Below, piece by piece: positions 1 through 64,000 of a stretch of DNA of 64,000 bases; position 1 is the stretch's first letter, and each line of letters opens with the position of its first letter. The notes under the pieces were generated by a model. The model was not told where the DNA came from. It did not search any database and saw only the letters and a list, made by a program, of their open reading frames with translations. A program made the translations under genes and the position numbers. The stretch is from an uncultured Methanoregulaceae archaeon (GTDB lineage: Archaea; Halobacteriota; Methanomicrobia; Methanomicrobiales; Methanospirillaceae). The stretch lies in contig OY970343.1 in assembly GCA_963717525.1 (NCBI GenBank), positions 1,440,001 through 1,504,000 of the forward strand, given 5' to 3'.

Positions 1-309
1 CAGGACCCGGTAGGTCGCCATAATATTGTTCTGCATCGTCGGATCAGGATTTACCGCGCTTTGGCGGACATCCGGGTCTGCTGCAAGGTGAAAGAGCCGG
101 TCTGCACCGTTTATGGCATCCTGCCACCCGTCACTGAGCAGATCTGCCTGCACGAACCGGATATCGCAAGAATCAATATGCCGGGCAATGGTCTCTTTAC
201 GCCCGGCACAGAGTGAGTCAATTACCACAACCTCGTTACCTTGGGCAACGAGAGTATCAACCAGATGTGAACCGATAAAACCAGCACCACCTGTTACGAC
301 ATCGAACAT
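1..309 (-). CDS. NAD-dependent epimerase/dehydratase (UDP-glucose 4-epimerase-like), 5' part; runs off window
   Basis: Reverse-strand translation from ATG at 309 gives MFDVVTGGAGFIGSHLVDTLVAQG, a Rossmann GGxGxxG motif of extended SDRs, followed by FHLAADPDVR. Confidence 0.85.
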   Translation of the reverse strand, partial: MFDVVTGGAGFIGSHLVDTLVAQGNEVVVIDSLCAGRKETIARHIDSCDIRFVQADLLSDGWQDAINGADRLFHLAADPDVRQSAVNPDPTMQNNIMATYRVL

Positions 310-348
310 CAATACCTATTATGTAACCCATGCTATAGGATTACTGCT

Positions 349-1227
349 ATGTTCATCGGGATTGACCACGGCACAACCGCCATGCGGTTTGCATCTGGTA
401 CGGGCCAGTTCAAGCTGACGCGCGAGGAGGCAACAGGATTTACGGTCGCAGACCTTGGCCGGCTCTGCCCACCCGATGATATCGAGGGAATTGCACTCTG
501 CTATTCGATGGGTGACAATTTTTCGAAGATCAGCGCTATAAAAAAGATAAAAAACCGGGGCATTGTCAGCCGCGAAGGGGCGGGTAAGCACATCGGCGGG
601 GGAACCAAGGTCTTTGATGAGATCAAAAAGAGCGGCATACCCACGGTCGTGATCCCGGGTCTGCACCGGGGTTCCCCGACCGATCCACGGTTCAAGGCCT
701 ACTCCCACCAGTCCAGCCCGGAAAAGGTCGGGATCGCTTTTGAGGTCTGCCACGATCTGGGGGACGATATCATCGTCTCCGATGCAAGTTCCAATACCGT
801 GACTCTCCTTGTCTCGGCGGGAAAGCTGATCGGGGCCTTTGATGCCTGTATCTTTGCCCCTGGCACCCGGCATGGTGCACTTGATGTCGATGCCATCCGC
901 CGAATTGATGCAGGCGAATGCACCGCAAACGAGGCCTTCCAGCAGGCTGGTGTGAACTATACACTTCCTGAGGAAGGCAACCTTCGTATGAGGACTGTCG
1001 CCATGTTTTCGGCCATGGAATGCGCCGCGCTCCTGCTGCTCAACCCACGCGCGCGGGTCGCCCTTGCCGGTTCACTCGCCCCTCTCATCGCACCTGATGT
1101 CGAATCACTTCTTGACACAGATGTTGCCGTCTATGATGAATGGTGCGCGTCCCGCGGCCTGGCCAGGATTGCCACCGACGTCTTTTCCGGGGCGGAGGAG
1201 ATCCTTGGTCTCGGTGTGGATCTCTAG
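349..1227 (+). CDS. Methanogenesis marker protein 12 (UPF0285-like, ASKHA fold)
   Basis: N-terminal FIGIDHGTTAMRF, plus YSMGD, GAGKHIGGGT and SHQSSPEK motifs typical of marker 12. Confidence 0.85.
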   Translation: MFIGIDHGTTAMRFASGTGQFKLTREEATGFTVADLGRLCPPDDIEGIALCYSMGDNFSKISAIKKIKNRGIVSREGAGKHIGGGTKVFDEIKKSGIPTVVIPGLHRGSPTDPRFKAYSHQSSPEKVGIAFEVCHDLGDDIIVSDASSNTVTLLVSAGKLIGAFDACIFAPGTRHGALDVDAIRRIDAGECTANEAFQQAGVNYTLPEEGNLRMRTVAMFSAMECAALLLLNPRARVALAGSLAPLIAPDVESLLDTDVAVYDEWCASRGLARIATDVFSGAEEILGLGVDL

Positions 1228-1228
1228 A

Positions 1229-1236
1229 TTTATATT
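1229..1236 (+). promoter_or_regulatory. Putative TATA box of por operon
   Basis: TTTATATT about 40 bp upstream of the porC start in an AT-rich gap. Confidence 0.4.
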
Positions 1237-1271
1237 GATTTATCATGTAAAATTACTAGGGGATTTTTCCT

Positions 1272-1817
1272 TTGAGAGAACTACGTATCCACGGCAGAGG
1301 GGGCCAGGGATCTGTCACCGCTGCGGAACTGATTGCTGTTGCCGCATTTGAAGGAGGCGTTTTTTCGCAGGCGTTTCCGGCGTTTGGGGTCGAACGGCGT
1401 GGCGCTCCGGTCCAGGCATTCGTCCGGTTTGATGACCGGAAGATCCGGCTCCGGAGCCAGGTCTACGAGCCGGACTATATCATTGTCCAGGACAGCACGC
1501 TCATCAAGGACGTGAATGTTTTTTCAGGAGTAAAAAAGGGCGGAATCGTTATTGTCAATACCGAGAAGGCACCGGATTACAAGGTGCCCGAGGGTGTCAG
1601 GCTGATCACCATCGATGCGACCTCCATCGCGCTCAAGGTGATCGGGCTTCCCATCACAAACACATCCCTCATGGGAGCGTTTGCCGCTGCTACCGGTGAG
1701 ATCAAGTTCGACGCGCTCAAGAATGCACTCAACCACCGGTTCCCAAAAGAGCTTGCCGAGAAAAACATCGAGGCGGCCCGCCAGGCATTTGAATCGGTCA
1801 AGGGGGCGGCTGTATAA
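1272..1817 (+). CDS. porC: Pyruvate:ferredoxin oxidoreductase gamma subunit
   Basis: ELRIHGRGGQGSVTAAE and FGVERRGAPV motifs; first gene of the gamma-delta-alpha-beta operon; TTG start. Confidence 0.93.
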   Translation: MRELRIHGRGGQGSVTAAELIAVAAFEGGVFSQAFPAFGVERRGAPVQAFVRFDDRKIRLRSQVYEPDYIIVQDSTLIKDVNVFSGVKKGGIVIVNTEKAPDYKVPEGVRLITIDATSIALKVIGLPITNTSLMGAFAAATGEIKFDALKNALNHRFPKELAEKNIEAARQAFESVKGAAV

Positions 1818-2077
1818 TGGCGCTTGCTGTCGGATGCCGTGCCCGGCCGGGAAAAGGCCGTGACAATAAGACCGGATCGTGGCGGGTTTTTAAGCCGATC
1901 TTCGATCACGGGCTGTGCTCCAAGTGCGGGACGTGCCAGGTCATCTGTCCCGAAGGGTGCATAGCAGAGGATAACGAGGGCTTCTTCGATCCCGATTATG
2001 CCTACTGCAAGGGCTGCGGCATGTGTGCGGAAGAGTGCCCCAAGAAAGCGATCGCGATGAAACAGGAGGAGAAATAA
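1817..2077 (+). CDS. porD: Pyruvate:ferredoxin oxidoreductase delta subunit (2x[4Fe-4S])
   Basis: KTGSWRVFKP and two CxxCxxCxxxCP motifs. Confidence 0.93.
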   Translation: MALAVGCRARPGKGRDNKTGSWRVFKPIFDHGLCSKCGTCQVICPEGCIAEDNEGFFDPDYAYCKGCGMCAEECPKKAIAMKQEEK

Positions 2078-3232
2078 ATGCTCGAAATTACCGAAGGCTC
2101 AATGGCGGTCGCCGAGGCGGTCCGGCTCTGCCGTCCGCAGGTCGTTTCCGCGTACCCGATCACGCCCCAGACCCATATCGTCGAGGCACTCGCAGACATG
2201 GTGGCAAACGGGAAACTCGACGCGGATTATATCACGGTCGAAAGCGAGTTCTCCGCGCTCTCCGCCTGCCTCGGGGCAAGTGCTGCGGGATCCCGTACCT
2301 ATTCCGCGACCACCTCCCAGGGACTTGCCCTTATGTTCGAGGTCTGTTTCAACGTCGCCGGTATGCGTCTGCCGATTGTCATGACCATTGCCAACCGTGC
2401 ACTGGGAGCGCCGCTCTCCATCTGGAACGACCAGCAGGATTCCATTGCCCTGCGTGACGCAGGCTGGCTCCAGTTTTATGCCGAGGACAACCAGGAGGCA
2501 ACTGATCTCCATTATATCGCCTACCGTGTGGCAGAAAATCCCTCCGTCATGCTCCCCGCGTTTGTCTGCTTTGACGGGTTCATCCTCTCCCATACCTATG
2601 AACCGGTGGACATGATCTCCCAGGAAGATGCCGATAAGTACCTCCCGAAGTTTACACCAAAGGAGCGGCTTGATGCAGCAGACCCGATAAGTTTCGGGAT
2701 GTATGCAACGCCCGAGTATTATCTTGAGTTCCGGTACGAGACCGACAAGGCGCTCAAGGACGCAAAGGCTGTGATCAGGGCCGCAGGTGCTGAGTTCGGG
2801 AAAATGTTTGGCCGGGACTACAGCGCAATGGTCGAGGGTTACCAGCTTGAGGATGCGGAAACCGTGATCGTCGCGATGGGATCGATCTGTGGTACCGTAA
2901 AGGACACAATTGACGACTTGCGGGCCGAAGGAAAGAAGGTCGGACTCCTTAAGATCCGGGTCTTCCGGCCGTTCCCGTCTGAAGATGTGGCAAAAGCGCT
3001 CAAAGGGGCAAAGCATGTCGCGGTGCTCGACAAGAACATCTCCCTTGGTGCGAAGGGTGCAGCCGCATTGGAAGTAAAGGACGCTCTCTACGGCTCCGGT
3101 ATCCCGGTCTACGATTATATCCTTGGCCTCGGTGGAAGGGACGTGCAGAAGAAAGATATCCGGGAAGTTGTCACGCTTGCCGGGATGGGAAAAGGCGACC
3201 AGTTTATCGGCCTGCGCAGGGAGGTGCTTTGA
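2078..3232 (+). CDS. porA: Pyruvate:ferredoxin oxidoreductase alpha subunit
   Basis: [14 protein letters not shown] and TATTSQGL-like motifs. Confidence 0.95.
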
Positions 3233-3234
3233 TC

Positions 3235-4132
3235 ATGGTTGACAAGACCTGCGAACTCTTTGATTCCGGGCACCGGGCCTGTGGGGGATGCGGGGCGGCC
3301 CTTGCGGCCCGGCTCATGCTCAAGGCGGCAGGACCGAATTCCATTGTGGTCTCTTCAACGGGCTGCATGGAGGTCTTCTCCACGCCATATCCTGAAACCG
3401 CATGGAAAGTCCCGTGGATCCACTCGCTCTTTGAGAACGCATCGGCTGTTGCTTCGGGTATCGAATCCTCGCTCAAGAAGCAGGGCAGGAAAGAGAAGGT
3501 CATCGTGATTGCCGGGGATGGCGCGACCTTCGATATCGGGATGCTCTGCATCAGCGGCGCGTTCGAACGCGGCCACGATATCACCTACATCTGCTATGAC
3601 AACGAGGCCTACATGAACACCGGTATCCAGCGGTCCGGGGCTACCCCGTATGATGCCAGCACAACCACAAGCCCGGCCGGGTCGCAGTCGTTCGGGAACA
3701 AGCGTCCCAAGAAGGACATGCCCCAGATTCTCGCAGCTCACGGCGCTCCCTATGTGGCAACTGCATCCATCGCCTATCCCAACGACCTGATCCAGAAAGT
3801 GGAAAAGGCACTCAACACGGTCGGCCCGACCTATGTCCAGATCCATGTGCCCTGTTGCACCGGCTGGGGATTTGAAGGGGAACAGACCATCGCCATCGCA
3901 AAACTGGCCATCGAGACCGGCCTGTGGGTAAACTACGAGATGGTAGATGGGAAGGTGACCAAGGCAAAGAAGGTGGTCAGGAAACCCGTTGAGGAGTACC
4001 TCAAGACCCAGAAACGGTTCCGCCATCTCTTCAAGCCCAAAGAGGCAGGATGCCGAGATCGCCGCCATCCAGGCGATCGCCGACAAGAATGCCGAAAAGT
4101 ACGGCATCGACATCAAGATCAAGAAGGAATAA
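3235..4132 (+). CDS. porB: Pyruvate:ferredoxin oxidoreductase beta subunit (apparent +1 frameshift near 4040)
   Basis: [12 protein letters not shown]-binding GDGATFDIG and [10 protein letters not shown]. The natural-looking C-terminus ([28 protein letters not shown]) is in another frame after cccaaagagg, ending at TAA 4130-4132. Confidence 0.9.
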
Positions 4133-4233
4133 ACTCTGTTTCCTTTTTGTTTCCCGGTAACTAGGACCCTAGTACCCACTTCGGCTGCTGATATTAAGGA
4201 AAAAGTAAATATTTTGTCCGCGAAGCCGCGAAA

Positions 4234-5032
4234 TTACTTTCTCGGTTTTACATTCATATGTTGGTAACAGTCATAGCAGACGGGTTTTGCGTATGATATC
4301 GAATTTTTTTCTTGTCCACAGGAATGACAATATCGTTCTTTATAATTCGGATCTTTGTATTGCACCCAGATAGGGTAGCAATTATTGCGAAGTGGCCTAT
4401 CTGTATTGAACTTGTCCATAGGTTGATCACATCGAATACAATATGCCTCCTCACCAAGTACAGAATCAACAATATTTCCCAGAAGTCCTTTGTTCTGGGT
4501 CATCTTCGGTTTTCGAACGATCTTCGGAGAGCCCGATTTCAGAGTGGCACTTTGGGGATTCAATGTAACAGGCTCGCGTTTTATTTTTGGATTCTCCTTG
4601 CTCTGTTTTACGATCATCTGGACTTCATTATAGGCTTCGCCATATATTGCCGGATCGTCAACTTTCGTGAATCTAATACCCATCTCCCAGTTGTAAGCCT
4701 GCGAATGTTCGTGAAGATTCATTGAAGTGATGAGACCTTTCTTTTTCATTTAAAAAACATTTTGTGTGAAGATTTTCACAAACTCAGGCGTCTGTATTTT
4801 TCAGTCTACGTAAAAATTGTATGTCGTACTCATCGACATTTTTTTCTGAGTTATTCTCGACGCGGGAAATTATTGAAAACTTTATTCCGCGTGTATCTGC
4901 ATTTTCAATATAATTCTTCGTCTGCTGCGGTATCTTGAGGTATGGTGCAACGATATATAGCTCAACATGAGCACCATTTATGATTTCAGTAATAGCACCG
5001 TAGGACATTGCCCCATTCACAAATTTAGCCAT
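4234..5032 (-). pseudogene. Phospholipase D/Nuc-family (HxK) protein with C-terminal Cys-rich Zn ribbon; in-frame stop and frameshift
   Basis: Reading through TGA 4784-4786 gives VCENLHTKCFLNE (HxKxxxxE), then a frameshift to GLITSMNL...NWEMG. The C-terminus has CIRC, CHSC and CYDC. The gene is AT-rich relative to its flanks. Confidence 0.7.
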
Positions 5033-5181
5033 CTGATATCAGGCTTCAATTAATTCTTAACGAGATAAAAGTTTGGCATTTTAAACTATTTACTGCACTA
5101 TAGATCCACATTTTTTCTGAATAAATGAAAATTAAGGTGAAGTTAGTTAACGCCGTTCCCTTCAGCAGATTTCGGCAACAA

Positions 5182-5189
5182 TTTTAATA
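5182..5189 (+). promoter_or_regulatory. Putative TATA box of tRNA-Val
   Basis: TTTTAATA about 30 bp upstream of the tRNA 5' end. Confidence 0.5.
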
Positions 5190-5217
5190 CATTCCAGTCT
5201 GACATTAGTAGGTTATC

Positions 5218-5289
5218 GGGCTCGTGGTCTAGCGGTATGACGTCGCCCTTACACGGCGAAGGTCGCCGGTTCGAATCCGGCCGGGCCCA
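5218..5289 (+). tRNA. tRNA-Val (anticodon TAC)
   Basis: GGGCTCG/CGGGCCC-A acceptor stem, D-arm TGGTCTAGCGGTATGAC, anticodon arm TCGCC-CTTACAC-GGCGA, T-loop GTTCGAATC; 72 nt, no intron, CCA not encoded. Confidence 0.97.
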
Positions 5290-5370
5290 TCTCTTTCTTT
5301 CGGTTTGCGCGGGATCTCCATCATCATGATTTCCCGGAACCCGCATGATCCGGACCGGCCTGCTGCAAAA

Positions 5371-5545
5371 TTTTCAAAAACGTTCGTAAACGCGACGGCT
5401 CTTTTGGAAAAAGTCCGGATACGCTGCCCGAAGATTTCCAAAAATGGCGAGGAGCGATATCGGACATTCAAAAAAAAGTTCGCGAAGGTTGCCGGACTTT
5501 TGTAGAAAAAATCCGGTCATGATCCGGGGATTCCGGGAAAAATCC
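5371..5545. repeat. Degenerate ~32-bp periodic T-tract/A-tract repeat (6 units)
   Basis: A-tracts end at 5380, 5412, 5444, 5477, 5511 and 5542. Each follows a TT-TTTT run and precedes a GC-rich spacer. Confidence 0.55.
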
Positions 5546-6227
5546 TGCCCTTACCGGGGGTGCTGGTCCGGCTGACCCCCCAAACCTCCTGATCAAGGCT
5601 ACGCTCATCCGGGCCCGTATTGAGCCCGGATTGACCCCTGGCAGATCCAATCGGAGCCCGTGTCGGGCTCCTTTTCAAAATAAGCCCAAATTGACCTTAT
5701 TTTGGCAAACGGACGAAATAAAAGGTTCACATATCAGCGTTTTACGGCCCGATCATGGGGCCGGATGGGTATTTGCATGATCCCGAAAAAAGTAGCCGAA
5801 AAAAGGCCACTATGGGCCGTTTACAGGCATTATATGGAGCTCAATTTTAGTGTATTTTGGCAAATAAAACGATATTTCAGCCCTGATTCATTTCCTGTGA
5901 AATCGGACGGTTTTACGGGCTTATTTTGTAAGAGACTTGATAACATCTTATTGCGATTCCTCCTCCTCCCTGCGCCGCAGGGAATCGCTCGGCCGCCTCG
6001 TCGGGGCCTCGCTGGGCGAGTACGGTTTTCTCCATCGTGCCCCACCATGCCTCTCGAGGGGCCCTGAGGTGGGGAGGCATCGTACGCGGGGGTATTGGGG
6101 TGGCAGATCCCATCACACCATTTGAATCACCCGGCCCTTGCCAAAAATTTCCGGAAAATGTTCGACTCAGCTGCTGATGATTTCAAAAAAAGTCCGGCTT
6201 GGTTGCTGAGAATTAATAAAAAAAGTT

Positions 6228-6827
6228 TCAGGGAGTTACCGTTGCCGTGCTACCGGAACTTCCCTTCTGGATGGAATCGATCTTGATATCGAATGTCAGG
6301 TTCTGACCAACAAGAGGGTTGTTTCCATCCACTGCTACCCCGGCATCAGTGACATTGAGCACGACAACCGGAATTACACCTCCTGTGTTGCTTTGGAAAT
6401 AGGCTTTTTCACCCGGATAAATAGTCTGATTTTCCTGGAACAAACTCTTTGGTACAATAGCTACAAGATCCGGATTATAGACATACCCTTGGTCGGCAAG
6501 GATCATTACCGTCTTTTCCTCGTTCACTTTCATCCCCCGTACTGCTGCATCAAAACCGGGAAGCACCTGGCCGCTCCCGACCGTGAACGTGAACGGGGAT
6601 GTGTTGACATTGGTCTGATAGACCGTCTTATTATCAAACATAAGGGTATAGGTGACGTTCACGGTATCCCCGGCCGCCACCACCACGGGCGGCACAACGA
6701 ACACGAAGTAGATGACAATAACAGCAATGACAAGCACAAGTATCGCTGCCGCGATTCCAACCATCTTGTATTGCTCCTTTCGTACAGCCACCTTCTCCTT
6801 GCCTTTCTGTTTCTCGGATTTCTTCAT
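6228..6827 (-). CDS. FKBP-type (SlyD-like) peptidyl-prolyl isomerase with N-terminal membrane anchor
   Basis: GDTVNVTY, FTVGSGQVLPGFDAAVRGM and DGNNPLVGQNLTFDI; a basic N-terminus followed by a TM helix. Confidence 0.88.
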   Translation of the reverse strand: MKKSEKQKGKEKVAVRKEQYKMVGIAAAILVLVIAVIVIYFVFVVPPVVVAAGDTVNVTYTLMFDNKTVYQTNVNTSPFTFTVGSGQVLPGFDAAVRGMKVNEEKTVMILADQGYVYNPDLVAIVPKSLFQENQTIYPGEKAYFQSNTGGVIPVVVLNVTDAGVAVDGNNPLVGQNLTFDIKIDSIQKGSSGSTATVTP

Positions 6828-6941
6828 GGTACTCCTATCTAGAATTCGCCGGTAAACAATATACCCTTGCTTCTCAGATAGGTATGCAAAGGCAACGAGC
6901 CGGAAACCCTTACGAGGTCCGGCCGTCACGGAAATATCGCT

Positions 6942-8048
6942 ATGGACAGAAACGATCCCGCAAAGAGGCCGGGAACCATCACAACCCTACACAAAACGCT
7001 CTGGGCAGAGATCCATACGGAGCGGGAGCGGCACCGCGAGCTGTACGCGTCGGGTACCACCGGCAGGATCACGCTGATCATTCTGGGCGTTGCGATCCTG
7101 ATCAATATCTTCCTGTTCTTTGAAAATCCGCTCTATCCCCTTATGTTTACCTCGGCAAGTTTCTTCCTTTTTATGTTCTATTTTGTTACACTCCTTATCC
7201 CCCACAACCTGAAAGAGACGCCGCTGCCCCAGACAGAGATCTCCCGGTACCTCGTGCGGCTGCGCGAAAACGGTATTATCGTAAGCACCAGGAGGTTCAC
7301 CCGTGTCTTTCTCAATGCCTTTTTTATCAACTGCCGCCCGCTCTTTTACGGGTTTGCACTGATCTTCTCCATCGATATCGTGCTTGTGATCGCGATGGCT
7401 GCACAGGGCGTGCTTTCGTCGTCCAGTACGGTAATAATCCTAATGGAATCAGCTGCCATCATCCTGTTCTACTTCCTTGTCTGGCGACTTGAACCATACA
7501 CCATCGAATTCTTCTCCGGGGTCTCCGGGGTAAAAGAGCGCCTGATCCAAAAACGGGTTCCCGAGCCGGTGGTCTCCTCCCTGTTTTTTTTGAGCGCAGC
7601 ACTCGCCCTTGTCGGTATTCTCTCGACACTTGTTCTGCTCCCGGGCATGTCCGTGAACAATATCCTCTCGGTAACAGAACTAAAACAACTCAGCCATTTC
7701 TTCCTTGCCATCGGTGTGATTCTTATTACCCAGTACTTCATCATGCGCTACATTCACGGTAATACCAGCCGCGATCTGCTCGCACGGTTTTCGCAAGGCA
7801 AGGCTGCCTGTCTCTTCCACCAGATCGAACTTACCGGGCAGACCGGAAGGTCCTCTTCTGGCGCCGCAGACGAGGATGCAGAGGCCGCTGCCGTGTGCAG
7901 GGCCGCAGAACTCCTGCTCGAATCGCAGATCTACCAGGTCGATAAAAAGACACTGTTCGGTACGTTTCCGGTCTATATCGTAAATCCGGATTTTTCCTGG
8001 GTATTTTTCCCTGCTGTGCCTCACGACGGGGAAACACCCCTCGGCTGA
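6942..8048 (+). CDS. Hypothetical multi-pass membrane protein
   Basis: 368-aa ORF with about 6 hydrophobic segments. Confidence 0.7.
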   Translation: MDRNDPAKRPGTITTLHKTLWAEIHTERERHRELYASGTTGRITLIILGVAILINIFLFFENPLYPLMFTSASFFLFMFYFVTLLIPHNLKETPLPQTEISRYLVRLRENGIIVSTRRFTRVFLNAFFINCRPLFYGFALIFSIDIVLVIAMAAQGVLSSSSTVIILMESAAIILFYFLVWRLEPYTIEFFSGVSGVKERLIQKRVPEPVVSSLFFLSAALALVGILSTLVLLPGMSVNNILSVTELKQLSHFFLAIGVILITQYFIMRYIHGNTSRDLLARFSQGKAACLFHQIELTGQTGRSSSGAADEDAEAAAVCRAAELLLESQIYQVDKKTLFGTFPVYIVNPDFSWVFFPAVPHDGETPLG

Positions 8049-8164
8049 TATTCACACCGGTCCCAAGGCCAGCGGCCTGCCCCTCGCTCCGGAGGCAAAA
8101 AGAGAGAAACTACCCCGATTGAACTTTATTTATAGATGGAAAACTCATGTAAAACGTAGTGCCT

Positions 8165-9058
8165 ATGTCAGACGAAATAAAGATCGCAGAGGTGGCGGGA
8201 AAGAAAGTCCAGTGGGATCCTGCGCAGATGCGGAAAATTCAGGAACACCCCTGTTTTTCCGAGAAGGCATGCCATGCCTTCGGGCGCTGTCACATCCCCG
8301 TGGCGCCGAAGTGCAACATCCAGTGTAACTACTGTATCCGGGATTTTGACTGCGTCAACGAGAGCAGGCCCGGTGTGACCACCCGGATCCTCAAGCCGGA
8401 CGAAGCCATGGACATGGTAAAAAAGGTCGTCGATAAATACGACTATATCAAGGTCATCGGCATTGCGGGTCCCGGGGATCCCCTTGCAAACGAGGAGACC
8501 TTCGAGACACTCAAAAGGCTCCACGAGCAATACCCGGGGGTCATCAAGTGCATCAGTACAAACGGCCTGCTCCTGCCTGAAAAGATCGACCTGCTCCAGA
8601 AATATGACGTGGGTAACATCACGGTCACGCTCAACGCGATCGACCCGGAGATCGGGGCGAAGATCTACCAGTTCGTCGATTACCACGGAAAGCGGTACAC
8701 GGGCATCGAAGCGGCAAAGCTGCTCCTCTCGCAGCAACTGAAGGGTATCGAGATGGCAGTGGCACGGCATATGATCGTGAAGATCAATACAGTCTATATC
8801 CCGGGCATCAACGAAGATCATATCATAGACATCGCAAAGAAGGTCGGGGAGATGGGCGTCTATACCTTTAACCTCATCCCGCTGATCGCCCAGTACAAGT
8901 TCGCCGACATCACGCCGCCAACACCCGAGATGAAACGGAAGATGCAGGATGCCTGCTCAAAGTATGTTAAACAGATGCGGCATTGCCAGCGCTGCCGTGC
9001 CGATGCGATCGGCAAGCTCGGGCACGATGTCCAGTCGTGTATGTACGAGAACAAATAA
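8165..9058 (+). CDS. nifB: NifB-type radical SAM protein (FeMo-co precursor synthesis; short form without NifX domain)
   Basis: HPC, CNIQCNYC, ESRPG, AGPGDPL, STNG and C-terminal CQRCRADA, the NifB signature motifs. Confidence 0.92.
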   Translation: MSDEIKIAEVAGKKVQWDPAQMRKIQEHPCFSEKACHAFGRCHIPVAPKCNIQCNYCIRDFDCVNESRPGVTTRILKPDEAMDMVKKVVDKYDYIKVIGIAGPGDPLANEETFETLKRLHEQYPGVIKCISTNGLLLPEKIDLLQKYDVGNITVTLNAIDPEIGAKIYQFVDYHGKRYTGIEAAKLLLSQQLKGIEMAVARHMIVKINTVYIPGINEDHIIDIAKKVGEMGVYTFNLIPLIAQYKFADITPPTPEMKRKMQDACSKYVKQMRHCQRCRADAIGKLGHDVQSCMYENK

Positions 9059-9365
9059 TCTCCATCTCATTTTTCCGGCATAACTTCCTCTGCCGGGGAT
9101 CAACCGGCTGACATGACCGGTGATTTTTCGTGTGCCATTCTTTTTTTGGGGTCCCACAGGAAGTCCTGTGTTCCCTGACCGGATGCTGGTAAATTAACCA
9201 AACGCGAGGGGATGAGATCCCACCCCCCAGTGCCAGGAAACGGAACCGGTCGGAAATGAGAGATAATCCAAAAAAAAGTCCCGGGGACCGGTACCAGTGC
9301 GTTCAGCAGGGGGCGAGAAGTACGTCCCGTTCTCTTCCCTGTATGTCCTGGGATAGTACCGGGAA

Positions 9366-9851
9366 TCAGGGTGAGATCCCAAGGGTCGGATAGGCAGACT
9401 TCTGCGGGCCGGCGTTCCCGAGGATACTGTTCAGTTTATCGATAATCGTCCCGAGTGAAGGGGGGATATCCGTATCCTGGGCAGTCACCGTTTTACCCAT
9501 ATAACTGACTGTATAGGTCATCAGGCCCGGGCTCTGGTGAGGGGCAGGGTAGTTGGCCTGCAGCTGCGAGAACGCTGACTCATTGAACAGCACGGAAATA
9601 AGCGCAAGGTCCGTGGCATTCAGCGATATCTCGGTACTGGTCGATTTCCCGGAGATCACCGCTACCCCGTTATTGAAGATCACCAGGCGATCATTGAGAC
9701 TGGCAACACCGCCGGTCCGGTGGTAATCAACGAGTATTGAAGGCGGAGAGGTTTGGTTGACCGGAAGGGACCTGGTTCCAAGGCACCCGGCACCCGCGAG
9801 TACGAGAACGAGAAGAAAAAGAGGGACGATAGGGATTACTTTAATACGCAT
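9366..9851 (-). CDS. Hypothetical secreted/lipoprotein-like protein
   Basis: Hydrophobic leader ending in AGAGC; YHRTGG motif. Confidence 0.7.
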   Translation of the reverse strand: MRIKVIPIVPLFLLVLVLAGAGCLGTRSLPVNQTSPPSILVDYHRTGGVASLNDRLVIFNNGVAVISGKSTSTEISLNATDLALISVLFNESAFSQLQANYPAPHQSPGLMTYTVSYMGKTVTAQDTDIPPSLGTIIDKLNSILGNAGPQKSAYPTLGISP

Positions 9852-9890
9852 CACTCCGTAGGGTTCACCAGGATTTCCCTTTTTTTTGGG

Positions 9891-10220
9891 TTATAACTGG
9901 ACAACATCCGTTTTTTTGGTTTTTGCTGCCGATTTACGTTCAGGAAAGATTTCCTCAAGGGCTTTTACCAGACTGTCCGCCTTTTCATTGTTGAAAACCG
10001 CACGGAATGCAGCAAGTTCCGTTGCATTCATAATCATGATCCCTTTCTTCTTCATCGGGAGCCTGTTTTCCCCGAGAGGGTTGATATCGATCGCAAGCGA
10101 CGCCGGGCGGTTTTTTGTTGCAGGGAGACGGATGATGGAGACCCCGGCAAGTGTGGTTGCTTTTCGTTCCCAGTCTCCGCCTTCTTCGATAAAGGCCCTG
10201 AGGGTTTCAGTTAATTCCAT
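9891..10220 (-). CDS. Conserved hypothetical protein
   Basis: MELTETLRAF...WERKATT...IDINP; an upstream TATA-like TATATAAA on the minus strand. Confidence 0.7.
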   Translation of the reverse strand: MELTETLRAFIEEGGDWERKATTLAGVSIIRLPATKNRPASLAIDINPLGENRLPMKKKGIMIMNATELAAFRAVFNNEKADSLVKALEEIFPERKSAAKTKKTDVVQL

Positions 10221-10382
10221 GAGAAGAACTGTTAATTTATATATTAAAAGGCTATCCGTTCCATCGTGAAAATAAAAAAAGTCCCGCAATTCCCGGAACA
10301 GGTGATGCCCGCAGAGTCCACGTTATCAGTGCCCGTTATTCTAAAAAGTTTAAAAGCAGATATCTGACCGGACAATTCCATC

Positions 10383-11273
10383 ATGCCAAAGATCACGCTT
10401 CGCCGTAACCAGCCGTTCTCTCTCGACCAGACGCTCGGGTGCGGGCAGGTTTTCCGCTGGGACCGCACGCCGGATGGCGGCTGGTGCGGCGTCGTGGGCG
10501 ACCGGGTGATCCGGTGCCGGCAGAAAGGCGCAACCCTGACCTGCGAGGGCGCGGACGAGACATTTATCCGGCACTATTTCTCCCTTGACCTTGATCTGGA
10601 GGCAATACTGGAATCGATTGACTGCGACCCGTTTATCCATGAAGCGATCGGGCGGTGCAGGGGCCTGCGGCTGGTGCGGCAGCCCGCGTGGGAATGTCTC
10701 TGTTCGTATATCTGCTCAACAAATTCCAACATCCCCATGATTCGGCGCCGGATCGCAACCATTGCGCAGCAGTTCGGCGACGAGACGGGAACGGGAGATG
10801 CGAAGTCCTTTTCGTTTCCCGATCCGTCAAGGATCTCCTGCACCGGGGGATCATCCTCTCTCGCGGAATGCAGGCTCGGGTACCGCACACCGTACGTATT
10901 CAATACGGCCGTGGACGTTGCGGCACGAAGAGACTGGGCAGAACGCATTGCCGCGCTGCCGTACGAGGAGGCCCGCCGGGAGATAATGAAATTCCCCGGT
11001 ATCGGCCCCAAGGCAGCGGACTGTGTCCTGCTCTTTGCATTCCAGAAGTACGAAGCATTCCCGGTCGATGTCTGGATCCGCCGGATAGTACGGGAGCACT
11101 ACCTCCCAGCACTCCCGCAAAACACGGCCCTGACCGGCAGGGAGTACGACGCGATACGCGCCTTTGCCCGAGAGCATTTCGGTAGGTATTGCGGGATTGC
11201 ACAGGAATATATCTACGCTGCGCGGGAAGGTAATAAAGACCTGAGTCGTCCCATATTCATCCCATATGTGTGA
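10383..11273 (+). CDS. ogg1: 8-oxoguanine DNA glycosylase/AP lyase (OGG1-type, HhH-GPD)
   Basis: TLGCGQVFRW, HhH FPGIGPKAADC and FPVDVWI motifs. Confidence 0.88.
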   Translation: MPKITLRRNQPFSLDQTLGCGQVFRWDRTPDGGWCGVVGDRVIRCRQKGATLTCEGADETFIRHYFSLDLDLEAILESIDCDPFIHEAIGRCRGLRLVRQPAWECLCSYICSTNSNIPMIRRRIATIAQQFGDETGTGDAKSFSFPDPSRISCTGGSSSLAECRLGYRTPYVFNTAVDVAARRDWAERIAALPYEEARREIMKFPGIGPKAADCVLLFAFQKYEAFPVDVWIRRIVREHYLPALPQNTALTGREYDAIRAFAREHFGRYCGIAQEYIYAAREGNKDLSRPIFIPYV

Positions 11274-11314
11274 AAACCCGGGCCCCCGGCGTTTTCCCTG
11301 AGATCCTGATATCC

Positions 11315-12223
11315 ATGCAATATCTCCCCTTTCACAAACTGCCAAAACCGGTCATGGCGATCGCAGGTGCTACCATCCTTTTTGGGACGGCAACACCGCT
11401 TTTGAAGATTCTTGTCGACGGGATGGCCCCCCTGTTCCTCATTGCCCTCCTCGCCCTCGGGTCAGGTACCGGCGTACTCAGCTGGCGGATGATGAACGGT
11501 CCCCGCTTACCTGCGACACTGCCTCGTGCCGGTAAGAGGGAGCGGTATCTCCTTGCAGGTACTGTGGTCGTCGGAGGTTTTGTGGCGCCCGTCACCCAGT
11601 GTTTTGCCCTCACCATCACCCCGGCGGCGACTGCGGCGCTTCTCTTAAACTTCGAGATCGTTGCAACCGTCCTGCTTGCGTTCTGGGTCTTCCATGAACC
11701 GGCCGACAAACGGATCGGTTTTGCCCTCATCCTCATCTTTGCCGGGAGCATCCTTCTTGGCTGGAACGGTGAGAGTGCGCTCGGTATTTCCCTGGGAGCG
11801 CTCGGGATCATCCTGTCGGGATTTTTCTGGGGCATAGACAACAACTGCATGGCGCATATCACGGCCTATCCCCCGGAGCTGATCGGGCTGTACAAGGTGA
11901 TCTTTGGCGGGAGCATAGCAGCGGTACTCGTGATCGTGCTCGGGGAGCCCCTGCCGGGTGCAGACCTGATCGTGCTTGCCCTCCTCACCGGGTTCTTCTC
12001 CTTTGGTTTTGGTCTTATCCTGTTTATCGTGGCCCTGCGGGACATGGGTGCGGCACGGGCAGGGGCGATCTACTCGGCAGCCCCCTTTATCGGCTGCATT
12101 GCCTCGCTCTTCATCTTCTCCGATCCTCTCGGAAGCCAGTTCTGGCTTGCCGTGCCCCTTTTTGCCGCAGGGGCGCTGATCGTTATCCGCGAACAATGGA
12201 CACGAAAAACGTTCCCCGAATAA
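11315..12223 (+). CDS. EamA/DMT family transporter
   Basis: About 10 TM segments in two repeats; LLLNFE and FWGIDNN; start uncertain. Confidence 0.85.
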   Translation: MQYLPFHKLPKPVMAIAGATILFGTATPLLKILVDGMAPLFLIALLALGSGTGVLSWRMMNGPRLPATLPRAGKRERYLLAGTVVVGGFVAPVTQCFALTITPAATAALLLNFEIVATVLLAFWVFHEPADKRIGFALILIFAGSILLGWNGESALGISLGALGIILSGFFWGIDNNCMAHITAYPPELIGLYKVIFGGSIAAVLVIVLGEPLPGADLIVLALLTGFFSFGFGLILFIVALRDMGAARAGAIYSAAPFIGCIASLFIFSDPLGSQFWLAVPLFAAGALIVIREQWTRKTFPE

Positions 12224-12358
12224 ACACGATTTGGAGGAAAAGAATAGTAAGAGTTCACTTTTACAGGGACAACGAGATAGCACAATCACCGAATATTTAA
12301 TTTCTCGACAAAGGTAAAAATATAAAAATATTTAAAACATAAAAATTGAATTCAGGTC

Positions 12359-13651
12359 ATGAAAACAGCTGTTTTTCCAATACTCCTTTTTTTGATCCTT
12401 GGTGCAGCGATTATTTTCTCCGGTTGCACGGACAAGGCAGGCCCCTCTCTGCCTCAGAGCCCGGCAACGACAACGCCCGTTCCTCATGTAACGCATCCAG
12501 ATACTTCCAATAACGACATCAGCGTAAGTGATGCAAATACCCGGTTCGCATTTGATCTCTACAAAAAATTAAGTGGTGACCCGGCACATTCCGGAACAAA
12601 CCTTGTCTTCTCACCTTACAGTATTTCCTCGGCAATGGGTGTCATGTACGAAGGGGCACAGGGCCAGACCGCAGATGAGATTCTCTTAGTGTCCCATCTT
12701 CCGGAGAATGATACCATGCGCAGGCAGGAATTTTCCAAAATTTATGAGGATATGAACCATCAGGATGCCAATATTACCGTACTTTGTGCAAATGCGTTAT
12801 GGGTTGAAAAATCATACCCCCTCCTTCCGGAATATACCCAGACCATCCAGCAATATTACTCCACAAACGTAACGAACCTCGATTTTGCGGGCCATCCCGA
12901 TGATGCCAGAATAACGATTAACCAATGGGTTGAAAGTAACACAAATAACAAGATCCATGAGATTATCTCTCCCGGGGATTTAGATGCTCAAACAGCAATG
13001 GTGTTCACAAATTCAGTGTATTTCATGGGTGCCTGGGAATCCCCTTTTGATAAGACACAGACATTTGATACAAATTTTACCATCGCACCGAATACCACCG
13101 TACCTGTGATGATGATGGCTAAAGCAGATTTAACTGCAAATTTCAATTATACAGAAACCGGGGATTTCCAGATGATTGAGATCCCGTACAAATACTCTAA
13201 TGAAACTGCATTATCGATGTTTGTCCTCCTTCCGGTAAACAATAATCTGACCGCCGCAGAGGATACGTTAAGTGCCCCGACCTTTTTAAATATGGAGGAA
13301 AATCTCTCGCGAGAAGAGAAACACCTCTTCCTGCCCAGATTCAGGATTGACACCCGTGAGGATATTTCGGGTACTCTTCAGACAATGGGGATGCCAACAG
13401 TATTTACATCAGGGGCAGATTTCTCTAAAATTACTCCGAATTCCGGGATTTATGTTAAAGAAGTCACCCATGACGCCGAGATTGAGGTAAACGAGGAAGG
13501 CACCGAATCGGCGGCAGCGACACAGTTTATTTACACACTGGGAATAGAACCAAACTTCATTGCCAACCATCCGTTCATCTTTATTGTACAGGACAGGGAA
13601 AACGGCAATATCCTCTTCATGGGGCGCGTGATAAATCCCAATACTACCTAA
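12359..13651 (+). CDS. Serpin (serine protease inhibitor), lipoprotein-like leader
   Basis: NLVFSPYSI, NALW, INQWVE, NSVYFMGAW, hinge EVNEEGTESAAAT and FIANHPFIF...ILFMGRV; leader ends in FSGC. Confidence 0.93.
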   Translation: MKTAVFPILLFLILGAAIIFSGCTDKAGPSLPQSPATTTPVPHVTHPDTSNNDISVSDANTRFAFDLYKKLSGDPAHSGTNLVFSPYSISSAMGVMYEGAQGQTADEILLVSHLPENDTMRRQEFSKIYEDMNHQDANITVLCANALWVEKSYPLLPEYTQTIQQYYSTNVTNLDFAGHPDDARITINQWVESNTNNKIHEIISPGDLDAQTAMVFTNSVYFMGAWESPFDKTQTFDTNFTIAPNTTVPVMMMAKADLTANFNYTETGDFQMIEIPYKYSNETALSMFVLLPVNNNLTAAEDTLSAPTFLNMEENLSREEKHLFLPRFRIDTREDISGTLQTMGMPTVFTSGADFSKITPNSGIYVKEVTHDAEIEVNEEGTESAAATQFIYTLGIEPNFIANHPFIFIVQDRENGNILFMGRVINPNTT

Positions 13652-13671
13652 AAAATAGTTAGTTCGGGGTT

Positions 13672-14898
13672 TTATGTCCCGATATCCCAGCTGCACTGGT
13701 ATTGCTTCTGGGCCGCGGTCAGCTCGTCGATGGTGAGACCAAGCGACGCAAGTTTGAGCCGGGCGACCTGTTCGTCGATCTCCTGCGGGACTTCGTAGAC
13801 CCCGCCCTTAAGGGAATCGCCCTGCTCCGCGATATACCGGGTGCAGAGTGCCTGAAGGGCGAAACTGAGGTCCATGACCTCGACAGGGTGGCCCATGCCC
13901 TTTGGCGTTGCAAGGTTCACGAGCCTGCCCTCGGCGAGAACATGGACCGGTTTTCCCTTGATGATATAGCTGGTAATCCCGTCACGTTCGACTGTCGAAT
14001 CCGCGTGTTTTGCAAGCCACGCAATGTCGATCTCGACATTGAAGTGGCCGGCATTTGCGAGGATCGCACCTGCTTTGAGTTTCCCGAAATGATTCTTTCC
14101 GATTACGCTTGTGTTGCCCGTGGTCGTGACAAAGATATCGCCGATCCCCGCTGCCTCGTCCATGGTCATGACATGGTACCCGTCCATGTGCGCCTCAAGG
14201 GCACGGCGGGGATCCACCTCGGTGACCACGACCTTGGCGCCAAGGCCGTGGGCTTTCTTTGCAAGTCCCCGGCCGCAGTAACCGTACCCGGCAACAACGA
14301 AGTATTTGCCGGCGATAAGCGTATTTGTGGTGATCATAAGAGAGGAGAGCACACTCTCCCCGGTCCCGTGCACGTTGTCAAAGAACCGTTTCATCGGCGT
14401 GTCGTTGACCGCAACAACGGGAAACTCGAGTTTTTTCTCTGCCGCCATCGCACGGAGCCGGTGGATGCCGGTTGTAGTCTCCTCACAGCCACCGATCACT
14501 TTCTTGAGCATCTCGCGGCGTTTGGTGTGCAGGTAATGGATGAGGTCCATCCCGTCGTCTATCGTGATGGACGGAGCGGCATCAAGCACCTGTTCGATCG
14601 CCACGTAGTACTCCCCGATAGTGCACCCGCGCTTTGCGTAGCAGTGGACGTTTTTTACCTCGTTCAATGCCTCTGCCACATCGTCCTGCGTCGAGAGCGG
14701 GTTGCAACCGGTGATGTAGACCTTTGCACCCCCGGCAGCGAGCGTCTGGACGAGGTTTGCCGTCTTTGCCTCCACATGGAGGGCCATGCCGATCGTCATG
14801 CCCTTGAAGGGCTTGTCCTTCTCGAACTGTTTTCTGATGGAGGCAAGCACGGGCATGTACTGTGCTGCCCAGTCAATCTTCAGCTTCCCGGTACTCAT
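13672..14898 (-). CDS. ahcY: Adenosylhomocysteinase family (SAH/S-inosylhomocysteine hydrolase)
   Basis: LHVEAKT, CNPLSTQD, DDGMD, EETTTG, FDNVHGTG, GYGYCGRG and EGRLVNL. Confidence 0.95.
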   Translation of the reverse strand: MSTGKLKIDWAAQYMPVLASIRKQFEKDKPFKGMTIGMALHVEAKTANLVQTLAAGGAKVYITGCNPLSTQDDVAEALNEVKNVHCYAKRGCTIGEYYVAIEQVLDAAPSITIDDGMDLIHYLHTKRREMLKKVIGGCEETTTGIHRLRAMAAEKKLEFPVVAVNDTPMKRFFDNVHGTGESVLSSLMITTNTLIAGKYFVVAGYGYCGRGLAKKAHGLGAKVVVTEVDPRRALEAHMDGYHVMTMDEAAGIGDIFVTTTGNTSVIGKNHFGKLKAGAILANAGHFNVEIDIAWLAKHADSTVERDGITSYIIKGKPVHVLAEGRLVNLATPKGMGHPVEVMDLSFALQALCTRYIAEQGDSLKGGVYEVPQEIDEQVARLKLASLGLTIDELTAAQKQYQCSWDIGT

Positions 14899-15048
14899 GA
14901 AAAACACCTGTGCAGTACCCCGCATGAGGCAGGTACCGCCCGACAACGTACCCGGTACATAAGGTGATGATGGCACATAAACTTCCCCTCGAAGGGAGGG
15001 GTGCTGGCAGATAGGTAAATAGCACTTGCGGGAGAAAACAAGAATGAA

Positions 15049-15855
15049 ATGGTGCTGACGCGACGGATCATCCCCTGCCTTGACTTAAAGGACGGCCGGG
15101 TCGTAAAAGGGACAAATTTCCTTGGCCTCAGGGACGCCGGGGACCCGGTGGAACTTGCCGGGCGTTACAACGAGCAGGGCGCCGACGAAGTGGTATTTCT
15201 TGATATTACTGCATCCAAGGAAAAACGCGGCATTATCATTGAGCTCATCCAGCGTGCAGCCGACCGGCTCTTCCTGCCGCTCACCGTCGGGGGCGGGCTT
15301 CGGTCGCTTGACGATATCCAGCAGATCCTCCGGGCAGGCGCCGACAAGGTGAGCCTGAACACGAGCGCCGTGCACGATCCCACGCTTATCACCAGGGGCG
15401 CTGAATCCTTCGGGACGCAATGCATCGTGGTCGCGATGGATGTCCGCCGGAATTTCACGCCGAACCCGGCGGCAGTGCCGGTCCGGTTGTGCGACGGAAG
15501 TACCTGCTGGTACGAGGTGGTCATCTATGGTGGGAGCAAACCGACCGGGATAGATGCAGTGCGCTGGGCAAAAGAGGCCGAGGAACGGGGTGCCGGCGAG
15601 ATCCTCCTGACCAGCATGGAGACCGACGGCACGAAGAACGGGTTCGATATTGCAATCACCCGCGCGATCTCAGAAGCGGCAAATATCCCGGTGATTGCAA
15701 GCGGCGGGGTCGGGACGCCCGAGCATTTTTACGACGGGTTTACCCGGGGAAAAGCGGATGCCTGCCTTGCGGCAAGTGTCTTTCACTACGGCGAATTTAC
15801 TGTTCACGACGTAAAAGAGTATCTTACCGGGAGGGGTATCCCGGTACGGCTCTGA
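15049..15855 (+). CDS. hisF: Imidazole glycerol phosphate synthase cyclase subunit
   Basis: [31 protein letters not shown] and IASGG. Confidence 0.96.
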
Positions 15856-17452
15856 GATCAAGCTCAAATGCCGCTACCGGCTGTTCCAGTTCGAACGCGG
15901 TGAGCACGGCAGGATGGATCTCGCCAAATACGCCCACTTTGTTACCGGCGACAACAATATCCGCCCGCCTTCCCTCGATGAAGGCCGCATCGGCGGACAC
16001 TTCCGCGCTGTACGCGATCCCCAGCTCGCGGAGCACGGCGTCGGCATGGGCGTAGGCTTCCGAGAAATCCGCCGCCGGGTGGGTGCTGACAAAAGCCAGC
16101 CGCTGGGTTGTGCGGAGATCAGAAAGCGCATCGCCGGTTGCAAAGAGCCGCTGCGGGAGTTCCCGGTGCCGGTTGACCTGGAGCATCTCCAGGAGGAGCG
16201 GCAAAATATCCGTTCTCACCACCGTATACTCCTCGCTTATCGGGTGCATGAGGTGGAGGGTGGAAGGGGAACGGGGGCGCTGCAGCTGATCGCAGAGCAC
16301 CCGTTCATTTGTCAGCGTAAAGGGCATCATCTCCAGGTACCCGAGCCCTGCGAGAATGATGCGCACCTTTGTCGCAATCGCATTTACCGGGTGTTCCGTC
16401 CCGATGGAGAACGTTGGCGGTACCTCCACGGCGAAGTTCTCGTACCCGTAGGAGATCGCGACATCCTCGAAGAGATCCCAGTCGTGCATGATATCGGCCC
16501 GGTAGCAGGGCACCTGAACCCTGACCCGGCCGGACCCGGCCGGCTGTGCGCCAAACCGCATCTTTTCGAGCAGCCCTGCCATCTGCGAGGCGGTCAGTTC
16601 GACCCCGATGAGGTCGCAGCACTCCCTGACGCTGACCATGCGTTCCGTCGGGGCGAGATCGGGAAAAGGAGCGCCGTTGATCTCCACGCTCTCTATGGTT
16701 GCGCCGGCTTCGGCCATGGCGGTGCAGATGATGTTTGCCGCAACATTGACCGCACGCTGGTCGGTGCCGGTCACGTCGAGGAGAATGTTTTTCGTTCCGG
16801 TTGTCACCCGGGTCCGTTCGCCGTTGATGATCGGCGGGAACGAGCAGACATGGTCCTCGTCGTCAGTGATCAGGGGAAAGAGCGGGAAGTCCCTGACGAT
16901 CTTTGCATAGTCCCGGCCCTTCGGGTGCTGTTCAAGGATGCCGTCAAGGGTGAGCTCTTCGGTGAAATCAAGCGGGACAAATGTCCTGCCCCGGGGCGAA
17001 GCCACGTAATGGAACGGCGGCACGACAGTGTCAAGGTCATGGATGCCGATGGCAACCTTGCTCCTGCCCCTCCCGACCGCCCAGTGCAACGCTTCCTGGA
17101 GGGCCATGACCGAGAGGATGGACTCATCGTCGAAGGCGACGTTCCGGATAACGGCAGACGCAAGGCAGGGCCGGATCGCGTCCAGCTTCGGATCAATGGT
17201 GAAGCGGATTCCGGAAGGTCTGACCGAATATTTCGGCAGTCCGGTCTCGATCCCCAGAAACCCCCTCATCGCCCGGGCCACACCTTCGACCGAGAAGAGA
17301 TCGGGGCGGTTGGGGAAGAACTCGACGTCCGCGTGGTCCTCCTCCAAGCGTTCGACCTCGGAGCCGATCATCGGGAGGCGTTGTAAGATCGTTTCACAGC
17401 CGGTGCCGGTGAGCCGTTCGAGGTATTTGTAGGGCAGGCTGATGATCGCCAT
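15824..17452 (-). CDS. pheT: Phenylalanyl-tRNA synthetase beta subunit
   Basis: [25 protein letters not shown] and [16 protein letters not shown]; downstream of pheS. Confidence 0.95.
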
Positions 17453-17453
17453 G

Positions 17454-18908
17454 TTACGCCTTCCTCGCGGCCGCTGCCGGCGCATGCACGGGGCTGTTCC
17501 GGATCCATTCGAGGTCGCTCTGGTACAACTGCCGCAGGTCCTTCAGGCCCAGTCGCAACATGGCGACCCGGCTCACGCCGAGACCCCATGCGAGCACAGG
17601 GCACTGCACGCCCCATGGTGCGGTGACTTCCTGCCGGAAGACGCCGGCACCACCCATCTCGACCCAGCCAAGACCGTCGACCCAGATCTCGGGCTCGACC
17701 GAGGGTTCCGTGTATGGGAAAAAGCCCGGACGGAACCGGACATCGGAAAAGCCCATGCGCTGGTAGAACTCTTTTAAGAAACCGAGCAGGTGGCGGAAGG
17801 TGACGGCCTTATCCATCACGATCCCTTCGAGCTGCTCGAATTCTGGTGTGTGGGTGGGATCGATTGCTTCCCTGCGGTAGACCCTGCCGATACAGAACGC
17901 CTTGACCGGGGGCTCCGGGTGGGTGGCGAGGTACTGGATCGAGAGGCTGGTTGTATGTGTACGGAGCACGCACTGCTTTGCTTTTTTGGGGTTCCACTTC
18001 CCGCCCCAGCCGGTCGAGGAGGTGTCCCCGCCATGCTCGTGCATATCGCGGAGGCACTCCCACCCTTCAGGGAGCGGTGCTTCCTCCCTGAGGTAGAAGG
18101 TATCCTGCATCTCCCGGGCCGGGTGATCCTGCGGCTGGAAGAGGGCATCGAAGTTCCAGAACGCGCTCTGGACGATCTCCCCGTGCATCTCGGTAAAGCC
18201 CATTTCGAGAAGGATAAGGCGCATTTCGTCGATGAGTCGCTGGTACGGGTGGGACTTTCCCGGGTACACGGTTTTGGGCAGTTTTTTGATATCATACCTG
18301 CGCAGGTTTGCTGTCTTCCAAACGCCGGAGAGGATCTGATCCCGCGTGAGCGTGCCGATCTCTTCTTTGAGGTCAAGGCCCTGCTTTGCAAGAGCGATGC
18401 CATCGGCGGTAATGGAAATGGCATACCGGACAGTCTCGGATTCTGCGAGTATCCCGCGCTTGATCAACTCTTTTGTATGGGGTTCACCAGAAACCGGATT
18501 TCGCAATGAGGATTCTTCTGCTTTCGTTGATGTACCTTCATTTTTTATTACGACGGACCCCTCTACACGAATGAATCCTTTCTTCCGCAGCTGGCCAAAC
18601 CCGATTTTGAATGCAGGATGACCCTGAAGATCAGCAAGCGTTGTACCCGGTTTGATAAGGTGAAAGATCTGAGTTTCGGGCAGGCCGCTTTGCAGGTAGA
18701 TCTTACCTTCATCAGTGTATTCGAACGCTTTCTCAACAATCCGCTCGACTTTTGCAAGCCCCTTATCTTCGGCAAGATGCCCCCACTGCACAACTGCTTC
18801 AGGTGTCGCATTCAGGAAAGATGCAAGATGTTCCGCATCAGCCTTCTTCTCCTTTACCAGCGCAGCAAGCAGCCGTTTCTCGTTTAAGGTCAGTTCCGCC
18901 ATCGCCAC
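17454..18908 (-). CDS. pheS: Phenylalanyl-tRNA synthetase alpha subunit (archaeal long form)
   Basis: [35 protein letters not shown] and WGLGVSR. Confidence 0.96.
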
Positions 18909-20165
18909 TCACACCTCAATCGTCTCTGCCGCCACGTCCATCTTCTCCCGGAAATCCTTTAAGAATGCCACGACGCGCTCTGCGGTCTCCTTCTTGCACT
19001 GCCCGCAGGTGATCTCTCCCGACCTGCACTTCCGGTGGAGCTCCGCAAGTTTTGCATCGTCGGTGATCATGTGGAACATGTTGAGGAGGTAGAGCGTGCA
19101 CTTTTCCGGCTCGCCGCCGAGCCTCCGTTGTTCCTCAAGCGTCATCCTGCCGCCGGTAAGGCCGCTCATCACCTTCTTTCGCACTGCCGCCTCAGGCTCG
19201 TAGAACGAGATGATGCTCTCGGGAATGCTCGACGACATCTTGCCGCCGGTGAGACCGGGCAGGAAGATGTGGTAGGTGGAGGAGGGGGTGTAGAACGCAT
19301 AACCCCCGCAGGCCCGTTCGATCTCCCGGACCTTTGCGCTCACATCGGCGCATCCGGCACCTGTGATGTCCACGTGGCCCTCGTATTTTTTCGCGTGCGG
19401 GAACGCCTTTTTTATCGCATCGAGCGCCGCATCGGGGGCGTTCTTCGAGCGCACGCTGATGTACCCGTCCCGCTCCTCAACCGTGAACATCCGGAACTTG
19501 TGGGCGATCCCCCGGGTGAGCCGGATATGGGGATCCTGGTCGATCCCCACTGGCACCAGCGTCGGGGCCGGCTCCCGCTCGACCTGAGGGTACAGGATAT
19601 CTGCCACCTGCGTAATCACGCTGTCCGCGTGGGCGAGCGCGGTCTCGGGGGAAAAACCGTAGATCGCGGTGAGTTCGGAGAAGTTCACCTTGGTTGCCGC
19701 TTCGAACGCAAGGTCCTTGAGCCGCTCGTTTTTGCTCTGGAAATAGGTCTGGCCTTCAAAGCCCAGGGCAAACAGGCAGGAGAGGTACTCCTTCCCGTAC
19801 TCCCGGCATTTCTCCCATGAAAGACCACGGACGGCAAAAGCTTCCCGGTCAGCAATCGTCACGTACCCGTTGGCACCCTGCTGCACGTGCCAGACGATTT
19901 CCCTCATGAGCATCAGGTGGCCGAGGTGAGGGTGGCCACTCGGCATGAACCCGGTCAGCAGATGGAACGGTGTATGGTTCCGGATCGCGCGGGCGATCGG
20001 GAGGTAATCCCGCTGGCCGACCACGATGCCCCGGCGCATGAAGTACGGGATCTCGGGCAGCTCGGGCAGCACCGGGGCGATCGGGTCGATGCCGAACTCG
20101 GCAAACATCTTCTCGACATCAAGCGAAGGGGTGCTTGACCAGGGATTGATCGGTGATTCTGGCAT
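18909..20165 (-). CDS. trpS: Tryptophanyl-tRNA synthetase
   Basis: TGFMPSGHPHLGH (HIGH-like), GIDQDPH and KMSSS; start may be GTG 20180. Confidence 0.95.
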   Translation of the reverse strand: MPESPINPWSSTPSLDVEKMFAEFGIDPIAPVLPELPEIPYFMRRGIVVGQRDYLPIARAIRNHTPFHLLTGFMPSGHPHLGHLMLMREIVWHVQQGANGYVTIADREAFAVRGLSWEKCREYGKEYLSCLFALGFEGQTYFQSKNERLKDLAFEAATKVNFSELTAIYGFSPETALAHADSVITQVADILYPQVEREPAPTLVPVGIDQDPHIRLTRGIAHKFRMFTVEERDGYISVRSKNAPDAALDAIKKAFPHAKKYEGHVDITGAGCADVSAKVREIERACGGYAFYTPSSTYHIFLPGLTGGKMSSSIPESIISFYEPEAAVRKKVMSGLTGGRMTLEEQRRLGGEPEKCTLYLLNMFHMITDDAKLAELHRKCRSGEITCGQCKKETAERVVAFLKDFREKMDVAAETIEV

Positions 20166-20216
20166 ACCAGGTACCCTCACAGGAACCGTTTTGGGGGAAT
20201 GTTTGAGGATTTCATT

Positions 20217-21224
20217 TCAGAGTTTTATCCGGGCGAATTCGACGAACTGGATTCCGGTAGTATGTACACAGCCAAACAACATCTTCTTTTTGACACTGTG
20301 CGCCATCCTGACCGACCGGGAGATGACGCTCATGGGAAGGTCTGCCTCTTTTTCTATCGCATGCACCAGCATGTCGGAGTGAACATTCTTTCCGCAGTAA
20401 ACGCGGTAGTGATGGCCGAACTTATAACCGGTCCGGGGAATAAAATCGTGCCGGCGCAGCTCGGTATAGACCTTGTCTTTTGCGGCAAGATCCTGGTCGC
20501 TCCCGCTTGCGAATGCGAAAAACTCCTGAGGGGTCAGCGGGGCGCCGTCTTTTGAGACCCGGATCGTTCCTTCGCCCATCAGGTACAGAAGTTCGACCGG
20601 CGAGATCATCAGCCGTTCTTCATCGAACCGTTTCCCGAAACCGGCCTTCTCAAGGTCGGACCCCGGGGGTACCAGGATCATCGCAGACTTGCCCACCAGC
20701 ACCGCATCGCAGGAACCGATTTCGGAGGGTGCACAGGCACCGGTCAGTTTCTGGAGCTTGATCTCGTAATAGGTCAGTTCCTCTTCATCATCGACAACTG
20801 CAAGGACATACTGCTTGCGCATGTTCCGTGCAGTGATCACTTCCTCAATCAGTTTGGTAAACCGGATCGGGTCGCGTTCCGAAAGGACGCGGACGAGGTA
20901 CAGCGACTCCCCGGTCCCCGGCTTTTCTCCGCGCCGGAATACCCGGTAATCGTGGGGGCCGGTCTGGACGACATACCCGCGTTCCCGCAGGTCGCGGTAG
21001 ACAAGAAAACTGCGCAGGAAGTTGCGCTGGTCCGCATATTCGGCAAGGAGCGTATCGAACGTATAGTCAGAAATCTCTATCCTGTGGCGGTGGAGCAGGT
21101 ACAGGGCCTCCTGCGGCGCAAGGCGTATTCCATCGCCTTCGGGCCGCCCGTACCCGCTCTGGTCGTACAGCACCCGCCCGTCCCTGCCGGTCAGCACCGA
21201 AGTGCCTTCAACTGTCGCCTTCAC
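20217..21224 (-). CDS. endA: tRNA-splicing endonuclease (euryarchaeal homodimeric type, two repeats)
   Basis: VYRDLRERG in repeat 1; TGYKFGHHYRVY, HS and RMAHSVKK catalytic Y/H/K in repeat 2. Confidence 0.92.
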   Translation of the reverse strand: MKATVEGTSVLTGRDGRVLYDQSGYGRPEGDGIRLAPQEALYLLHRHRIEISDYTFDTLLAEYADQRNFLRSFLVYRDLRERGYVVQTGPHDYRVFRRGEKPGTGESLYLVRVLSERDPIRFTKLIEEVITARNMRKQYVLAVVDDEEELTYYEIKLQKLTGACAPSEIGSCDAVLVGKSAMILVPPGSDLEKAGFGKRFDEERLMISPVELLYLMGEGTIRVSKDGAPLTPQEFFAFASGSDQDLAAKDKVYTELRRHDFIPRTGYKFGHHYRVYCGKNVHSDMLVHAIEKEADLPMSVISRSVRMAHSVKKKMLFGCVHTTGIQFVEFARIKL

Positions 21225-21553
21225 TGCTGGATCTATTGTTGCCGAAGTGTTATAAGAGCACGGGAAAACGGGACCCGGTCCAGCGCGCGTCCCCCTAGCC
21301 CCTGATCGAAATCCTTATGAATGGCAAAAGTCCGGAACAATGCCTATTAAATGGTAAAAATCGAACCTGTATAGTCAGATTGTATCTCATAAGTATGCTT
21401 ATTTGCACGTCCCCGAGGGTGGTTTTCATTCCGGGAATATTCGGGTAATACTATAAGGTACATCGATCACCCACACCGGAATCATTTCAGCAGCCAATAC
21501 GTAGTGGCGGAAAAATGATGGTGCATCAGACGAACGACCACGGATACCGACGC

Positions 21554-22156
21554 ATGAGTGAGCTCAACCTCGCAGGTTTTCTCGCGAGGTCAGCCGCAAA
21601 CGGGCCCGGCATCCGGGCCGTCATCTGGGTGCAGGGGTGCCCGATCCGGTGTAAGGAGTGTTTCAACCCGGCGTTCTGGTCCTTTTCTCCGGTCAACAGG
21701 GTTTCTGCAGGCGAGATTTCCGGCCGGATCCTTGCTCTCAAGGATATCGACGGGGTCACGTTCTCCGGAGGAGAGCCCTTTGCACAGGCAGACGCACTTG
21801 CATCTGTGGGAGAAAAGGTGCAGGAAGCGGGGTATACGGTCGTGACCTATACGGGCTACACGCACGAACAACTCACCTCAAATAATAATCCTGCCTGGGA
21901 CCGGCTCCTGGGGGTCACTGACCTCCTCATCGCTGGCCCGTATATTGGATCCCAAGCCTGCGACAAACCGTACATCGGGTCCTCGAACCAGCAGGTCATC
22001 TCCCTGACCGGAAGAGTCCGCACGGATGTCCCGGACAGACAAGCGCATGGTGAGATCGTTGAATTTTCCATTGCTCCCGGCGGCATGGTCACAACCACCG
22101 GTTTTCCCCGGGAACACATGGTCCGGCAGATCGCCGCCCGTTGCCGGGGAGAGTGA
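21554..22156 (+). CDS. NrdG/anaerobic RNR-activase-like radical SAM protein
   Basis: ANGPGIRAVIWVQGCPIRCKECFNP (CxxxCxxC), GVTFSGGEPF, YTGY, DLLIAGPY and GSSNQ. Confidence 0.88.
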   Translation: MSELNLAGFLARSAANGPGIRAVIWVQGCPIRCKECFNPAFWSFSPVNRVSAGEISGRILALKDIDGVTFSGGEPFAQADALASVGEKVQEAGYTVVTYTGYTHEQLTSNNNPAWDRLLGVTDLLIAGPYIGSQACDKPYIGSSNQQVISLTGRVRTDVPDRQAHGEIVEFSIAPGGMVTTTGFPREHMVRQIAARCRGE

Positions 22157-22160
22157 TACC

Positions 22161-22559
22161 ATGTCGCATTTCAGCCGTATCAGGACAACATTCCGGCGGC
22201 GCGAGGCGCTGATCCAGTGCATGCAGGAGCTTGGCTATACGGTCGAGACTGATACGACAATCACGGGATACCACGGCCAGCATAACGTGGATATTGCCGT
22301 GAAAAAATCCGGGAGGTACTGCCTCGGCTTCGTGGAGAACCCTGAAGGCACGTACGACATGGTAGCGGACTGGTGGGGCATTTCGGGAAAAGGCGAGAAG
22401 AAAATCGCCGAAGAACTGAACCATCAGGCAGAGACCATCCAGAAAGAATACGCAAAAAAAATAGTGCTCGAACAGACAGCCGCGGACGGCTTTGACCTTG
22501 TCTCGGAGACCGAAGAGAACGACGGGACCGTGCGGATTGTTGTCAGGAGGTGGAAGTAG
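22161..22559 (+). CDS. DUF1257 (Ycf35-like) protein
   Basis: MSHFSRIRT start, GF...GTYDMVADWW, and Y...GF...E..DGTVRIVVRRW C-terminus typical of DUF1257. Confidence 0.85.
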   Translation: MSHFSRIRTTFRRREALIQCMQELGYTVETDTTITGYHGQHNVDIAVKKSGRYCLGFVENPEGTYDMVADWWGISGKGEKKIAEELNHQAETIQKEYAKKIVLEQTAADGFDLVSETEENDGTVRIVVRRWK

Positions 22560-22562
22560 GCT

Positions 22563-24123
22563 ATGCAACTTACCGAACCCGATTTCTCCCGCAGGCTGAA
22601 TGTCTCGCTTCGGGCCCGGGTCACCCTGATTGTCGTGATTACCCCGGAAGAAGAGAGGGTGGTATCGCAAATCCGGGAGGTCTGCGAGAGATGGGATCCT
22701 CCCCGTCAGTGCATTGCGTGGGACAGCGTGGATGGTTTTTCCATTATCGTCGGCAATAAAGATTTCCTGAACCAGTCGCGGGACCCGCTTACAGCTCTCG
22801 ACGACATAGCGAAGACCGGGGAGGATGCCGTCATCATCCTCAAAGACTTTCACGAGTACCTGGAACAACCCGCAGGTGAAAAGACGGATCCGCAACTCCT
22901 CGCAGGCATTCCGTTACAACCGGCGCACGATCGTGATCGTGACCCCGACACCCAAGGTACCGGATGAGATCCGCGACGAAGCGGTAATCGTGCATTTTCC
23001 CCCACCAACGGCAGCCGAACTCTCTGCCGATCTCGACAACCTGCTTACCACAAGCGGCATTTCCTGTTCGCTCTCCCCTGCCGGCCGGGAAAAGATCATC
23101 CAGGCAGCCATTGGTATGACCCTCAATCAGGCACGCCGGGCATTCTCGAAAGCTATCGTCACCCATGGTACGCTTGACGACCGGGATATCGATGCGATCA
23201 TCGCAGACAAAAAAGATATTCTGAGGGCCTCGGACGCGCTGGAGTTTTACAGTTATACCGAGGCCCCGGAGAACGTCGGGGGCCTTGCAGTCCTCAAGGA
23301 CTGGCTCTCCCTGCGTGAGCGGGCGTTCACGCAGGATGCGCGCGACTTCGGGCTCCCGGCGCCGAAAGGTATCGCGTTGATTGGCATCCCGGGCACGGGC
23401 AAGAGCCTCACGGCAAAGATGATCGCCGACCTCTGGCACCTGCCCCTGCTCAGGCTTGACGTGGGGGCGCTCTTTGGCAGCCTTGTAGGCGAATCCGAGG
23501 AGAGGACGCGCCGCGCTCTCTCGCTTGCGGAGACGATCAGCCCATGCATCCTCTGGGTGGACGAGATCGAGAAAGCGTTTGCGTTCGGCAGCGGGGATGC
23601 CGGCACGAGCCAGCGGGTCTTTGCCCACCTCCTCACCTGGATGCAGGATAAGACCTCCCCCTGTTTTGTGGTAGCGACCGCGAACAACATCGCTGCCCTC
23701 CCGCCGGAACTGCTGCGGAAGGGCCGCTTCGACGAGATCTTCTTCCTCGATCTGCCCACCATTGAGGAACGGCGCGAGATCTTTACCGTGCACCTCAAGA
23801 AGCGCAAGTGCATCCCCGCGGAGTTCGACCTCGACACTCTTGCACAGAAGAGCGAGGGCTACGTGGGCGCCGAGATCGAGCAGACGATCATCGACGCGAT
23901 GTACCGCGCGTTCAGCGAGAACATGCGCCGGGTCACGACCACTGACATCCTTTTCTGCATGAAGACGCAGGTCCCCCTCTCAGTCTCGCAGCGAGAGACG
24001 GTGGCAACCCTCCGGGCCTGGCTTGCGGAGGGGCGGGCGCAGTCCGCATCGCGGACAGCCACGCCATCTTCGGGGAACGGGAGAGCGATTGCGCTGGAGA
24101 CCTTCGACACAGGGCGCCCGTGA
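22563..24123 (+). CDS. Ycf46-like AAA+ ATPase (apparent +1 frameshift near 22860)
   Basis: N-domain TPEEERV...LKDFH; VGGLAVLKDW, Walker A GIPGTGKS, Walker B WVDEIEK and ATAN...LPPELLRKGRFDEIFF. Removing one C at about 22860 joins HEY to WNNPQVKRR. Confidence 0.9.
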
Positions 24124-24129
24124 GCCTCT

Positions 24130-26936
24130 ATGAAGATTGCCCCCACATTTCCGGTCATCGGCCCCTTGTTCTACCGGCGTTCGGTCAAGGTGATTGCGGG
24201 GGCTGTGAAAAAAGGGGACCTGCAGGCAGTCCGGGAACTGATCGCTATTGCCAGAGCGGGGCCTGATGCGCCTGCGCGGGCGATCGCGTTCGATGCCCTG
24301 GATACCCTTTCATCGCAGGACGCTGATCGATGTGTTCTGCGGGGAGGTGCTGCTCCAGGAAGACCCGGCACTTGAAAAAATTGCCACCAGCCGGGGATAT
24401 CTCCCCTCGGAGCCGGGATTCGCGGCGCTCTTTTTGTATATCACCGGGCAGGACGAGGCATTGTGCCGGTTTGATCCCGACAGCCATCATCCCATGCTCT
24501 CCCGAGGGTATGCTGCGGCACCGGATGGGATCAAAGCCCGGGCGCTCCACCGGGCCTCCGATACCCGCATGGGCAGGATTCTTGCACATGCACTGATCGG
24601 GACGGACCCGGTCCGGGCTGCCGGAACATGGTCGTATGGCGAGTGGGAGACGGTCATCTCCAGCCTGACGGACGAGGGGGCGTGGGACGTGCTGTGGCTG
24701 CTGGTCGTTTCCGCGCCCCCGTCACTCGCGGTCGCGGCCCTGAACGCCATGAAGGTGGCCGGCTGGAGACCGGGGGGTGACGGGATGCAGGTCTTCCGCG
24801 AACTGGTCCGCGAGCTGCCGGAAGCATGGGCGTATCCGGCGCCTGAAAAACCCCTCCTCTCCATGGGGAACCAGGACAGCCAGTGCCTGATACTTGCATT
24901 CTCCCGCGACGGCACACTTCTTGCCTCCGGCGACTGCGACGGGAGAATTGCAATCTGGCAGCGCTCATCAGCCCGGCTCATTACATCCATTACAACAAAT
25001 GCCGGTTCCATCGGCTTTCTTGCATTCGCAGCAGATAACTCGTACCTGGTTTCAGGAGGGAACAACGGGAAGCTTACCTGCTCTGGCATTCCCTTGGGAA
25101 ACACGATCTGGTCGTACGCGGACGAAAGCCACCCGGTTTCCTGTGCTGCAATGTTGGGTAACGGAGAGGAGCTGATTGCCGGTGATGATCGCGGAGGGAT
25201 GATCCGCATCGGGTGCCGGACAGGTAAAACCCTGCTCGCGGTACCAGGGCACCCGTCCAAAGTCACCTCCCTTTCCCCTGCTCCGGACGAAAAAAGCATC
25301 GCTTTTGGCCACGCTGACGGGACCACCCGTTGCCGGGACATCTTAACCGGGGGAGAGAGATGGACCGTGCCGGGCACCGGTGACGCGGTCAGGGCACTTG
25401 CACGCACAGGACAGGATGATCAGGTGTATGTGGTTTATGAACGTTCCCTCCCCGTACTCAGGGACGGGGGCACCGGTGTGCCGGTGCGGACATACACCGG
25501 GTTCTCCGGTCATCCTGCCTGCCACGCGATATCGGCAGAAAATTCTCTGGCCGCAATCGGCAGCGATGATCATGTACTCCGGCTCTGGAACTGGCAGGAG
25601 AAGAACCCGGCAACAGAAATTCCCTTCTACAACCGCCTTCCGACATGCTGTGCCCTGACACCTGACGGGAAACTGGCCGCTGCCGGCTGCAACGAGGGCA
25701 CGATATACTATTTCAGTGTTCCCGAAGGGCGGCGGATAAAAGAATTCCGGGGATACAGGCAGGCAGTCACTGCCTGTGCCATCTCTCCGGACGGCAAGAT
25801 TCTTGCTACCGCGGGAGGAGATGGCACCGTGACACTCCGGGGCATTCCCTCCGGGGAACTCCTCCGGACGCTCACGAGCCCCGCCGGTGCAGTAACCGCC
25901 CTTGCCCTCACCTCCGGTTCGGGTGGCACCGGGATAGTTGCCGGGACTGCTGATGGCAGGGTCCGCATCTTCTCCCAAAAAGACGGCACGCTTGTCAGAT
26001 CCATCGATGTGTACACGCCATCGGTCAGGGCCCTTGCGGTCAGTCCTGACGGGATATACCTTGCCTGTGCCGGGAAAGACCCCAGCCTCCGCATCTGGGA
26101 ACTTGCAGAGGGGGGCCTTGTGGCCACGTGCGAAACTCTCACTACCACCGTCCGGTGCCTCGCCTTCCTGCCGGATACAGCCGCATGCATCTCCTGCGGC
26201 TGGGACGGGGTGGTAAGAATCTGGGATGTGCCGGGCGGGAAACTGACGGGGACACTGTCCGGGCATTCAAGCATCATCACCTGCTGCTGCGTTGATCCCA
26301 GAGGGCGCCTTCTTGTCACCGGGAGTAACGACACGACCCTGCGAATCTGGCAGCGGACCGGTGAAAACAAGAGTGTCGTTCTTGAGGAGGCAAAACATGA
26401 GGTGAGCGCCTGCGCGATCTCACCGGATGGCACCCTCCTTGCCGCCGCAGGCACAGACCCCGTGCTCCGGCTGTACCATCTGCCGGAGGGGACTGCTGCC
26501 GGGACGATCCCCCAGATCCCGGGAAGACCAACTGCTCTCGTGTTCACCGATGACGGGCTCGCGATCGCGGCTGGATATGACCATGGCACCCTCGCGTTCT
26601 ATGCTCTCCACGGGCACTTCCTGATCCGGGCCCTGCCCGCCCATGCAGGCGCCGTCACCGGGATCGTTTCCATAAGGGGCGAAGACTGCATCGTTACCAG
26701 CGGTACTGACGGGATGATCCACATCTTCCGGGTCCCTTTCATGCGGCCTCTGTCACAAACTACCCTTGCAGACCTTGCTTTCGCACAGGAACAGGAAACA
26801 GCCGCAGGTACAGGATGCCATGGCTGAACAGTGGAGGTTTCTCTGCCACCTGCTGTCCATCCGGTTCCAGAACGAGATCGAACTCTGCCCGGCATACCGC
26901 GATGCCGGAGTGTACGACATCCAGATCGTCGGGTGA
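24130..26936 (+). CDS. Large WD40-repeat protein (helical N-domain plus about 13-14 WD repeats; frameshifts near 24325 and 26810)
   Basis: Repeated AFSRDG/ISPDG...A.G..DG...IW(D) units. The N-terminus starts in ORF 24130-24375 and the C-terminus continues in another frame to RFQNEIELCPAYRDAGVYDIQIVG* (TGA 26934-26936). Confidence 0.85.
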
Positions 26937-26941
26937 TCCCC

Positions 26942-28564
26942 GTGGACAGGTACGCACATTCCCTCCAACCGGCAGTTCGTCTCGGGGTAGACTTCGGAAC
27001 CGGAACGCTTGTCATCGGCATCACGGGACAGGATGGCAAAGGGTACCGTACGCTGGAGTTCCCCGGCTGGTCGCGGGAAATGCCCGGCACAGGAGCCGGC
27101 GGACCGGTGCACGCAGTACCGGTGTTGATCCATTACGACGAGAAAGGGAACAGGACCATTGGCAACGAAGTGGTGCGTGCGGGTGATTCCGATCACCCCC
27201 GGACGGCGCGATGGATCCGGAAATACCTGCTGGAGGAAAGCCCGGTGCGGATCCCGGCCGGTCCGGATCGCCGTATCACGTTCCGCGATGCGGCAACGGA
27301 TTTCCTCACCGCCGTCCTTACCCGCGCAATACGGGAGTACCCCGGGTGCTCTTCGGTTGTCTTTGCCATTCCCAAGGATGTTCCTGAATGGTATACCGGA
27401 TGGCTTGGGAGCATTGCCGATGCTGCAGGCATCAGGTCCTGGCACACGCTTGCCGAACCTGCTGCCGTGGTTGCCGGGTACGGGCTGTCTCCCGAAGCGG
27501 GGCAGGGGTATCTCATCATCCGCTGGGACGAGACGGACTTTTCGGCGTCCTTTATCCTGTCTGAAGGAGCATCGGACCAGTGCCCTGCCGGGGGCCCGCG
27601 GGTGACCGGTACGGCCTGCGATGATACAGGATGCAAGGCTATCGATGGCTGGATCGCACAGGATGTGCTCGCCCGGAACCACATGATGCACAGGGGACCA
27701 AAAACACAGAGGATACATGATAAAATCACCGGAAGGATTGGGGAGCTGTACAGCCAGCTGGCAGCAGCAGATGAGGCCATCATCGGGATCGAAGATCCGC
27801 TTTCCGGAACCACCTTCCCTGCCCGGCTATCACGGGATGATGTTGGCCGGATCCTGACGGAGCACGGGTTTTTGTCAGTCTTTGACCGTACAATCGGCCG
27901 TGCACGTGCAGCTGCCATATCCCGCGGGTGCAAAGAGGTACTGCCCGTCGCCGTCATTATGACCGGCCAGGGGTGTGCGATACCTGCTGTCGAGGATCTC
28001 ATAAAAAAGCAGTTTGAAGGCGTGCCGGTCCTGTCCGATCACCCGCTCGATGCCGTTGCCCGCGGGGCTGCGCTTTTCCTACCCCATGCGAGCCGGACTG
28101 ACCGGATCAAAAACGACTATGCGCTCCGGTACTGGGATTCCAAAAGCCGGGAGCACCGGTTCCGGTTCCTTGTGCGCAGCGGGGCCCTGTACCCGAGCGC
28201 CGGCCAGGTAGCCCGTATCACCATCAGCGCCGCGTACGATGGCCAGACCCGGCTCGGCATCCCCCTGTTCGAGATCAGCAACTCGGCGGATGCGCAGGCG
28301 CCTGCCCTTGAGCTGGTGTCGGACCCTGCCGGGGGGATCCGTCTCGCCATACCACCGGGAGATGCCGGTACCGGGAGCAGGCCGCTTTTGGCAAACGAGC
28401 GGACTCCTACGCTGCTCGCCGCTGACCCGCCGGCACTGAAAGGCGAACCACGGTTCGAACTGACGTTCACGCTCGACCGGGAAAAACAACTGCGTGTCAC
28501 GGCACGCGACCTTGTGACCGGCATGCTCGTGAAAAAGGATGCACCGGTGCACAGGCTGACCTGA
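26942..28564 (+). CDS. Divergent Hsp70/DnaK-like protein
   Basis: LGVDFGT, AEPAA, PLDAVARGAA and an SBD-like FELTFTLDREKQLRVTARDLVTG; GTG start just after the WD40 stop. Confidence 0.82.
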   Translation: MDRYAHSLQPAVRLGVDFGTGTLVIGITGQDGKGYRTLEFPGWSREMPGTGAGGPVHAVPVLIHYDEKGNRTIGNEVVRAGDSDHPRTARWIRKYLLEESPVRIPAGPDRRITFRDAATDFLTAVLTRAIREYPGCSSVVFAIPKDVPEWYTGWLGSIADAAGIRSWHTLAEPAAVVAGYGLSPEAGQGYLIIRWDETDFSASFILSEGASDQCPAGGPRVTGTACDDTGCKAIDGWIAQDVLARNHMMHRGPKTQRIHDKITGRIGELYSQLAAADEAIIGIEDPLSGTTFPARLSRDDVGRILTEHGFLSVFDRTIGRARAAAISRGCKEVLPVAVIMTGQGCAIPAVEDLIKKQFEGVPVLSDHPLDAVARGAALFLPHASRTDRIKNDYALRYWDSKSREHRFRFLVRSGALYPSAGQVARITISAAYDGQTRLGIPLFEISNSADAQAPALELVSDPAGGIRLAIPPGDAGTGSRPLLANERTPTLLAADPPALKGEPRFELTFTLDREKQLRVTARDLVTGMLVKKDAPVHRLT

Positions 28565-28581
28565 TACAAGGAGGAAAAAAT

Positions 28582-28785
28582 ATGGAAATGCAGGAACTGG
28601 AGATCACAATCGATAAGGAAGGCAGAATACAGGTTAAAGTGAACGGGGCGCACGGTGCTGACTGCCTTGCGATGACCAAAAACCTCGAGGAGGCCGCAGG
28701 AGTTGTGGAGGAGCGGGCCTTTTCACCGGCGTACTACGAACAACCGATGCATGAAGAGCATTATACCTGTATCCGGCGATACTAA
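28582..28785 (+). CDS. DUF2997 small protein
   Basis: ITIDKEGRIQVKVNGAHGADCLAMTKNLEE...AYY pattern; RBS GGAGG upstream; co-occurs with DUF1257 and AAA. Confidence 0.85.
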   Translation: MEMQELEITIDKEGRIQVKVNGAHGADCLAMTKNLEEAAGVVEERAFSPAYYEQPMHEEHYTCIRRY

Positions 28786-28791
28786 AGAAAA

Positions 28792-29637
28792 TTACCGGGC
28801 AAGGTTCCGCACGGCCTGGATGTTGCCCCGGTCATCCCTCCGGTCATCCACCGGTGTCTCGCAGATCAGCGGCAGGCGGGCAAAGGCCGGGTGATGGAGG
28901 ATACGCCGGAATCCGTCCTCCCCGATGAACCCCATGCCGATATGCTCGTGACGGTCAAGGCCACTCCCTAGATCGCCCTTGGTGTCGTTGGCGTGGATCA
29001 CCTTCAGCCGATCGATACCCACAGTCTCATCCAGCTGTGCGAGCGTGGCGGCAAGACCTGCTTCTGTCCGCAGCTCGTACCCGGCGGCAAACGCGTGGCA
29101 GGTATCAAAACAGATACCTATCCTATTGGATTTTTCTATCCCGTCGATGATCCCCTGAATGTGCTCGAAACTGCTGCCCACACTGTTCTTCTCTCCGGCG
29201 GTATTTTCCAGCAGTAGCATGACGTTCGAATCAGGCGATTCAAGCGCCATATTCACCGCTTTTATCACCCGGGCCCTGCCTCCCGCGATCCCGTCCCCGA
29301 GGTGATGACCGAGATGGGTGACAAGACAGGGTATGCCAAGACGCCCGCACCGGTCAAGCTCGGCCTGAAGCGTCTGGACAGACTTTTCCCATATGTCTGA
29401 CTTGGGAGACGCAAGATTGGGGAGGTAAGGCATGTGGTCGACCGGAAGGAGGCCGGTCGTTGTAATTTTCTGCCGGAAAAGGGTGCAGTCAGCATCAGTC
29501 AGGGGCCTGAATCCCCACCCCCGGGGGTTGCGCGAGAACATCTGGAAGACATCGCAGCCGGCGTCCTTTGCCCGGTCGACCGCGAGATCGATAGAGCCGG
29601 CGATCGATACATGCACGCCAACCTTTACCTGTGCCAT
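28792..29637 (-). CDS. nfo: Endonuclease IV (AP endonuclease)
   Basis: GVHVSIAG, HMPYLPNL, LENTAG, DTCHAF, HANDTK, DRHEHIG and CETP. Confidence 0.94.
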   Translation of the reverse strand: MAQVKVGVHVSIAGSIDLAVDRAKDAGCDVFQMFSRNPRGWGFRPLTDADCTLFRQKITTTGLLPVDHMPYLPNLASPKSDIWEKSVQTLQAELDRCGRLGIPCLVTHLGHHLGDGIAGGRARVIKAVNMALESPDSNVMLLLENTAGEKNSVGSSFEHIQGIIDGIEKSNRIGICFDTCHAFAAGYELRTEAGLAATLAQLDETVGIDRLKVIHANDTKGDLGSGLDRHEHIGMGFIGEDGFRRILHHPAFARLPLICETPVDDRRDDRGNIQAVRNLAR

Positions 29638-29796
29638 GGGTGACCTCCATCCAGTACGGGCATCATCTGCATCTGATCACCATTGTGGCGCACCGGTTCA
29701 TGGAGGTTGTGATCAGGTTCAGGTAACCGGAGGTCAAAAGAGGGAGAGTTACCGGGTACCTGCATCTTGATGATGAAAGACTGCCAATCTCCGGGT

Positions 29797-30540
29797 ATGC
29801 AGGTCACCTTTCTTGGGACAAACGGCTGGTACGATTCCACCACGGGAAACACGGTCTCCGCGCTGATCACGGCACGGGACTACGATATCATTCTCGATGC
29901 GGGAAACGGCATCGCAAAGGCCGACCGGTATATTTCGCAGGACAAGCCGGTCTTTCTGTTCATCAGCCATTTCCATCTCGACCATACCGAAGGACTCCAT
30001 ACGCTGGTGAAGTTCAGGTTCAGGAAGGGGCTTGCCATCTGCGGGCAGATCGGCACGAGAGCAGACCTTGCCGGGCTCGTCCGCGAGCCCTACACGGTGC
30101 CGCTTGACAAAGTCCCCTTCGCGGTCGCCGTAACCGAACTTGCGGACGGTCCCCACGAACTCCCGTTCAAGGTAACATGCCTGCCGCTTGTCCACCCCGT
30201 TCCCTGCCGGGGCTTCAGGTTCGAAATCGACGGGAAGGTCATCACCTATTGTACTGACACGGGTGTCTGCGACAACGCGATCACGCTCGCACGGGGCGCC
30301 GACCTCCTCATCACCGAGTGCGGATTAAAGCCCGGGCAAAAGAGCCCCGACTGGCCGCACCTGAACCCCGAAGATGCGATTCATATCGCAAAGGCGGCAA
30401 AGGTAAAACGCCTCGCGCTGATGCATTTCGGTGCGGAGGTGTATCATACCCTTGAGGAACGCCGGGCCCTCAAAGGGCAGTTTGAGGAGATCTGCCCGGG
30501 ACTTATCGTATCAGAAGATGGGATGACGGTAGATGTGTGA
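29797..30540 (+). CDS. Metallo-beta-lactamase-fold hydrolase (RNase Z/BN-like)
   Basis: FLGTNG, LDAGNG, SHFHLDHTEG, YCTDT, HLNP and LMH. Confidence 0.85.
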   Translation: MQVTFLGTNGWYDSTTGNTVSALITARDYDIILDAGNGIAKADRYISQDKPVFLFISHFHLDHTEGLHTLVKFRFRKGLAICGQIGTRADLAGLVREPYTVPLDKVPFAVAVTELADGPHELPFKVTCLPLVHPVPCRGFRFEIDGKVITYCTDTGVCDNAITLARGADLLITECGLKPGQKSPDWPHLNPEDAIHIAKAAKVKRLALMHFGAEVYHTLEERRALKGQFEEICPGLIVSEDGMTVDV

Positions 30541-30773
30541 GGGGAATGTTCCTTCACGCAACCCCATAAAAAAGACCGGTGATCTGTGGCTGCATACACT
30601 CACCACACCCTGGGACCCCGGTCTCATCCGGGTTTATTTCTGCCCCCGACTGGTGCCTGAAACTCCAAAAAAAGTAGGTATCGGGCCCGTCGATATTTTT
30701 GCCAGGCCCCGGGCGATTATGCCGGTTCATCATGTCTTATGTAGTGGCACGGTTATCAGTACACTGAGAAACC

Positions 30774-31355
30774 ATGTTCGGGGATATTCTTGGATGGATT
30801 ATACTGGGAATTGTTATCCTGGTCATCATCATTCTTATCGTCTGGCTGATTGCACGGACAATCGGCATATACAACCATTTCTACATCCTGAAAAATTCGT
30901 CCGAGGCGACACTCGGCCAGATCCGGGTTGCGATGAAAAAACGGCTGGACATGATCGAGCAGCTGCTCGGTGCGGTGAAGAGCTACGCAAAGTTCGAGCA
31001 GGAGACCTTTACCCGGGTCACCGCCATGCGGGCTGCCGTTGCGACTGCAGGGCCGGGGGACTTAAACAAGGTCGAGGCAGAGTCCCGCTCGATCTTCGGG
31101 CGCCTGCTTGCCGTTGCCGAAAACTATCCGGACCTAAAGACCTCCCAGAGCGTCACCTCGCTTATGGACTCGGTCAAAAGCCTTGAGGACGAGATCTCCC
31201 GTCACCGGTATACCTACAACAATATCTCGCAGGAGTTCAACACGATGATGGATACGATTCCCTCCAGTTTCATCGGACACCTGGCCCACCTGTCGAAACT
31301 TGAGTACCTCCAGTTCGAAGAAGAGATAAAGACACCCCCGAAGATCGAGTTCTGA
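30774..31355 (+). CDS. lemA: LemA family protein
   Basis: N-terminal TM helix; YN, KRLD, AENYPDLK, RYTYN and IPS motifs. Confidence 0.9.
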   Translation: MFGDILGWIILGIVILVIIILIVWLIARTIGIYNHFYILKNSSEATLGQIRVAMKKRLDMIEQLLGAVKSYAKFEQETFTRVTAMRAAVATAGPGDLNKVEAESRSIFGRLLAVAENYPDLKTSQSVTSLMDSVKSLEDEISRHRYTYNNISQEFNTMMDTIPSSFIGHLAHLSKLEYLQFEEEIKTPPKIEF

Positions 31356-31368
31356 AAGGAAAAGTACC

Positions 31369-33207
31369 ATGAGCGAAATAAAACAGGTGGTCGTGCTCGT
31401 CATCGCCACACTTCTTATCGGGGTAATCGGGCTTGCGGCCGTCCTCACCATCCCCCCGTTACTCCAGGGCGACCTCGTTGCCAGTTCATACGGGGCGGTT
31501 CTCTATCCGAATGGCACGCTCCACGAGCAGTATACCTACACTGTCGATAACTCCGGCGAGTACCGGATGCTCTACCGGAGCTGGGAGGCACCGCTGACAT
31601 TCACGGCTGTTAACCAGTCGTCTATCCAGCTGGTCACAATCGATGCACCGGCCGGGACGATCGGGTACGCGAAGGACTATTCAGGAAATGTCTACCTTTC
31701 GACCCCGGGCCAGAGTTCATCTGTTTCAGACCAGGTCGGGTATCTCGCAGATACCGATGAAGTCGGGATCTACGACCCGGATTATTTTGCAGCGGGGACG
31801 TATACGGTCGGGTACACCTACACGATCCATCCCCCGATTGAATATGATTCCGCGAACGACCATCTGAACCTCCTGCTGGCGGGCGGGAGCCATATCCCGT
31901 ACCAGTCCGTCCAGATCACAATCCCTGCCACCGGTGTCACACAGGTATACGCATATCCCCCAAGCCTGACGACAGAAAAGACCGGTGACACGTACACGCT
32001 TTCCGGAAGTGCTGCAGCAGATGAGAACGTCGCGGTGGAGGTTCTTACGACCCCCGGCGGACTCGGACAGATCCCCGGGTTCAGGAGTAATGTGGAGGGT
32101 CTCGCAGGAAGCACGGCTTCAGGAAGCTTCTGGTACGACCTGCCCTACTATGTTGCGTGGTTCCTCTTATACCTGGGAATGGCGGCAGTGATCCTCACTC
32201 CGTTTGTCCTTCTCTTTATCTACCAGCGGTACGGGCGGGAGAAGACCTTTGTCGTCCCTGCATACCTCAGCACCATCCCGGACCCGTCGAAGAAACCCTG
32301 GCAGGTGAACCTGCTCTTCAAGGGCGATGCAATGGAGTTTGACAAGGACGGCTTTTATGCCACCCTGCTGGACCTGCACCGGAGAAAAATTATCGCGATC
32401 ACGGAGAAGGGGGATGGAAAAAGCATCGAAATCCGGAAACTTTCGGCCGCAACCACGGATCCGTACGAGCTGCGGGTGTTGGCCTTTATCGACCAGCTTT
32501 CCGAGAATGGCGTCCTCGATACGGCAAAATTCGGGGAACTGACAGCACAAGCACAGTCAGGGTATGCGTCACAAGAAAAGGCGCTGAGATTCCAGGCAAA
32601 TCTTGCGGATATTACCAGCCGGGCCGATGCCGCCCTTCCCTTCCGGTATGTCGTGGACGGAAGGGATCATATCCTGCCGCTGCTTTTTACCGGCGTCGTG
32701 GCGTTCGGGATCACGGTTATCATCGCGCTCGTGGCATCCATGCAGTCTTCCATCCTCTACCCGGCGGTCGTGCTCTGGGGTATCGTGGCCGTACAGGCAT
32801 TTCTTGCATTCTCAACGCCCCCCGCCCTTTTCGGGCACTGGACCGATGATCACTACAAGGAAAAACTCGAATGGGATTCTTTTGCCCATTTCCTCTCGGA
32901 TATGGCGATGATACAGAAATATGCCCCCTCCGATCTCTCCATGTGGGGTGACTGGCTGGTGTATGGCACGGCCCTTGGTGTCGGTGAAAAAGTTGAAAAT
33001 GCAATGAAGTCGCTCAATATCCACATCGCAGAGACCGGAGTCCCGATTGGCGTAGTCGGCATGAGCTACGCATTTATCCCGATTATGATGTTCACCCCGA
33101 TGCCCCGTGGCGGCGGTTTTGGCGGCGGGCGCGGGGGAGGCGGCTTCGGTGGTGGTGGATTCGGCGGTGGCGGCGGTTTTGGCGGCGGTGGCGCTCACGG
33201 CAGGTAA
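31369..33207 (+). CDS. DUF2207 membrane protein with Gly-rich C-terminus
   Basis: ATLLDL, W..F..FL, WGDWLVYGTALGV and a GGGFGGGG tail; follows lemA. Confidence 0.85.
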   Translation: MSEIKQVVVLVIATLLIGVIGLAAVLTIPPLLQGDLVASSYGAVLYPNGTLHEQYTYTVDNSGEYRMLYRSWEAPLTFTAVNQSSIQLVTIDAPAGTIGYAKDYSGNVYLSTPGQSSSVSDQVGYLADTDEVGIYDPDYFAAGTYTVGYTYTIHPPIEYDSANDHLNLLLAGGSHIPYQSVQITIPATGVTQVYAYPPSLTTEKTGDTYTLSGSAAADENVAVEVLTTPGGLGQIPGFRSNVEGLAGSTASGSFWYDLPYYVAWFLLYLGMAAVILTPFVLLFIYQRYGREKTFVVPAYLSTIPDPSKKPWQVNLLFKGDAMEFDKDGFYATLLDLHRRKIIAITEKGDGKSIEIRKLSAATTDPYELRVLAFIDQLSENGVLDTAKFGELTAQAQSGYASQEKALRFQANLADITSRADAALPFRYVVDGRDHILPLLFTGVVAFGITVIIALVASMQSSILYPAVVLWGIVAVQAFLAFSTPPALFGHWTDDHYKEKLEWDSFAHFLSDMAMIQKYAPSDLSMWGDWLVYGTALGVGEKVENAMKSLNIHIAETGVPIGVVGMSYAFIPIMMFTPMPRGGGFGGGRGGGGFGGGGFGGGGGFGGGGAHGR

Positions 33208-33448
33208 AACCCCGGGTCACTGCGGCGATCAACCGTGCCCGGAAAAATGATGAATCGAAAGACAAAAACCACCCTGTCCGGTTAATGGGATGGGGGATAT
33301 CCCGTTCTTTTTAATTGGGGTAAGGCACTCTATCAGCGCCGTTTTTCCCTGCTGTAATCCAGATGTCATTATCCGGGAGAAAATCTGCCGACCCCCGCCC
33401 CACTCCGTTTCCTCTATTAACCCGGACGCAGATCACTTTGGTATATCA

Positions 33449-34896
33449 ATGGACCTCCGAGCGCTGATCCCGAAGGACGCCCAGGCATTCAGGACCAAGA
33501 CCATCGACAAGCTCATGGAATGCACCGGTGGCGAGCATGCGCTCAGAAGAGTGCTCTCTCCGCTCGACCTCACGCTCATGGGTATCGGTGCCATCATCGG
33601 CACCGGCATCTTCGTCATCACCGGTGTTGTCGCAGCCAACTATTCCGGGCCGGCGCTTGTGGTCTCATTTGGGATCGCCGGCATCGTCTGCGCTTTTGCC
33701 GCCCTCGCGTACGCGGAGTTTGCTGCGATGGTACCTGTTGCCGGGAGTGCGTACACGTACAGCTACGCGTCGCTTGGCGAGATCTGGGCCTGGATCATCG
33801 GATGGGACCTGATCCTCGAATATGCCGTCTCCATTGCGGCGGTCGCGGTCGGATGGTCGGGATATGTCACAAGCCTCGCCGCGGGTGCCGGGATCACGCT
33901 TACCCGCTGCATTGGTCAACCCGCCCGGGACAAGCGGGGGACTGGTCAATATCCCGGCGATGGTGATCATCCTGCTGGTCACCGTCCTGCTCATTATCGG
34001 TGTGCGGGAAAGTGCCCGGGTCAATACGGTGATCGTCGCAATAAAACTTGGCGTGATCCTTCTCTTCCTGTACCTGGCCTTCGGCCATATCCAGCCTGCC
34101 AACTGGGTACCCTTCATGCCATTTGGCTGGAGCGGGGTCATCACCGGGGCCGCAATCGTCTTTTTTGCCTACATCGGTTTCGATGCAGTCTCGACTGCCG
34201 CTGAGGAGGTTAAAAACCCAAAAAGAGATGTGCCCATCGGGATTCTCTCATCACTTGCCATCGCGACCGTCCTTTACATCGCGGTCTCCGCAGTCCTCAC
34301 CGGGATCGTACCCTACTCGCTCTTTGCCGGGACAAGCGCCCCGGTCGCTTTCGCCCTTGAACAGATCGGGATCTCGTGGGGATCCGCGCTCATCTCGGTC
34401 GGGGCAATCTGCGGGATCACCTCGGTTATCATCGTCCTCCTGTATGGGCAGACCCGTATTTTCTATGCCATGTCACGCGACGGCCTGCTCCCCGGCCTCT
34501 TCCGGCAGATCCATCCCGTGTACCGGACCCCGGTCAAGGTCACCATCCTTGTTGGAACCGTCACTGCCATCCTCGCCGGATTTCTCCCGCTCACCACTAT
34601 CGCCGAGCTTGTCAACATAGGGACACTGGCCGCATTCATTATCGTTTCGCTGGGCGTGATCGTGCTCCGTTACACGCAACCATCGCTGCCCCGGCCCTTT
34701 CCGGTGCCCTCTTGTCCCCCTTGTCCCAATCCTCTGCATCCTCTCCTGCGGGCTCCTGATCCTCGCGCTCCCGCTGGTGACCCACCTGCGCTTTGTACTC
34801 TGGCTTGCTGTCGGCCTTGTAATCTATATCCTCTACAGCCGGCACCACAGCAGGATCAACGAGGATACGAGCGCAGTCGAATGCTGGAAAGGATAA
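33449..34896 (+). CDS. APC-family amino acid permease (frameshifts near 33900 and 34705)
   Basis: GIGAIIGTGIF, GPA, AGSAYTY, GWDLILEY, FFAYIGFD, EEVKNP and SRDGLLP over three frames. Confidence 0.88.
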
Positions 34897-34937
34897 GCAC
34901 TCAGGAAACATCCCCGGTGCCGCAGCGCAAAAAAGGG

Positions 34938-35510
34938 TTATTTCCTGAGTTTCTTCATGACCCATGCCATGTTCTCGCCCAGCACCTTCATGGTGTTGAG
35001 CCCTTCATCGTCGTTTTCCACATCACCCGGTGCAAGCCCGATCCCCACGTTCCAGTAGCACGAGCCCGGGACCACCATCTGGTTGATGAAGAAGAAATGG
35101 TTGATCGTATCAAACGTGTGGATCGCACCACCACGACGCACAGCCACCACTGCTGCCCCGACCTTGCGCCGGAACATACTGTCATTACCCATGGCAACAA
35201 AACCCGATCGGTCGATCAGGGCTTTCATTTCAGCACTCACATCAGAGAAATAGGTCGGCGAGGCAAGGATGATCCCGTCCGCCTCGTCCATCTTTGCGAT
35301 ACACTCGTTTGCAAAATCATCGATCACGCAGCGGCGGTCCTGATTCTCCCTGCATTTCATGCACGCAGTGCACCCGTGCACCTTCTTTCCTGAGAGTTGC
35401 ACAAGCTCGGTCCTGATTCCCGCTTTTTCGAGTTCCGTAAACAGTGCCCGTACAAGGATCGCAGTATTCCCGTCCTTGCGTGCACTTCCGTTGAATGCGA
35501 CGACTTTCAT
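34938..35510 (-). CDS. Iron-sulfur flavoprotein (Isf)/flavodoxin family
   Basis: FNGSARKDGNT, CTACMKC...C, ASPTYF and RRGG. Confidence 0.9.
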   Translation of the reverse strand: MKVVAFNGSARKDGNTAILVRALFTELEKAGIRTELVQLSGKKVHGCTACMKCRENQDRRCVIDDFANECIAKMDEADGIILASPTYFSDVSAEMKALIDRSGFVAMGNDSMFRRKVGAAVVAVRRGGAIHTFDTINHFFFINQMVVPGSCYWNVGIGLAPGDVENDDEGLNTMKVLGENMAWVMKKLRK

Positions 35511-35703
35511 GGTCTTTTTCTCCGGTAATAAAACCCTATGGCATCGCTATGTACATAATCATATCAGTATCCCGGGGGATATCGGAACCAAGGACATATC
35601 CAGAGGGACCGGATTACGGTGCAGGGAGGCGAAGAAGGTTGCCGTTCTCCCGCAGCTGCTGGGGCACCATCTTAAGAGCCCGCGCGCCAAATAGTCGTGC
35701 GAT

Positions 35704-37302
35704 ATGAATTCAAGGTTGCAGTTTTCCGATCTCTCACTCTCAAAAGAGATCGCGAAAGCCATAGAAACTATGGGCTTTGAAGAGCCCACCCCCATCCAGG
35801 CACTCGCCATTCCCCTCATCCAGGCCGGCCGTGACGTGACCGCACAGGCACAGACCGGTACCGGAAAGACTTCTGCGTTTGGCATCCCCGTCATAGAAAA
35901 TATCGATGCGTCCCAACGGGTCGTACAGGCCATCGTCCTGTGCCCGACCCGGGAACTCGCCATCCAGATTGCCGAGGAGTTTTCCCACCTTCTCGCCCAC
36001 CTCCCGAAAATTTCCGTCCTTCCGGTCTATGGCGGCCAGCCCATAGAACGCCAGCTCAAGGCCCTTGCACACGGTGTCCACATCGTGATAGGCACTCCCG
36101 GGCGTGTGATGGACCACCTCAAGCGCCGGACCCTCTCGCTCGATAATGTTTCCATTGTAGTGCTTGATGAAGCGGACCAGATGCTTGACATGGGATTCCG
36201 GGACGACATTGAGCGTATCTTAAAACGCGTCCCCCAGAAGAGGCAGACACTCCTTTTCTCTGCGACGATGCCCCAGCCCATCATCGAGATTTCAAAGCGA
36301 TTCCAGAACAGGCCTGAGTTTGTCCGGGTCGAGTACCAGGAACTTACCGTTCCTGCCATCGAGCAATCGTATATCGAAGTCAGGGACCGGGACAAGCTCG
36401 AATCTCTCTGCCGGGTGATCGATGTCGTTGACCCGCAGCTTGCCATCATCTTCTGCAACACGAAGAGGGGCGCGGAAGACCTTGCCGGCCGTGTCCGGGC
36501 ACGGGGCTACCGTGCTGAGGAACTCCATGGAGACCTGAAACAGTCCCAGCGCGACCGGGTCATGAATAGTTTCCGGAAAGGCACCATCGACATCCTGATC
36601 GCAACTGATGTTGCAGCCCGTGGAATAGATGTGGAGGATGTGGACATTGTGATCAATTACGATGTTCCCCAGGATGTAGAATACTACGTGCACCGTATCG
36701 GCCGGACGGGAAGGGCAGGGAAAAGTGGCCGGGCGATCACCCTTGTCACCCCCCGGGATCTCACCAAGATCCGCGAGATCCAGAAATATATAAAAGTCCA
36801 GATCCCAAGAAAACCCCTGCCAACGGCTACCGATGTGGTCGAGTCAAAAACAAAGACAATACTCGAGGAGGTACGCGAGATCATACAAAAGGGCGGCATC
36901 GAGCCGTATGCCCGTATGGTCGAGCAGGAGAGCGAAGGGGATCTCACCATGCTTGAGATCGCCGCCGCACTCCTGAAAATGCGCATGGAGCAGGGCGCAG
37001 ACTCCCACAAAGAGCGTGCAGCCCCGACAGACTTTGGCGACACCGGGGCTGAGGCCGGGATGGTGAGGTTCTTTTTGGGCCTTGGCCGCGATCACAATGT
37101 CGCTCCCAAGGATATTGTAGGCGCTATCGCCGGTGAGACCGGTATCCCCGGTAAATCCATCGGGGCGATACGAATCCTCGACACCTACTCTTTTGTCGAG
37201 GTCCCCCGCGATTGCGCAGAAGAAGTCTACACGATCATGAAGGAGCGCACGATCCGGGGCCAGCCAACGGGAATCGAACCGGCGCAGGGCAGGCGCGAAT
37301 AA
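35704..37302 (+). CDS. deaD: DEAD-box RNA helicase with DbpA-type RNA-binding domain
   Basis: Q motif, AQTGTGKT, PTRELA, TPGR, DEAD, SAT, ARGID and HRIGRTGR; C-terminal DIVGAIAGE...IG.IRI. Confidence 0.93.
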   Translation: MNSRLQFSDLSLSKEIAKAIETMGFEEPTPIQALAIPLIQAGRDVTAQAQTGTGKTSAFGIPVIENIDASQRVVQAIVLCPTRELAIQIAEEFSHLLAHLPKISVLPVYGGQPIERQLKALAHGVHIVIGTPGRVMDHLKRRTLSLDNVSIVVLDEADQMLDMGFRDDIERILKRVPQKRQTLLFSATMPQPIIEISKRFQNRPEFVRVEYQELTVPAIEQSYIEVRDRDKLESLCRVIDVVDPQLAIIFCNTKRGAEDLAGRVRARGYRAEELHGDLKQSQRDRVMNSFRKGTIDILIATDVAARGIDVEDVDIVINYDVPQDVEYYVHRIGRTGRAGKSGRAITLVTPRDLTKIREIQKYIKVQIPRKPLPTATDVVESKTKTILEEVREIIQKGGIEPYARMVEQESEGDLTMLEIAAALLKMRMEQGADSHKERAAPTDFGDTGAEAGMVRFFLGLGRDHNVAPKDIVGAIAGETGIPGKSIGAIRILDTYSFVEVPRDCAEEVYTIMKERTIRGQPTGIEPAQGRRE

Positions 37303-37353
37303 GGACGCCTGCTACACGCAATCCTCAATATCTCGCAGGTCGAATTAAACTGC

Positions 37354-37848
37354 ATGAATTTGAAAATCATCTTTGGCGGAATTGCATTCCTGATGCTTCT
37401 GCTTCTCATCGCTGGCTGTACACAAAACGCAGCCCTTCAGGCAACCCCGGTTCCCACGACCGAACCCACCACAGTTCCCGTTACCATTGCCACTGCTGTA
37501 CCGACCACGTTTGTACCCGCTACACCGGGCCCCACCGACACAATACAAAGCAACTGGGCGGTCAGTGTTCAGGTACAGAGCAACGGACAGTCTGTCAACC
37601 CGCAGGTAATTTACACATTCAATGGAGGTATGGGCCAGATTTTAATCCCTGAAATCGATGTCATGCTCACCCGTTCCGATGGGACGGTAGAGACCGGCAA
37701 TATGACGCAGCCCCTCTCCGTAGGTCAGACGGTCAGTCTCCCGGGAACGACCGGCAATAACGACCGGGCAGAAGTCTGGGTAATAACTCCCCAGGGAGAC
37801 AGGGTCAAGATCGTTGACAAGTATGTTCCATTCCGCTCTTACAACTAA
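37354..37848 (+). CDS. Hypothetical lipoprotein-like secreted protein
   Basis: Leader ending IAGC, a Pro/Thr-rich linker and a beta-rich domain. Confidence 0.75.
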   Translation: MNLKIIFGGIAFLMLLLLIAGCTQNAALQATPVPTTEPTTVPVTIATAVPTTFVPATPGPTDTIQSNWAVSVQVQSNGQSVNPQVIYTFNGGMGQILIPEIDVMLTRSDGTVETGNMTQPLSVGQTVSLPGTTGNNDRAEVWVITPQGDRVKIVDKYVPFRSYN

Positions 37849-38096
37849 TCTTTTTTTATCCCCGTATATCCAGTAACCAGACGCCAGAACCACCGGGCTT
37901 GGTAGGTCAATCTATCGGTATGTCTTCCCTGAAGGATTACTTTGGAGATCCACAATCCCCTTCATGCCCTTTATGCTCCGCGTGGTAACAGGTTATGCTG
38001 CCTGTCTGACCTGATCGAAAATGGAATATCTTTTTTCCGGTGGACATCGGCCTTTCTTAAACCCCTGATCTGCGCGGGTCCTTCACCAGACTCATC

Positions 38097-38555
38097 TTAT
38101 TGGTCATCCTCAAGGTGAAGGGTCTGCCATTCAACCGCCTTTTCCTCCACGGCTTTTTTTATCACCCGCTGTGTCCGGGAAAGAGTAGCACTGCCGTGCT
38201 TCACATCCATGAAAACGATCCTGATACTTGACCCCTTTTCATCGGCAACTGATGAAAGGCCATCGAAAATGATGTAATCGACCGGGGACCCGATGAAACG
38301 TGCATCGGCAGGAAGATACCCAAACGAGGGCAGCAGGGGTGCCATCTGTTCCGCGATCTTCCCTTTCAGGGTCGAGCGGGAGCGGTTGACCGAGTCTTTC
38401 CGGATCTCTGCTGCAGATTCCGCTTTCCATCGCTCAAGGTCCGCCTTGTAACGCTGCTCGATGGCGTTAATCTGCGCTTTTACAAAGAGCCAGCCAAGCA
38501 AAAACCCGGCGACCAGCGCTATGATAATATAACCGAGGATATCTTCAAACGCCAT
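38097..38555 (-). CDS. Holliday-junction-resolvase-related endonuclease (Endonuc_Holl-like) with N-terminal TM helix
   Basis: SRSTLKGKIAEQMAP, RFIGSPVDYIIFDG and F.DVK PD-(D/E)xK motif. Confidence 0.85.
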   Translation of the reverse strand: MAFEDILGYIIIALVAGFLLGWLFVKAQINAIEQRYKADLERWKAESAAEIRKDSVNRSRSTLKGKIAEQMAPLLPSFGYLPADARFIGSPVDYIIFDGLSSVADEKGSSIRIVFMDVKHGSATLSRTQRVIKKAVEEKAVEWQTLHLEDDQ

Positions 38556-38902
38556 AATGAATGGTGCGGTGCCGGCCTTTTATGCAGATGGGTGGGCGGG
38601 GTGAAAATAACCGCTGCATTACCAGGTGATGCTCCCCGTTTCCTCATGCATTGAACCCTGCCTTGTAGCAGATTCCGATTCAGATACACTGACCAGGCAC
38701 CGTTTGCAAACCTACAGTCTGCGATACCCCCGGATGCTGTCCGAAGCCGGCCCTGTCATCTCCGGAATGACACCATAAAATACAGAAATCTATCACTCTC
38801 TTCCGCGTGCCGGTTTTGCATCTCTGTTTTTAAGGATATCTGCAGATATGCATGAACCACAATTCTTTTTTCCCGCATGGTAGACTTAGTGAATGTATAG
38901 CT

Positions 38903-39367
38903 ATGCAGAAAACCCAAGCCCGAAAATACCAGGTAGTTGAGGAAGCAGAGATTGATCTCGTCCTCAAGTGCAGGGACAGCCACGAATTTTACGATCAGTA
39001 CCTCAAAGTATTCCCGGATACAAAAAAAGGCCTCGACAGTATCAGCAAGATATGGAAACGCCGGAGCGAATTTGCCAAAAAACGGCCGCAGATTCTTCCG
39101 CAGGCAGAACACGGGACGGCTAATTCCCGGGAGATCCAGGTACTGATCGCCGAGCAGACGAAGATTATGAGTGATATGGCAGCGCTCACCAAGGAGAACC
39201 TTGAAGTGAGCAGGCAGATCCTTTCGGCGATCGCTCACCAGAACAGGATCCTGACCGGGCATCATGAGGAAAAACCAAAAGATCCCACGCATGCCGCCCC
39301 ACCCCCAAAACCACCGGTACAGAAAAAAGCTCCTGAGAAGCAGACACCCATTATGGTCGGTTCGTAA
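38903..39367 (+). CDS. Hypothetical protein (coiled-coil, Pro/Lys-rich tail)
   Basis: Coherent 154-aa ORF followed by T-rich terminator-like tracts. Confidence 0.65.
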   Translation: MQKTQARKYQVVEEAEIDLVLKCRDSHEFYDQYLKVFPDTKKGLDSISKIWKRRSEFAKKRPQILPQAEHGTANSREIQVLIAEQTKIMSDMAALTKENLEVSRQILSAIAHQNRILTGHHEEKPKDPTHAAPPPKPPVQKKAPEKQTPIMVGS

Positions 39368-39599
39368 AGTGCTACAATTTTTTGTGGGGGTTTTTTTGCT
39401 CCCGCGCATATCTTTTTTTATATGCAAAACTCAAACAAAATCCCACAATTTTGCCGTTTTTTGGGAAATTCGCTGTTTAAAGTCGGGTTAATTTATTCCC
39501 CTAGTCTCGGATTATCTTTTAAATTTTATAGTGGGAAAAGCCCTGGCTCCCTCAAAGAACCCTATTCATATATATAGATCCAGACAAAACTTTTTGTAT

Positions 39600-39956
39600 A
39601 TGCCACGAGGACGGCCAAAAGGTTCCAGAAACCTGAGTGCGTATGAACGCGGAAAAGTGAAACGAATACGCGAAATACTGTCCCAGAAAGGGATCAACGA
39701 TTTTGACCGGTTTCGGGATCAGCAGGTCCTCAATAATATCTATGTCAACACTGAGGGTGAAATTTTTGTGAAATACGGACTGGATAAAAATTTCACTACA
39801 GAAAAGGTCTCCCAGAACCGGAATGGCGAAAAGATCCTTGCAAAACTGGAAAAAAACATCGCTCTGTTGCGTACCGGTACTCTGAAGGATCAAACAAAAA
39901 TTTTTATCAGGAAAAATATTCAGGATTCAGGGAATATTTTATTTTTCCGGTACTGA
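39600..39956 (+). CDS. Small basic hypothetical protein with N-terminal AT-hook-like motif
   Basis: MPRGRPKGSRN; TATA-like TATATATA at about 39569-39576. Confidence 0.65.
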   Translation: MPRGRPKGSRNLSAYERGKVKRIREILSQKGINDFDRFRDQQVLNNIYVNTEGEIFVKYGLDKNFTTEKVSQNRNGEKILAKLEKNIALLRTGTLKDQTKIFIRKNIQDSGNILFFRY

Positions 39957-40148
39957 ACATTTCCTGTCGCGCTGTTTTTGTACCAGTTCCAGATAACCAG
40001 CCAATTCTCTTTTGCTCCACGTCAGCGAACCGTAGCACGGAAAAGACGAAAGGTTCTTATGCGAAAACGAGAGGCCTCTCTCTTTAAGTTCCCGAGGGAA
40101 TAGGCTTCACTGGGATCGACATATCCGTCCTCCGTCAGCACAGAAGAA

Positions 40149-41012
40149 TTGCATAAAAACAATATCCCGTGCCGCCCTACCCATGCGTACATACCGGTGG
40201 TTATCGTTTCCCTCATCCCTATACCCTACCGTATTGCTGCCCTCACGGCAGAAAAAAACGCCCTCTTTGAGTACCCTTTAGAACGTCTTGCCGGTGTGAT
40301 CCGGGACGTCGGGTTCCGGTGCACTGCCTGCGCGAAGTGCTGCACCCGGACATTCAACGGCCATGTCTTTCTGCTCGACCGGGACGTAACTGCGGTTCGG
40401 GCTATCGATTCCCATGCGCTCGAGCCGGCCCCGGATCCCGAGTTCTGCGACCAGAACGGCACATTCTATGTCTCCGGTTATGCACTCAGGGTGAGAGAAG
40501 ATCCCGAAGGGTCGTGCTGGTTCCTTGAAAATGGCAGGTGCAGGATCTATGACCGCAGGTTTGCCATCTGCCGGATCTACCCCTACATGCTCCACCGGGA
40601 GCCTGATGCACAGGGAAAGGTGGACTGGCGCCAGATCTCCGGTCTTGACAAGCATGGCGAATACGGGGCAGCGATCCCGGATGATGAATGCATCGCCCTT
40701 GCCCGAGAGACCCTGGAATATGAGCATGCATTCCTTGACCACCAGATCGGGTTTCTGGAATGCATGCAGGAATGGTTCACCCGTCACCGCCTCCGGCATG
40801 TTCAGAAGATCTACGATGAACATATGCGGCAATACAGGAAAGGGGCATCCATAACGGTCATGGTCTACACCGGCGGACATTTCGAAAAATGCCAGCTCTG
40901 CACCGGTTCAGTCACCACCGTAAACGTAAAGTCGGGCCGCAAGGACCGGGAAAATCCCACAAGAGGCGCCGGTCATGCATTTCACGCGGCCGGAAAGAAC
41001 ATTCCGTATTAA
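40149..41012 (+). CDS. YkgJ-family zinc/iron-chelating cysteine-cluster protein
   Basis: FRCTACAKCC, CWFL...CRIYDRR..ICRIYPY; start uncertain. Confidence 0.82.
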   Translation: MHKNNIPCRPTHAYIPVVIVSLIPIPYRIAALTAEKNALFEYPLERLAGVIRDVGFRCTACAKCCTRTFNGHVFLLDRDVTAVRAIDSHALEPAPDPEFCDQNGTFYVSGYALRVREDPEGSCWFLENGRCRIYDRRFAICRIYPYMLHREPDAQGKVDWRQISGLDKHGEYGAAIPDDECIALARETLEYEHAFLDHQIGFLECMQEWFTRHRLRHVQKIYDEHMRQYRKGASITVMVYTGGHFEKCQLCTGSVTTVNVKSGRKDRENPTRGAGHAFHAAGKNIPY

Positions 41013-41102
41013 ACGGCGCGCAGCACTCTCAACACCGGCAATGGTGCTGGCCTGACGACCGCAAGGGACACGAATCCGGTAAAATTCAAAAAAAAGAGGA
41101 GA

Positions 41103-41958
41103 TCAGATGTTACCCGGGCCAAACTGCTGCTGGCCTGAAGGGGCAAACGCACTCTCGATTACACCGGGAGGCATAATTCCCGGCGCCGAGCCGGTCTTTG
41201 CATACGTGTACAGCGCCACGGTGAAAATCCCCTGCATTGCCGATGCCAGGATCGCAAGGACGGCAATCAGCACGATAAAGAGCGCGAACGCGATGAAAAA
41301 GAGCGTTGTACTCCCGATAAATAGTGTGCCGAGCACCAGAAGCAGGCCGACAACCCCAATCGCGGCAAAAATGAGGGAGATCGAGATCGTACCGACAACG
41401 CTCTCGCCCCAGGTCTTTTTGAAGAGTTCCAGCGATTCCTTCATCGCTGAAAAGACACCTTTGTCCTCAAATGCCAGCACCGGCACGACAAACAGGGTAA
41501 CAAGACTCCAGACCCCACCGATAATCGAGGCGGCAATCTGGCCAAGGAACCCGGCCCGGTCCTCAATCATATGCAGGATCAGGCCGACAGTCGCTGCGAT
41601 GACCGCCCAGGCAAGGATGGAGCCAAGGTGGCTGGTTGCAGCGGCAAGTCCCTCTCTGACGGTCATGTCCTTCCCATTCATCTTTGCATAAACGCAGTCT
41701 GATCAGACCGACGTTAAAGAAGATCACGACAAAGTAGCTGATGAGGTAGAAGATGAAGAGGAAGACGATGCCGCCCACGGTATTTGTGGAGAAAGAAAAC
41801 CAGCCGTTCGAGAAGAATGCAATCGGTATGAAGGTTGCAATCACAAGCAGGGTGACAATACCGGAAATGATGGGGAATGCAAGGAGTTTTTTATCCTCCA
41901 TCAGGATCCGCCAGCTCGCTTTTACCAGCTGGAAACTACGAATAATCCTGTCTATCAT
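41103..41958 (-). CDS. DUF6159-like membrane protein (frameshift near 41695)
   Basis: ASWRIL..DKKL..FP in the first frame continues as IL.WA.IAATVG, FVVPV, S..LFKKTWGE in a second frame. Confidence 0.75.
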
Positions 41959-42169
41959 GATTCCTGTATTTGCAGTCCTACGGCATGAATGTTTTTTTTT
42001 ACCTCATTGGCCGGCATTCAGGCTCACCGGCGTGAAAGGGATTTTTCATGAAACCGGCGCGACTTCCGGGGCATTCATCGCGCAGATCAGTAAGAAAGAA
42101 AAACTTCCCGATAAAACAGAAAACTTCGGATTTTTTGCCACTTTCCGGACTACCCCGGCCCGGAGCGTC

Positions 42170-43063
42170 TTACCTCCCGAACGTCTCCCTCACGAAGGTT
42201 CCGGCACGGGCAACCGCATCGCGGGCCTCAGGCACCTGTTTACCAAAGATCTGCCAGAGGTGAAACATACCCTCCCAGATCTCGAACCTCGCCTGCACCC
42301 CCGCCCATGTTGCCTTCTTTGCAAATGCAGAAATGTCGTCAAACATGAGTTCACCGGAGCCGGCCTGGATATAGAGCCGGGGGAGCCCGGACAGGTTTGC
42401 ATGGACCGGTGAAGCACGCGGATCGCCGGGATCGCTACCGGCGAGATACTGGGTGCGTATCGCGGCAAGCCGGGCCGCAGTAAGCCAGTCACTTGCCTGG
42501 TTTCTGGTCACCGAATCCCCGCCAAAAGAGAGGTCCACCATAGGGGACATGCAGATGGCTGCCGGGGGCATCAGGAGGTGCTGATCGCGCAGCGAAAGCA
42601 GCAGGTCAAGCACGAGAGTTCCCCCCGAAGACAGGCCGACAGGAATTATCCGGTGCGGCGGGCAGCCATGGCGGGCAAGGAAGCGATAGGCGGCAAGCGC
42701 ATCTTCTGCCTGTGCCGGGAAGGGATGCTCCGGCGCAAGCCGGTAATCGACCGAAAAGACCCGGGCCTGTGCAGCCCGTGCGAGCTCAGCGCAGAATCCC
42801 AGATGGTCAGCCGTTGATCCCACCGAGAAAAAACCGCCATGGAAAAAGAGGAGGGTCCGATCCGGCACTGCCCCGGGGACTGAACACCACACTCCCCGCA
42901 GGTCGTCCCGAATCGCTACCGGTTCTACGGCCGGTCGTTCATCCGACTGAAATTCTGTAAAAAATTCCGAGAACTCCTGCCGGGCTACACCAGCCGGCTT
43001 GTTGGCGTCAGGGACATAGGACTTGAGGATGTCCAGGAACTCCTGCGGTGTTTCACGGATCAT
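42170..43063 (-). CDS. Alpha/beta hydrolase, hormone-sensitive-lipase (esterase) family
   Basis: FFHGG, DYRLAPEHPFP, GLSSGG nucleophile and GMFH. Confidence 0.9.
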   Translation of the reverse strand: MIRETPQEFLDILKSYVPDANKPAGVARQEFSEFFTEFQSDERPAVEPVAIRDDLRGVWCSVPGAVPDRTLLFFHGGFFSVGSTADHLGFCAELARAAQARVFSVDYRLAPEHPFPAQAEDALAAYRFLARHGCPPHRIIPVGLSSGGTLVLDLLLSLRDQHLLMPPAAICMSPMVDLSFGGDSVTRNQASDWLTAARLAAIRTQYLAGSDPGDPRASPVHANLSGLPRLYIQAGSGELMFDDISAFAKKATWAGVQARFEIWEGMFHLWQIFGKQVPEARDAVARAGTFVRETFGR

Positions 43064-45740
43064 GATGTGTGGTTATGGTGCGTAGGGGTGATAAAGTCTG
43101 GGGCGGGGAGTGGCCCGCTCCGCTGGTCCGGCACAGGTACAAAGACCCTGTACATCCCTTTTGGCACATGCATCTCAAAGCGGGCGCCCTTTCCCGCCCT
43201 GCCGGTCTCACGGATCGTAATACCCGTAATGGAAAGGATCTCACGGACGAGAAACAGATTATGGCTGTGGCCGGAAAAATTCCCGGGTTCTTTGCCGAAT
43301 ATCCGTTCCTTGTCATCCTGCGCAATCCCGATTCCGTTATCCTCGATCACCACCACAAGGCCATCAGGAGTCTCGTATGCGCTGCGCCGGATCTCCGTAA
43401 GAGTCGTACCGTGGCGGAGCGCATTATCCACCAGCGTGTAAAAAACCCGATCAATGAGAGGAATCGGTAAAAATCTCCCACCCATCCGGCGCTGAAACGA
43501 CAACGAACCAGACAGGTACTTCCCGCTGCCTGGCAGACCTTGCAGAACAGGTCGTCAACATTGAACCATCCCGGGGACGACGTGCCGAGGTTCTGGTAGA
43601 CCCGGGTAAATTCCACCTGAGCGGAAATGGCAGAAACGGTCTCGTTGATCTTTTCCGTGTACATCGAGAAGTACGGTTCAGCCGGGCAGTTCCGGAAAAG
43701 GTCGAGATATCCCACAAGCACGGTCAGCTTGTTCCTGATATCGTGGCGGGTAAGATCCGCGAGCAGGTTAAGTTTGCGGTTGGCAAGCGCAAGAGCGTGC
43801 TCCACCTTTCTCTGCTCTGTCAGATCCCGTGCGACTGCATAGATCTGTTTCCTGCCTGACATGAATGCCCGCCATTCGAGCCATCGGCAGGATCCGTCCG
43901 GGTACGTAATCCGGTTGACAAAGGTAACCGCCTTTCCCCCCCATCCCATGTGCTGGAGTATAGTCCGGGTTGCTGCACGATCGTCGGGATGAACGATCTC
44001 AACAAGCGACCGGACATTCTCTTTTCGGGCCGGACAGCCAAGCAGGGCTTCACCGGCAGGGTTGAGCCGTAAGAACCTGCCACCGGCATCAAGGATACAG
44101 AGCAGGTCGGGACCGGTCGTGAAAAACCGGTCAGACTCGCCGGTTTTCTCCCTGAGTGTGTCCTGGATGGCCCGGAGATCCGAAATATCATGATATATCC
44201 CGATACGCAGCTGACGGTCGGCTACCTGAAGCAGCTTGGTGCTCGCGATCACCGGTATACGGTTCCCGTCCCGGTCAACGATCACCTCTTCAAAAACCCC
44301 TGAATCATTCTCGCACTGCTGCAGGATCTGGTCCAACTGATGCCCTTCTCCACCATCAGGGTGGAGCGCGGACTCCCGCATCGCGAGGATTTCAGGAAGA
44401 GTCCTTTTCACCAGGTGGAGAGCTTCTGGTTTGCATCAATGAGCATACCGTTCTGCGCATCGGCAACAAAGATTGCATCGCCGGTCTGCTCCAGGAGCGG
44501 ACTGCAACCGGGTACACGGCCAGAGTGGGCGGTCAACAGAGGGTCGTTGCGGGAGACATCGCGCGCGATACCGTAAAATCCGGAAAAAACCCCTTCCCGG
44601 GAAAGAACCGGCATCCCGGTCAGCTCAAGCGTTACTTCCCGGCCGTCCCGGTGCACTGCATGCAGCAGAAGAGACCGGAACGCCTCTTTTTTTTCTATAA
44701 CCATGGTAAGTTCTGGTGCGATCCGGGCCGTATCTCCCGGGGCCAGAAGATCGACAAATGTCTTTCCCCTCATTTCTGCAGGGCTGTAGCCAAGGATCTC
44801 CTGTACCTGCTCACTCGCGCTGGTGATGCGTCCGTCAGGATTACACTCCCAGATCCAGTCTTCGGTTTCCCCGGAAAGCATCTGGTACCGCTGCCCTATG
44901 TCCCGTATCGCATAATCGCTCTTTTTGAGCCTCTTCGAACTGCTGCTGCAGCCCGTCTTCATTCAGCATCAGCTGGTGGAACGCCTCCTTTAATTCCTGC
45001 TCAGAGCGCCGTCGTTCACTGATGTCCCGGACAAACGCAAATATCTGCGATTCGGATCCTTGTTCGTTGTAGTTGAGCACCAGTTCGACCGGGAGAAACG
45101 ATCCATCTTTTTTTATGAGGATCTCTTCTATGATGGCGTATTTCCGGGTAAGCAGTGTGCTCCAGCCTGAGGACAGGGAAAAATGGGACAACCCCGGCCT
45201 GATATCCGTGACAGAGAGACCGGAAAATTCCTGTGGCGTATAGCCAAGCATGGTGCAGATGGCATCGTTGTAATAGGTAATCTCGCCGTTTATCCGCATC
45301 CAGACGATGCCTTCAGACGCATGATCGACGGAAAACTTCATCAGCCGCAGTTCGGTTTCTGCTTTTCTCCGCCGCACAATTTGCCGGATCAGATGGGTAA
45401 GCTCCTTGAACTGGGATCGTGGATCGCCTCCTTTCTGGACATAGGAATCCGCACCGCTGTTGATAGCCTCGATAACGACCTCTTCACGACCTCTGCCGGT
45501 GAACAGGATAAACGGCATGTCAGGATGCTGCCTGCGTATCGTACGAAGGAACGTAATGCCATCAATATCAGGCATCTGGTAATCGGATATGATGGCATCA
45601 AACTTTCCGGTGGCAATAAGGGTGAGCGCTTCACTTACCGATGCTATTGTAGCGACGGAAATATCCCCCTCCTGCTCCAGAAAAAGCCGGCACACATCCA
45701 GCAGTGCCGGCTCGTCATCGACATAGAGCAGGGAGATCAT
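43060..45740 (-). CDS. Hybrid receiver-multi-PAS-histidine kinase (split by about 3 frameshifts)
   Basis: REC domain (YVDDE, SDYQMP, FTG, QKGG), several PAS domains, H-box TRHDIRNKL and HATPase DNALRHG/EDNGIG, spread across ORFs 44841-45740, 44408-44962, 43347-44411 and 43060-43503. Confidence 0.85.
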
Positions 45741-45986
45741 TAACGATTGTTCTCACCTGATCCCATTTAAGTATATATCCTCCTGCACCCGGATTCTCGG
45801 GTTTTTTCGCAAATGTTCAAAGCATAAAACCCTGATTTATAAAAAGGGGGCGTATAGGCATCCCATGATGCCTGAACATGGTCAAATGACGAACATACCT
45901 GCATGGGTCAGGGATGAGGGAGCGGAAGTACGTGAACTCCAGGCCGGGCATCGCCCCTGCCGGGGAACCCGCATGGTTCGTGGGTC

Positions 45987-46800
45987 CTATTCTGTCGGCA
46001 CCCCGGCAGGAGTCGCATCCCAGAACCGGGCCAGGATCTGCCAGATCCTGCGGCGTAATTCAGTGACGTGCTCTTCCCTTACGGCGGAATGAGAGATCGG
46101 CGAATTTTCACGTTCATAAAGTGCCCGGTTCACTTCTATCTGGATCCAGGGGATGCCTTTACGCCAGTAGTGGGCGTTCGAGATAAATCCTCCGGAAAAC
46201 GGGGTGTTGATTGCCACTTCTCCAGTCCCGCAGAACTCTTCCCGGAATGATTCTGCAAGATGCACAATCCATTCCGGGGGACAGGTGGTCAGGCTCCCGG
46301 GCTTTGCCTGGCCATTCTCGTCACCGTAGTTTCCCAGGCAGATGAGCGGCCGGCATTTCCGGCATCACTCTGTTCTGCCGATCCATAAGGCAGCATCGAA
46401 TGGCAGTCGAACGCGATGCGTACGGGATAACGATCGATGAGCTCATCAATGCGCTGGTGATAAGGGAAATACCATCTCATCATCAGCCGGTGGATAAGGG
46501 GCAGGTCAGGCAGTTGCCCGGGCAGGTAGACCGGCCGGCCATCGACGGTCCTTGATCTTGATGATCCCGTCCGGGTCTTTGGGGGGGAGCGGGAGAGGCG
46601 GACGGTTAAGATCGATAACCATCCGGGAGATCCCGGTATCCAGCGTTGCTTCCACCGACCGGCCGAAATCAAAGAGCGTCCGGGTCGCGGGATCGCAGTA
46701 CCAGGATATCTCCTTTTCCGAAAGAGCGAACCGGCCAGGCAACCTCTGCCGGGATCTCAACGCCACCATGAGGGATCGATATGAGGAAGGGATATTTCAT
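45987..46800 (-). CDS. N-formylglutamate amidohydrolase family protein (fragmented by frameshifts)
   Basis: MKYPFLISIPHGG, SRMVIDLNR, YFPYH, FDCHSM, NTPFSGG and IQIEVNRALY in successive frames. Confidence 0.8.
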
Positions 46801-47034
46801 CGTTGATGCTTCTCAGGAGAACCTGAGCCGGGCTTTTTTGTTAATCTTTGGATAGGGATAACCCGGTGGGGGTCGGAAAATTGCCTTTGACCAAAAAAGT
46901 GCTTCAATGTACTTCCGGGATTTAAAAAGAGCTCTCTTTTGGTTCATATCTTTGATGCAGCTCCACTCTAAACACTATTTAAATAAGCGCTGATCCGGGC
47001 GTTGTACTTAAAACAGGGTAATATTTGCCCCAAT

Positions 47035-47055
47035 CTCCAGTGGAAATAAAGGGGT
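47035..47055 (+). promoter_or_regulatory. ORB-like (Orc1/Cdc6 origin recognition box) element
   Basis: CTCCAGTGGAAATAAAGGGGT matches the euryarchaeal ORB pattern TCCA-TGGAAA plus G-string; lies in a 600-bp AT-rich divergent intergenic region. Confidence 0.5.
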
Positions 47056-47412
47056 ATAAAAGGATGATCAATTTGCCGGATTGGCATAATATTCATTTTA
47101 CAAATATAAATTGAAAAAAGCAGCCCGCACGGGTGAAATAAAACCGGCATTGGTAAGTGCAGGGCACCGCAAGCGTTCCAACTCAGGCAATACACATATT
47201 GTGCCAAGAAGGCAGAATGTTTATAGCACAAAATGTAAATTATATTTTACAAAAAGATGCGAGAAGCCACCATATCTCTTCCATGCGGTTGGTACCACTG
47301 CAACTCCGCGTTGGTAAGTTTACCTGGTAGGCGGCATCGCGAACAGGAATGATAGCATGTTGCACATGATAGGAGAGCACAGGATAGTTGATGAAAGTAT
47401 GAGTGATGCCCA

Positions 47413-49780
47413 ATGACCACCCGTCACATCCTCCTCATAGGATGCCTGATACTGGTTTTCATCGCCAGCACCGTGGTTGTCGCGGTTACACCTACGCCTA
47501 CTCCTACAACGGCTACACCTACACCTACTCCTACAACGGCTACACCTACACCTACTCCTACAACGGCTACACCTACGCCTACTCCTACAACGGCTACACC
47601 TACACCTACTCCTACAACGGCTACACCTACGCCTACTCCTACAACGGCTACACCTACACCTACTCCTACAACGGCTACACCTACGCCTACTCCTACGGCA
47701 ACACCGAATACGACTGTAACGGTAACACCGCTTGTTGCAACATTCACGGCATCGCCCATCTCGGGCACTGCACCCCTCACCGTGCAGTTTGAGGATACAT
47801 CCTCGGGATCCCCTACTACATGGGACTGGAATTTCGGAGACGGGGATTCGAGTACCAATGAAAACCCGTCATATGCGTACACGACCGCGGGAACCTACTC
47901 TGTATCCCTTACCATTGGAGATGGTGGTGTTCTTCCCAGCAGTACCAGCACTCAGACCACGACTATAACGGTGAATGCAGGAGCCACGGCAGTCCCTGTC
48001 GTGACGGGCGTCTCTCCGACATACGGCCCTGTTTCCACGAGCACTCCCGATAACTATCACCGGGACCGGCTTTGCCGGGGCAACGGCTGTAACTGTAGGC
48101 GGCACGGCAGCAACCAATGTCGTGGTTGTCAGCTCTACAGAAATCACCGCAACCACCCCGGCCAGTTCTACTGTTGGACAGGTGGATGTCCTCGTCACAA
48201 CACCGAGTGGCATATCCTCTTCAGTATCCGCTGACGAATACACCGTCCGCAGAGACAGCAACACCGCTTGTTGCAACATTCACGGCATCGCCCATCTCGG
48301 GCACTGCACCCCTCACCGTGCAGTTTGAGGATACATCCTCGGGATCCCCTACTACATGGGACTGGAATTTCGGAGACGGGGATTCGAGTACCAATGAAAA
48401 CCCGTCATATGCGTACACGACCGCGGGAACCTACTCTGTATCCCTTACCATTGGAGATGGTGGTGTTCTTCCCAGCAGTACCAGCACTCAGACCACGACT
48501 ATAACGGTAACACCGACCGCAACAGCAACACCGCTTGTTGCAACATTCACGGCATCGCCCATCTCGGGCACTGCACCCCTCACCGTGCAGTTTGAGGATA
48601 CATCCTCGGGATCCCCTACTACATGGGACTGGAATTTCGGAGACGGGGATTCGAGTACCAATGAAAATCCGTCATATGCGTACACGACCGCGGGAACCTA
48701 CTCTGTATCCCTTACCATTTGAGATGGTGGTGTTCTTCCCAGCGCTACCAGCACTCAGACCACGACTATAACGGTGAATGCAGGAGCCACGGCAGTCCCT
48801 GCCGTGACGGGCGTCTCTCCGACATACGGCCCTGTTTCCACGAGCACCCCATAACTATCACCGGGACAGGCTTTACCGGGGCGACTGCAGTAACTGTAGG
48901 CGGCACAGCAGCAACCAATGTCACGGTTGTCAGCTCTACAGAAATCACCGCAACCACCCCGGCCAGTTCTACTGTTGGACAGGTTGACGTCCTCGTCACG
49001 ACACCGAGTGGCATATCCTCTTCAGTATCCGCTGACGAATACACCTTCGCAGAGACAGCAACGACCGTCCCGTTGCCTCTCTTTATCGCCTCCCCGACAT
49101 CAGGAACTGCACCGTTGGATGTAACGTTCACGGATGAATCAACGGGCTCCCCGGCATCATGGAGCTGGGACTTCGGGGATGGCAATACCAGCACCCTGGA
49201 AAATCCGACGAATACCTACGCAAACGACGGGACGTACTCGGTGACCCTTACGGAAGAGAATTCGCTTGGCACAAACGCGACAACCATGACCGGATACATC
49301 GTAGTCGGATCTACGGCACCGGTTGCTTCATTCACGCGAATCGTCCCACTTCAGGCACCGCACCCCTCACCGTCCAGTTCACTGATCAATCCACCGGATC
49401 CCCCACCTCATGGGAATGGTCGTTTGGAGACGGGAGTACGAGCAGCCTGCAAAATCCGTCTGAAACGTACCAGAATGCAGGAACCTACACGGTCACCCTC
49501 ACCTCCTCAAACTCCGAAGGGAGCAGCACGAATACTGCTTCCCAGACCATATCGGTGGATCTCTGGAGCGGCCACAACCGTTCCCACTACGGTGTTCACG
49601 ACGGCCCCCACCTTTGCGGTCGGCGCTGAAGCCACAACCAGTTCCTCGGTTGATACCTGGCTTGCACAGCAGAACGCTGAAATCGCCACTCCCACAAAAA
49701 AGTCACCCGGATATGACGCCCTCGCTGCGCTCATCGGCTGTGGTGCTGTTGCCGGTATTGCCTTGCGCAGAAGGCATTAA
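47413..49780 (+). CDS. Cell-surface protein: signal peptide, Pro/Thr repeats, 5 PKD and 2 IPT/TIG domains, PGF-CTERM-like anchor (multiple frameshifts)
   Basis: GTAPLTVQF...WDWNFGDG...NP...Y...GTY PKD repeats; ITITGTGF...VTVGG IPT repeats; C-terminal KSPGY-hydrophobic-RRRH. Confidence 0.85.
47488..47700 (+). repeat. 27-bp tandem repeat (7 full copies plus 1 partial) encoding TPTPTPTTA
   Basis: ACACCTACRCCTACTCCTACAACGGCT repeated head-to-tail. Confidence 0.95.
47723..49060 (+). repeat. Near-identical internal duplications of PKD (3x, about 250 bp) and IPT (2x, about 290 bp) modules
   Basis: ACACCGCTTGTTGCAACATTCACGGCATCGCCC... recurs near 47725, 48261 and 48528; the IPT block recurs near 47971 and 48773. 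Confidence 0.9.
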
Positions 49781-50065
49781 TCTCCCATCCTCTTTTCCCA
49801 AAGAACCGCAGGGAACATTTTCCACGCTCTATCCTTTGCGAAAATACGAGTGGTTTTACAGGGATCAGGGAGATTTCCCGATAGACCTGTCAAACGCTGC
49901 TCAAAGAATGAAGAGGAAAAAACCGTCCTGATACCCGGGGATCGCATCTTTTCACCGGTAAAGAAAATCTTCCGGGTCCTTTTTAAAAACCATCCGGGCC
50001 TGCAAGGCTCAACAAAGATATACGGTTGATTATTGAATATAATAAGTACGAGAAGGAGAGATCTG

Positions 50066-50740
50066 ATGAGTGACGACACCATGTATGATCAGCAGCCGCT
50101 GGGACCAGTTACTTTCGCAGAAAACCCCGAACCCCGGTGTCCCTGCCTCCTGCTGCTGGATACATCCGGTTCCATGGCGGGAAAGCCAATCGCAGAACTC
50201 AACGCCGGCCTGCGATCCTTTTACGAGGAACTCCAGAGTGATTCCCTCGCGGTAAAGAGAGTCGAGGTGGCACTGGTCTCCTTTGGGCCGGTCAGGGTCA
50301 TTTCAGAGTTCAACACCGCGGATTTCTTCCTTGATCCCACGCTCGAGGCAGAAGGTGACACTCCACTTGGGGAGGCAATCATCCAGGGAATCGATCTGGT
50401 GAGGAAACGCAAAGAGGAATACCGGGCAAACGGGATCTCCTTCTACCGGCCCTGGATCTTCCTGATCACCGACGGTTCCCCGACCGACGAGTGGCAGCGT
50501 GCCGCCGCGGCAGTCCGGGAGGGTGAAAGTTCGAAATCTTTTGCCTTCTTTGCGGTCGGCGTCCAGAACGCAGACATGTCGGTACTCCGGCAGATCACGG
50601 TCCGGCAGCCACTCAAGCTCCAGGGCCTCAAATTCCGGGAATTTTTCCAGTGGCTCTCCAATTCCATGAAATCAGCCTCCCGCAGCAATCCGGGAGACAG
50701 GATCCTGCTCACTCCACCTTCAGGGTGGAGCGAGATATGA
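50066..50740 (+). CDS. terY: TerY-type vWA domain protein (YegL-like)
   Basis: [21 protein letters not shown] (MIDAS DxSxS), [17 protein letters not shown] and FFQWLSNS. Confidence 0.9.
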
Positions 50741-51507
50741 CCTGGAAACACCTTTCCTTGTCGGTCACGGGAAAATCGCACAGCGACCGGAACGAGCCGG
50801 GACAGGATTACTGCCGCACCGGGGCAATCAGGTTCTCGGACCGGGATTTTTTTATCGGTCTTGCCGCCGATGGTGCGGGAAGCACGACCCACGGAGGGAC
50901 AGGCGCGGAGATCGCCTGCGAAACAGTGTACCTCCGGATCCTTTCTGCGATCCGGAAGAGAGAGGATATTTCCTCCGTTACAAATGACGAGGTCAAAGCA
51001 TGGGTCTCCGCGTCCCGGGAGGCTATAGTCGCCCGGGCACAGGGAGACGGCCGGCGGGTAAAAGACTATGCCTGTACGCTGATCGGTGTTGTTGTCGCAG
51101 ACAATGATGCACTTTTTTTCCAGATCGGAGACGGGTGTATTGTCGTTGGCGACAAAGCCGGTTACCGCACAGTGTTCTGGCCGGACCAGGGCGAATATGC
51201 GAACATGACCTTCTTTGTTTCTGACGATGATTTTCTGGAGCATACCAGGATCGCACGCGAGGAAACCCCGCCCGATGAGATCGCGCTCTTCACCGACGGC
51301 CTCCAGAACCTGGTCCTCTCGTTTTCCACCCGTACCGTGCACGAGGGATTCTTCCGGCCCCTGTTTACCGCACTCAGGAAAAAACCGGAGAATGGAAGTG
51401 CGGATCTCACGACGCACCTGAACGCATTACTCTCCCGGGACGATGTGAATGCGCGAAGCGATGACGACAAGACCCTTATCCTCGCCGTGAACGTCCCCAC
51501 GAGCTGA
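50737..51507 (+). CDS. PP2C-like Ser/Thr phosphatase (YegK/PphC-like)
   Basis: [31 protein letters not shown] and DDDKT; ATGA overlap with terY. Confidence 0.9.
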
Positions 51508-51513
51508 AAAACC

Positions 51514-53503
51514 ATGAGCCCGTCACCGTACTATAACCTCTTTGACAGCAGGGGCAACCCTGTCAGTCTCGGAAAAAAGGTGGGGAGCGGCGGCGAGGGG
51601 GATGTCTACGAGATCGCACCCCACCGCAGGGACGTGCTCGCCAAGATCTACCACAAGCCACTTACCGGGGAGCGGCAGGAAAAACTCCGGCTGATGGTCA
51701 GCGGCTGCAACGACGAGTTGAAGGAATTTGCCGCATGGCCCCTCGACCTGCTCCATGACAGTAAAAACGGCCCGGTCTGCGGGTTTGTCATGCCAAGGAT
51801 CACCGATTGCGAGCCGATCCACAAGGTGTATGGCCCCTCGCACCGGAAGGCGTCCTTCCCGAATGCAGACTGGAAGTTCCTGGTGAGAACTGCAAAAAAT
51901 CTCGCCGCTGCGTTCTACATCATCCACAAGTACGGGTACGTTGTCGGGGACGTCAACGAGGGAAATATCCTTGTCACGAAAAAAGCCTGCGTCCGGCTGA
52001 TCGACTGCGACTCGTTCCAGGTGCAGGCCCGTGAAAAGATCTATTTCTGCGAAGTGGGGGTCGCCCAGTTCACGCCGCCCGAGCTCCAGAAGTCAAAGGA
52101 TTTCAGGATGCTGCGCACGCAGAATCACGACAATTTCGGGCTTGCGATCCTGATCTTCCTGCTGCTCTTCATGGGCAGGCACCCGTTCTCGGGGGTCTAC
52201 AAGGGAAACGACGACATGCCTATCGAACGGGCGATTGCAGAGCACCGGTTTGCGTTTGGGAGAGGTGCAGCACTCAAGGCAATGGCGCCGCCGCCAAACT
52301 CGGTCGGGCTGTCGGTCGTCCCACGTGAGGTTTCCAGCCTTTTTGAACAGGCTTTCACCGAATCAGGGCATCAGTCATGGGGACGCCCAAGCGCAAACGA
52401 CTGGTGGAACGTACTCGATGCGCTGGAAAAACGGCTCAAGAAGTGCCCGACCGAATCCATGCACACCTTTTATACCGGCCTTGCCACCTGCCCGTGGTGC
52501 GGTCTGGAAAACAGTTCCGGGATCCTCTTATTCCTCAGTTCGGATACGATCTCGAGGATCGATGTGGCCTCGGAATGGCAGAAGGTCCTTGCGATAAAAC
52601 CGCCGGGGCCCATCCCTGAAATCAGCCCGCGGAAGTACCGGTGCCTGCCTGCACCATTCTCCCTGGATATCGCCCGGGCGGTCAGGCTTGGAAAGGTGCG
52701 GCAGGCTGTCCAGATCGTACTCCTTGTCGCCAGCGCCGCCATAATGCTTGTACTGTCAGCAGGATCGGGATTTCCTCATCCTATAGATGCGATTGGCCTG
52801 GTCCCGGCAGGCATCGCCGGGCTTCTTTTTGTGCTCCCGGGAAGGGACATGATGGAGAAGAAACGCCGGAAGAAGGAATTCGAGGATGCCCGGTATCAGC
52901 TGGCGGCTCTGGGAGAAAAAATGGAAAGCCGAGGCCGGGGACGCGGAATTCACCACCCAGCTGAATGCGCTCACGGGGTCCAAAAGGCGATACGAGGCGA
53001 TCGAGCAGGAATACAAGAACGCGCTCGCTGCCCTCCAGCACACTTCACGGGAGCGCCAGCAGAAGAAATTTCTGGAGACCCGCTTTATCGATACCTGCAC
53101 CTCACCCCGGCTCAGCGAGAACAGGAAGGCCGCGCTCCGGTCATTTGGCATAGAGACTGCGGCAGATATCGACCCGCACAAGATCTTGAGTATCCCGGGT
53201 TTCGATACCGCACTGACAAACGATCTGGTGAACTGGAGAAAACAGCAGGAGAGCAGGTTTGTCTTTGACGAGGAAAAACGCGTCTCTGCATCCGACATCC
53301 AGGGCCTGATCCACACGTTTCAGCCGAAGATCCGGCCGGTCGAGCGCGAGATTCTGTCCGGTGTCGAGAGACTATACTCAATCCAGCAGAAAATCCTCAA
53401 AAACCGGGCCAAGTTCCAGCCGATCGTTGAGAAAAGTGCACACGAACTTGCCCAGGCCCACGCGAATCTCTCGGTGGTTACGCTGGCCGGATACTTCTTC
53501 TAA
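51514..53503 (+). CDS. YegI-like Ser/Thr kinase with TM helices and C-terminal HhH region (frameshift near 52905)
   Basis: GSGGEG, AKIY, AWP, GDVNEGN, LIDCDS, FTPPE, D.FGLA, GRHPF, CPWC, two TM helices, and LRSFGIETAAD...IPGF in the second frame. Confidence 0.88.
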
Positions 53504-53607
53504 AACTTTCCTGAGCGCCCGGTCGTGATAAAAATACCGCCGCAGCCGGCTCCCGGTCTTTTAGTCTGAGATACAGATAAGAAATCACTGGTACAATAAA
53601 ATCAATA

Positions 53608-53937
53608 ATGAAGTACACGCCACGACATGTGAAAAAATTCCTTGAAGAAGGAAAGATCGATCCGGAACTCTGGAAGATCCACTTCCCTCATCTTCTCCCG
53701 TCCCATGTCCCCGAATGCAACGAATGCGAGGATAAAAAGAATAATCTCTGCCAGGGCGGGAAAAACCCGGTAGACTGTTTCCTCGGCATCTATGCTGAAG
53801 AAGAGGCAACAAAATCTGCCGGTGCTGAACATAAGGGACGCAAAGAGAGATCCAGGGAATTTTTCCCCGGCGCCAAGGGGAAGAAGGCAAAGGTCCCGGC
53901 GGGGGCAAACATCACCTTCGACCAGTCAAAGATGTGA
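53608..53937 (+). CDS. Hypothetical protein with small Cys cluster
   Basis: CNEC...C...C followed by a basic tail. Confidence 0.6.
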   Translation: MKYTPRHVKKFLEEGKIDPELWKIHFPHLLPSHVPECNECEDKKNNLCQGGKNPVDCFLGIYAEEEATKSAGAEHKGRKERSREFFPGAKGKKAKVPAGANITFDQSKM

Positions 53938-54132
53938 AGGTCGATCCCTCCCGTAATTCCGGGATTGGTGCGGGCGCTCACGCATAAGGGAGCGGGTATC
54001 CTGGTACCTTGGATTATTACCTTTCCTTTTAGTGCTCCGATTCGGATTATGCGATAAAAAGTATCCGGTATTTGGGGATCGCCCACGGATCTCCCCCATA
54101 CTTCTTCGAACTTCCCGTCGATCCCGGCCTGT

Positions 54133-54912
54133 TTACTCATTAAATTTCTTATACAACCGGTTAGCCACGAACTGGAAGATCAGGATGAAGATGAGGAGCG
54201 CGACGATATCCCACACCGGTGAGTACAGCGACGTCCCGGTATAGGCATAGCTGATCATATCGTTTCCATACGTCAGCGGGGAAAAAAGTGCGATATCCTG
54301 ACCGATCTGCGGTATTTCCGATATCGGGATAAAGACACCGGAGATAAAGATGAGCGGCAGCCGGACGGTGTTGAGCATCGACATCACTTCCCCGACATTC
54401 TCGGTCGGGTACGCGGCAAAGAGGGTCCCGAGGGTGGCAAAGCAGAACGCCGTCAGCGCCATCGCAATCACGAGAACCGGTGCATTTTCGATCGGCGTGG
54501 CAAACAGGATGATCCCAGCTATGAGCGGGAAACATGCAATACCGAGACTATAGAGAAAACCGCTGAGACTCTCACCGAAAACCAGTGAATGAAGCGAAAT
54601 TGGTGCCGAGAGCAGCCGGTCGAACGTCTTTACCCGCCGCTCGATGGGGATCGAAACCGGCTCGATCGAAGAGGCCGAGAAGAGCAGGGTGATCGCAATA
54701 AGACCAGGGATCAGGGTGCCGGGCGGAGCGTTCTTTCCAATAGCAAACGCAAGAAACATGAAGAACGGGAAGAGGATCCCCATCACGATGATGTTGGGCT
54801 TGATGTAGTAGGTGATCATGTCCTTGCGCGAGATCGCCCATGCGGCGGAGAGCTCATGGCTGAGCCGCCCGGCCCATGCGCCGGCCCGTTCGTTTCTTTC
54901 AGTCGATGGCAT
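54133..54912 (-). CDS. ABC-2 type exporter permease
   Basis: Six TM helices; ER...FDRLLSAP, FISGVFIP and SPLTY. Confidence 0.9.
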   Translation of the reverse strand: MPSTERNERAGAWAGRLSHELSAAWAISRKDMITYYIKPNIIVMGILFPFFMFLAFAIGKNAPPGTLIPGLIAITLLFSASSIEPVSIPIERRVKTFDRLLSAPISLHSLVFGESLSGFLYSLGIACFPLIAGIILFATPIENAPVLVIAMALTAFCFATLGTLFAAYPTENVGEVMSMLNTVRLPLIFISGVFIPISEIPQIGQDIALFSPLTYGNDMISYAYTGTSLYSPVWDIVALLIFILIFQFVANRLYKKFNE

Positions 54913-55855
54913 GAATCGTCCCTCCCGTTCTCTGCAGGCCGGTCAGTTTGATGAAAACGTCCTCAAGGCTCGGGCCCAGGGTGGAGATACTGATCACCCT
55001 GATGTTCCGGGCCCGGGCATACTCCATCACCGACTCGATCACCGTTGCAGGATCCTCGGTATAGAGCCGGAACTTGTCCCCTTCCTTTACGGCATCGTTG
55101 ACCATAGAAAGGTGACGGACTTCATCGAACTGGTGCGCGGAGGCATGATCGAATGATACCGCGATCGACTGCACGCTCTGGATCGTTTTCTTGAGTCGTT
55201 CCGGTGCATCAATCGCCGCGATCGTGCCGCGGTTGACGATCGCCACCCGGTCGCACATCATGTTCGCCTCTTCGATGTTATGGGTGGTTAAAAATACGGT
55301 CACACCTTCATCAATAAGGCCCTTGATCACATCGCGGATGATGAGATTGCTCTGGACATCGAGGCCGGAGGTCGGTTCATCAAGGAAAATAAGCAGGGGG
55401 CTGTTGACAAGCCCCATGGCAAGGGTCAGCCGCCGTTTCATGCCCTTGGAAAAGCCATGCGCCTTATCATTGCGCCGCTCGAACAGGTCAAAAGTGGTGA
55501 GCAGTTCTGCCGCTTTCTTCTCCCGCAGATCCCTGTGCACATGGTAGAGCTCTGCGGAGAAAATCATGTTCTGCCATGCGGTCAGGTCGTCGTAGACGTT
55601 TGAGGTTTCGGAGACGATCCCCATCGACTGCCGCGCCGCAATCGTCTCGCGTCCGATATCATGGCCGAAGATAGAGGCTGTCCCGGAGGTCGGGTACAAG
55701 ATCCCGGTCAGGATCCGGATCGTAGTGGTCTTTCCCGCACCGTTGGGGCCTAAAAAGCCAAACGTCTCCCCAACGTCGACCGAGAAACTGATATCGTTGA
55801 GCGCGGTCAGGGCGCCGAATTTCTTGGTGAGGTGCGAAACCTCGATTGCGTGCAT
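54899..55855 (-). CDS. ABC exporter ATP-binding protein (DrrA-like)
   Basis: GPNGAGKT, FSKGMKRR, LDEPTSGLD, TTH and SLEDVFI. Confidence 0.93.
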   Translation of the reverse strand: MHAIEVSHLTKKFGALTALNDISFSVDVGETFGFLGPNGAGKTTTIRILTGILYPTSGTASIFGHDIGRETIAARQSMGIVSETSNVYDDLTAWQNMIFSAELYHVHRDLREKKAAELLTTFDLFERRNDKAHGFSKGMKRRLTLAMGLVNSPLLIFLDEPTSGLDVQSNLIIRDVIKGLIDEGVTVFLTTHNIEEANMMCDRVAIVNRGTIAAIDAPERLKKTIQSVQSIAVSFDHASAHQFDEVRHLSMVNDAVKEGDKFRLYTEDPATVIESVMEYARARNIRVISISTLGPSLEDVFIKLTGLQRTGGTIHAID

Positions 55856-56166
55856 ATGATCCCGGATAGGATCAGGGAACGTTTAAAGATCATCATTGCT
55901 TCCGTAGGAAAACCAAAATCCAGACCTGTGCGCTCCACGCAGGTTTATCCACCACTGCACCGCCGGGAACGGGGATAATCATAATCGCACCCGGGCGGCG
56001 CTCTTCACAGCACGGCACCGGTGAGTCTTCTTTTTGCCCCCATCCGGCAGCGGTTTCCTTTGTACCCTTCAGTATAGGCAACCGGTTCGTACAACGGTCC
56101 GTTGTGGGCTTCCTGCACCTCACACAGAGGCGGAAAAAACGGTGGTGAGGTCGCACCGGCACAGGA

Positions 56167-56454
56167 TTACCGGGGTGATTTTTTGGACCGGGTGGGATCT
56201 TCCTTTTTTGCAACCTTTCCGGGCCGGGGCCGGTCCTCGTGGATGCCATGATCCAGGTTCAGGTCTTTGTTCTCCGGGCCTGTGTGGGGATAATGTCTGG
56301 GTGAGAGTTCCGCCTTTTTCTGCGGGTGATGAGGTGGATGAACGGCGGGAGCTGCCATGGGATGATGGCCACGGTCTTCTGCATGGCGGTTCTTGTCCGG
56401 GCTTGCGGAGCTGCTTTTCCTCTTTATGGGGGACGGTGTGCGTGCTGGTGACAT
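56167..56454 (-). CDS. Possible small basic, disordered His/Pro-rich protein
   Basis: MSPARTPSPIKRK...HHP...KKSPR; no recognisable family. Confidence 0.35.
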   Translation of the reverse strand: MSPARTPSPIKRKSSSASPDKNRHAEDRGHHPMAAPAVHPPHHPQKKAELSPRHYPHTGPENKDLNLDHGIHEDRPRPGKVAKKEDPTRSKKSPR

Positions 56455-56700
56455 AATCAAGGGTTCATTGCTGAGGGGAGATAAAACCACGCTTGTTACG
56501 GTGTTTTCGATGAGGCGGGCCGGCAGTCCTCCCTATGACCAGACCCTCTCTTTCCCTGGATCAAGATCCTTCTTATTCTTCCCCGTCCTAATGGTCACCG
56601 GAGCAATCGATGAGCCCGGCCCGATCCGTTGTACCCGTGCACTATGTTCCCACAGGCTTTGGCAGCACCGGCTCATCCTGATCTCAATCGGCCCACCCCC

Positions 56701-57213
56701 ATGCCTCACGAGAACCCGGACCAGAATTGCGGCACCTCCAGCCCGGCCCTTCATCCAGCAGACCGGATCCAGAAATTCTTTGTCCGGCCGTTCTTTCTCA
56801 CGCTGACGATCGGCCTCCCGTTCTGCACCTTCAAGGGGCTCTTTGGCCTTGCCGCCATCCGGGCCGGGACACCGTCAGACCCCCTTCTAGCTGGCGTTGG
56901 GTGGCTGGTAGTCACATGGGCCACCATCGATTTTGTCATGAACGCCGTGCGGGCTGCAGGTGACCTCCTGCATATGCCCACCCCACTGGAATATTGCACG
57001 CTTGCCGAGGTAGGAAGGCTGGTGCACCGCCCGCTGGTCTTTCTTGCATGCGATACGCTGCTCTCTTTTTCGATCATCTGCCTGATGCTCTGGTCAGGCT
57101 GGATCACGCAGCAGACACCGGTAGAGACATTCCTGTGGTACTCGGCTACCACGCTCAACCTGATCAGTATCTCGCTTGTATCGCTCTATAATGAAGCAAC
57201 GAGAGCGGCCTGA
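56701..57213 (+). CDS. Hypothetical membrane protein
   Basis: About 4 TM segments; LTIGLPFC.FK, EYCTLA and ATTLNL. Confidence 0.65.
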   Translation: MPHENPDQNCGTSSPALHPADRIQKFFVRPFFLTLTIGLPFCTFKGLFGLAAIRAGTPSDPLLAGVGWLVVTWATIDFVMNAVRAAGDLLHMPTPLEYCTLAEVGRLVHRPLVFLACDTLLSFSIICLMLWSGWITQQTPVETFLWYSATTLNLISISLVSLYNEATRAA

Positions 57214-57271
57214 AACGACACCTCTCTCCAGAAAGCGTCCCTTTCATCTGACCCTGGCAATCGCCCCGTTA

Positions 57272-58082
57272 TCACGGGGTGACCAGGCCATGGCGCAGGT
57301 AATCCACGATCCGGTCCACGACCTCGGGAGCCCGGGGCAGGCTGAAGGTGGCAGTACTGCCCGGCGTCCTTTTCGAGCGCTGCAGGATCGGAAGGCAGGA
57401 TCTCCATGTCCGCACCGGGAAGAACAGAATCTGTACGGGGCACGATGCCATCGCCGGCATAGGTCATTCTCCACCGGCCGCCCGGCTGCAGTTCGCAGGT
57501 CTTCCCTTCAAAACAGGGGAAAAATGAGGGATTATGGGTGATGTTTTCCGCGCAGAGAATCCGGTACCGGATATCGGGGCGGATCCCTTTCATGCGTAGT
57601 GCTGCCATAGTTGCACTCCCCGGACGGCAGGCTTGGACAATGACATCGGCGGCTGGATCAAAATTCCGGGGGATAAAGGTGCCGCATAACCTGCCGGTTA
57701 TCGCCGGCCCTATCACCGGGTCGCAGAAGAGTTCAGCAAGGGATGAGCCGTTGTTGGGCGGGCCGATCGCGATAAGCTGGCGCACCCGTTCATTCCGGGT
57801 GCGGCCATCTGTCACTTCGAAGAGGTAGCGGGCAACGCAGGAGCCTATGGAGTGGCACACCACGTCGATGCTGCCGGTATAATCCTCCTCTTCCCGCCGT
57901 GTGGCGATAAACGCTCCCAGGGCTCCCGCGATCTCTTCCATGGAGGCGCCATCAAGAGAGGTGTAATCGAAGATCCATGCGGGGATGTCCGTTTTGTTGA
58001 GCTGCGGGGTGAGCCGTTTCCAGATACCGGGATGGCTTTTCCAGCCATGGACAAGGACAACAGGAACAGGGAGGGAGGGCAT
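57272..58082 (-). CDS. Alpha/beta hydrolase (lipase/PGAP1-like; frameshift near 57345)
   Basis: VVLVHGW, VCHSIG nucleophile elbow, IGPPNNGS and GDGIV; the C-terminus LPRAPEVVDRIVDYL is in another frame. Confidence 0.8.
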
Positions 58083-58272
58083 ATGCAGGAAAATGTGGGG
58101 CTCAGGGAAGCATAGGTTTTGTGGGGCAGGGCCCTCTCTTTCCTGGTGCCTGGGGGGGGGGGGGGGTGGGGTCACCTCACCATTTTTTTAAATCAGCCCC
58201 CACCCGCTCGCGTCCCCTGGGGCACCCCCCACCCCCCTGCGAGTACAGTCACCGTCATAAAATATCGGATTT

Positions 58273-58330
58273 TAGTTAGATGCGCATCTAACTATCAAAT
58301 GTACATCTGATAATAAGATGTACATCTAAC
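58273..58330. repeat. Three tandem palindromes (AGATG-YR-CATCT core) at exact 19-bp spacing
   Basis: TAGTTAGATGCGCATCTAACTA (perfect, 22 bp), TATCAAATGTACATCTGATA (1 mismatch) and AGATGTACATCT; centres at 58283/4, 58302/3 and 58321/2. Confidence 0.85.
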
Positions 58331-59158
58331 TCACTGTTTTCGCGGTTTTGTCTCAGCGAGCAGCAGCGCGAGCTCGCCCGCGGGTGTTATCCGGAAGTAC
58401 TTCTCCCTCCGGCTCTTCTCCGGGCCGGGTTCCTGCCGGATCAGGTTCCCTGCTTCCATTGTAGCAAGAAGGGTGGTAAATGTTCCCTGGCTGAGCCGGG
58501 GGATTGCCGGTCCCTTCCTCGAAGGTGTTGCCGAGCTCCTGACCCCTTTCTTTCTTACCGGCACATAAAATGACTCCAGCTGGGTGTACAGATAGGCACG
58601 GGACAGCAGGCGGGGCGAACGTTCCTGTTTTCCCGGCGCCCGGTAGAGCAGGGCAAGGATCCGCCCGTAGTTCTTGTTGGACTGCATGTTGCCAACCACC
58701 GGGCCTGGTACCGGAAGCAGGGTGGGGCTCCCATCTCTCTTCTGGTCGAAAAATGTATAATATGCCTCACCACCCAGCCAGAGCGAGATCGTAGAGAGTG
58801 CGAGGGAGAGATCCTTGGATCCGGCAGTAAGGTCAAACGAGTACGTTGCAGAAGGGTGCTCAGAAACGATCTTTATGATTGCCTGGACCACGGAATCCAG
58901 CGCAGGCGAACCGATATAGACCAGGTGCGCAGGAATTTTCAGGAACGCGGCGTGGGTTCTCAGGTGATTGACCGCTTCGCGCGCCGCGGTTTTGTACGCC
59001 TTTGCCCTTTCGTTGTCGCGGACTAAATTGGTATAGAGATCGGTATCAGCAAAAACATACGTATGCGTGATCTTCTGCAGATCCCGGACTGCTGCCGCGT
59101 AAACCTCGTGGATATGCTCTCCTGCACTGACGATATGGATATGCTCCTGCCGGTCCAT
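58331..59158 (-). CDS. CARF-like Rossmann plus winged-HTH regulator (DUF6293/Csa3-like)
   Basis: HIHIVSAG first strand, FDLTAGSK (CARF D-x-T/S-x-G-x-K motif) and AYY; C-terminal LSQGTFTTLLATMEAGNLI...FRITPAGE wHTH wing. Confidence 0.72.
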   Translation of the reverse strand: MDRQEHIHIVSAGEHIHEVYAAAVRDLQKITHTYVFADTDLYTNLVRDNERAKAYKTAAREAVNHLRTHAAFLKIPAHLVYIGSPALDSVVQAIIKIVSEHPSATYSFDLTAGSKDLSLALSTISLWLGGEAYYTFFDQKRDGSPTLLPVPGPVVGNMQSNKNYGRILALLYRAPGKQERSPRLLSRAYLYTQLESFYVPVRKKGVRSSATPSRKGPAIPRLSQGTFTTLLATMEAGNLIRQEPGPEKSRREKYFRITPAGELALLLAETKPRKQ

Positions 59159-59281
59159 GAGGAAGATCGGGAACCGGATTATAAAGTGTTGTCCGTTGGC
59201 AGCCCGGGAAGTGCCCTCCGGTTTCCGGGCGGTTCTCCGGCAGGCCCGGGTTTATACGCTGTTACATGCCACGTGTTCACC

Positions 59282-59752
59282 ATGCGAATGCCGTTTCTCG
59301 TGCCGGTCCTTATCGCCATTGTTATGGTAACGGGCTGTACCGCAACGGCCCCATACATTCCCGGCGCACAACAGCCCCTGAGCCTGAACCAGCAGGCACA
59401 ATTTGAGAACAACGGGTATGCATTTGATGCAGGGATCGACAAAATCGACATCCAGGACGCTCAGACAATAGTCGTGACACTCACCATAGTAAATACGGGG
59501 ACGCAGGGACTGACACTCTCTGCAATGCCCTCGCTCAATGACCCGGTTGGCGAAGCATATCCCGGCCAGGCGATCTTTTTCAGCCAGATCGCACCCAATC
59601 ACCAGTCTACCCAGAAAGGGACCATCTCCATTCCCGTGGGTACCCTCGACCAGCTCGGTCAGGGATCGACCCTCACAATCCGGTTCCAGGGTACCTCACC
59701 GGTTCCCTACGAGACCACATGGAGCATCGATCTCACCAACCTGCCGAAATAA
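59282..59752 (+). CDS. Hypothetical lipoprotein-like protein (Ig-like beta sandwich)
   Basis: Leader ending VTGC; VTLTIVNTG beta-rich domain. Confidence 0.7.
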   Translation: MRMPFLVPVLIAIVMVTGCTATAPYIPGAQQPLSLNQQAQFENNGYAFDAGIDKIDIQDAQTIVVTLTIVNTGTQGLTLSAMPSLNDPVGEAYPGQAIFFSQIAPNHQSTQKGTISIPVGTLDQLGQGSTLTIRFQGTSPVPYETTWSIDLTNLPK

Positions 59753-59787
59753 ACTGCACCTGGATGCAGGATCGGCAGAAAAAAGGT

Positions 59788-60276
59788 TTACAACGGCGAA
59801 TCGTCACCGAGCGATTCCCTGCTCCGCATCTGGTAGAGCACCATCGGGTCCATCTCCTTGTAATCGGCGGGGCTCGTCCTCATAATGACCCGGCTGATTC
59901 CGCTGTTGACGATCATCTTGGAACACAGGAAGCATGGCCAGATCTGCGTGAGGTCCCCGGTGGAGACATCGAACCCCGCGAGGTAAAGGGTGCATCCCCG
60001 GGCAAGTTTTCCTGCCTGGAGCATCGCGTTCATCTCCGCGTGAACACTCCTGCACCGTTCGTAGTTGGAGCCCGAGGGGATGTTGTGCTCTTTCCTCCAG
60101 CAGTGTTTGAGTTCAGTACAGTCCATCTGTTTGCGCGGGGCGCCGGTGTAACCGGTGGATACAATCGTATTGTATTCATCAACAATGATTGCGCCGAAGT
60201 TGCGCCGCAGGCAGGTACCCTGGTTGGCACACCGCTGCGCGAGGTCGAGGAAATACTGGTGCCTGTTGGTTCGCAT
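59788..60276 (-). CDS. dCMP/cytidine deaminase family protein (ComEB-like)
   Basis: TCLRRNFGAII, TGYTG, HAEMNA and PCFLC zinc-deaminase motifs; TTG start. Confidence 0.9.
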   Translation of the reverse strand: MRTNRHQYFLDLAQRCANQGTCLRRNFGAIIVDEYNTIVSTGYTGAPRKQMDCTELKHCWRKEHNIPSGSNYERCRSVHAEMNAMLQAGKLARGCTLYLAGFDVSTGDLTQIWPCFLCSKMIVNSGISRVIMRTSPADYKEMDPMVLYQMRSRESLGDDSPL

Positions 60277-60334
60277 TCAAGGAAATATGACCAGCCCCGG
60301 TATTAAAGGATCAGGGTTCCGGTTTCCGGGATAC

Positions 60335-60628
60335 TCAAACTGAGGGGAGAACAAGAGCACCAGCCACGTACAGGATTCCTGCGATATGAAGGAGCATAAA
60401 GACCGGTACCAGGTAAAACTTCATTTTCTGGGTTTTGTGCCGGAAGAGAAGCATCGCCCCGTATGCGCCGAAGGGTCCACAGAGCGCCGCACCAAGGAGG
60501 GTGTATTCTGGAATCCTCCAGCCACCCGCACGGGCTGTATGTTTGTCGTACCCGTACAGGCAGAATAAAACGCCGTTTACGAGCGCATAAACTGCGATGG
60601 CGGCAGGTGCAGGAGGGACAGGGATCAT
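60335..60628 (-). CDS. DUF1294 membrane protein
   Basis: YGYDK..A...WRIPE..L...GPFGA...FRHKT.K. Confidence 0.88.
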   Translation of the reverse strand: MIPVPPAPAAIAVYALVNGVLFCLYGYDKHTARAGGWRIPEYTLLGAALCGPFGAYGAMLLFRHKTQKMKFYLVPVFMLLHIAGILYVAGALVLPSV

Positions 60629-60839
60629 ACCAGTACCAGTTTTCGCGTGGCTGGATTTAGGGTTTGAGCCGGATCCTGCCGGCACGAAAGAGAGGTGAGG
60701 TATCTCTGCGCAGGGTAATGGCAGGAAAAGCGGCCCAGCATCCAACCATAGAAGGTACTATCAACAATGCAGGGCAGCCGTTCACTTTCTCCCTGCACAC
60801 CTCCTGTCTTTAATACCCGTGAACCGATCTTCCTCTCAT

Positions 60840-62052
60840 ATGATCATCGGTAAAGGGGCATATCTCCGGCAGCTGACTGCGGCGACGACCCAAATGAGAT
60901 CGGTGGAGGTGGGAAAGGAGATGACCGGCGAGCTCTCCGCCCTCGGTCTTTATCGGCAGCTGGAACTACCCGGATGTGCTTCCCGGCCCGATGATCGCAC
61001 CGGTCCACGGGGACACCAGAATCATGGACCGGCCCGAGGAGTGGATTTGCGGCAACCTGACCCAGGATGAGATCATCGGGTACCGGATGAACCTTGTCCG
61101 GGGCAAGCGCATGACCAATGCCGGTGACCTTGGCAACCGGTTCGTGGAGAAACTCCAGGAGATCGTCCTTGCCAACGGTTCGATCGAGAGCGAGGCTGCA
61201 TTCGAAAGCGCGCCGGCCGGTCTTTCATTTTCAGAAGAGCATACCCCATTTGGGCCGAGTGCCCCGCTGGAACGGTTCGAGATCGAGGCAAAGCGCTGGG
61301 ATCCATCCCTTGAAAAGGTCTTTTATGATACTGACCTGACAGCCCGCAATGCTGTGCTCGACCTGCACCGTTCGGGTCTTGCGTTCTCCAGTATCCAGAA
61401 GGCATTCTCGGCCGGGACGATGGGGCGGGGGCCCCGCCGGCGCCTCGTTCCTACCCGGTGGTCGATCACCGCATGCGATACGATGATCGGGGACCGGCTC
61501 CTCTCCGAGGTAAAAAAGTGCCCGGTGATCGATACCATCAGGATGCATGAATTCGCGAGCCTTCACAACCGGTACGCGGTGATCCTGCTGCCGACAGCGT
61601 GGGAGTACGAGTGGACCGAGGCATTCCTTCACGTGCTCGGGACCGAGGAATATGTCTTCTCGGATCATGAGGGGTTCAGGGGAAAGACAGGCTATTCACC
61701 TCTGGGCGGGTGCTACTATTCCTGCAAGATGAGTGTGCTCGAGGCGCTTGCACGGGAGCACAGGCAGGCTGGTGCCATCATCCTGCGCGAGGCGCTGCCC
61801 GGGTACGTACCCATGGGCGTGTTCAACGTTCGGGAGAATGTCAGGAGCGCGATGCGAGAACCGGCAACAGAGTTCGAAGACCTCAGGTCTGCCCTTGCAC
61901 GTATCTCTGCAACCTTTACCCTCCCGGTCCAGCGATTTATCACAGAAACCACACTCCTCCGGGAAAGCCTCAGGCAGCGGCAATGCACCCTGAGCGATTT
62001 TGCTGTTTCCCCGGTGAAAAGGGGTTTCGCACCGGAGGCCTCTGCACGGTAA
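60840..62052 (+). CDS. nreA: Nre-family archaeal DNA repair protein (frameshift near 60940)
   Basis: [48 protein letters not shown] and C-terminal PIP-like QCTLSDF. Confidence 0.85.
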
Positions 62053-62093
62053 CGGGAGCCCGCTCCACGGATATCACAAGGGGTAACGGATTC

Positions 62094-63193
62094 ATGACAG
62101 GCATTATAGCGGTTAACCCAACCCCCCGGATCATCCTGCACGCCGACATGGACTGTTTCTATGCAGCCGTCGAGATGCACGACCACCCGCAGTATGCAGC
62201 CCTACCGGTCGTGGTCGGTGCCGATCCCCAGGGGGGCACCGGCAGGGGTGTCGTTTCTACCTGCTCGTACGAGGCCCGGGCATATGGTATCCGGTCAGCG
62301 ATGCCTATATCGCACGCATACCGGCTCTGTCCAGATGCCATCTTCCTCCGCCCCCGGATGATCCGGTATGGGGAAGTGTCTGAAGAGATCATGACTATCC
62401 TCAGACTCACCGGGGTTCCGGTTCGAGCAGGTGAGCATCGATGAGGCATTTCTGGACCTGAGCCCTGCCCGGCAGTTTTTCGGAGGCACGGGAACTGGCA
62501 GAAGAGCTGAAACGGGAGATCCGCGCCCGGTGCGGGATCACCTGTTCGCTCGGGCTTGCCCCGACAAAACTGGTCGCAAAGATCGCTTCGGATTTCAAAA
62601 AACCTGATGGCCTGACCGTTGTCGAACCAGCAGATGTACCGGGGTTTCTCGCACCGCTGCCGGTCCGCAGGATCCCCGGGATCGGGTTTAAGACCGAGAA
62701 GGAACTGCAGGTACTGGGAATACATACCATAGGCGACCTTGCCGCATACAACATCCAGGGCCTTCTCGGGCGCTTCGGGCGCTCCGCAGTGGGACTGCAC
62801 GAGGCAGCTCTTGGTGTTGACGGAAGCGAAGTCACGGAGCGCGACGGTATAAAATCCGTCTCAAAAGAGACGACCTTCGGGCAGGATACCGGAGATCCCG
62901 ACGAGATTATCGCCACCATGGACGCCCTCATCGGAGAAGTGTACCGCTCCCTCACTGAAGAAAAAATCTATTTTAAGACCATTACCGTCAGGGTACGTTT
63001 CGAGGGATTTGAGACAAAAACAAAGGCAAAAACCATTCTTCATTACCATAACGACGAGGAGACAATCCGGGGATGTGCCCATGAACTGCTCCGCGAACTC
63101 TTCTGCGGCAGGAAAATCCGGCGGTTGGGCCTGCGGCTCTCGGGACTGAAACGGCAGGACGCCCGGCAGCAGACTGCTTTTTGGCCAGGATGA
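62094..63193 (+). CDS. dinB: Y-family DNA polymerase IV (frameshifts near 62420 and 62470)
   Basis: [58 protein letters not shown] and IRRLGLRLS. Confidence 0.9.
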
Positions 63194-63296
63194 CTAAAAA
63201 AAGGGAGGGCAAACGAGGGGAGGAACGCAAAAACTGATTAAAAAGGATTCCGAAGGGGGATGCGGGAACCTGGCACTTCCACGGGACACGTTTTTT

Positions 63297-64000
63297 TCAG
63301 GAATCGCCAGGAGGTTCCGCCACTGCAGGTTCCGGGGAGGGTGTGCATGTTGCCGGTGGAAGGAGGCCGAGGACAACCAGTGAGAGGCCGGCAACGACTA
63401 ATGCCCCGAAGAGGGGCAGATACGGATTACCTGAAAAGAACGTTTCGAAGAGGGGGTAGATCATGAACGCAAGAGCAAAAAGGAGGGTGCCGGCAAGGGC
63501 CTTTAGGTTATCGCGAGGCACGTGGTTGAGTCCCGTAATGATGATCGAACCGCTGGCAAAGAAGTAGAGGAGGATCATCAGTGTCTGCCGGGAGATGTCC
63601 TCTGTGACGAGAATGGCAAGCGGAATGACGAGCGTCAGGAGCAGGATCGCAAACAGGATCAGTCCCCGGACCTGCCTTTCCGGGAAGAGACGGGAATAAG
63701 CCGAGGAGAGGAGCAGGATTGAAGCGACGAATCCCATATCGATAAGGCCGGGGAAGGTGAAGGTGCCAGCCCCGGTAAGGACTGTAGCATACCACGCAAT
63801 GTTTGCGACGCCACAAAGGGCAAATGCCCCGGCTGCATAGAGCAGGCCGGTCCCGCACCGGTCCCGGAACCAGAGATAGAAGAATACAGCGGCTCCGGCA
63901 AAGGCTGTACAAATTTCGAGATCCGTAGCAAGCGAAAGGTAGTTGGCAGAGGGGAGAACAAAAAGCGCGAGGGCGAGGGCGGCTGCCACGCCAAGAACTC
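63297..64000 (-). CDS. Hypothetical multi-pass membrane protein (5' end beyond window)
   Basis: At least 7 hydrophobic segments; FPGLIDMG. Confidence 0.65.
   Translation of the reverse strand, partial: VLGVAAALALALFVLPSANYLSLATDLEICTAFAGAAVFFYLWFRDRCGTGLLYAAGAFALCGVANIAWYATVLTGAGTFTFPGLIDMGFVASILLLSSAYSRLFPERQVRGLILFAILLLTLVIPLAILVTEDISRQTLMILLYFFASGSIIITGLNHVPRDNLKALAGTLLFALAFMIYPLFETFFSGNPYLPLFGALVVAGLSLVVLGLLPPATCTPSPEPAVAEPPGDS

Follow-up and report, generated by a model that had tools for sequence, protein, structure and literature searches.

A conserved six-gene operon in a Methanoregula-like methanogen as a candidate complex-remodelling machine with a Ycf46-type AAA+ ATPase and a lidless Hsp70

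Introduction

What could an archaeal operon do that joins a radical SAM protein, DUF1257 and DUF2997 proteins, an AAA+ ATPase, a WD40 protein and an Hsp70-like protein? The question arises from a Methanoregula-like soil methanogen, in which these six genes lie within the 64,000-nucleotide stretch of contig OY970343.1 analysed here (hereafter the window). Ycf46 and Ycf35 (DUF1257) are retained in cyanobacteria and red-lineage plastids, and passages of three papers tie them to carbon limitation and growth arrest and give no mechanism (PMC13683863, PMC4284462, PMC7283877). The clusters slr0373-slr0374-slr0376, Synpcc7942_0416-0418 and DUF2997-ycf35-fed7 described in those passages contain the same three families as the archaeal core, and in both settings an Fe-S protein adjoins them. 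The archaeal operon differs in that a radical SAM protein, a lidless Hsp70 and a helical/WD40 protein with a tail are encoded alongside them. A search of the literature, covering freely accessible main texts, turned up no account of the six-gene system.

Results

Organization of the operon

The six ORFs are co-oriented and flanked by endA and nfo, both on the minus strand (Table 1). With the frames repaired, the intergenic gaps measure 4, 3, 6, 5 and 17 bp in operon order, confirming the tight spacing (3-17 bp) described in the sequence-only reading. Profile searches with each ORF gave Pfam matches above the cut-off for five genes, namely Fer4_12 (E 9e-30), DUF1257 (2e-21), AAA (3e-29, with AAA_lid_3), WD40 (4e-70) and DUF2997 (5e-14); the Hsp70-like gene fell below it (HSP70, E 0.008) and was recognized through a PDB profile and a fold search. 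The start formerly given for the radical SAM gene (21554) had to be abandoned, as its ATG is not conserved in 13 aligned promoters, whereas a start at 21515/21518 is.

An additional base at each of positions 22859, 24323 and 26812 interrupts the reading frames. The first two were missing from contigs of all four runs, drawn from four studies, and the third from contigs of all three runs covering the site; a single contig across the whole operon stretch showed 21 substitutions and the same three gaps. Removing the extra bases yields an AAA protein and a WD40 protein of 519 and 934 aa, matching those of a relative (L016). Since no contig covering any of these sites has the insertion, across four studies, the three frameshifts are probably assembly errors.

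Table 1. Coordinates of the operon, its flanks and its predicted control sites (window positions, except for the regulator gene).
Feature	Position	Strand	Remarks
endA	20217-21224	minus	left flank of operon
Operator site A, 18-bp palindrome	21308..21325	.	GTAWTMC-WTAW-GKAWTAC; matrix score 15.5; predicted regulator site
TATA-like box, likely operon promoter (inferred)	21345..21352	+	AT-rich block conserved in 13 aligned promoters
Operator site B	21382..21399	.	score 14.5; just 3' of TATA-like box
Weak third operator site	near 21434-21451		
Fer4_12 (NrdG-like) radical SAM protein	21515..22156	+	213 aa; CxxxCxxC intact; start from aligned promoters
DUF1257 (Ycf35 family)	22161..22559	+	132 aa; Pfam; model mean pLDDT 82
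Ycf46-type AAA+ ATPase	22563..24123	+	519 aa; one extra base at 22859
Helical-repeat + WD40 protein	24130..26936	+	934 aa; extra bases at 24323 and 26812; conserved C-terminal tail
Conserved tail of WD40 protein	26814..26936	+	helix, R-F-x-x-x-I, then G-x-Y-D-I-Q-I; predicted binder of Hsp70 cleft
Lidless Hsp70-like protein	26942..28564	+	540 aa; alternative GTG at 26933 overlaps WD40 stop
DUF2997	28582..28785	+	67 aa; Pfam; invariant G-x-x-C cysteine
nfo	28792-29637	minus	right flank of operon
Arc/MetJ-type regulator gene	G000:C1:2102488-2102802		outside window; JGI name, weak PDB matches

Distribution, conservation and the question of defence

Of 117 genomes of the family, 47 have the AAA gene, in most cases next to endA. 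All six genes were found in order at 11/14 loci of the genus and at 7/9 further loci, and the set is present in several Methanoregulaceae genera. In bacteria, 8 of the 15 loci of the sister group carry all six genes in reshuffled order, against 1/63 other Ycf46 loci. The six genes therefore form one conserved unit, and the radical SAM, WD40 and Hsp70 genes do accompany the core elsewhere. Different genera carry the operon at one and the same place beside endA; this housekeeping position, with losses occurring there, fits a stable cellular role. The operon is not always lost whole, because one genome (G014) keeps it with an internal deletion.

The genes evolve at different rates, the WD40 and Hsp70 genes being fastest (42-44% mean identity, versus 81% for AAA), and partners are exchanged: FGE-sulfatase domains appear at two loci (L093, L109), and cyanobacterial partners with a similar N-terminal motif include LRR, WD40, TPR and pentapeptide proteins. 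By eye alone, this cyanobacterial motif, Y-D-A-V-L-G-G, resembles the tail of the WD40 protein; a profile of the tail did not match the cyanobacterial proteins bearing it. The AAA gene was also found at 25 viral loci, with DUF1257 or DUF2997 adjoining in 5/25 and an Hsp70 or WD40 match in none (0/25); searching viral sequences with alignments of DUF1257 and Hsp70 yielded no confirmed match.

The patchy presence, fast-evolving genes, swapped partners and viral copies would suit a conflict (defence) system, in which the variable repeat protein would detect a protein of the invader, with Hsp70 and AAA fixing the threshold and either the radical SAM protein or the ring acting as effector. Passages of Kaur et al. 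2020 offer a parallel in GAP1-N2 and DO-GTPase systems with HSP70/GrpE and in MoxR-vWA ternary systems, in which an NTPase core is likewise paired with variable repeat or FGS partners (PMC7159879); the present operon differs from them in having no GTPase, MoxR or vWA, and the main text of that paper contains 'WD40' once and 'Ycf' nowhere. Against this stand the fixed location beside endA and a gene set that includes no nuclease, toxin or membrane effector; the six products match PADLOC 2.0.0 only through generic AAA (IetA, TRIP13) and WD40 entries. Matches to PADLOC at 1e-10 were obtained for just 7 of 88 flanking proteins; two of these lie in the window, one a transporter and the other a DEAD helicase, and a further three, from bacteria, are possible products of defence genes. 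Of the two roles first suggested, quality control or defence, the latter is little supported by gene context; we regard it as a weaker rival to a remodelling machine acting in stress or growth arrest, and as somewhat unlikely.

The AAA+ ATPase

The AAA protein has intact Walker A, Walker B and arginine-finger motifs; its N-terminal half lacks a P-loop, leaving one active module in about 500 aa. Over its full length it can be aligned with cyanobacterial homologues at 41-45% identity, and genes of the Pfam families DUF1257 and DUF2997 neighbour its own in the operon. We take it to be Ycf46-type, a family name that comes from no HMM match. In a quick tree (SH-aLRT only, midpoint root, 61 chosen rows), the window protein falls in a different clade from cyanobacterial Ycf46. 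Its pore loop 1 reads S-L-V-G and contains no aromatic residue, and among 25 clade sequences the position is Leu/Ile in 19, Phe/Tyr in 4 and unmatched in 2. A classic threading motor is therefore less likely, as pore loop 1 is mostly Leu/Ile, and for want of the aromatic pore loop we rejected assignment to the substrate-threading enzymes of the Cdc48/PAN/FtsH type.

The radical SAM, DUF1257 and DUF2997 proteins

The radical SAM protein shares its Fer4_12 fold and CxxxCxxC motif, invariant in 18/18 sequences, with NrdG and the glycyl-radical activating enzymes. It differs from them in its extra C-terminal hairpin and in having no adjoining glycyl-radical enzyme, and it scores under every activase cut-off (95.6 bits against 126.1). 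The hairpin bears a weak likeness to the N-terminus of DUF2997 (E 4e-4, probability 35%). DUF1257 carries an invariant N-terminal His. Its model gave no Foldseek match at E <=0.001, and the best VIA-align match, a KA1 domain (Z 7.3, rmsd 3.1, 78 aligned), is in the ordinary range; all ESM Atlas matches of DUF1257 and DUF2997 were under 0.9, and the two do not align with each other.

These features allow the radical SAM protein to be cast as the business end of the machine, which would equip a partner with an Fe-S cluster or radical, or sense one there, with AAA and Hsp70 as assembly factors. The invariant CxxxCxxC, the invariant Cys of DUF2997 and His of DUF1257 favour it, as do the grouping of cyanobacterial DUF2997-ycf35 with the ferredoxin gene fed7 in passages of PMC4284462 and a weak best NCBIfam match of the Hsp70-like protein to HscA. 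We nevertheless hold it decidedly unlikely: there is no glycyl-radical enzyme among the six genes, a crude motif scan of ORFs from the same genome (87% complete) printed none, and the radical SAM gene is missing from L081 and most core-only loci.

The helical/WD40 protein and the lidless Hsp70

The large protein read from sequence as a WD40 scaffold is encoded, but its conserved regions are the helical domain and the tail, the propeller being optional. The tail is kept in 37 aligned proteins; in five whole genomes it matched operon proteins only, and the host's own genome revealed no second protein with it.

The Hsp70-like protein is most similar to DnaK, both by alignment profile against the PDB (E 1e-41) and by fold search (E 1e-28, with 6sr6 also among the matches), and profile, model and fold agree on an actin-like nucleotide-binding domain and a beta substrate-binding domain. 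In the model, beta strands continue to the end at residue 538 and the alpha-helical lid is absent. The predicted degeneracy of this protein was borne out: its nucleotide-binding motifs are decayed and its C-terminal beta domain conserved. The phosphate-2 motif D-x-G-G-G-T is present in 15/15 bacterial and 2/5 other-genus copies and in 0/14 copies from Methanoregula, the window copy lacking it too; identities of the nucleotide-binding and C-terminal domains are 0.37/0.61 among Methanoregula copies and 0.57/0.54 among bacterial ones. Without motif or lid, the protein could not be classed as a canonical DnaK.

Complex prediction placed tail residues 29-40 against Hsp70 residues 395-441 with a score of 0.69, versus 0.00 for the best control, in a control set without other hydrophobic peptides; contacts agreed to at least 73% and partner pLDDT was at least 53. 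The mark used for this score is reached by 116/157 solved and 2/215 mismatched pairs. Because Hsp70-peptide complexes have already been solved, the fit may reflect memory of them. With its ATPase motif lost and its cleft predicted to hold the WD40 tail, the Methanoregula Hsp70 more probably serves as a tether than as a chaperone that recognises clients. As regards the Hsp70, the proposal that WD40 and Hsp70 together recognise a client needs changing.

A similar arrangement is known from RAC, in passages on which Ssz1 is a lidless, non-hydrolysing Hsp70 holding the Zuo1 LP motif as a pseudo-substrate (PMC7083937). The Hsp70 studied here likewise lacks a lid, is not expected to hydrolyse ATP and is predicted to bind a partner peptide in its cleft; RAC, however, is a eukaryotic complex that binds the ribosome and includes a J-domain partner, whereas the partner in this operon is a helical/WD40 protein, and Pfam detected no J-domain among the six genes.

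The DnaK-GrpE-DnaJ system with ClpB also pairs an Hsp70 with an AAA+ ATPase. A spare disaggregase of this type for general misfolded proteins would account for that pairing and for the GrpE found with several bacterial copies of the system, none being seen at the archaeal loci. It is very unlikely, given a Methanoregula Hsp70 without lid or ATPase motif, no J-protein, three extra partners, two complete dnaK clusters elsewhere in the genome and an AAA protein whose best NCBIfam matches lie in the Cdc48/FtsH-like class. Decay of the operon in this strain, or a chance cluster, as the three frame breaks and the deletion in G014 could suggest, is scarcely credible with near-identical contigs from four studies lacking the extra bases, which rule it out at the species level, and with gene content kept across domains of life.

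Promoter, operator and regulator

Between relatives, the region upstream of the operon is 85% identical at 21371-21420, versus 37% at 21261-21300; the conserved operator in this region had gone unremarked in the sequence-only reading. An operator matrix trained on 22 family promoters, all containing the palindrome, also detected the motif upstream of regulator genes left out of training, and the best genome-wide match precedes the regulator gene itself. Scores of at least 15 occur at 16/22 regulator loci, as against 6/2165 genes of the host genome. The position of site B would be that of a repressor site. Extra matches in five complete genomes precede different genes in each, revealing no wider regulon.

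The regulator, annotated by JGI as Arc/MetJ-type, has no Pfam match over the cut-off; weak PDB matches to its fold (E 0.16-0.8) are ribbon-helix-helix proteins in 4 of 6 cases, among them EndoAI, NikR, ORF56 and a CopG protein. Its gene adjoins the operon in G109. AAA and regulator genes occur together in 44 genomes, AAA alone in 3, the regulator alone in 6 and neither in 64, a distribution whose significance kinship overstates; no copy of the regulator turned up in G135 or in four further genomes that bear the system. A small DNA-binding protein kept or lost with the operon thus likely controls it.

A structured RNA leader or riboswitch finds no support: the region has no Rfam match and shows little covariation (two-sided changes in 4/25 predicted pairs, covariation term -0.35); a protein-binding operator explains the upstream conservation better. 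A scan for sigma-70 promoters and terminators, using a model unsuited to an archaeon, stayed at chance levels.

Discussion

Our preferred reading, held tentatively and at a little under even chance, is that the six genes form an intact, conserved operon encoding an ATP-driven complex-remodelling machine, held off by a ribbon-helix-helix repressor until stress or growth arrest. At sequence level, the gene set, its conservation, the active AAA motifs, the loss of the Hsp70 motif in Methanoregula and an operator that tracks the regulator point in this direction. The dedicated repressor would keep the operon off until stress or growth arrest. The acidic-hydrophobic tail (Y-D-I-Q-I) of the helical/WD40 protein is predicted to dock in the lidless Hsp70's cleft, in the manner of the Zuo1 LP motif in Ssz1; in bacteria an ATP/GrpE cycle of the Hsp70 may make this hold reversible, and in Methanoregula it would be a fixed tether. 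The variable propeller would select the target, and the AAA ring would prise it apart, DUF1257 and DUF2997 serving as its adaptors. The radical SAM protein may dock through its DUF2997-like hairpin and serve as an Fe-S sensor or radical source.

The regulatory part of this remodelling proposal has a cyanobacterial counterpart: according to passages of PMC13683863, the ycf46 operon includes a CopG-like gene, requires (p)ppGpp and rises at growth arrest, and the S. elongatus operon thus resembles the present system in having a CopG-like regulator. The stress data come from the cyanobacterial clade, about 42-45% identical and mostly without the extra genes.

A broader version, for which we see a real but lesser chance, is a machine spanning domains of life, in which the lidless Hsp70 would be a peptide-gated socket, exchangeable helical/repeat receptors would plug in by their short tails, and the Ycf46 ring with Ycf35/DUF2997 and radical SAM proteins would dismantle the receptor-held target for growth arrest or defence, under a ribbon-helix-helix regulator of its own.

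The locus would offer a case of an Hsp70 shifting from enzyme to scaffold inside one archaeal family. The operon points to likely partners of Ycf46 and Ycf35 and, if true, the socket machine would supply the missing mechanism for these proteins in plastids and cyanobacteria.

A six-gene operon recurs between endA and nfo

The genome under study (G000) is a single contig of 2.29 Mb, and homologues of the window carry the name Methanoregula. The sequence-only reading had proposed six co-oriented, closely spaced genes flanked by endA and nfo; this arrangement stands, with gaps of 4, 3, 6, 5 and 17 bp, as do the product families of the ORFs, namely Fer4_12 radical SAM, DUF1257, AAA ATPase, helical/WD40, Hsp70-like (identified by profile search against the PDB and by fold search) and DUF2997. 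The radical SAM start at 21554 was not upheld, the conserved start being at 21515/21518. The frameshifts were indeed repairable: single surplus bases occur in the window at 22859, 24323 and 26812, the first two being missing from the contigs in all four runs, which stem from four studies, and the third from those in all three runs covering the site. One contig, which spans the entire stretch, differs from the window by 21 substitutions and the three gaps. Judged from these comparisons, the three frame breaks are most likely assembly errors.

A first draw of 36 genus genomes gave AAA in 14. Across 117 family genomes (G000 and 116 others that are at least 90% complete) it occurs in 47, spanning 7 of 15 genera. 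DUF1257 occurred in 10 of 301 phylum genomes, nine of them from the window's family. The proposed unit recurs with all six genes in the same order in 11 of the 14 genus loci; of the other three, one runs into a contig end, another displays no Hsp70 at the 38% display cut-off, and in genome G014 the WD40 gene and the greater part of Hsp70 are gone from the operon. Nine further loci comprised seven with all six genes and two cut by contig ends. The operon adjoins endA in 13 of the 14 genus loci and in seven of the nine others. The endA-nfo distance is about 300 bp in three of five operon-free genomes and, because two of these three still carry the operator in this gap, the absence of the operon there points to loss rather than gain.

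Coordinates of features in the window and in the compared genomes and loci
Feature	Genome or locus	Coordinates	Remarks
Conserved tail of helical/WD40 protein	window (+)	26814-26936	40 residues
AAA C-terminal motif	window	24079-24099	
Candidate regulator gene	G000:C1	2102488-2102802	
Second regulator copy	G000:C1 (L164:4779-5075)	1659778-1660074	shortened; own operator sites; away from pgk locus
Operon with internal deletion	L024 (G014:C32)	9139-11434	WD40 gene and most of Hsp70 gone
Distant regulator paralogue with cousin cluster	L219 (G025:C7:72000-91999)	5010-15003	operator-like site; converging on cousin cluster
Integrase-bearing region	L220 (G019:C4)	97000-116999	
Viral core cluster	L035	5733-10546	244-kb contig
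Archaeal core clusters	L123; L148	9376-16215; 929-5105	
Serpin gene	window	12359-13651	N-terminal hydrophobic leader; Pfam E 2e-108
Protein-kinase-like gene	window	51514-53268	584 aa; weak Pfam match

A shared operator links the operon to a candidate regulator

Conservation is higher across the operon leader than across the adjoining spacer; examined as a structured RNA, the leader gave no Rfam match and little covariation. Its palindrome occurs in 22 family promoters, and the top match in G000 is found some 640 kb from the operon, upstream of a 104-aa gene whose paralogue also has operator sites. Homologues of this regulator bear the JGI name Arc/MetJ-type ribbon-helix-helix, with weak PDB support. 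With regulator promoters kept out of matrix training, operator scores of at least 15 were obtained upstream of the regulator in 16 of 22 distinct loci (leaving out two without upstream sequence; two distant paralogues were not located), compared with 6 of 2165 genes in G000. Four of the six low-scoring loci come from operon-free genomes. Among 117 genomes, of which kin are not independent, 44 carried both AAA and regulator, 3 AAA alone, 6 the regulator alone and 64 neither. The regulator was not found in G135 or in four other system-bearing genomes. In genome G109 it adjoins the radical SAM gene divergently, and the match in G014, the genome with the internally deleted operon, has an in-frame stop.

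At L219 the cousin cluster combines a 682-aa AAA and a same-type Fer4_12 radical SAM with small proteins and large HEAT/coiled-coil ones. At locus L220 a regulator paralogue is accompanied by genes for DnaJ-TPR, DO-GTPase2 and two Hsp70 proteins, of which one is a vWA fusion; the region has the appearance of a GTPase conflict system of the Kaur type, here in a methanogen. According to excerpts from PMC13683863, the ycf46 operon of S. elongatus is (p)ppGpp-dependent, rises as ribosomal genes go down and includes a CopG-like gene, a parallel to the candidate regulator of the window operon.

The conserved tail is predicted to dock in the cleft of a degenerate Hsp70

The AAA protein retains Walker A, Walker B and the arginine finger; its N-terminal half has no P-loop, and pore loop 1 is non-aromatic in most sequences. 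A hydrophobic-x-L-(D/E) motif ends the protein in most of the clade and could serve as a second docking peptide. The radical SAM C-terminal hairpin shows weak likeness to the start of DUF2997. Structure comparison of DUF1257, the family to which slr0376 presumably belongs, gave no clear match. A helical domain specific to the system characterises the large protein and also occurs free of propellers in loci L093 and L100. The conserved tail of the large protein matched nothing but operon proteins in five whole genomes.

The Hsp70-like protein lacks the lid, and the proposed degeneracy was confirmed in Methanoregula: the phosphate-2 motif is present in 0/14 Methanoregula, 2/5 other-genus and 15/15 bacterial copies. 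Methanoregula copies have diverged in the nucleotide-binding domain (identity 0.37) but kept the C-terminal domain (0.61), whereas bacterial copies show similar identity in both (0.57 and 0.54, respectively).

The complex of the window Hsp70 with the 40-residue tail was predicted from 30-row alignments for each, together with three controls. It scored 0.69 (best control, 0.00), a value that shows likeness rather than binding because Hsp70-peptide complexes have already been solved. Among 157 solved complexes the score mark is attained by 116, compared with 2 among 215 mismatched pairs; contact agreement between runs was at least 73% and partner pLDDT at least 53. Tail residues D35-I38 are placed against I428, S429, A431, Y397 and W398, a stretch that we take to match the DnaK substrate cleft (DnaK numbering). 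The tail is thus predicted to dock in the Hsp70 cleft. As described in excerpts from PMC7083937, Ssz1 holding the Zuo1 LP motif works alike, although the operon falls outside that family.

The core extends to bacteria, viruses and other archaea

Four of the 64 parts of the genome collection were scanned with AAA. The best 80 loci included two from Methanoregula and 15 bacterial sister loci (AAA identity 53-63%) from Chloroflexota, Planctomycetota, Cyanobacteriota, Streptomyces and Elusimicrobiota. The expectation that radical SAM, WD40 and Hsp70 accompany the core elsewhere was borne out: all six families, reshuffled, occur in 8 of these 15, against 1 of the 63 other loci among the best 80. 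Several bacterial copies carry an additional GrpE and a second helical/WD40 gene. In a rapidly built tree of 61 selected rows, in substance without a root, the methanogen and bacterial AAA clades join with 100% SH-aLRT.

The AAA-DUF1257-DUF2997 core is also present on viruses, together with radical SAM at L035. At viral loci L030, L040, L052 and L053, proteins of 250-350 aa without a Pfam match lie downstream of AAA, several ending in R-x-(I/L)-D-L, which resembles the AAA C-terminus. At archaeal L123 and L148 (one named Hodarchaeota), Mre11/Rad50-like genes directly follow DUF1257-DUF2997-AAA, joined at L123 by the radical SAM gene. In Rivularia and Argonema (L151, L154, L156-L159), an AAA-DUF1257x2-Hsp70-GrpE-like-DUF2997 cluster is linked with genes for two radical SAM proteins, a sulfatase-like protein and an ATP-grasp protein, a set that we take to be STM4011-4015-like. 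An N-terminal Y-D-A-V-L-G-G motif, with at most eight exact matches per genome, stands ahead of LRR, WD40, TPR or pentapeptide repeats in these cyanobacteria.

Possible function

No description of the six-gene system was found in the literature; the supplements of PMC7159879, outside that search, could list such a neighbourhood. A defence system, as raised by the sequence-only reading, would suit the patchy presence, the fast-evolving, swappable partners and the carriage on viruses, but is unlikely given the fixed housekeeping site, an operon without an effector and the small number of defence-like flanking proteins (7 of 88). An Fe-S or radical-centred role fits more poorly and appears improbable, and a spare disaggregase, also a poorer fit, is less probable still.

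We tentatively favour, at slightly less than an even chance, a regulated remodelling machine. Alongside the demonstrated gene content, motif states and operator-regulator link, we infer the adaptor roles within this machine and its trigger; the propeller would choose the target and the AAA ring would take it apart.
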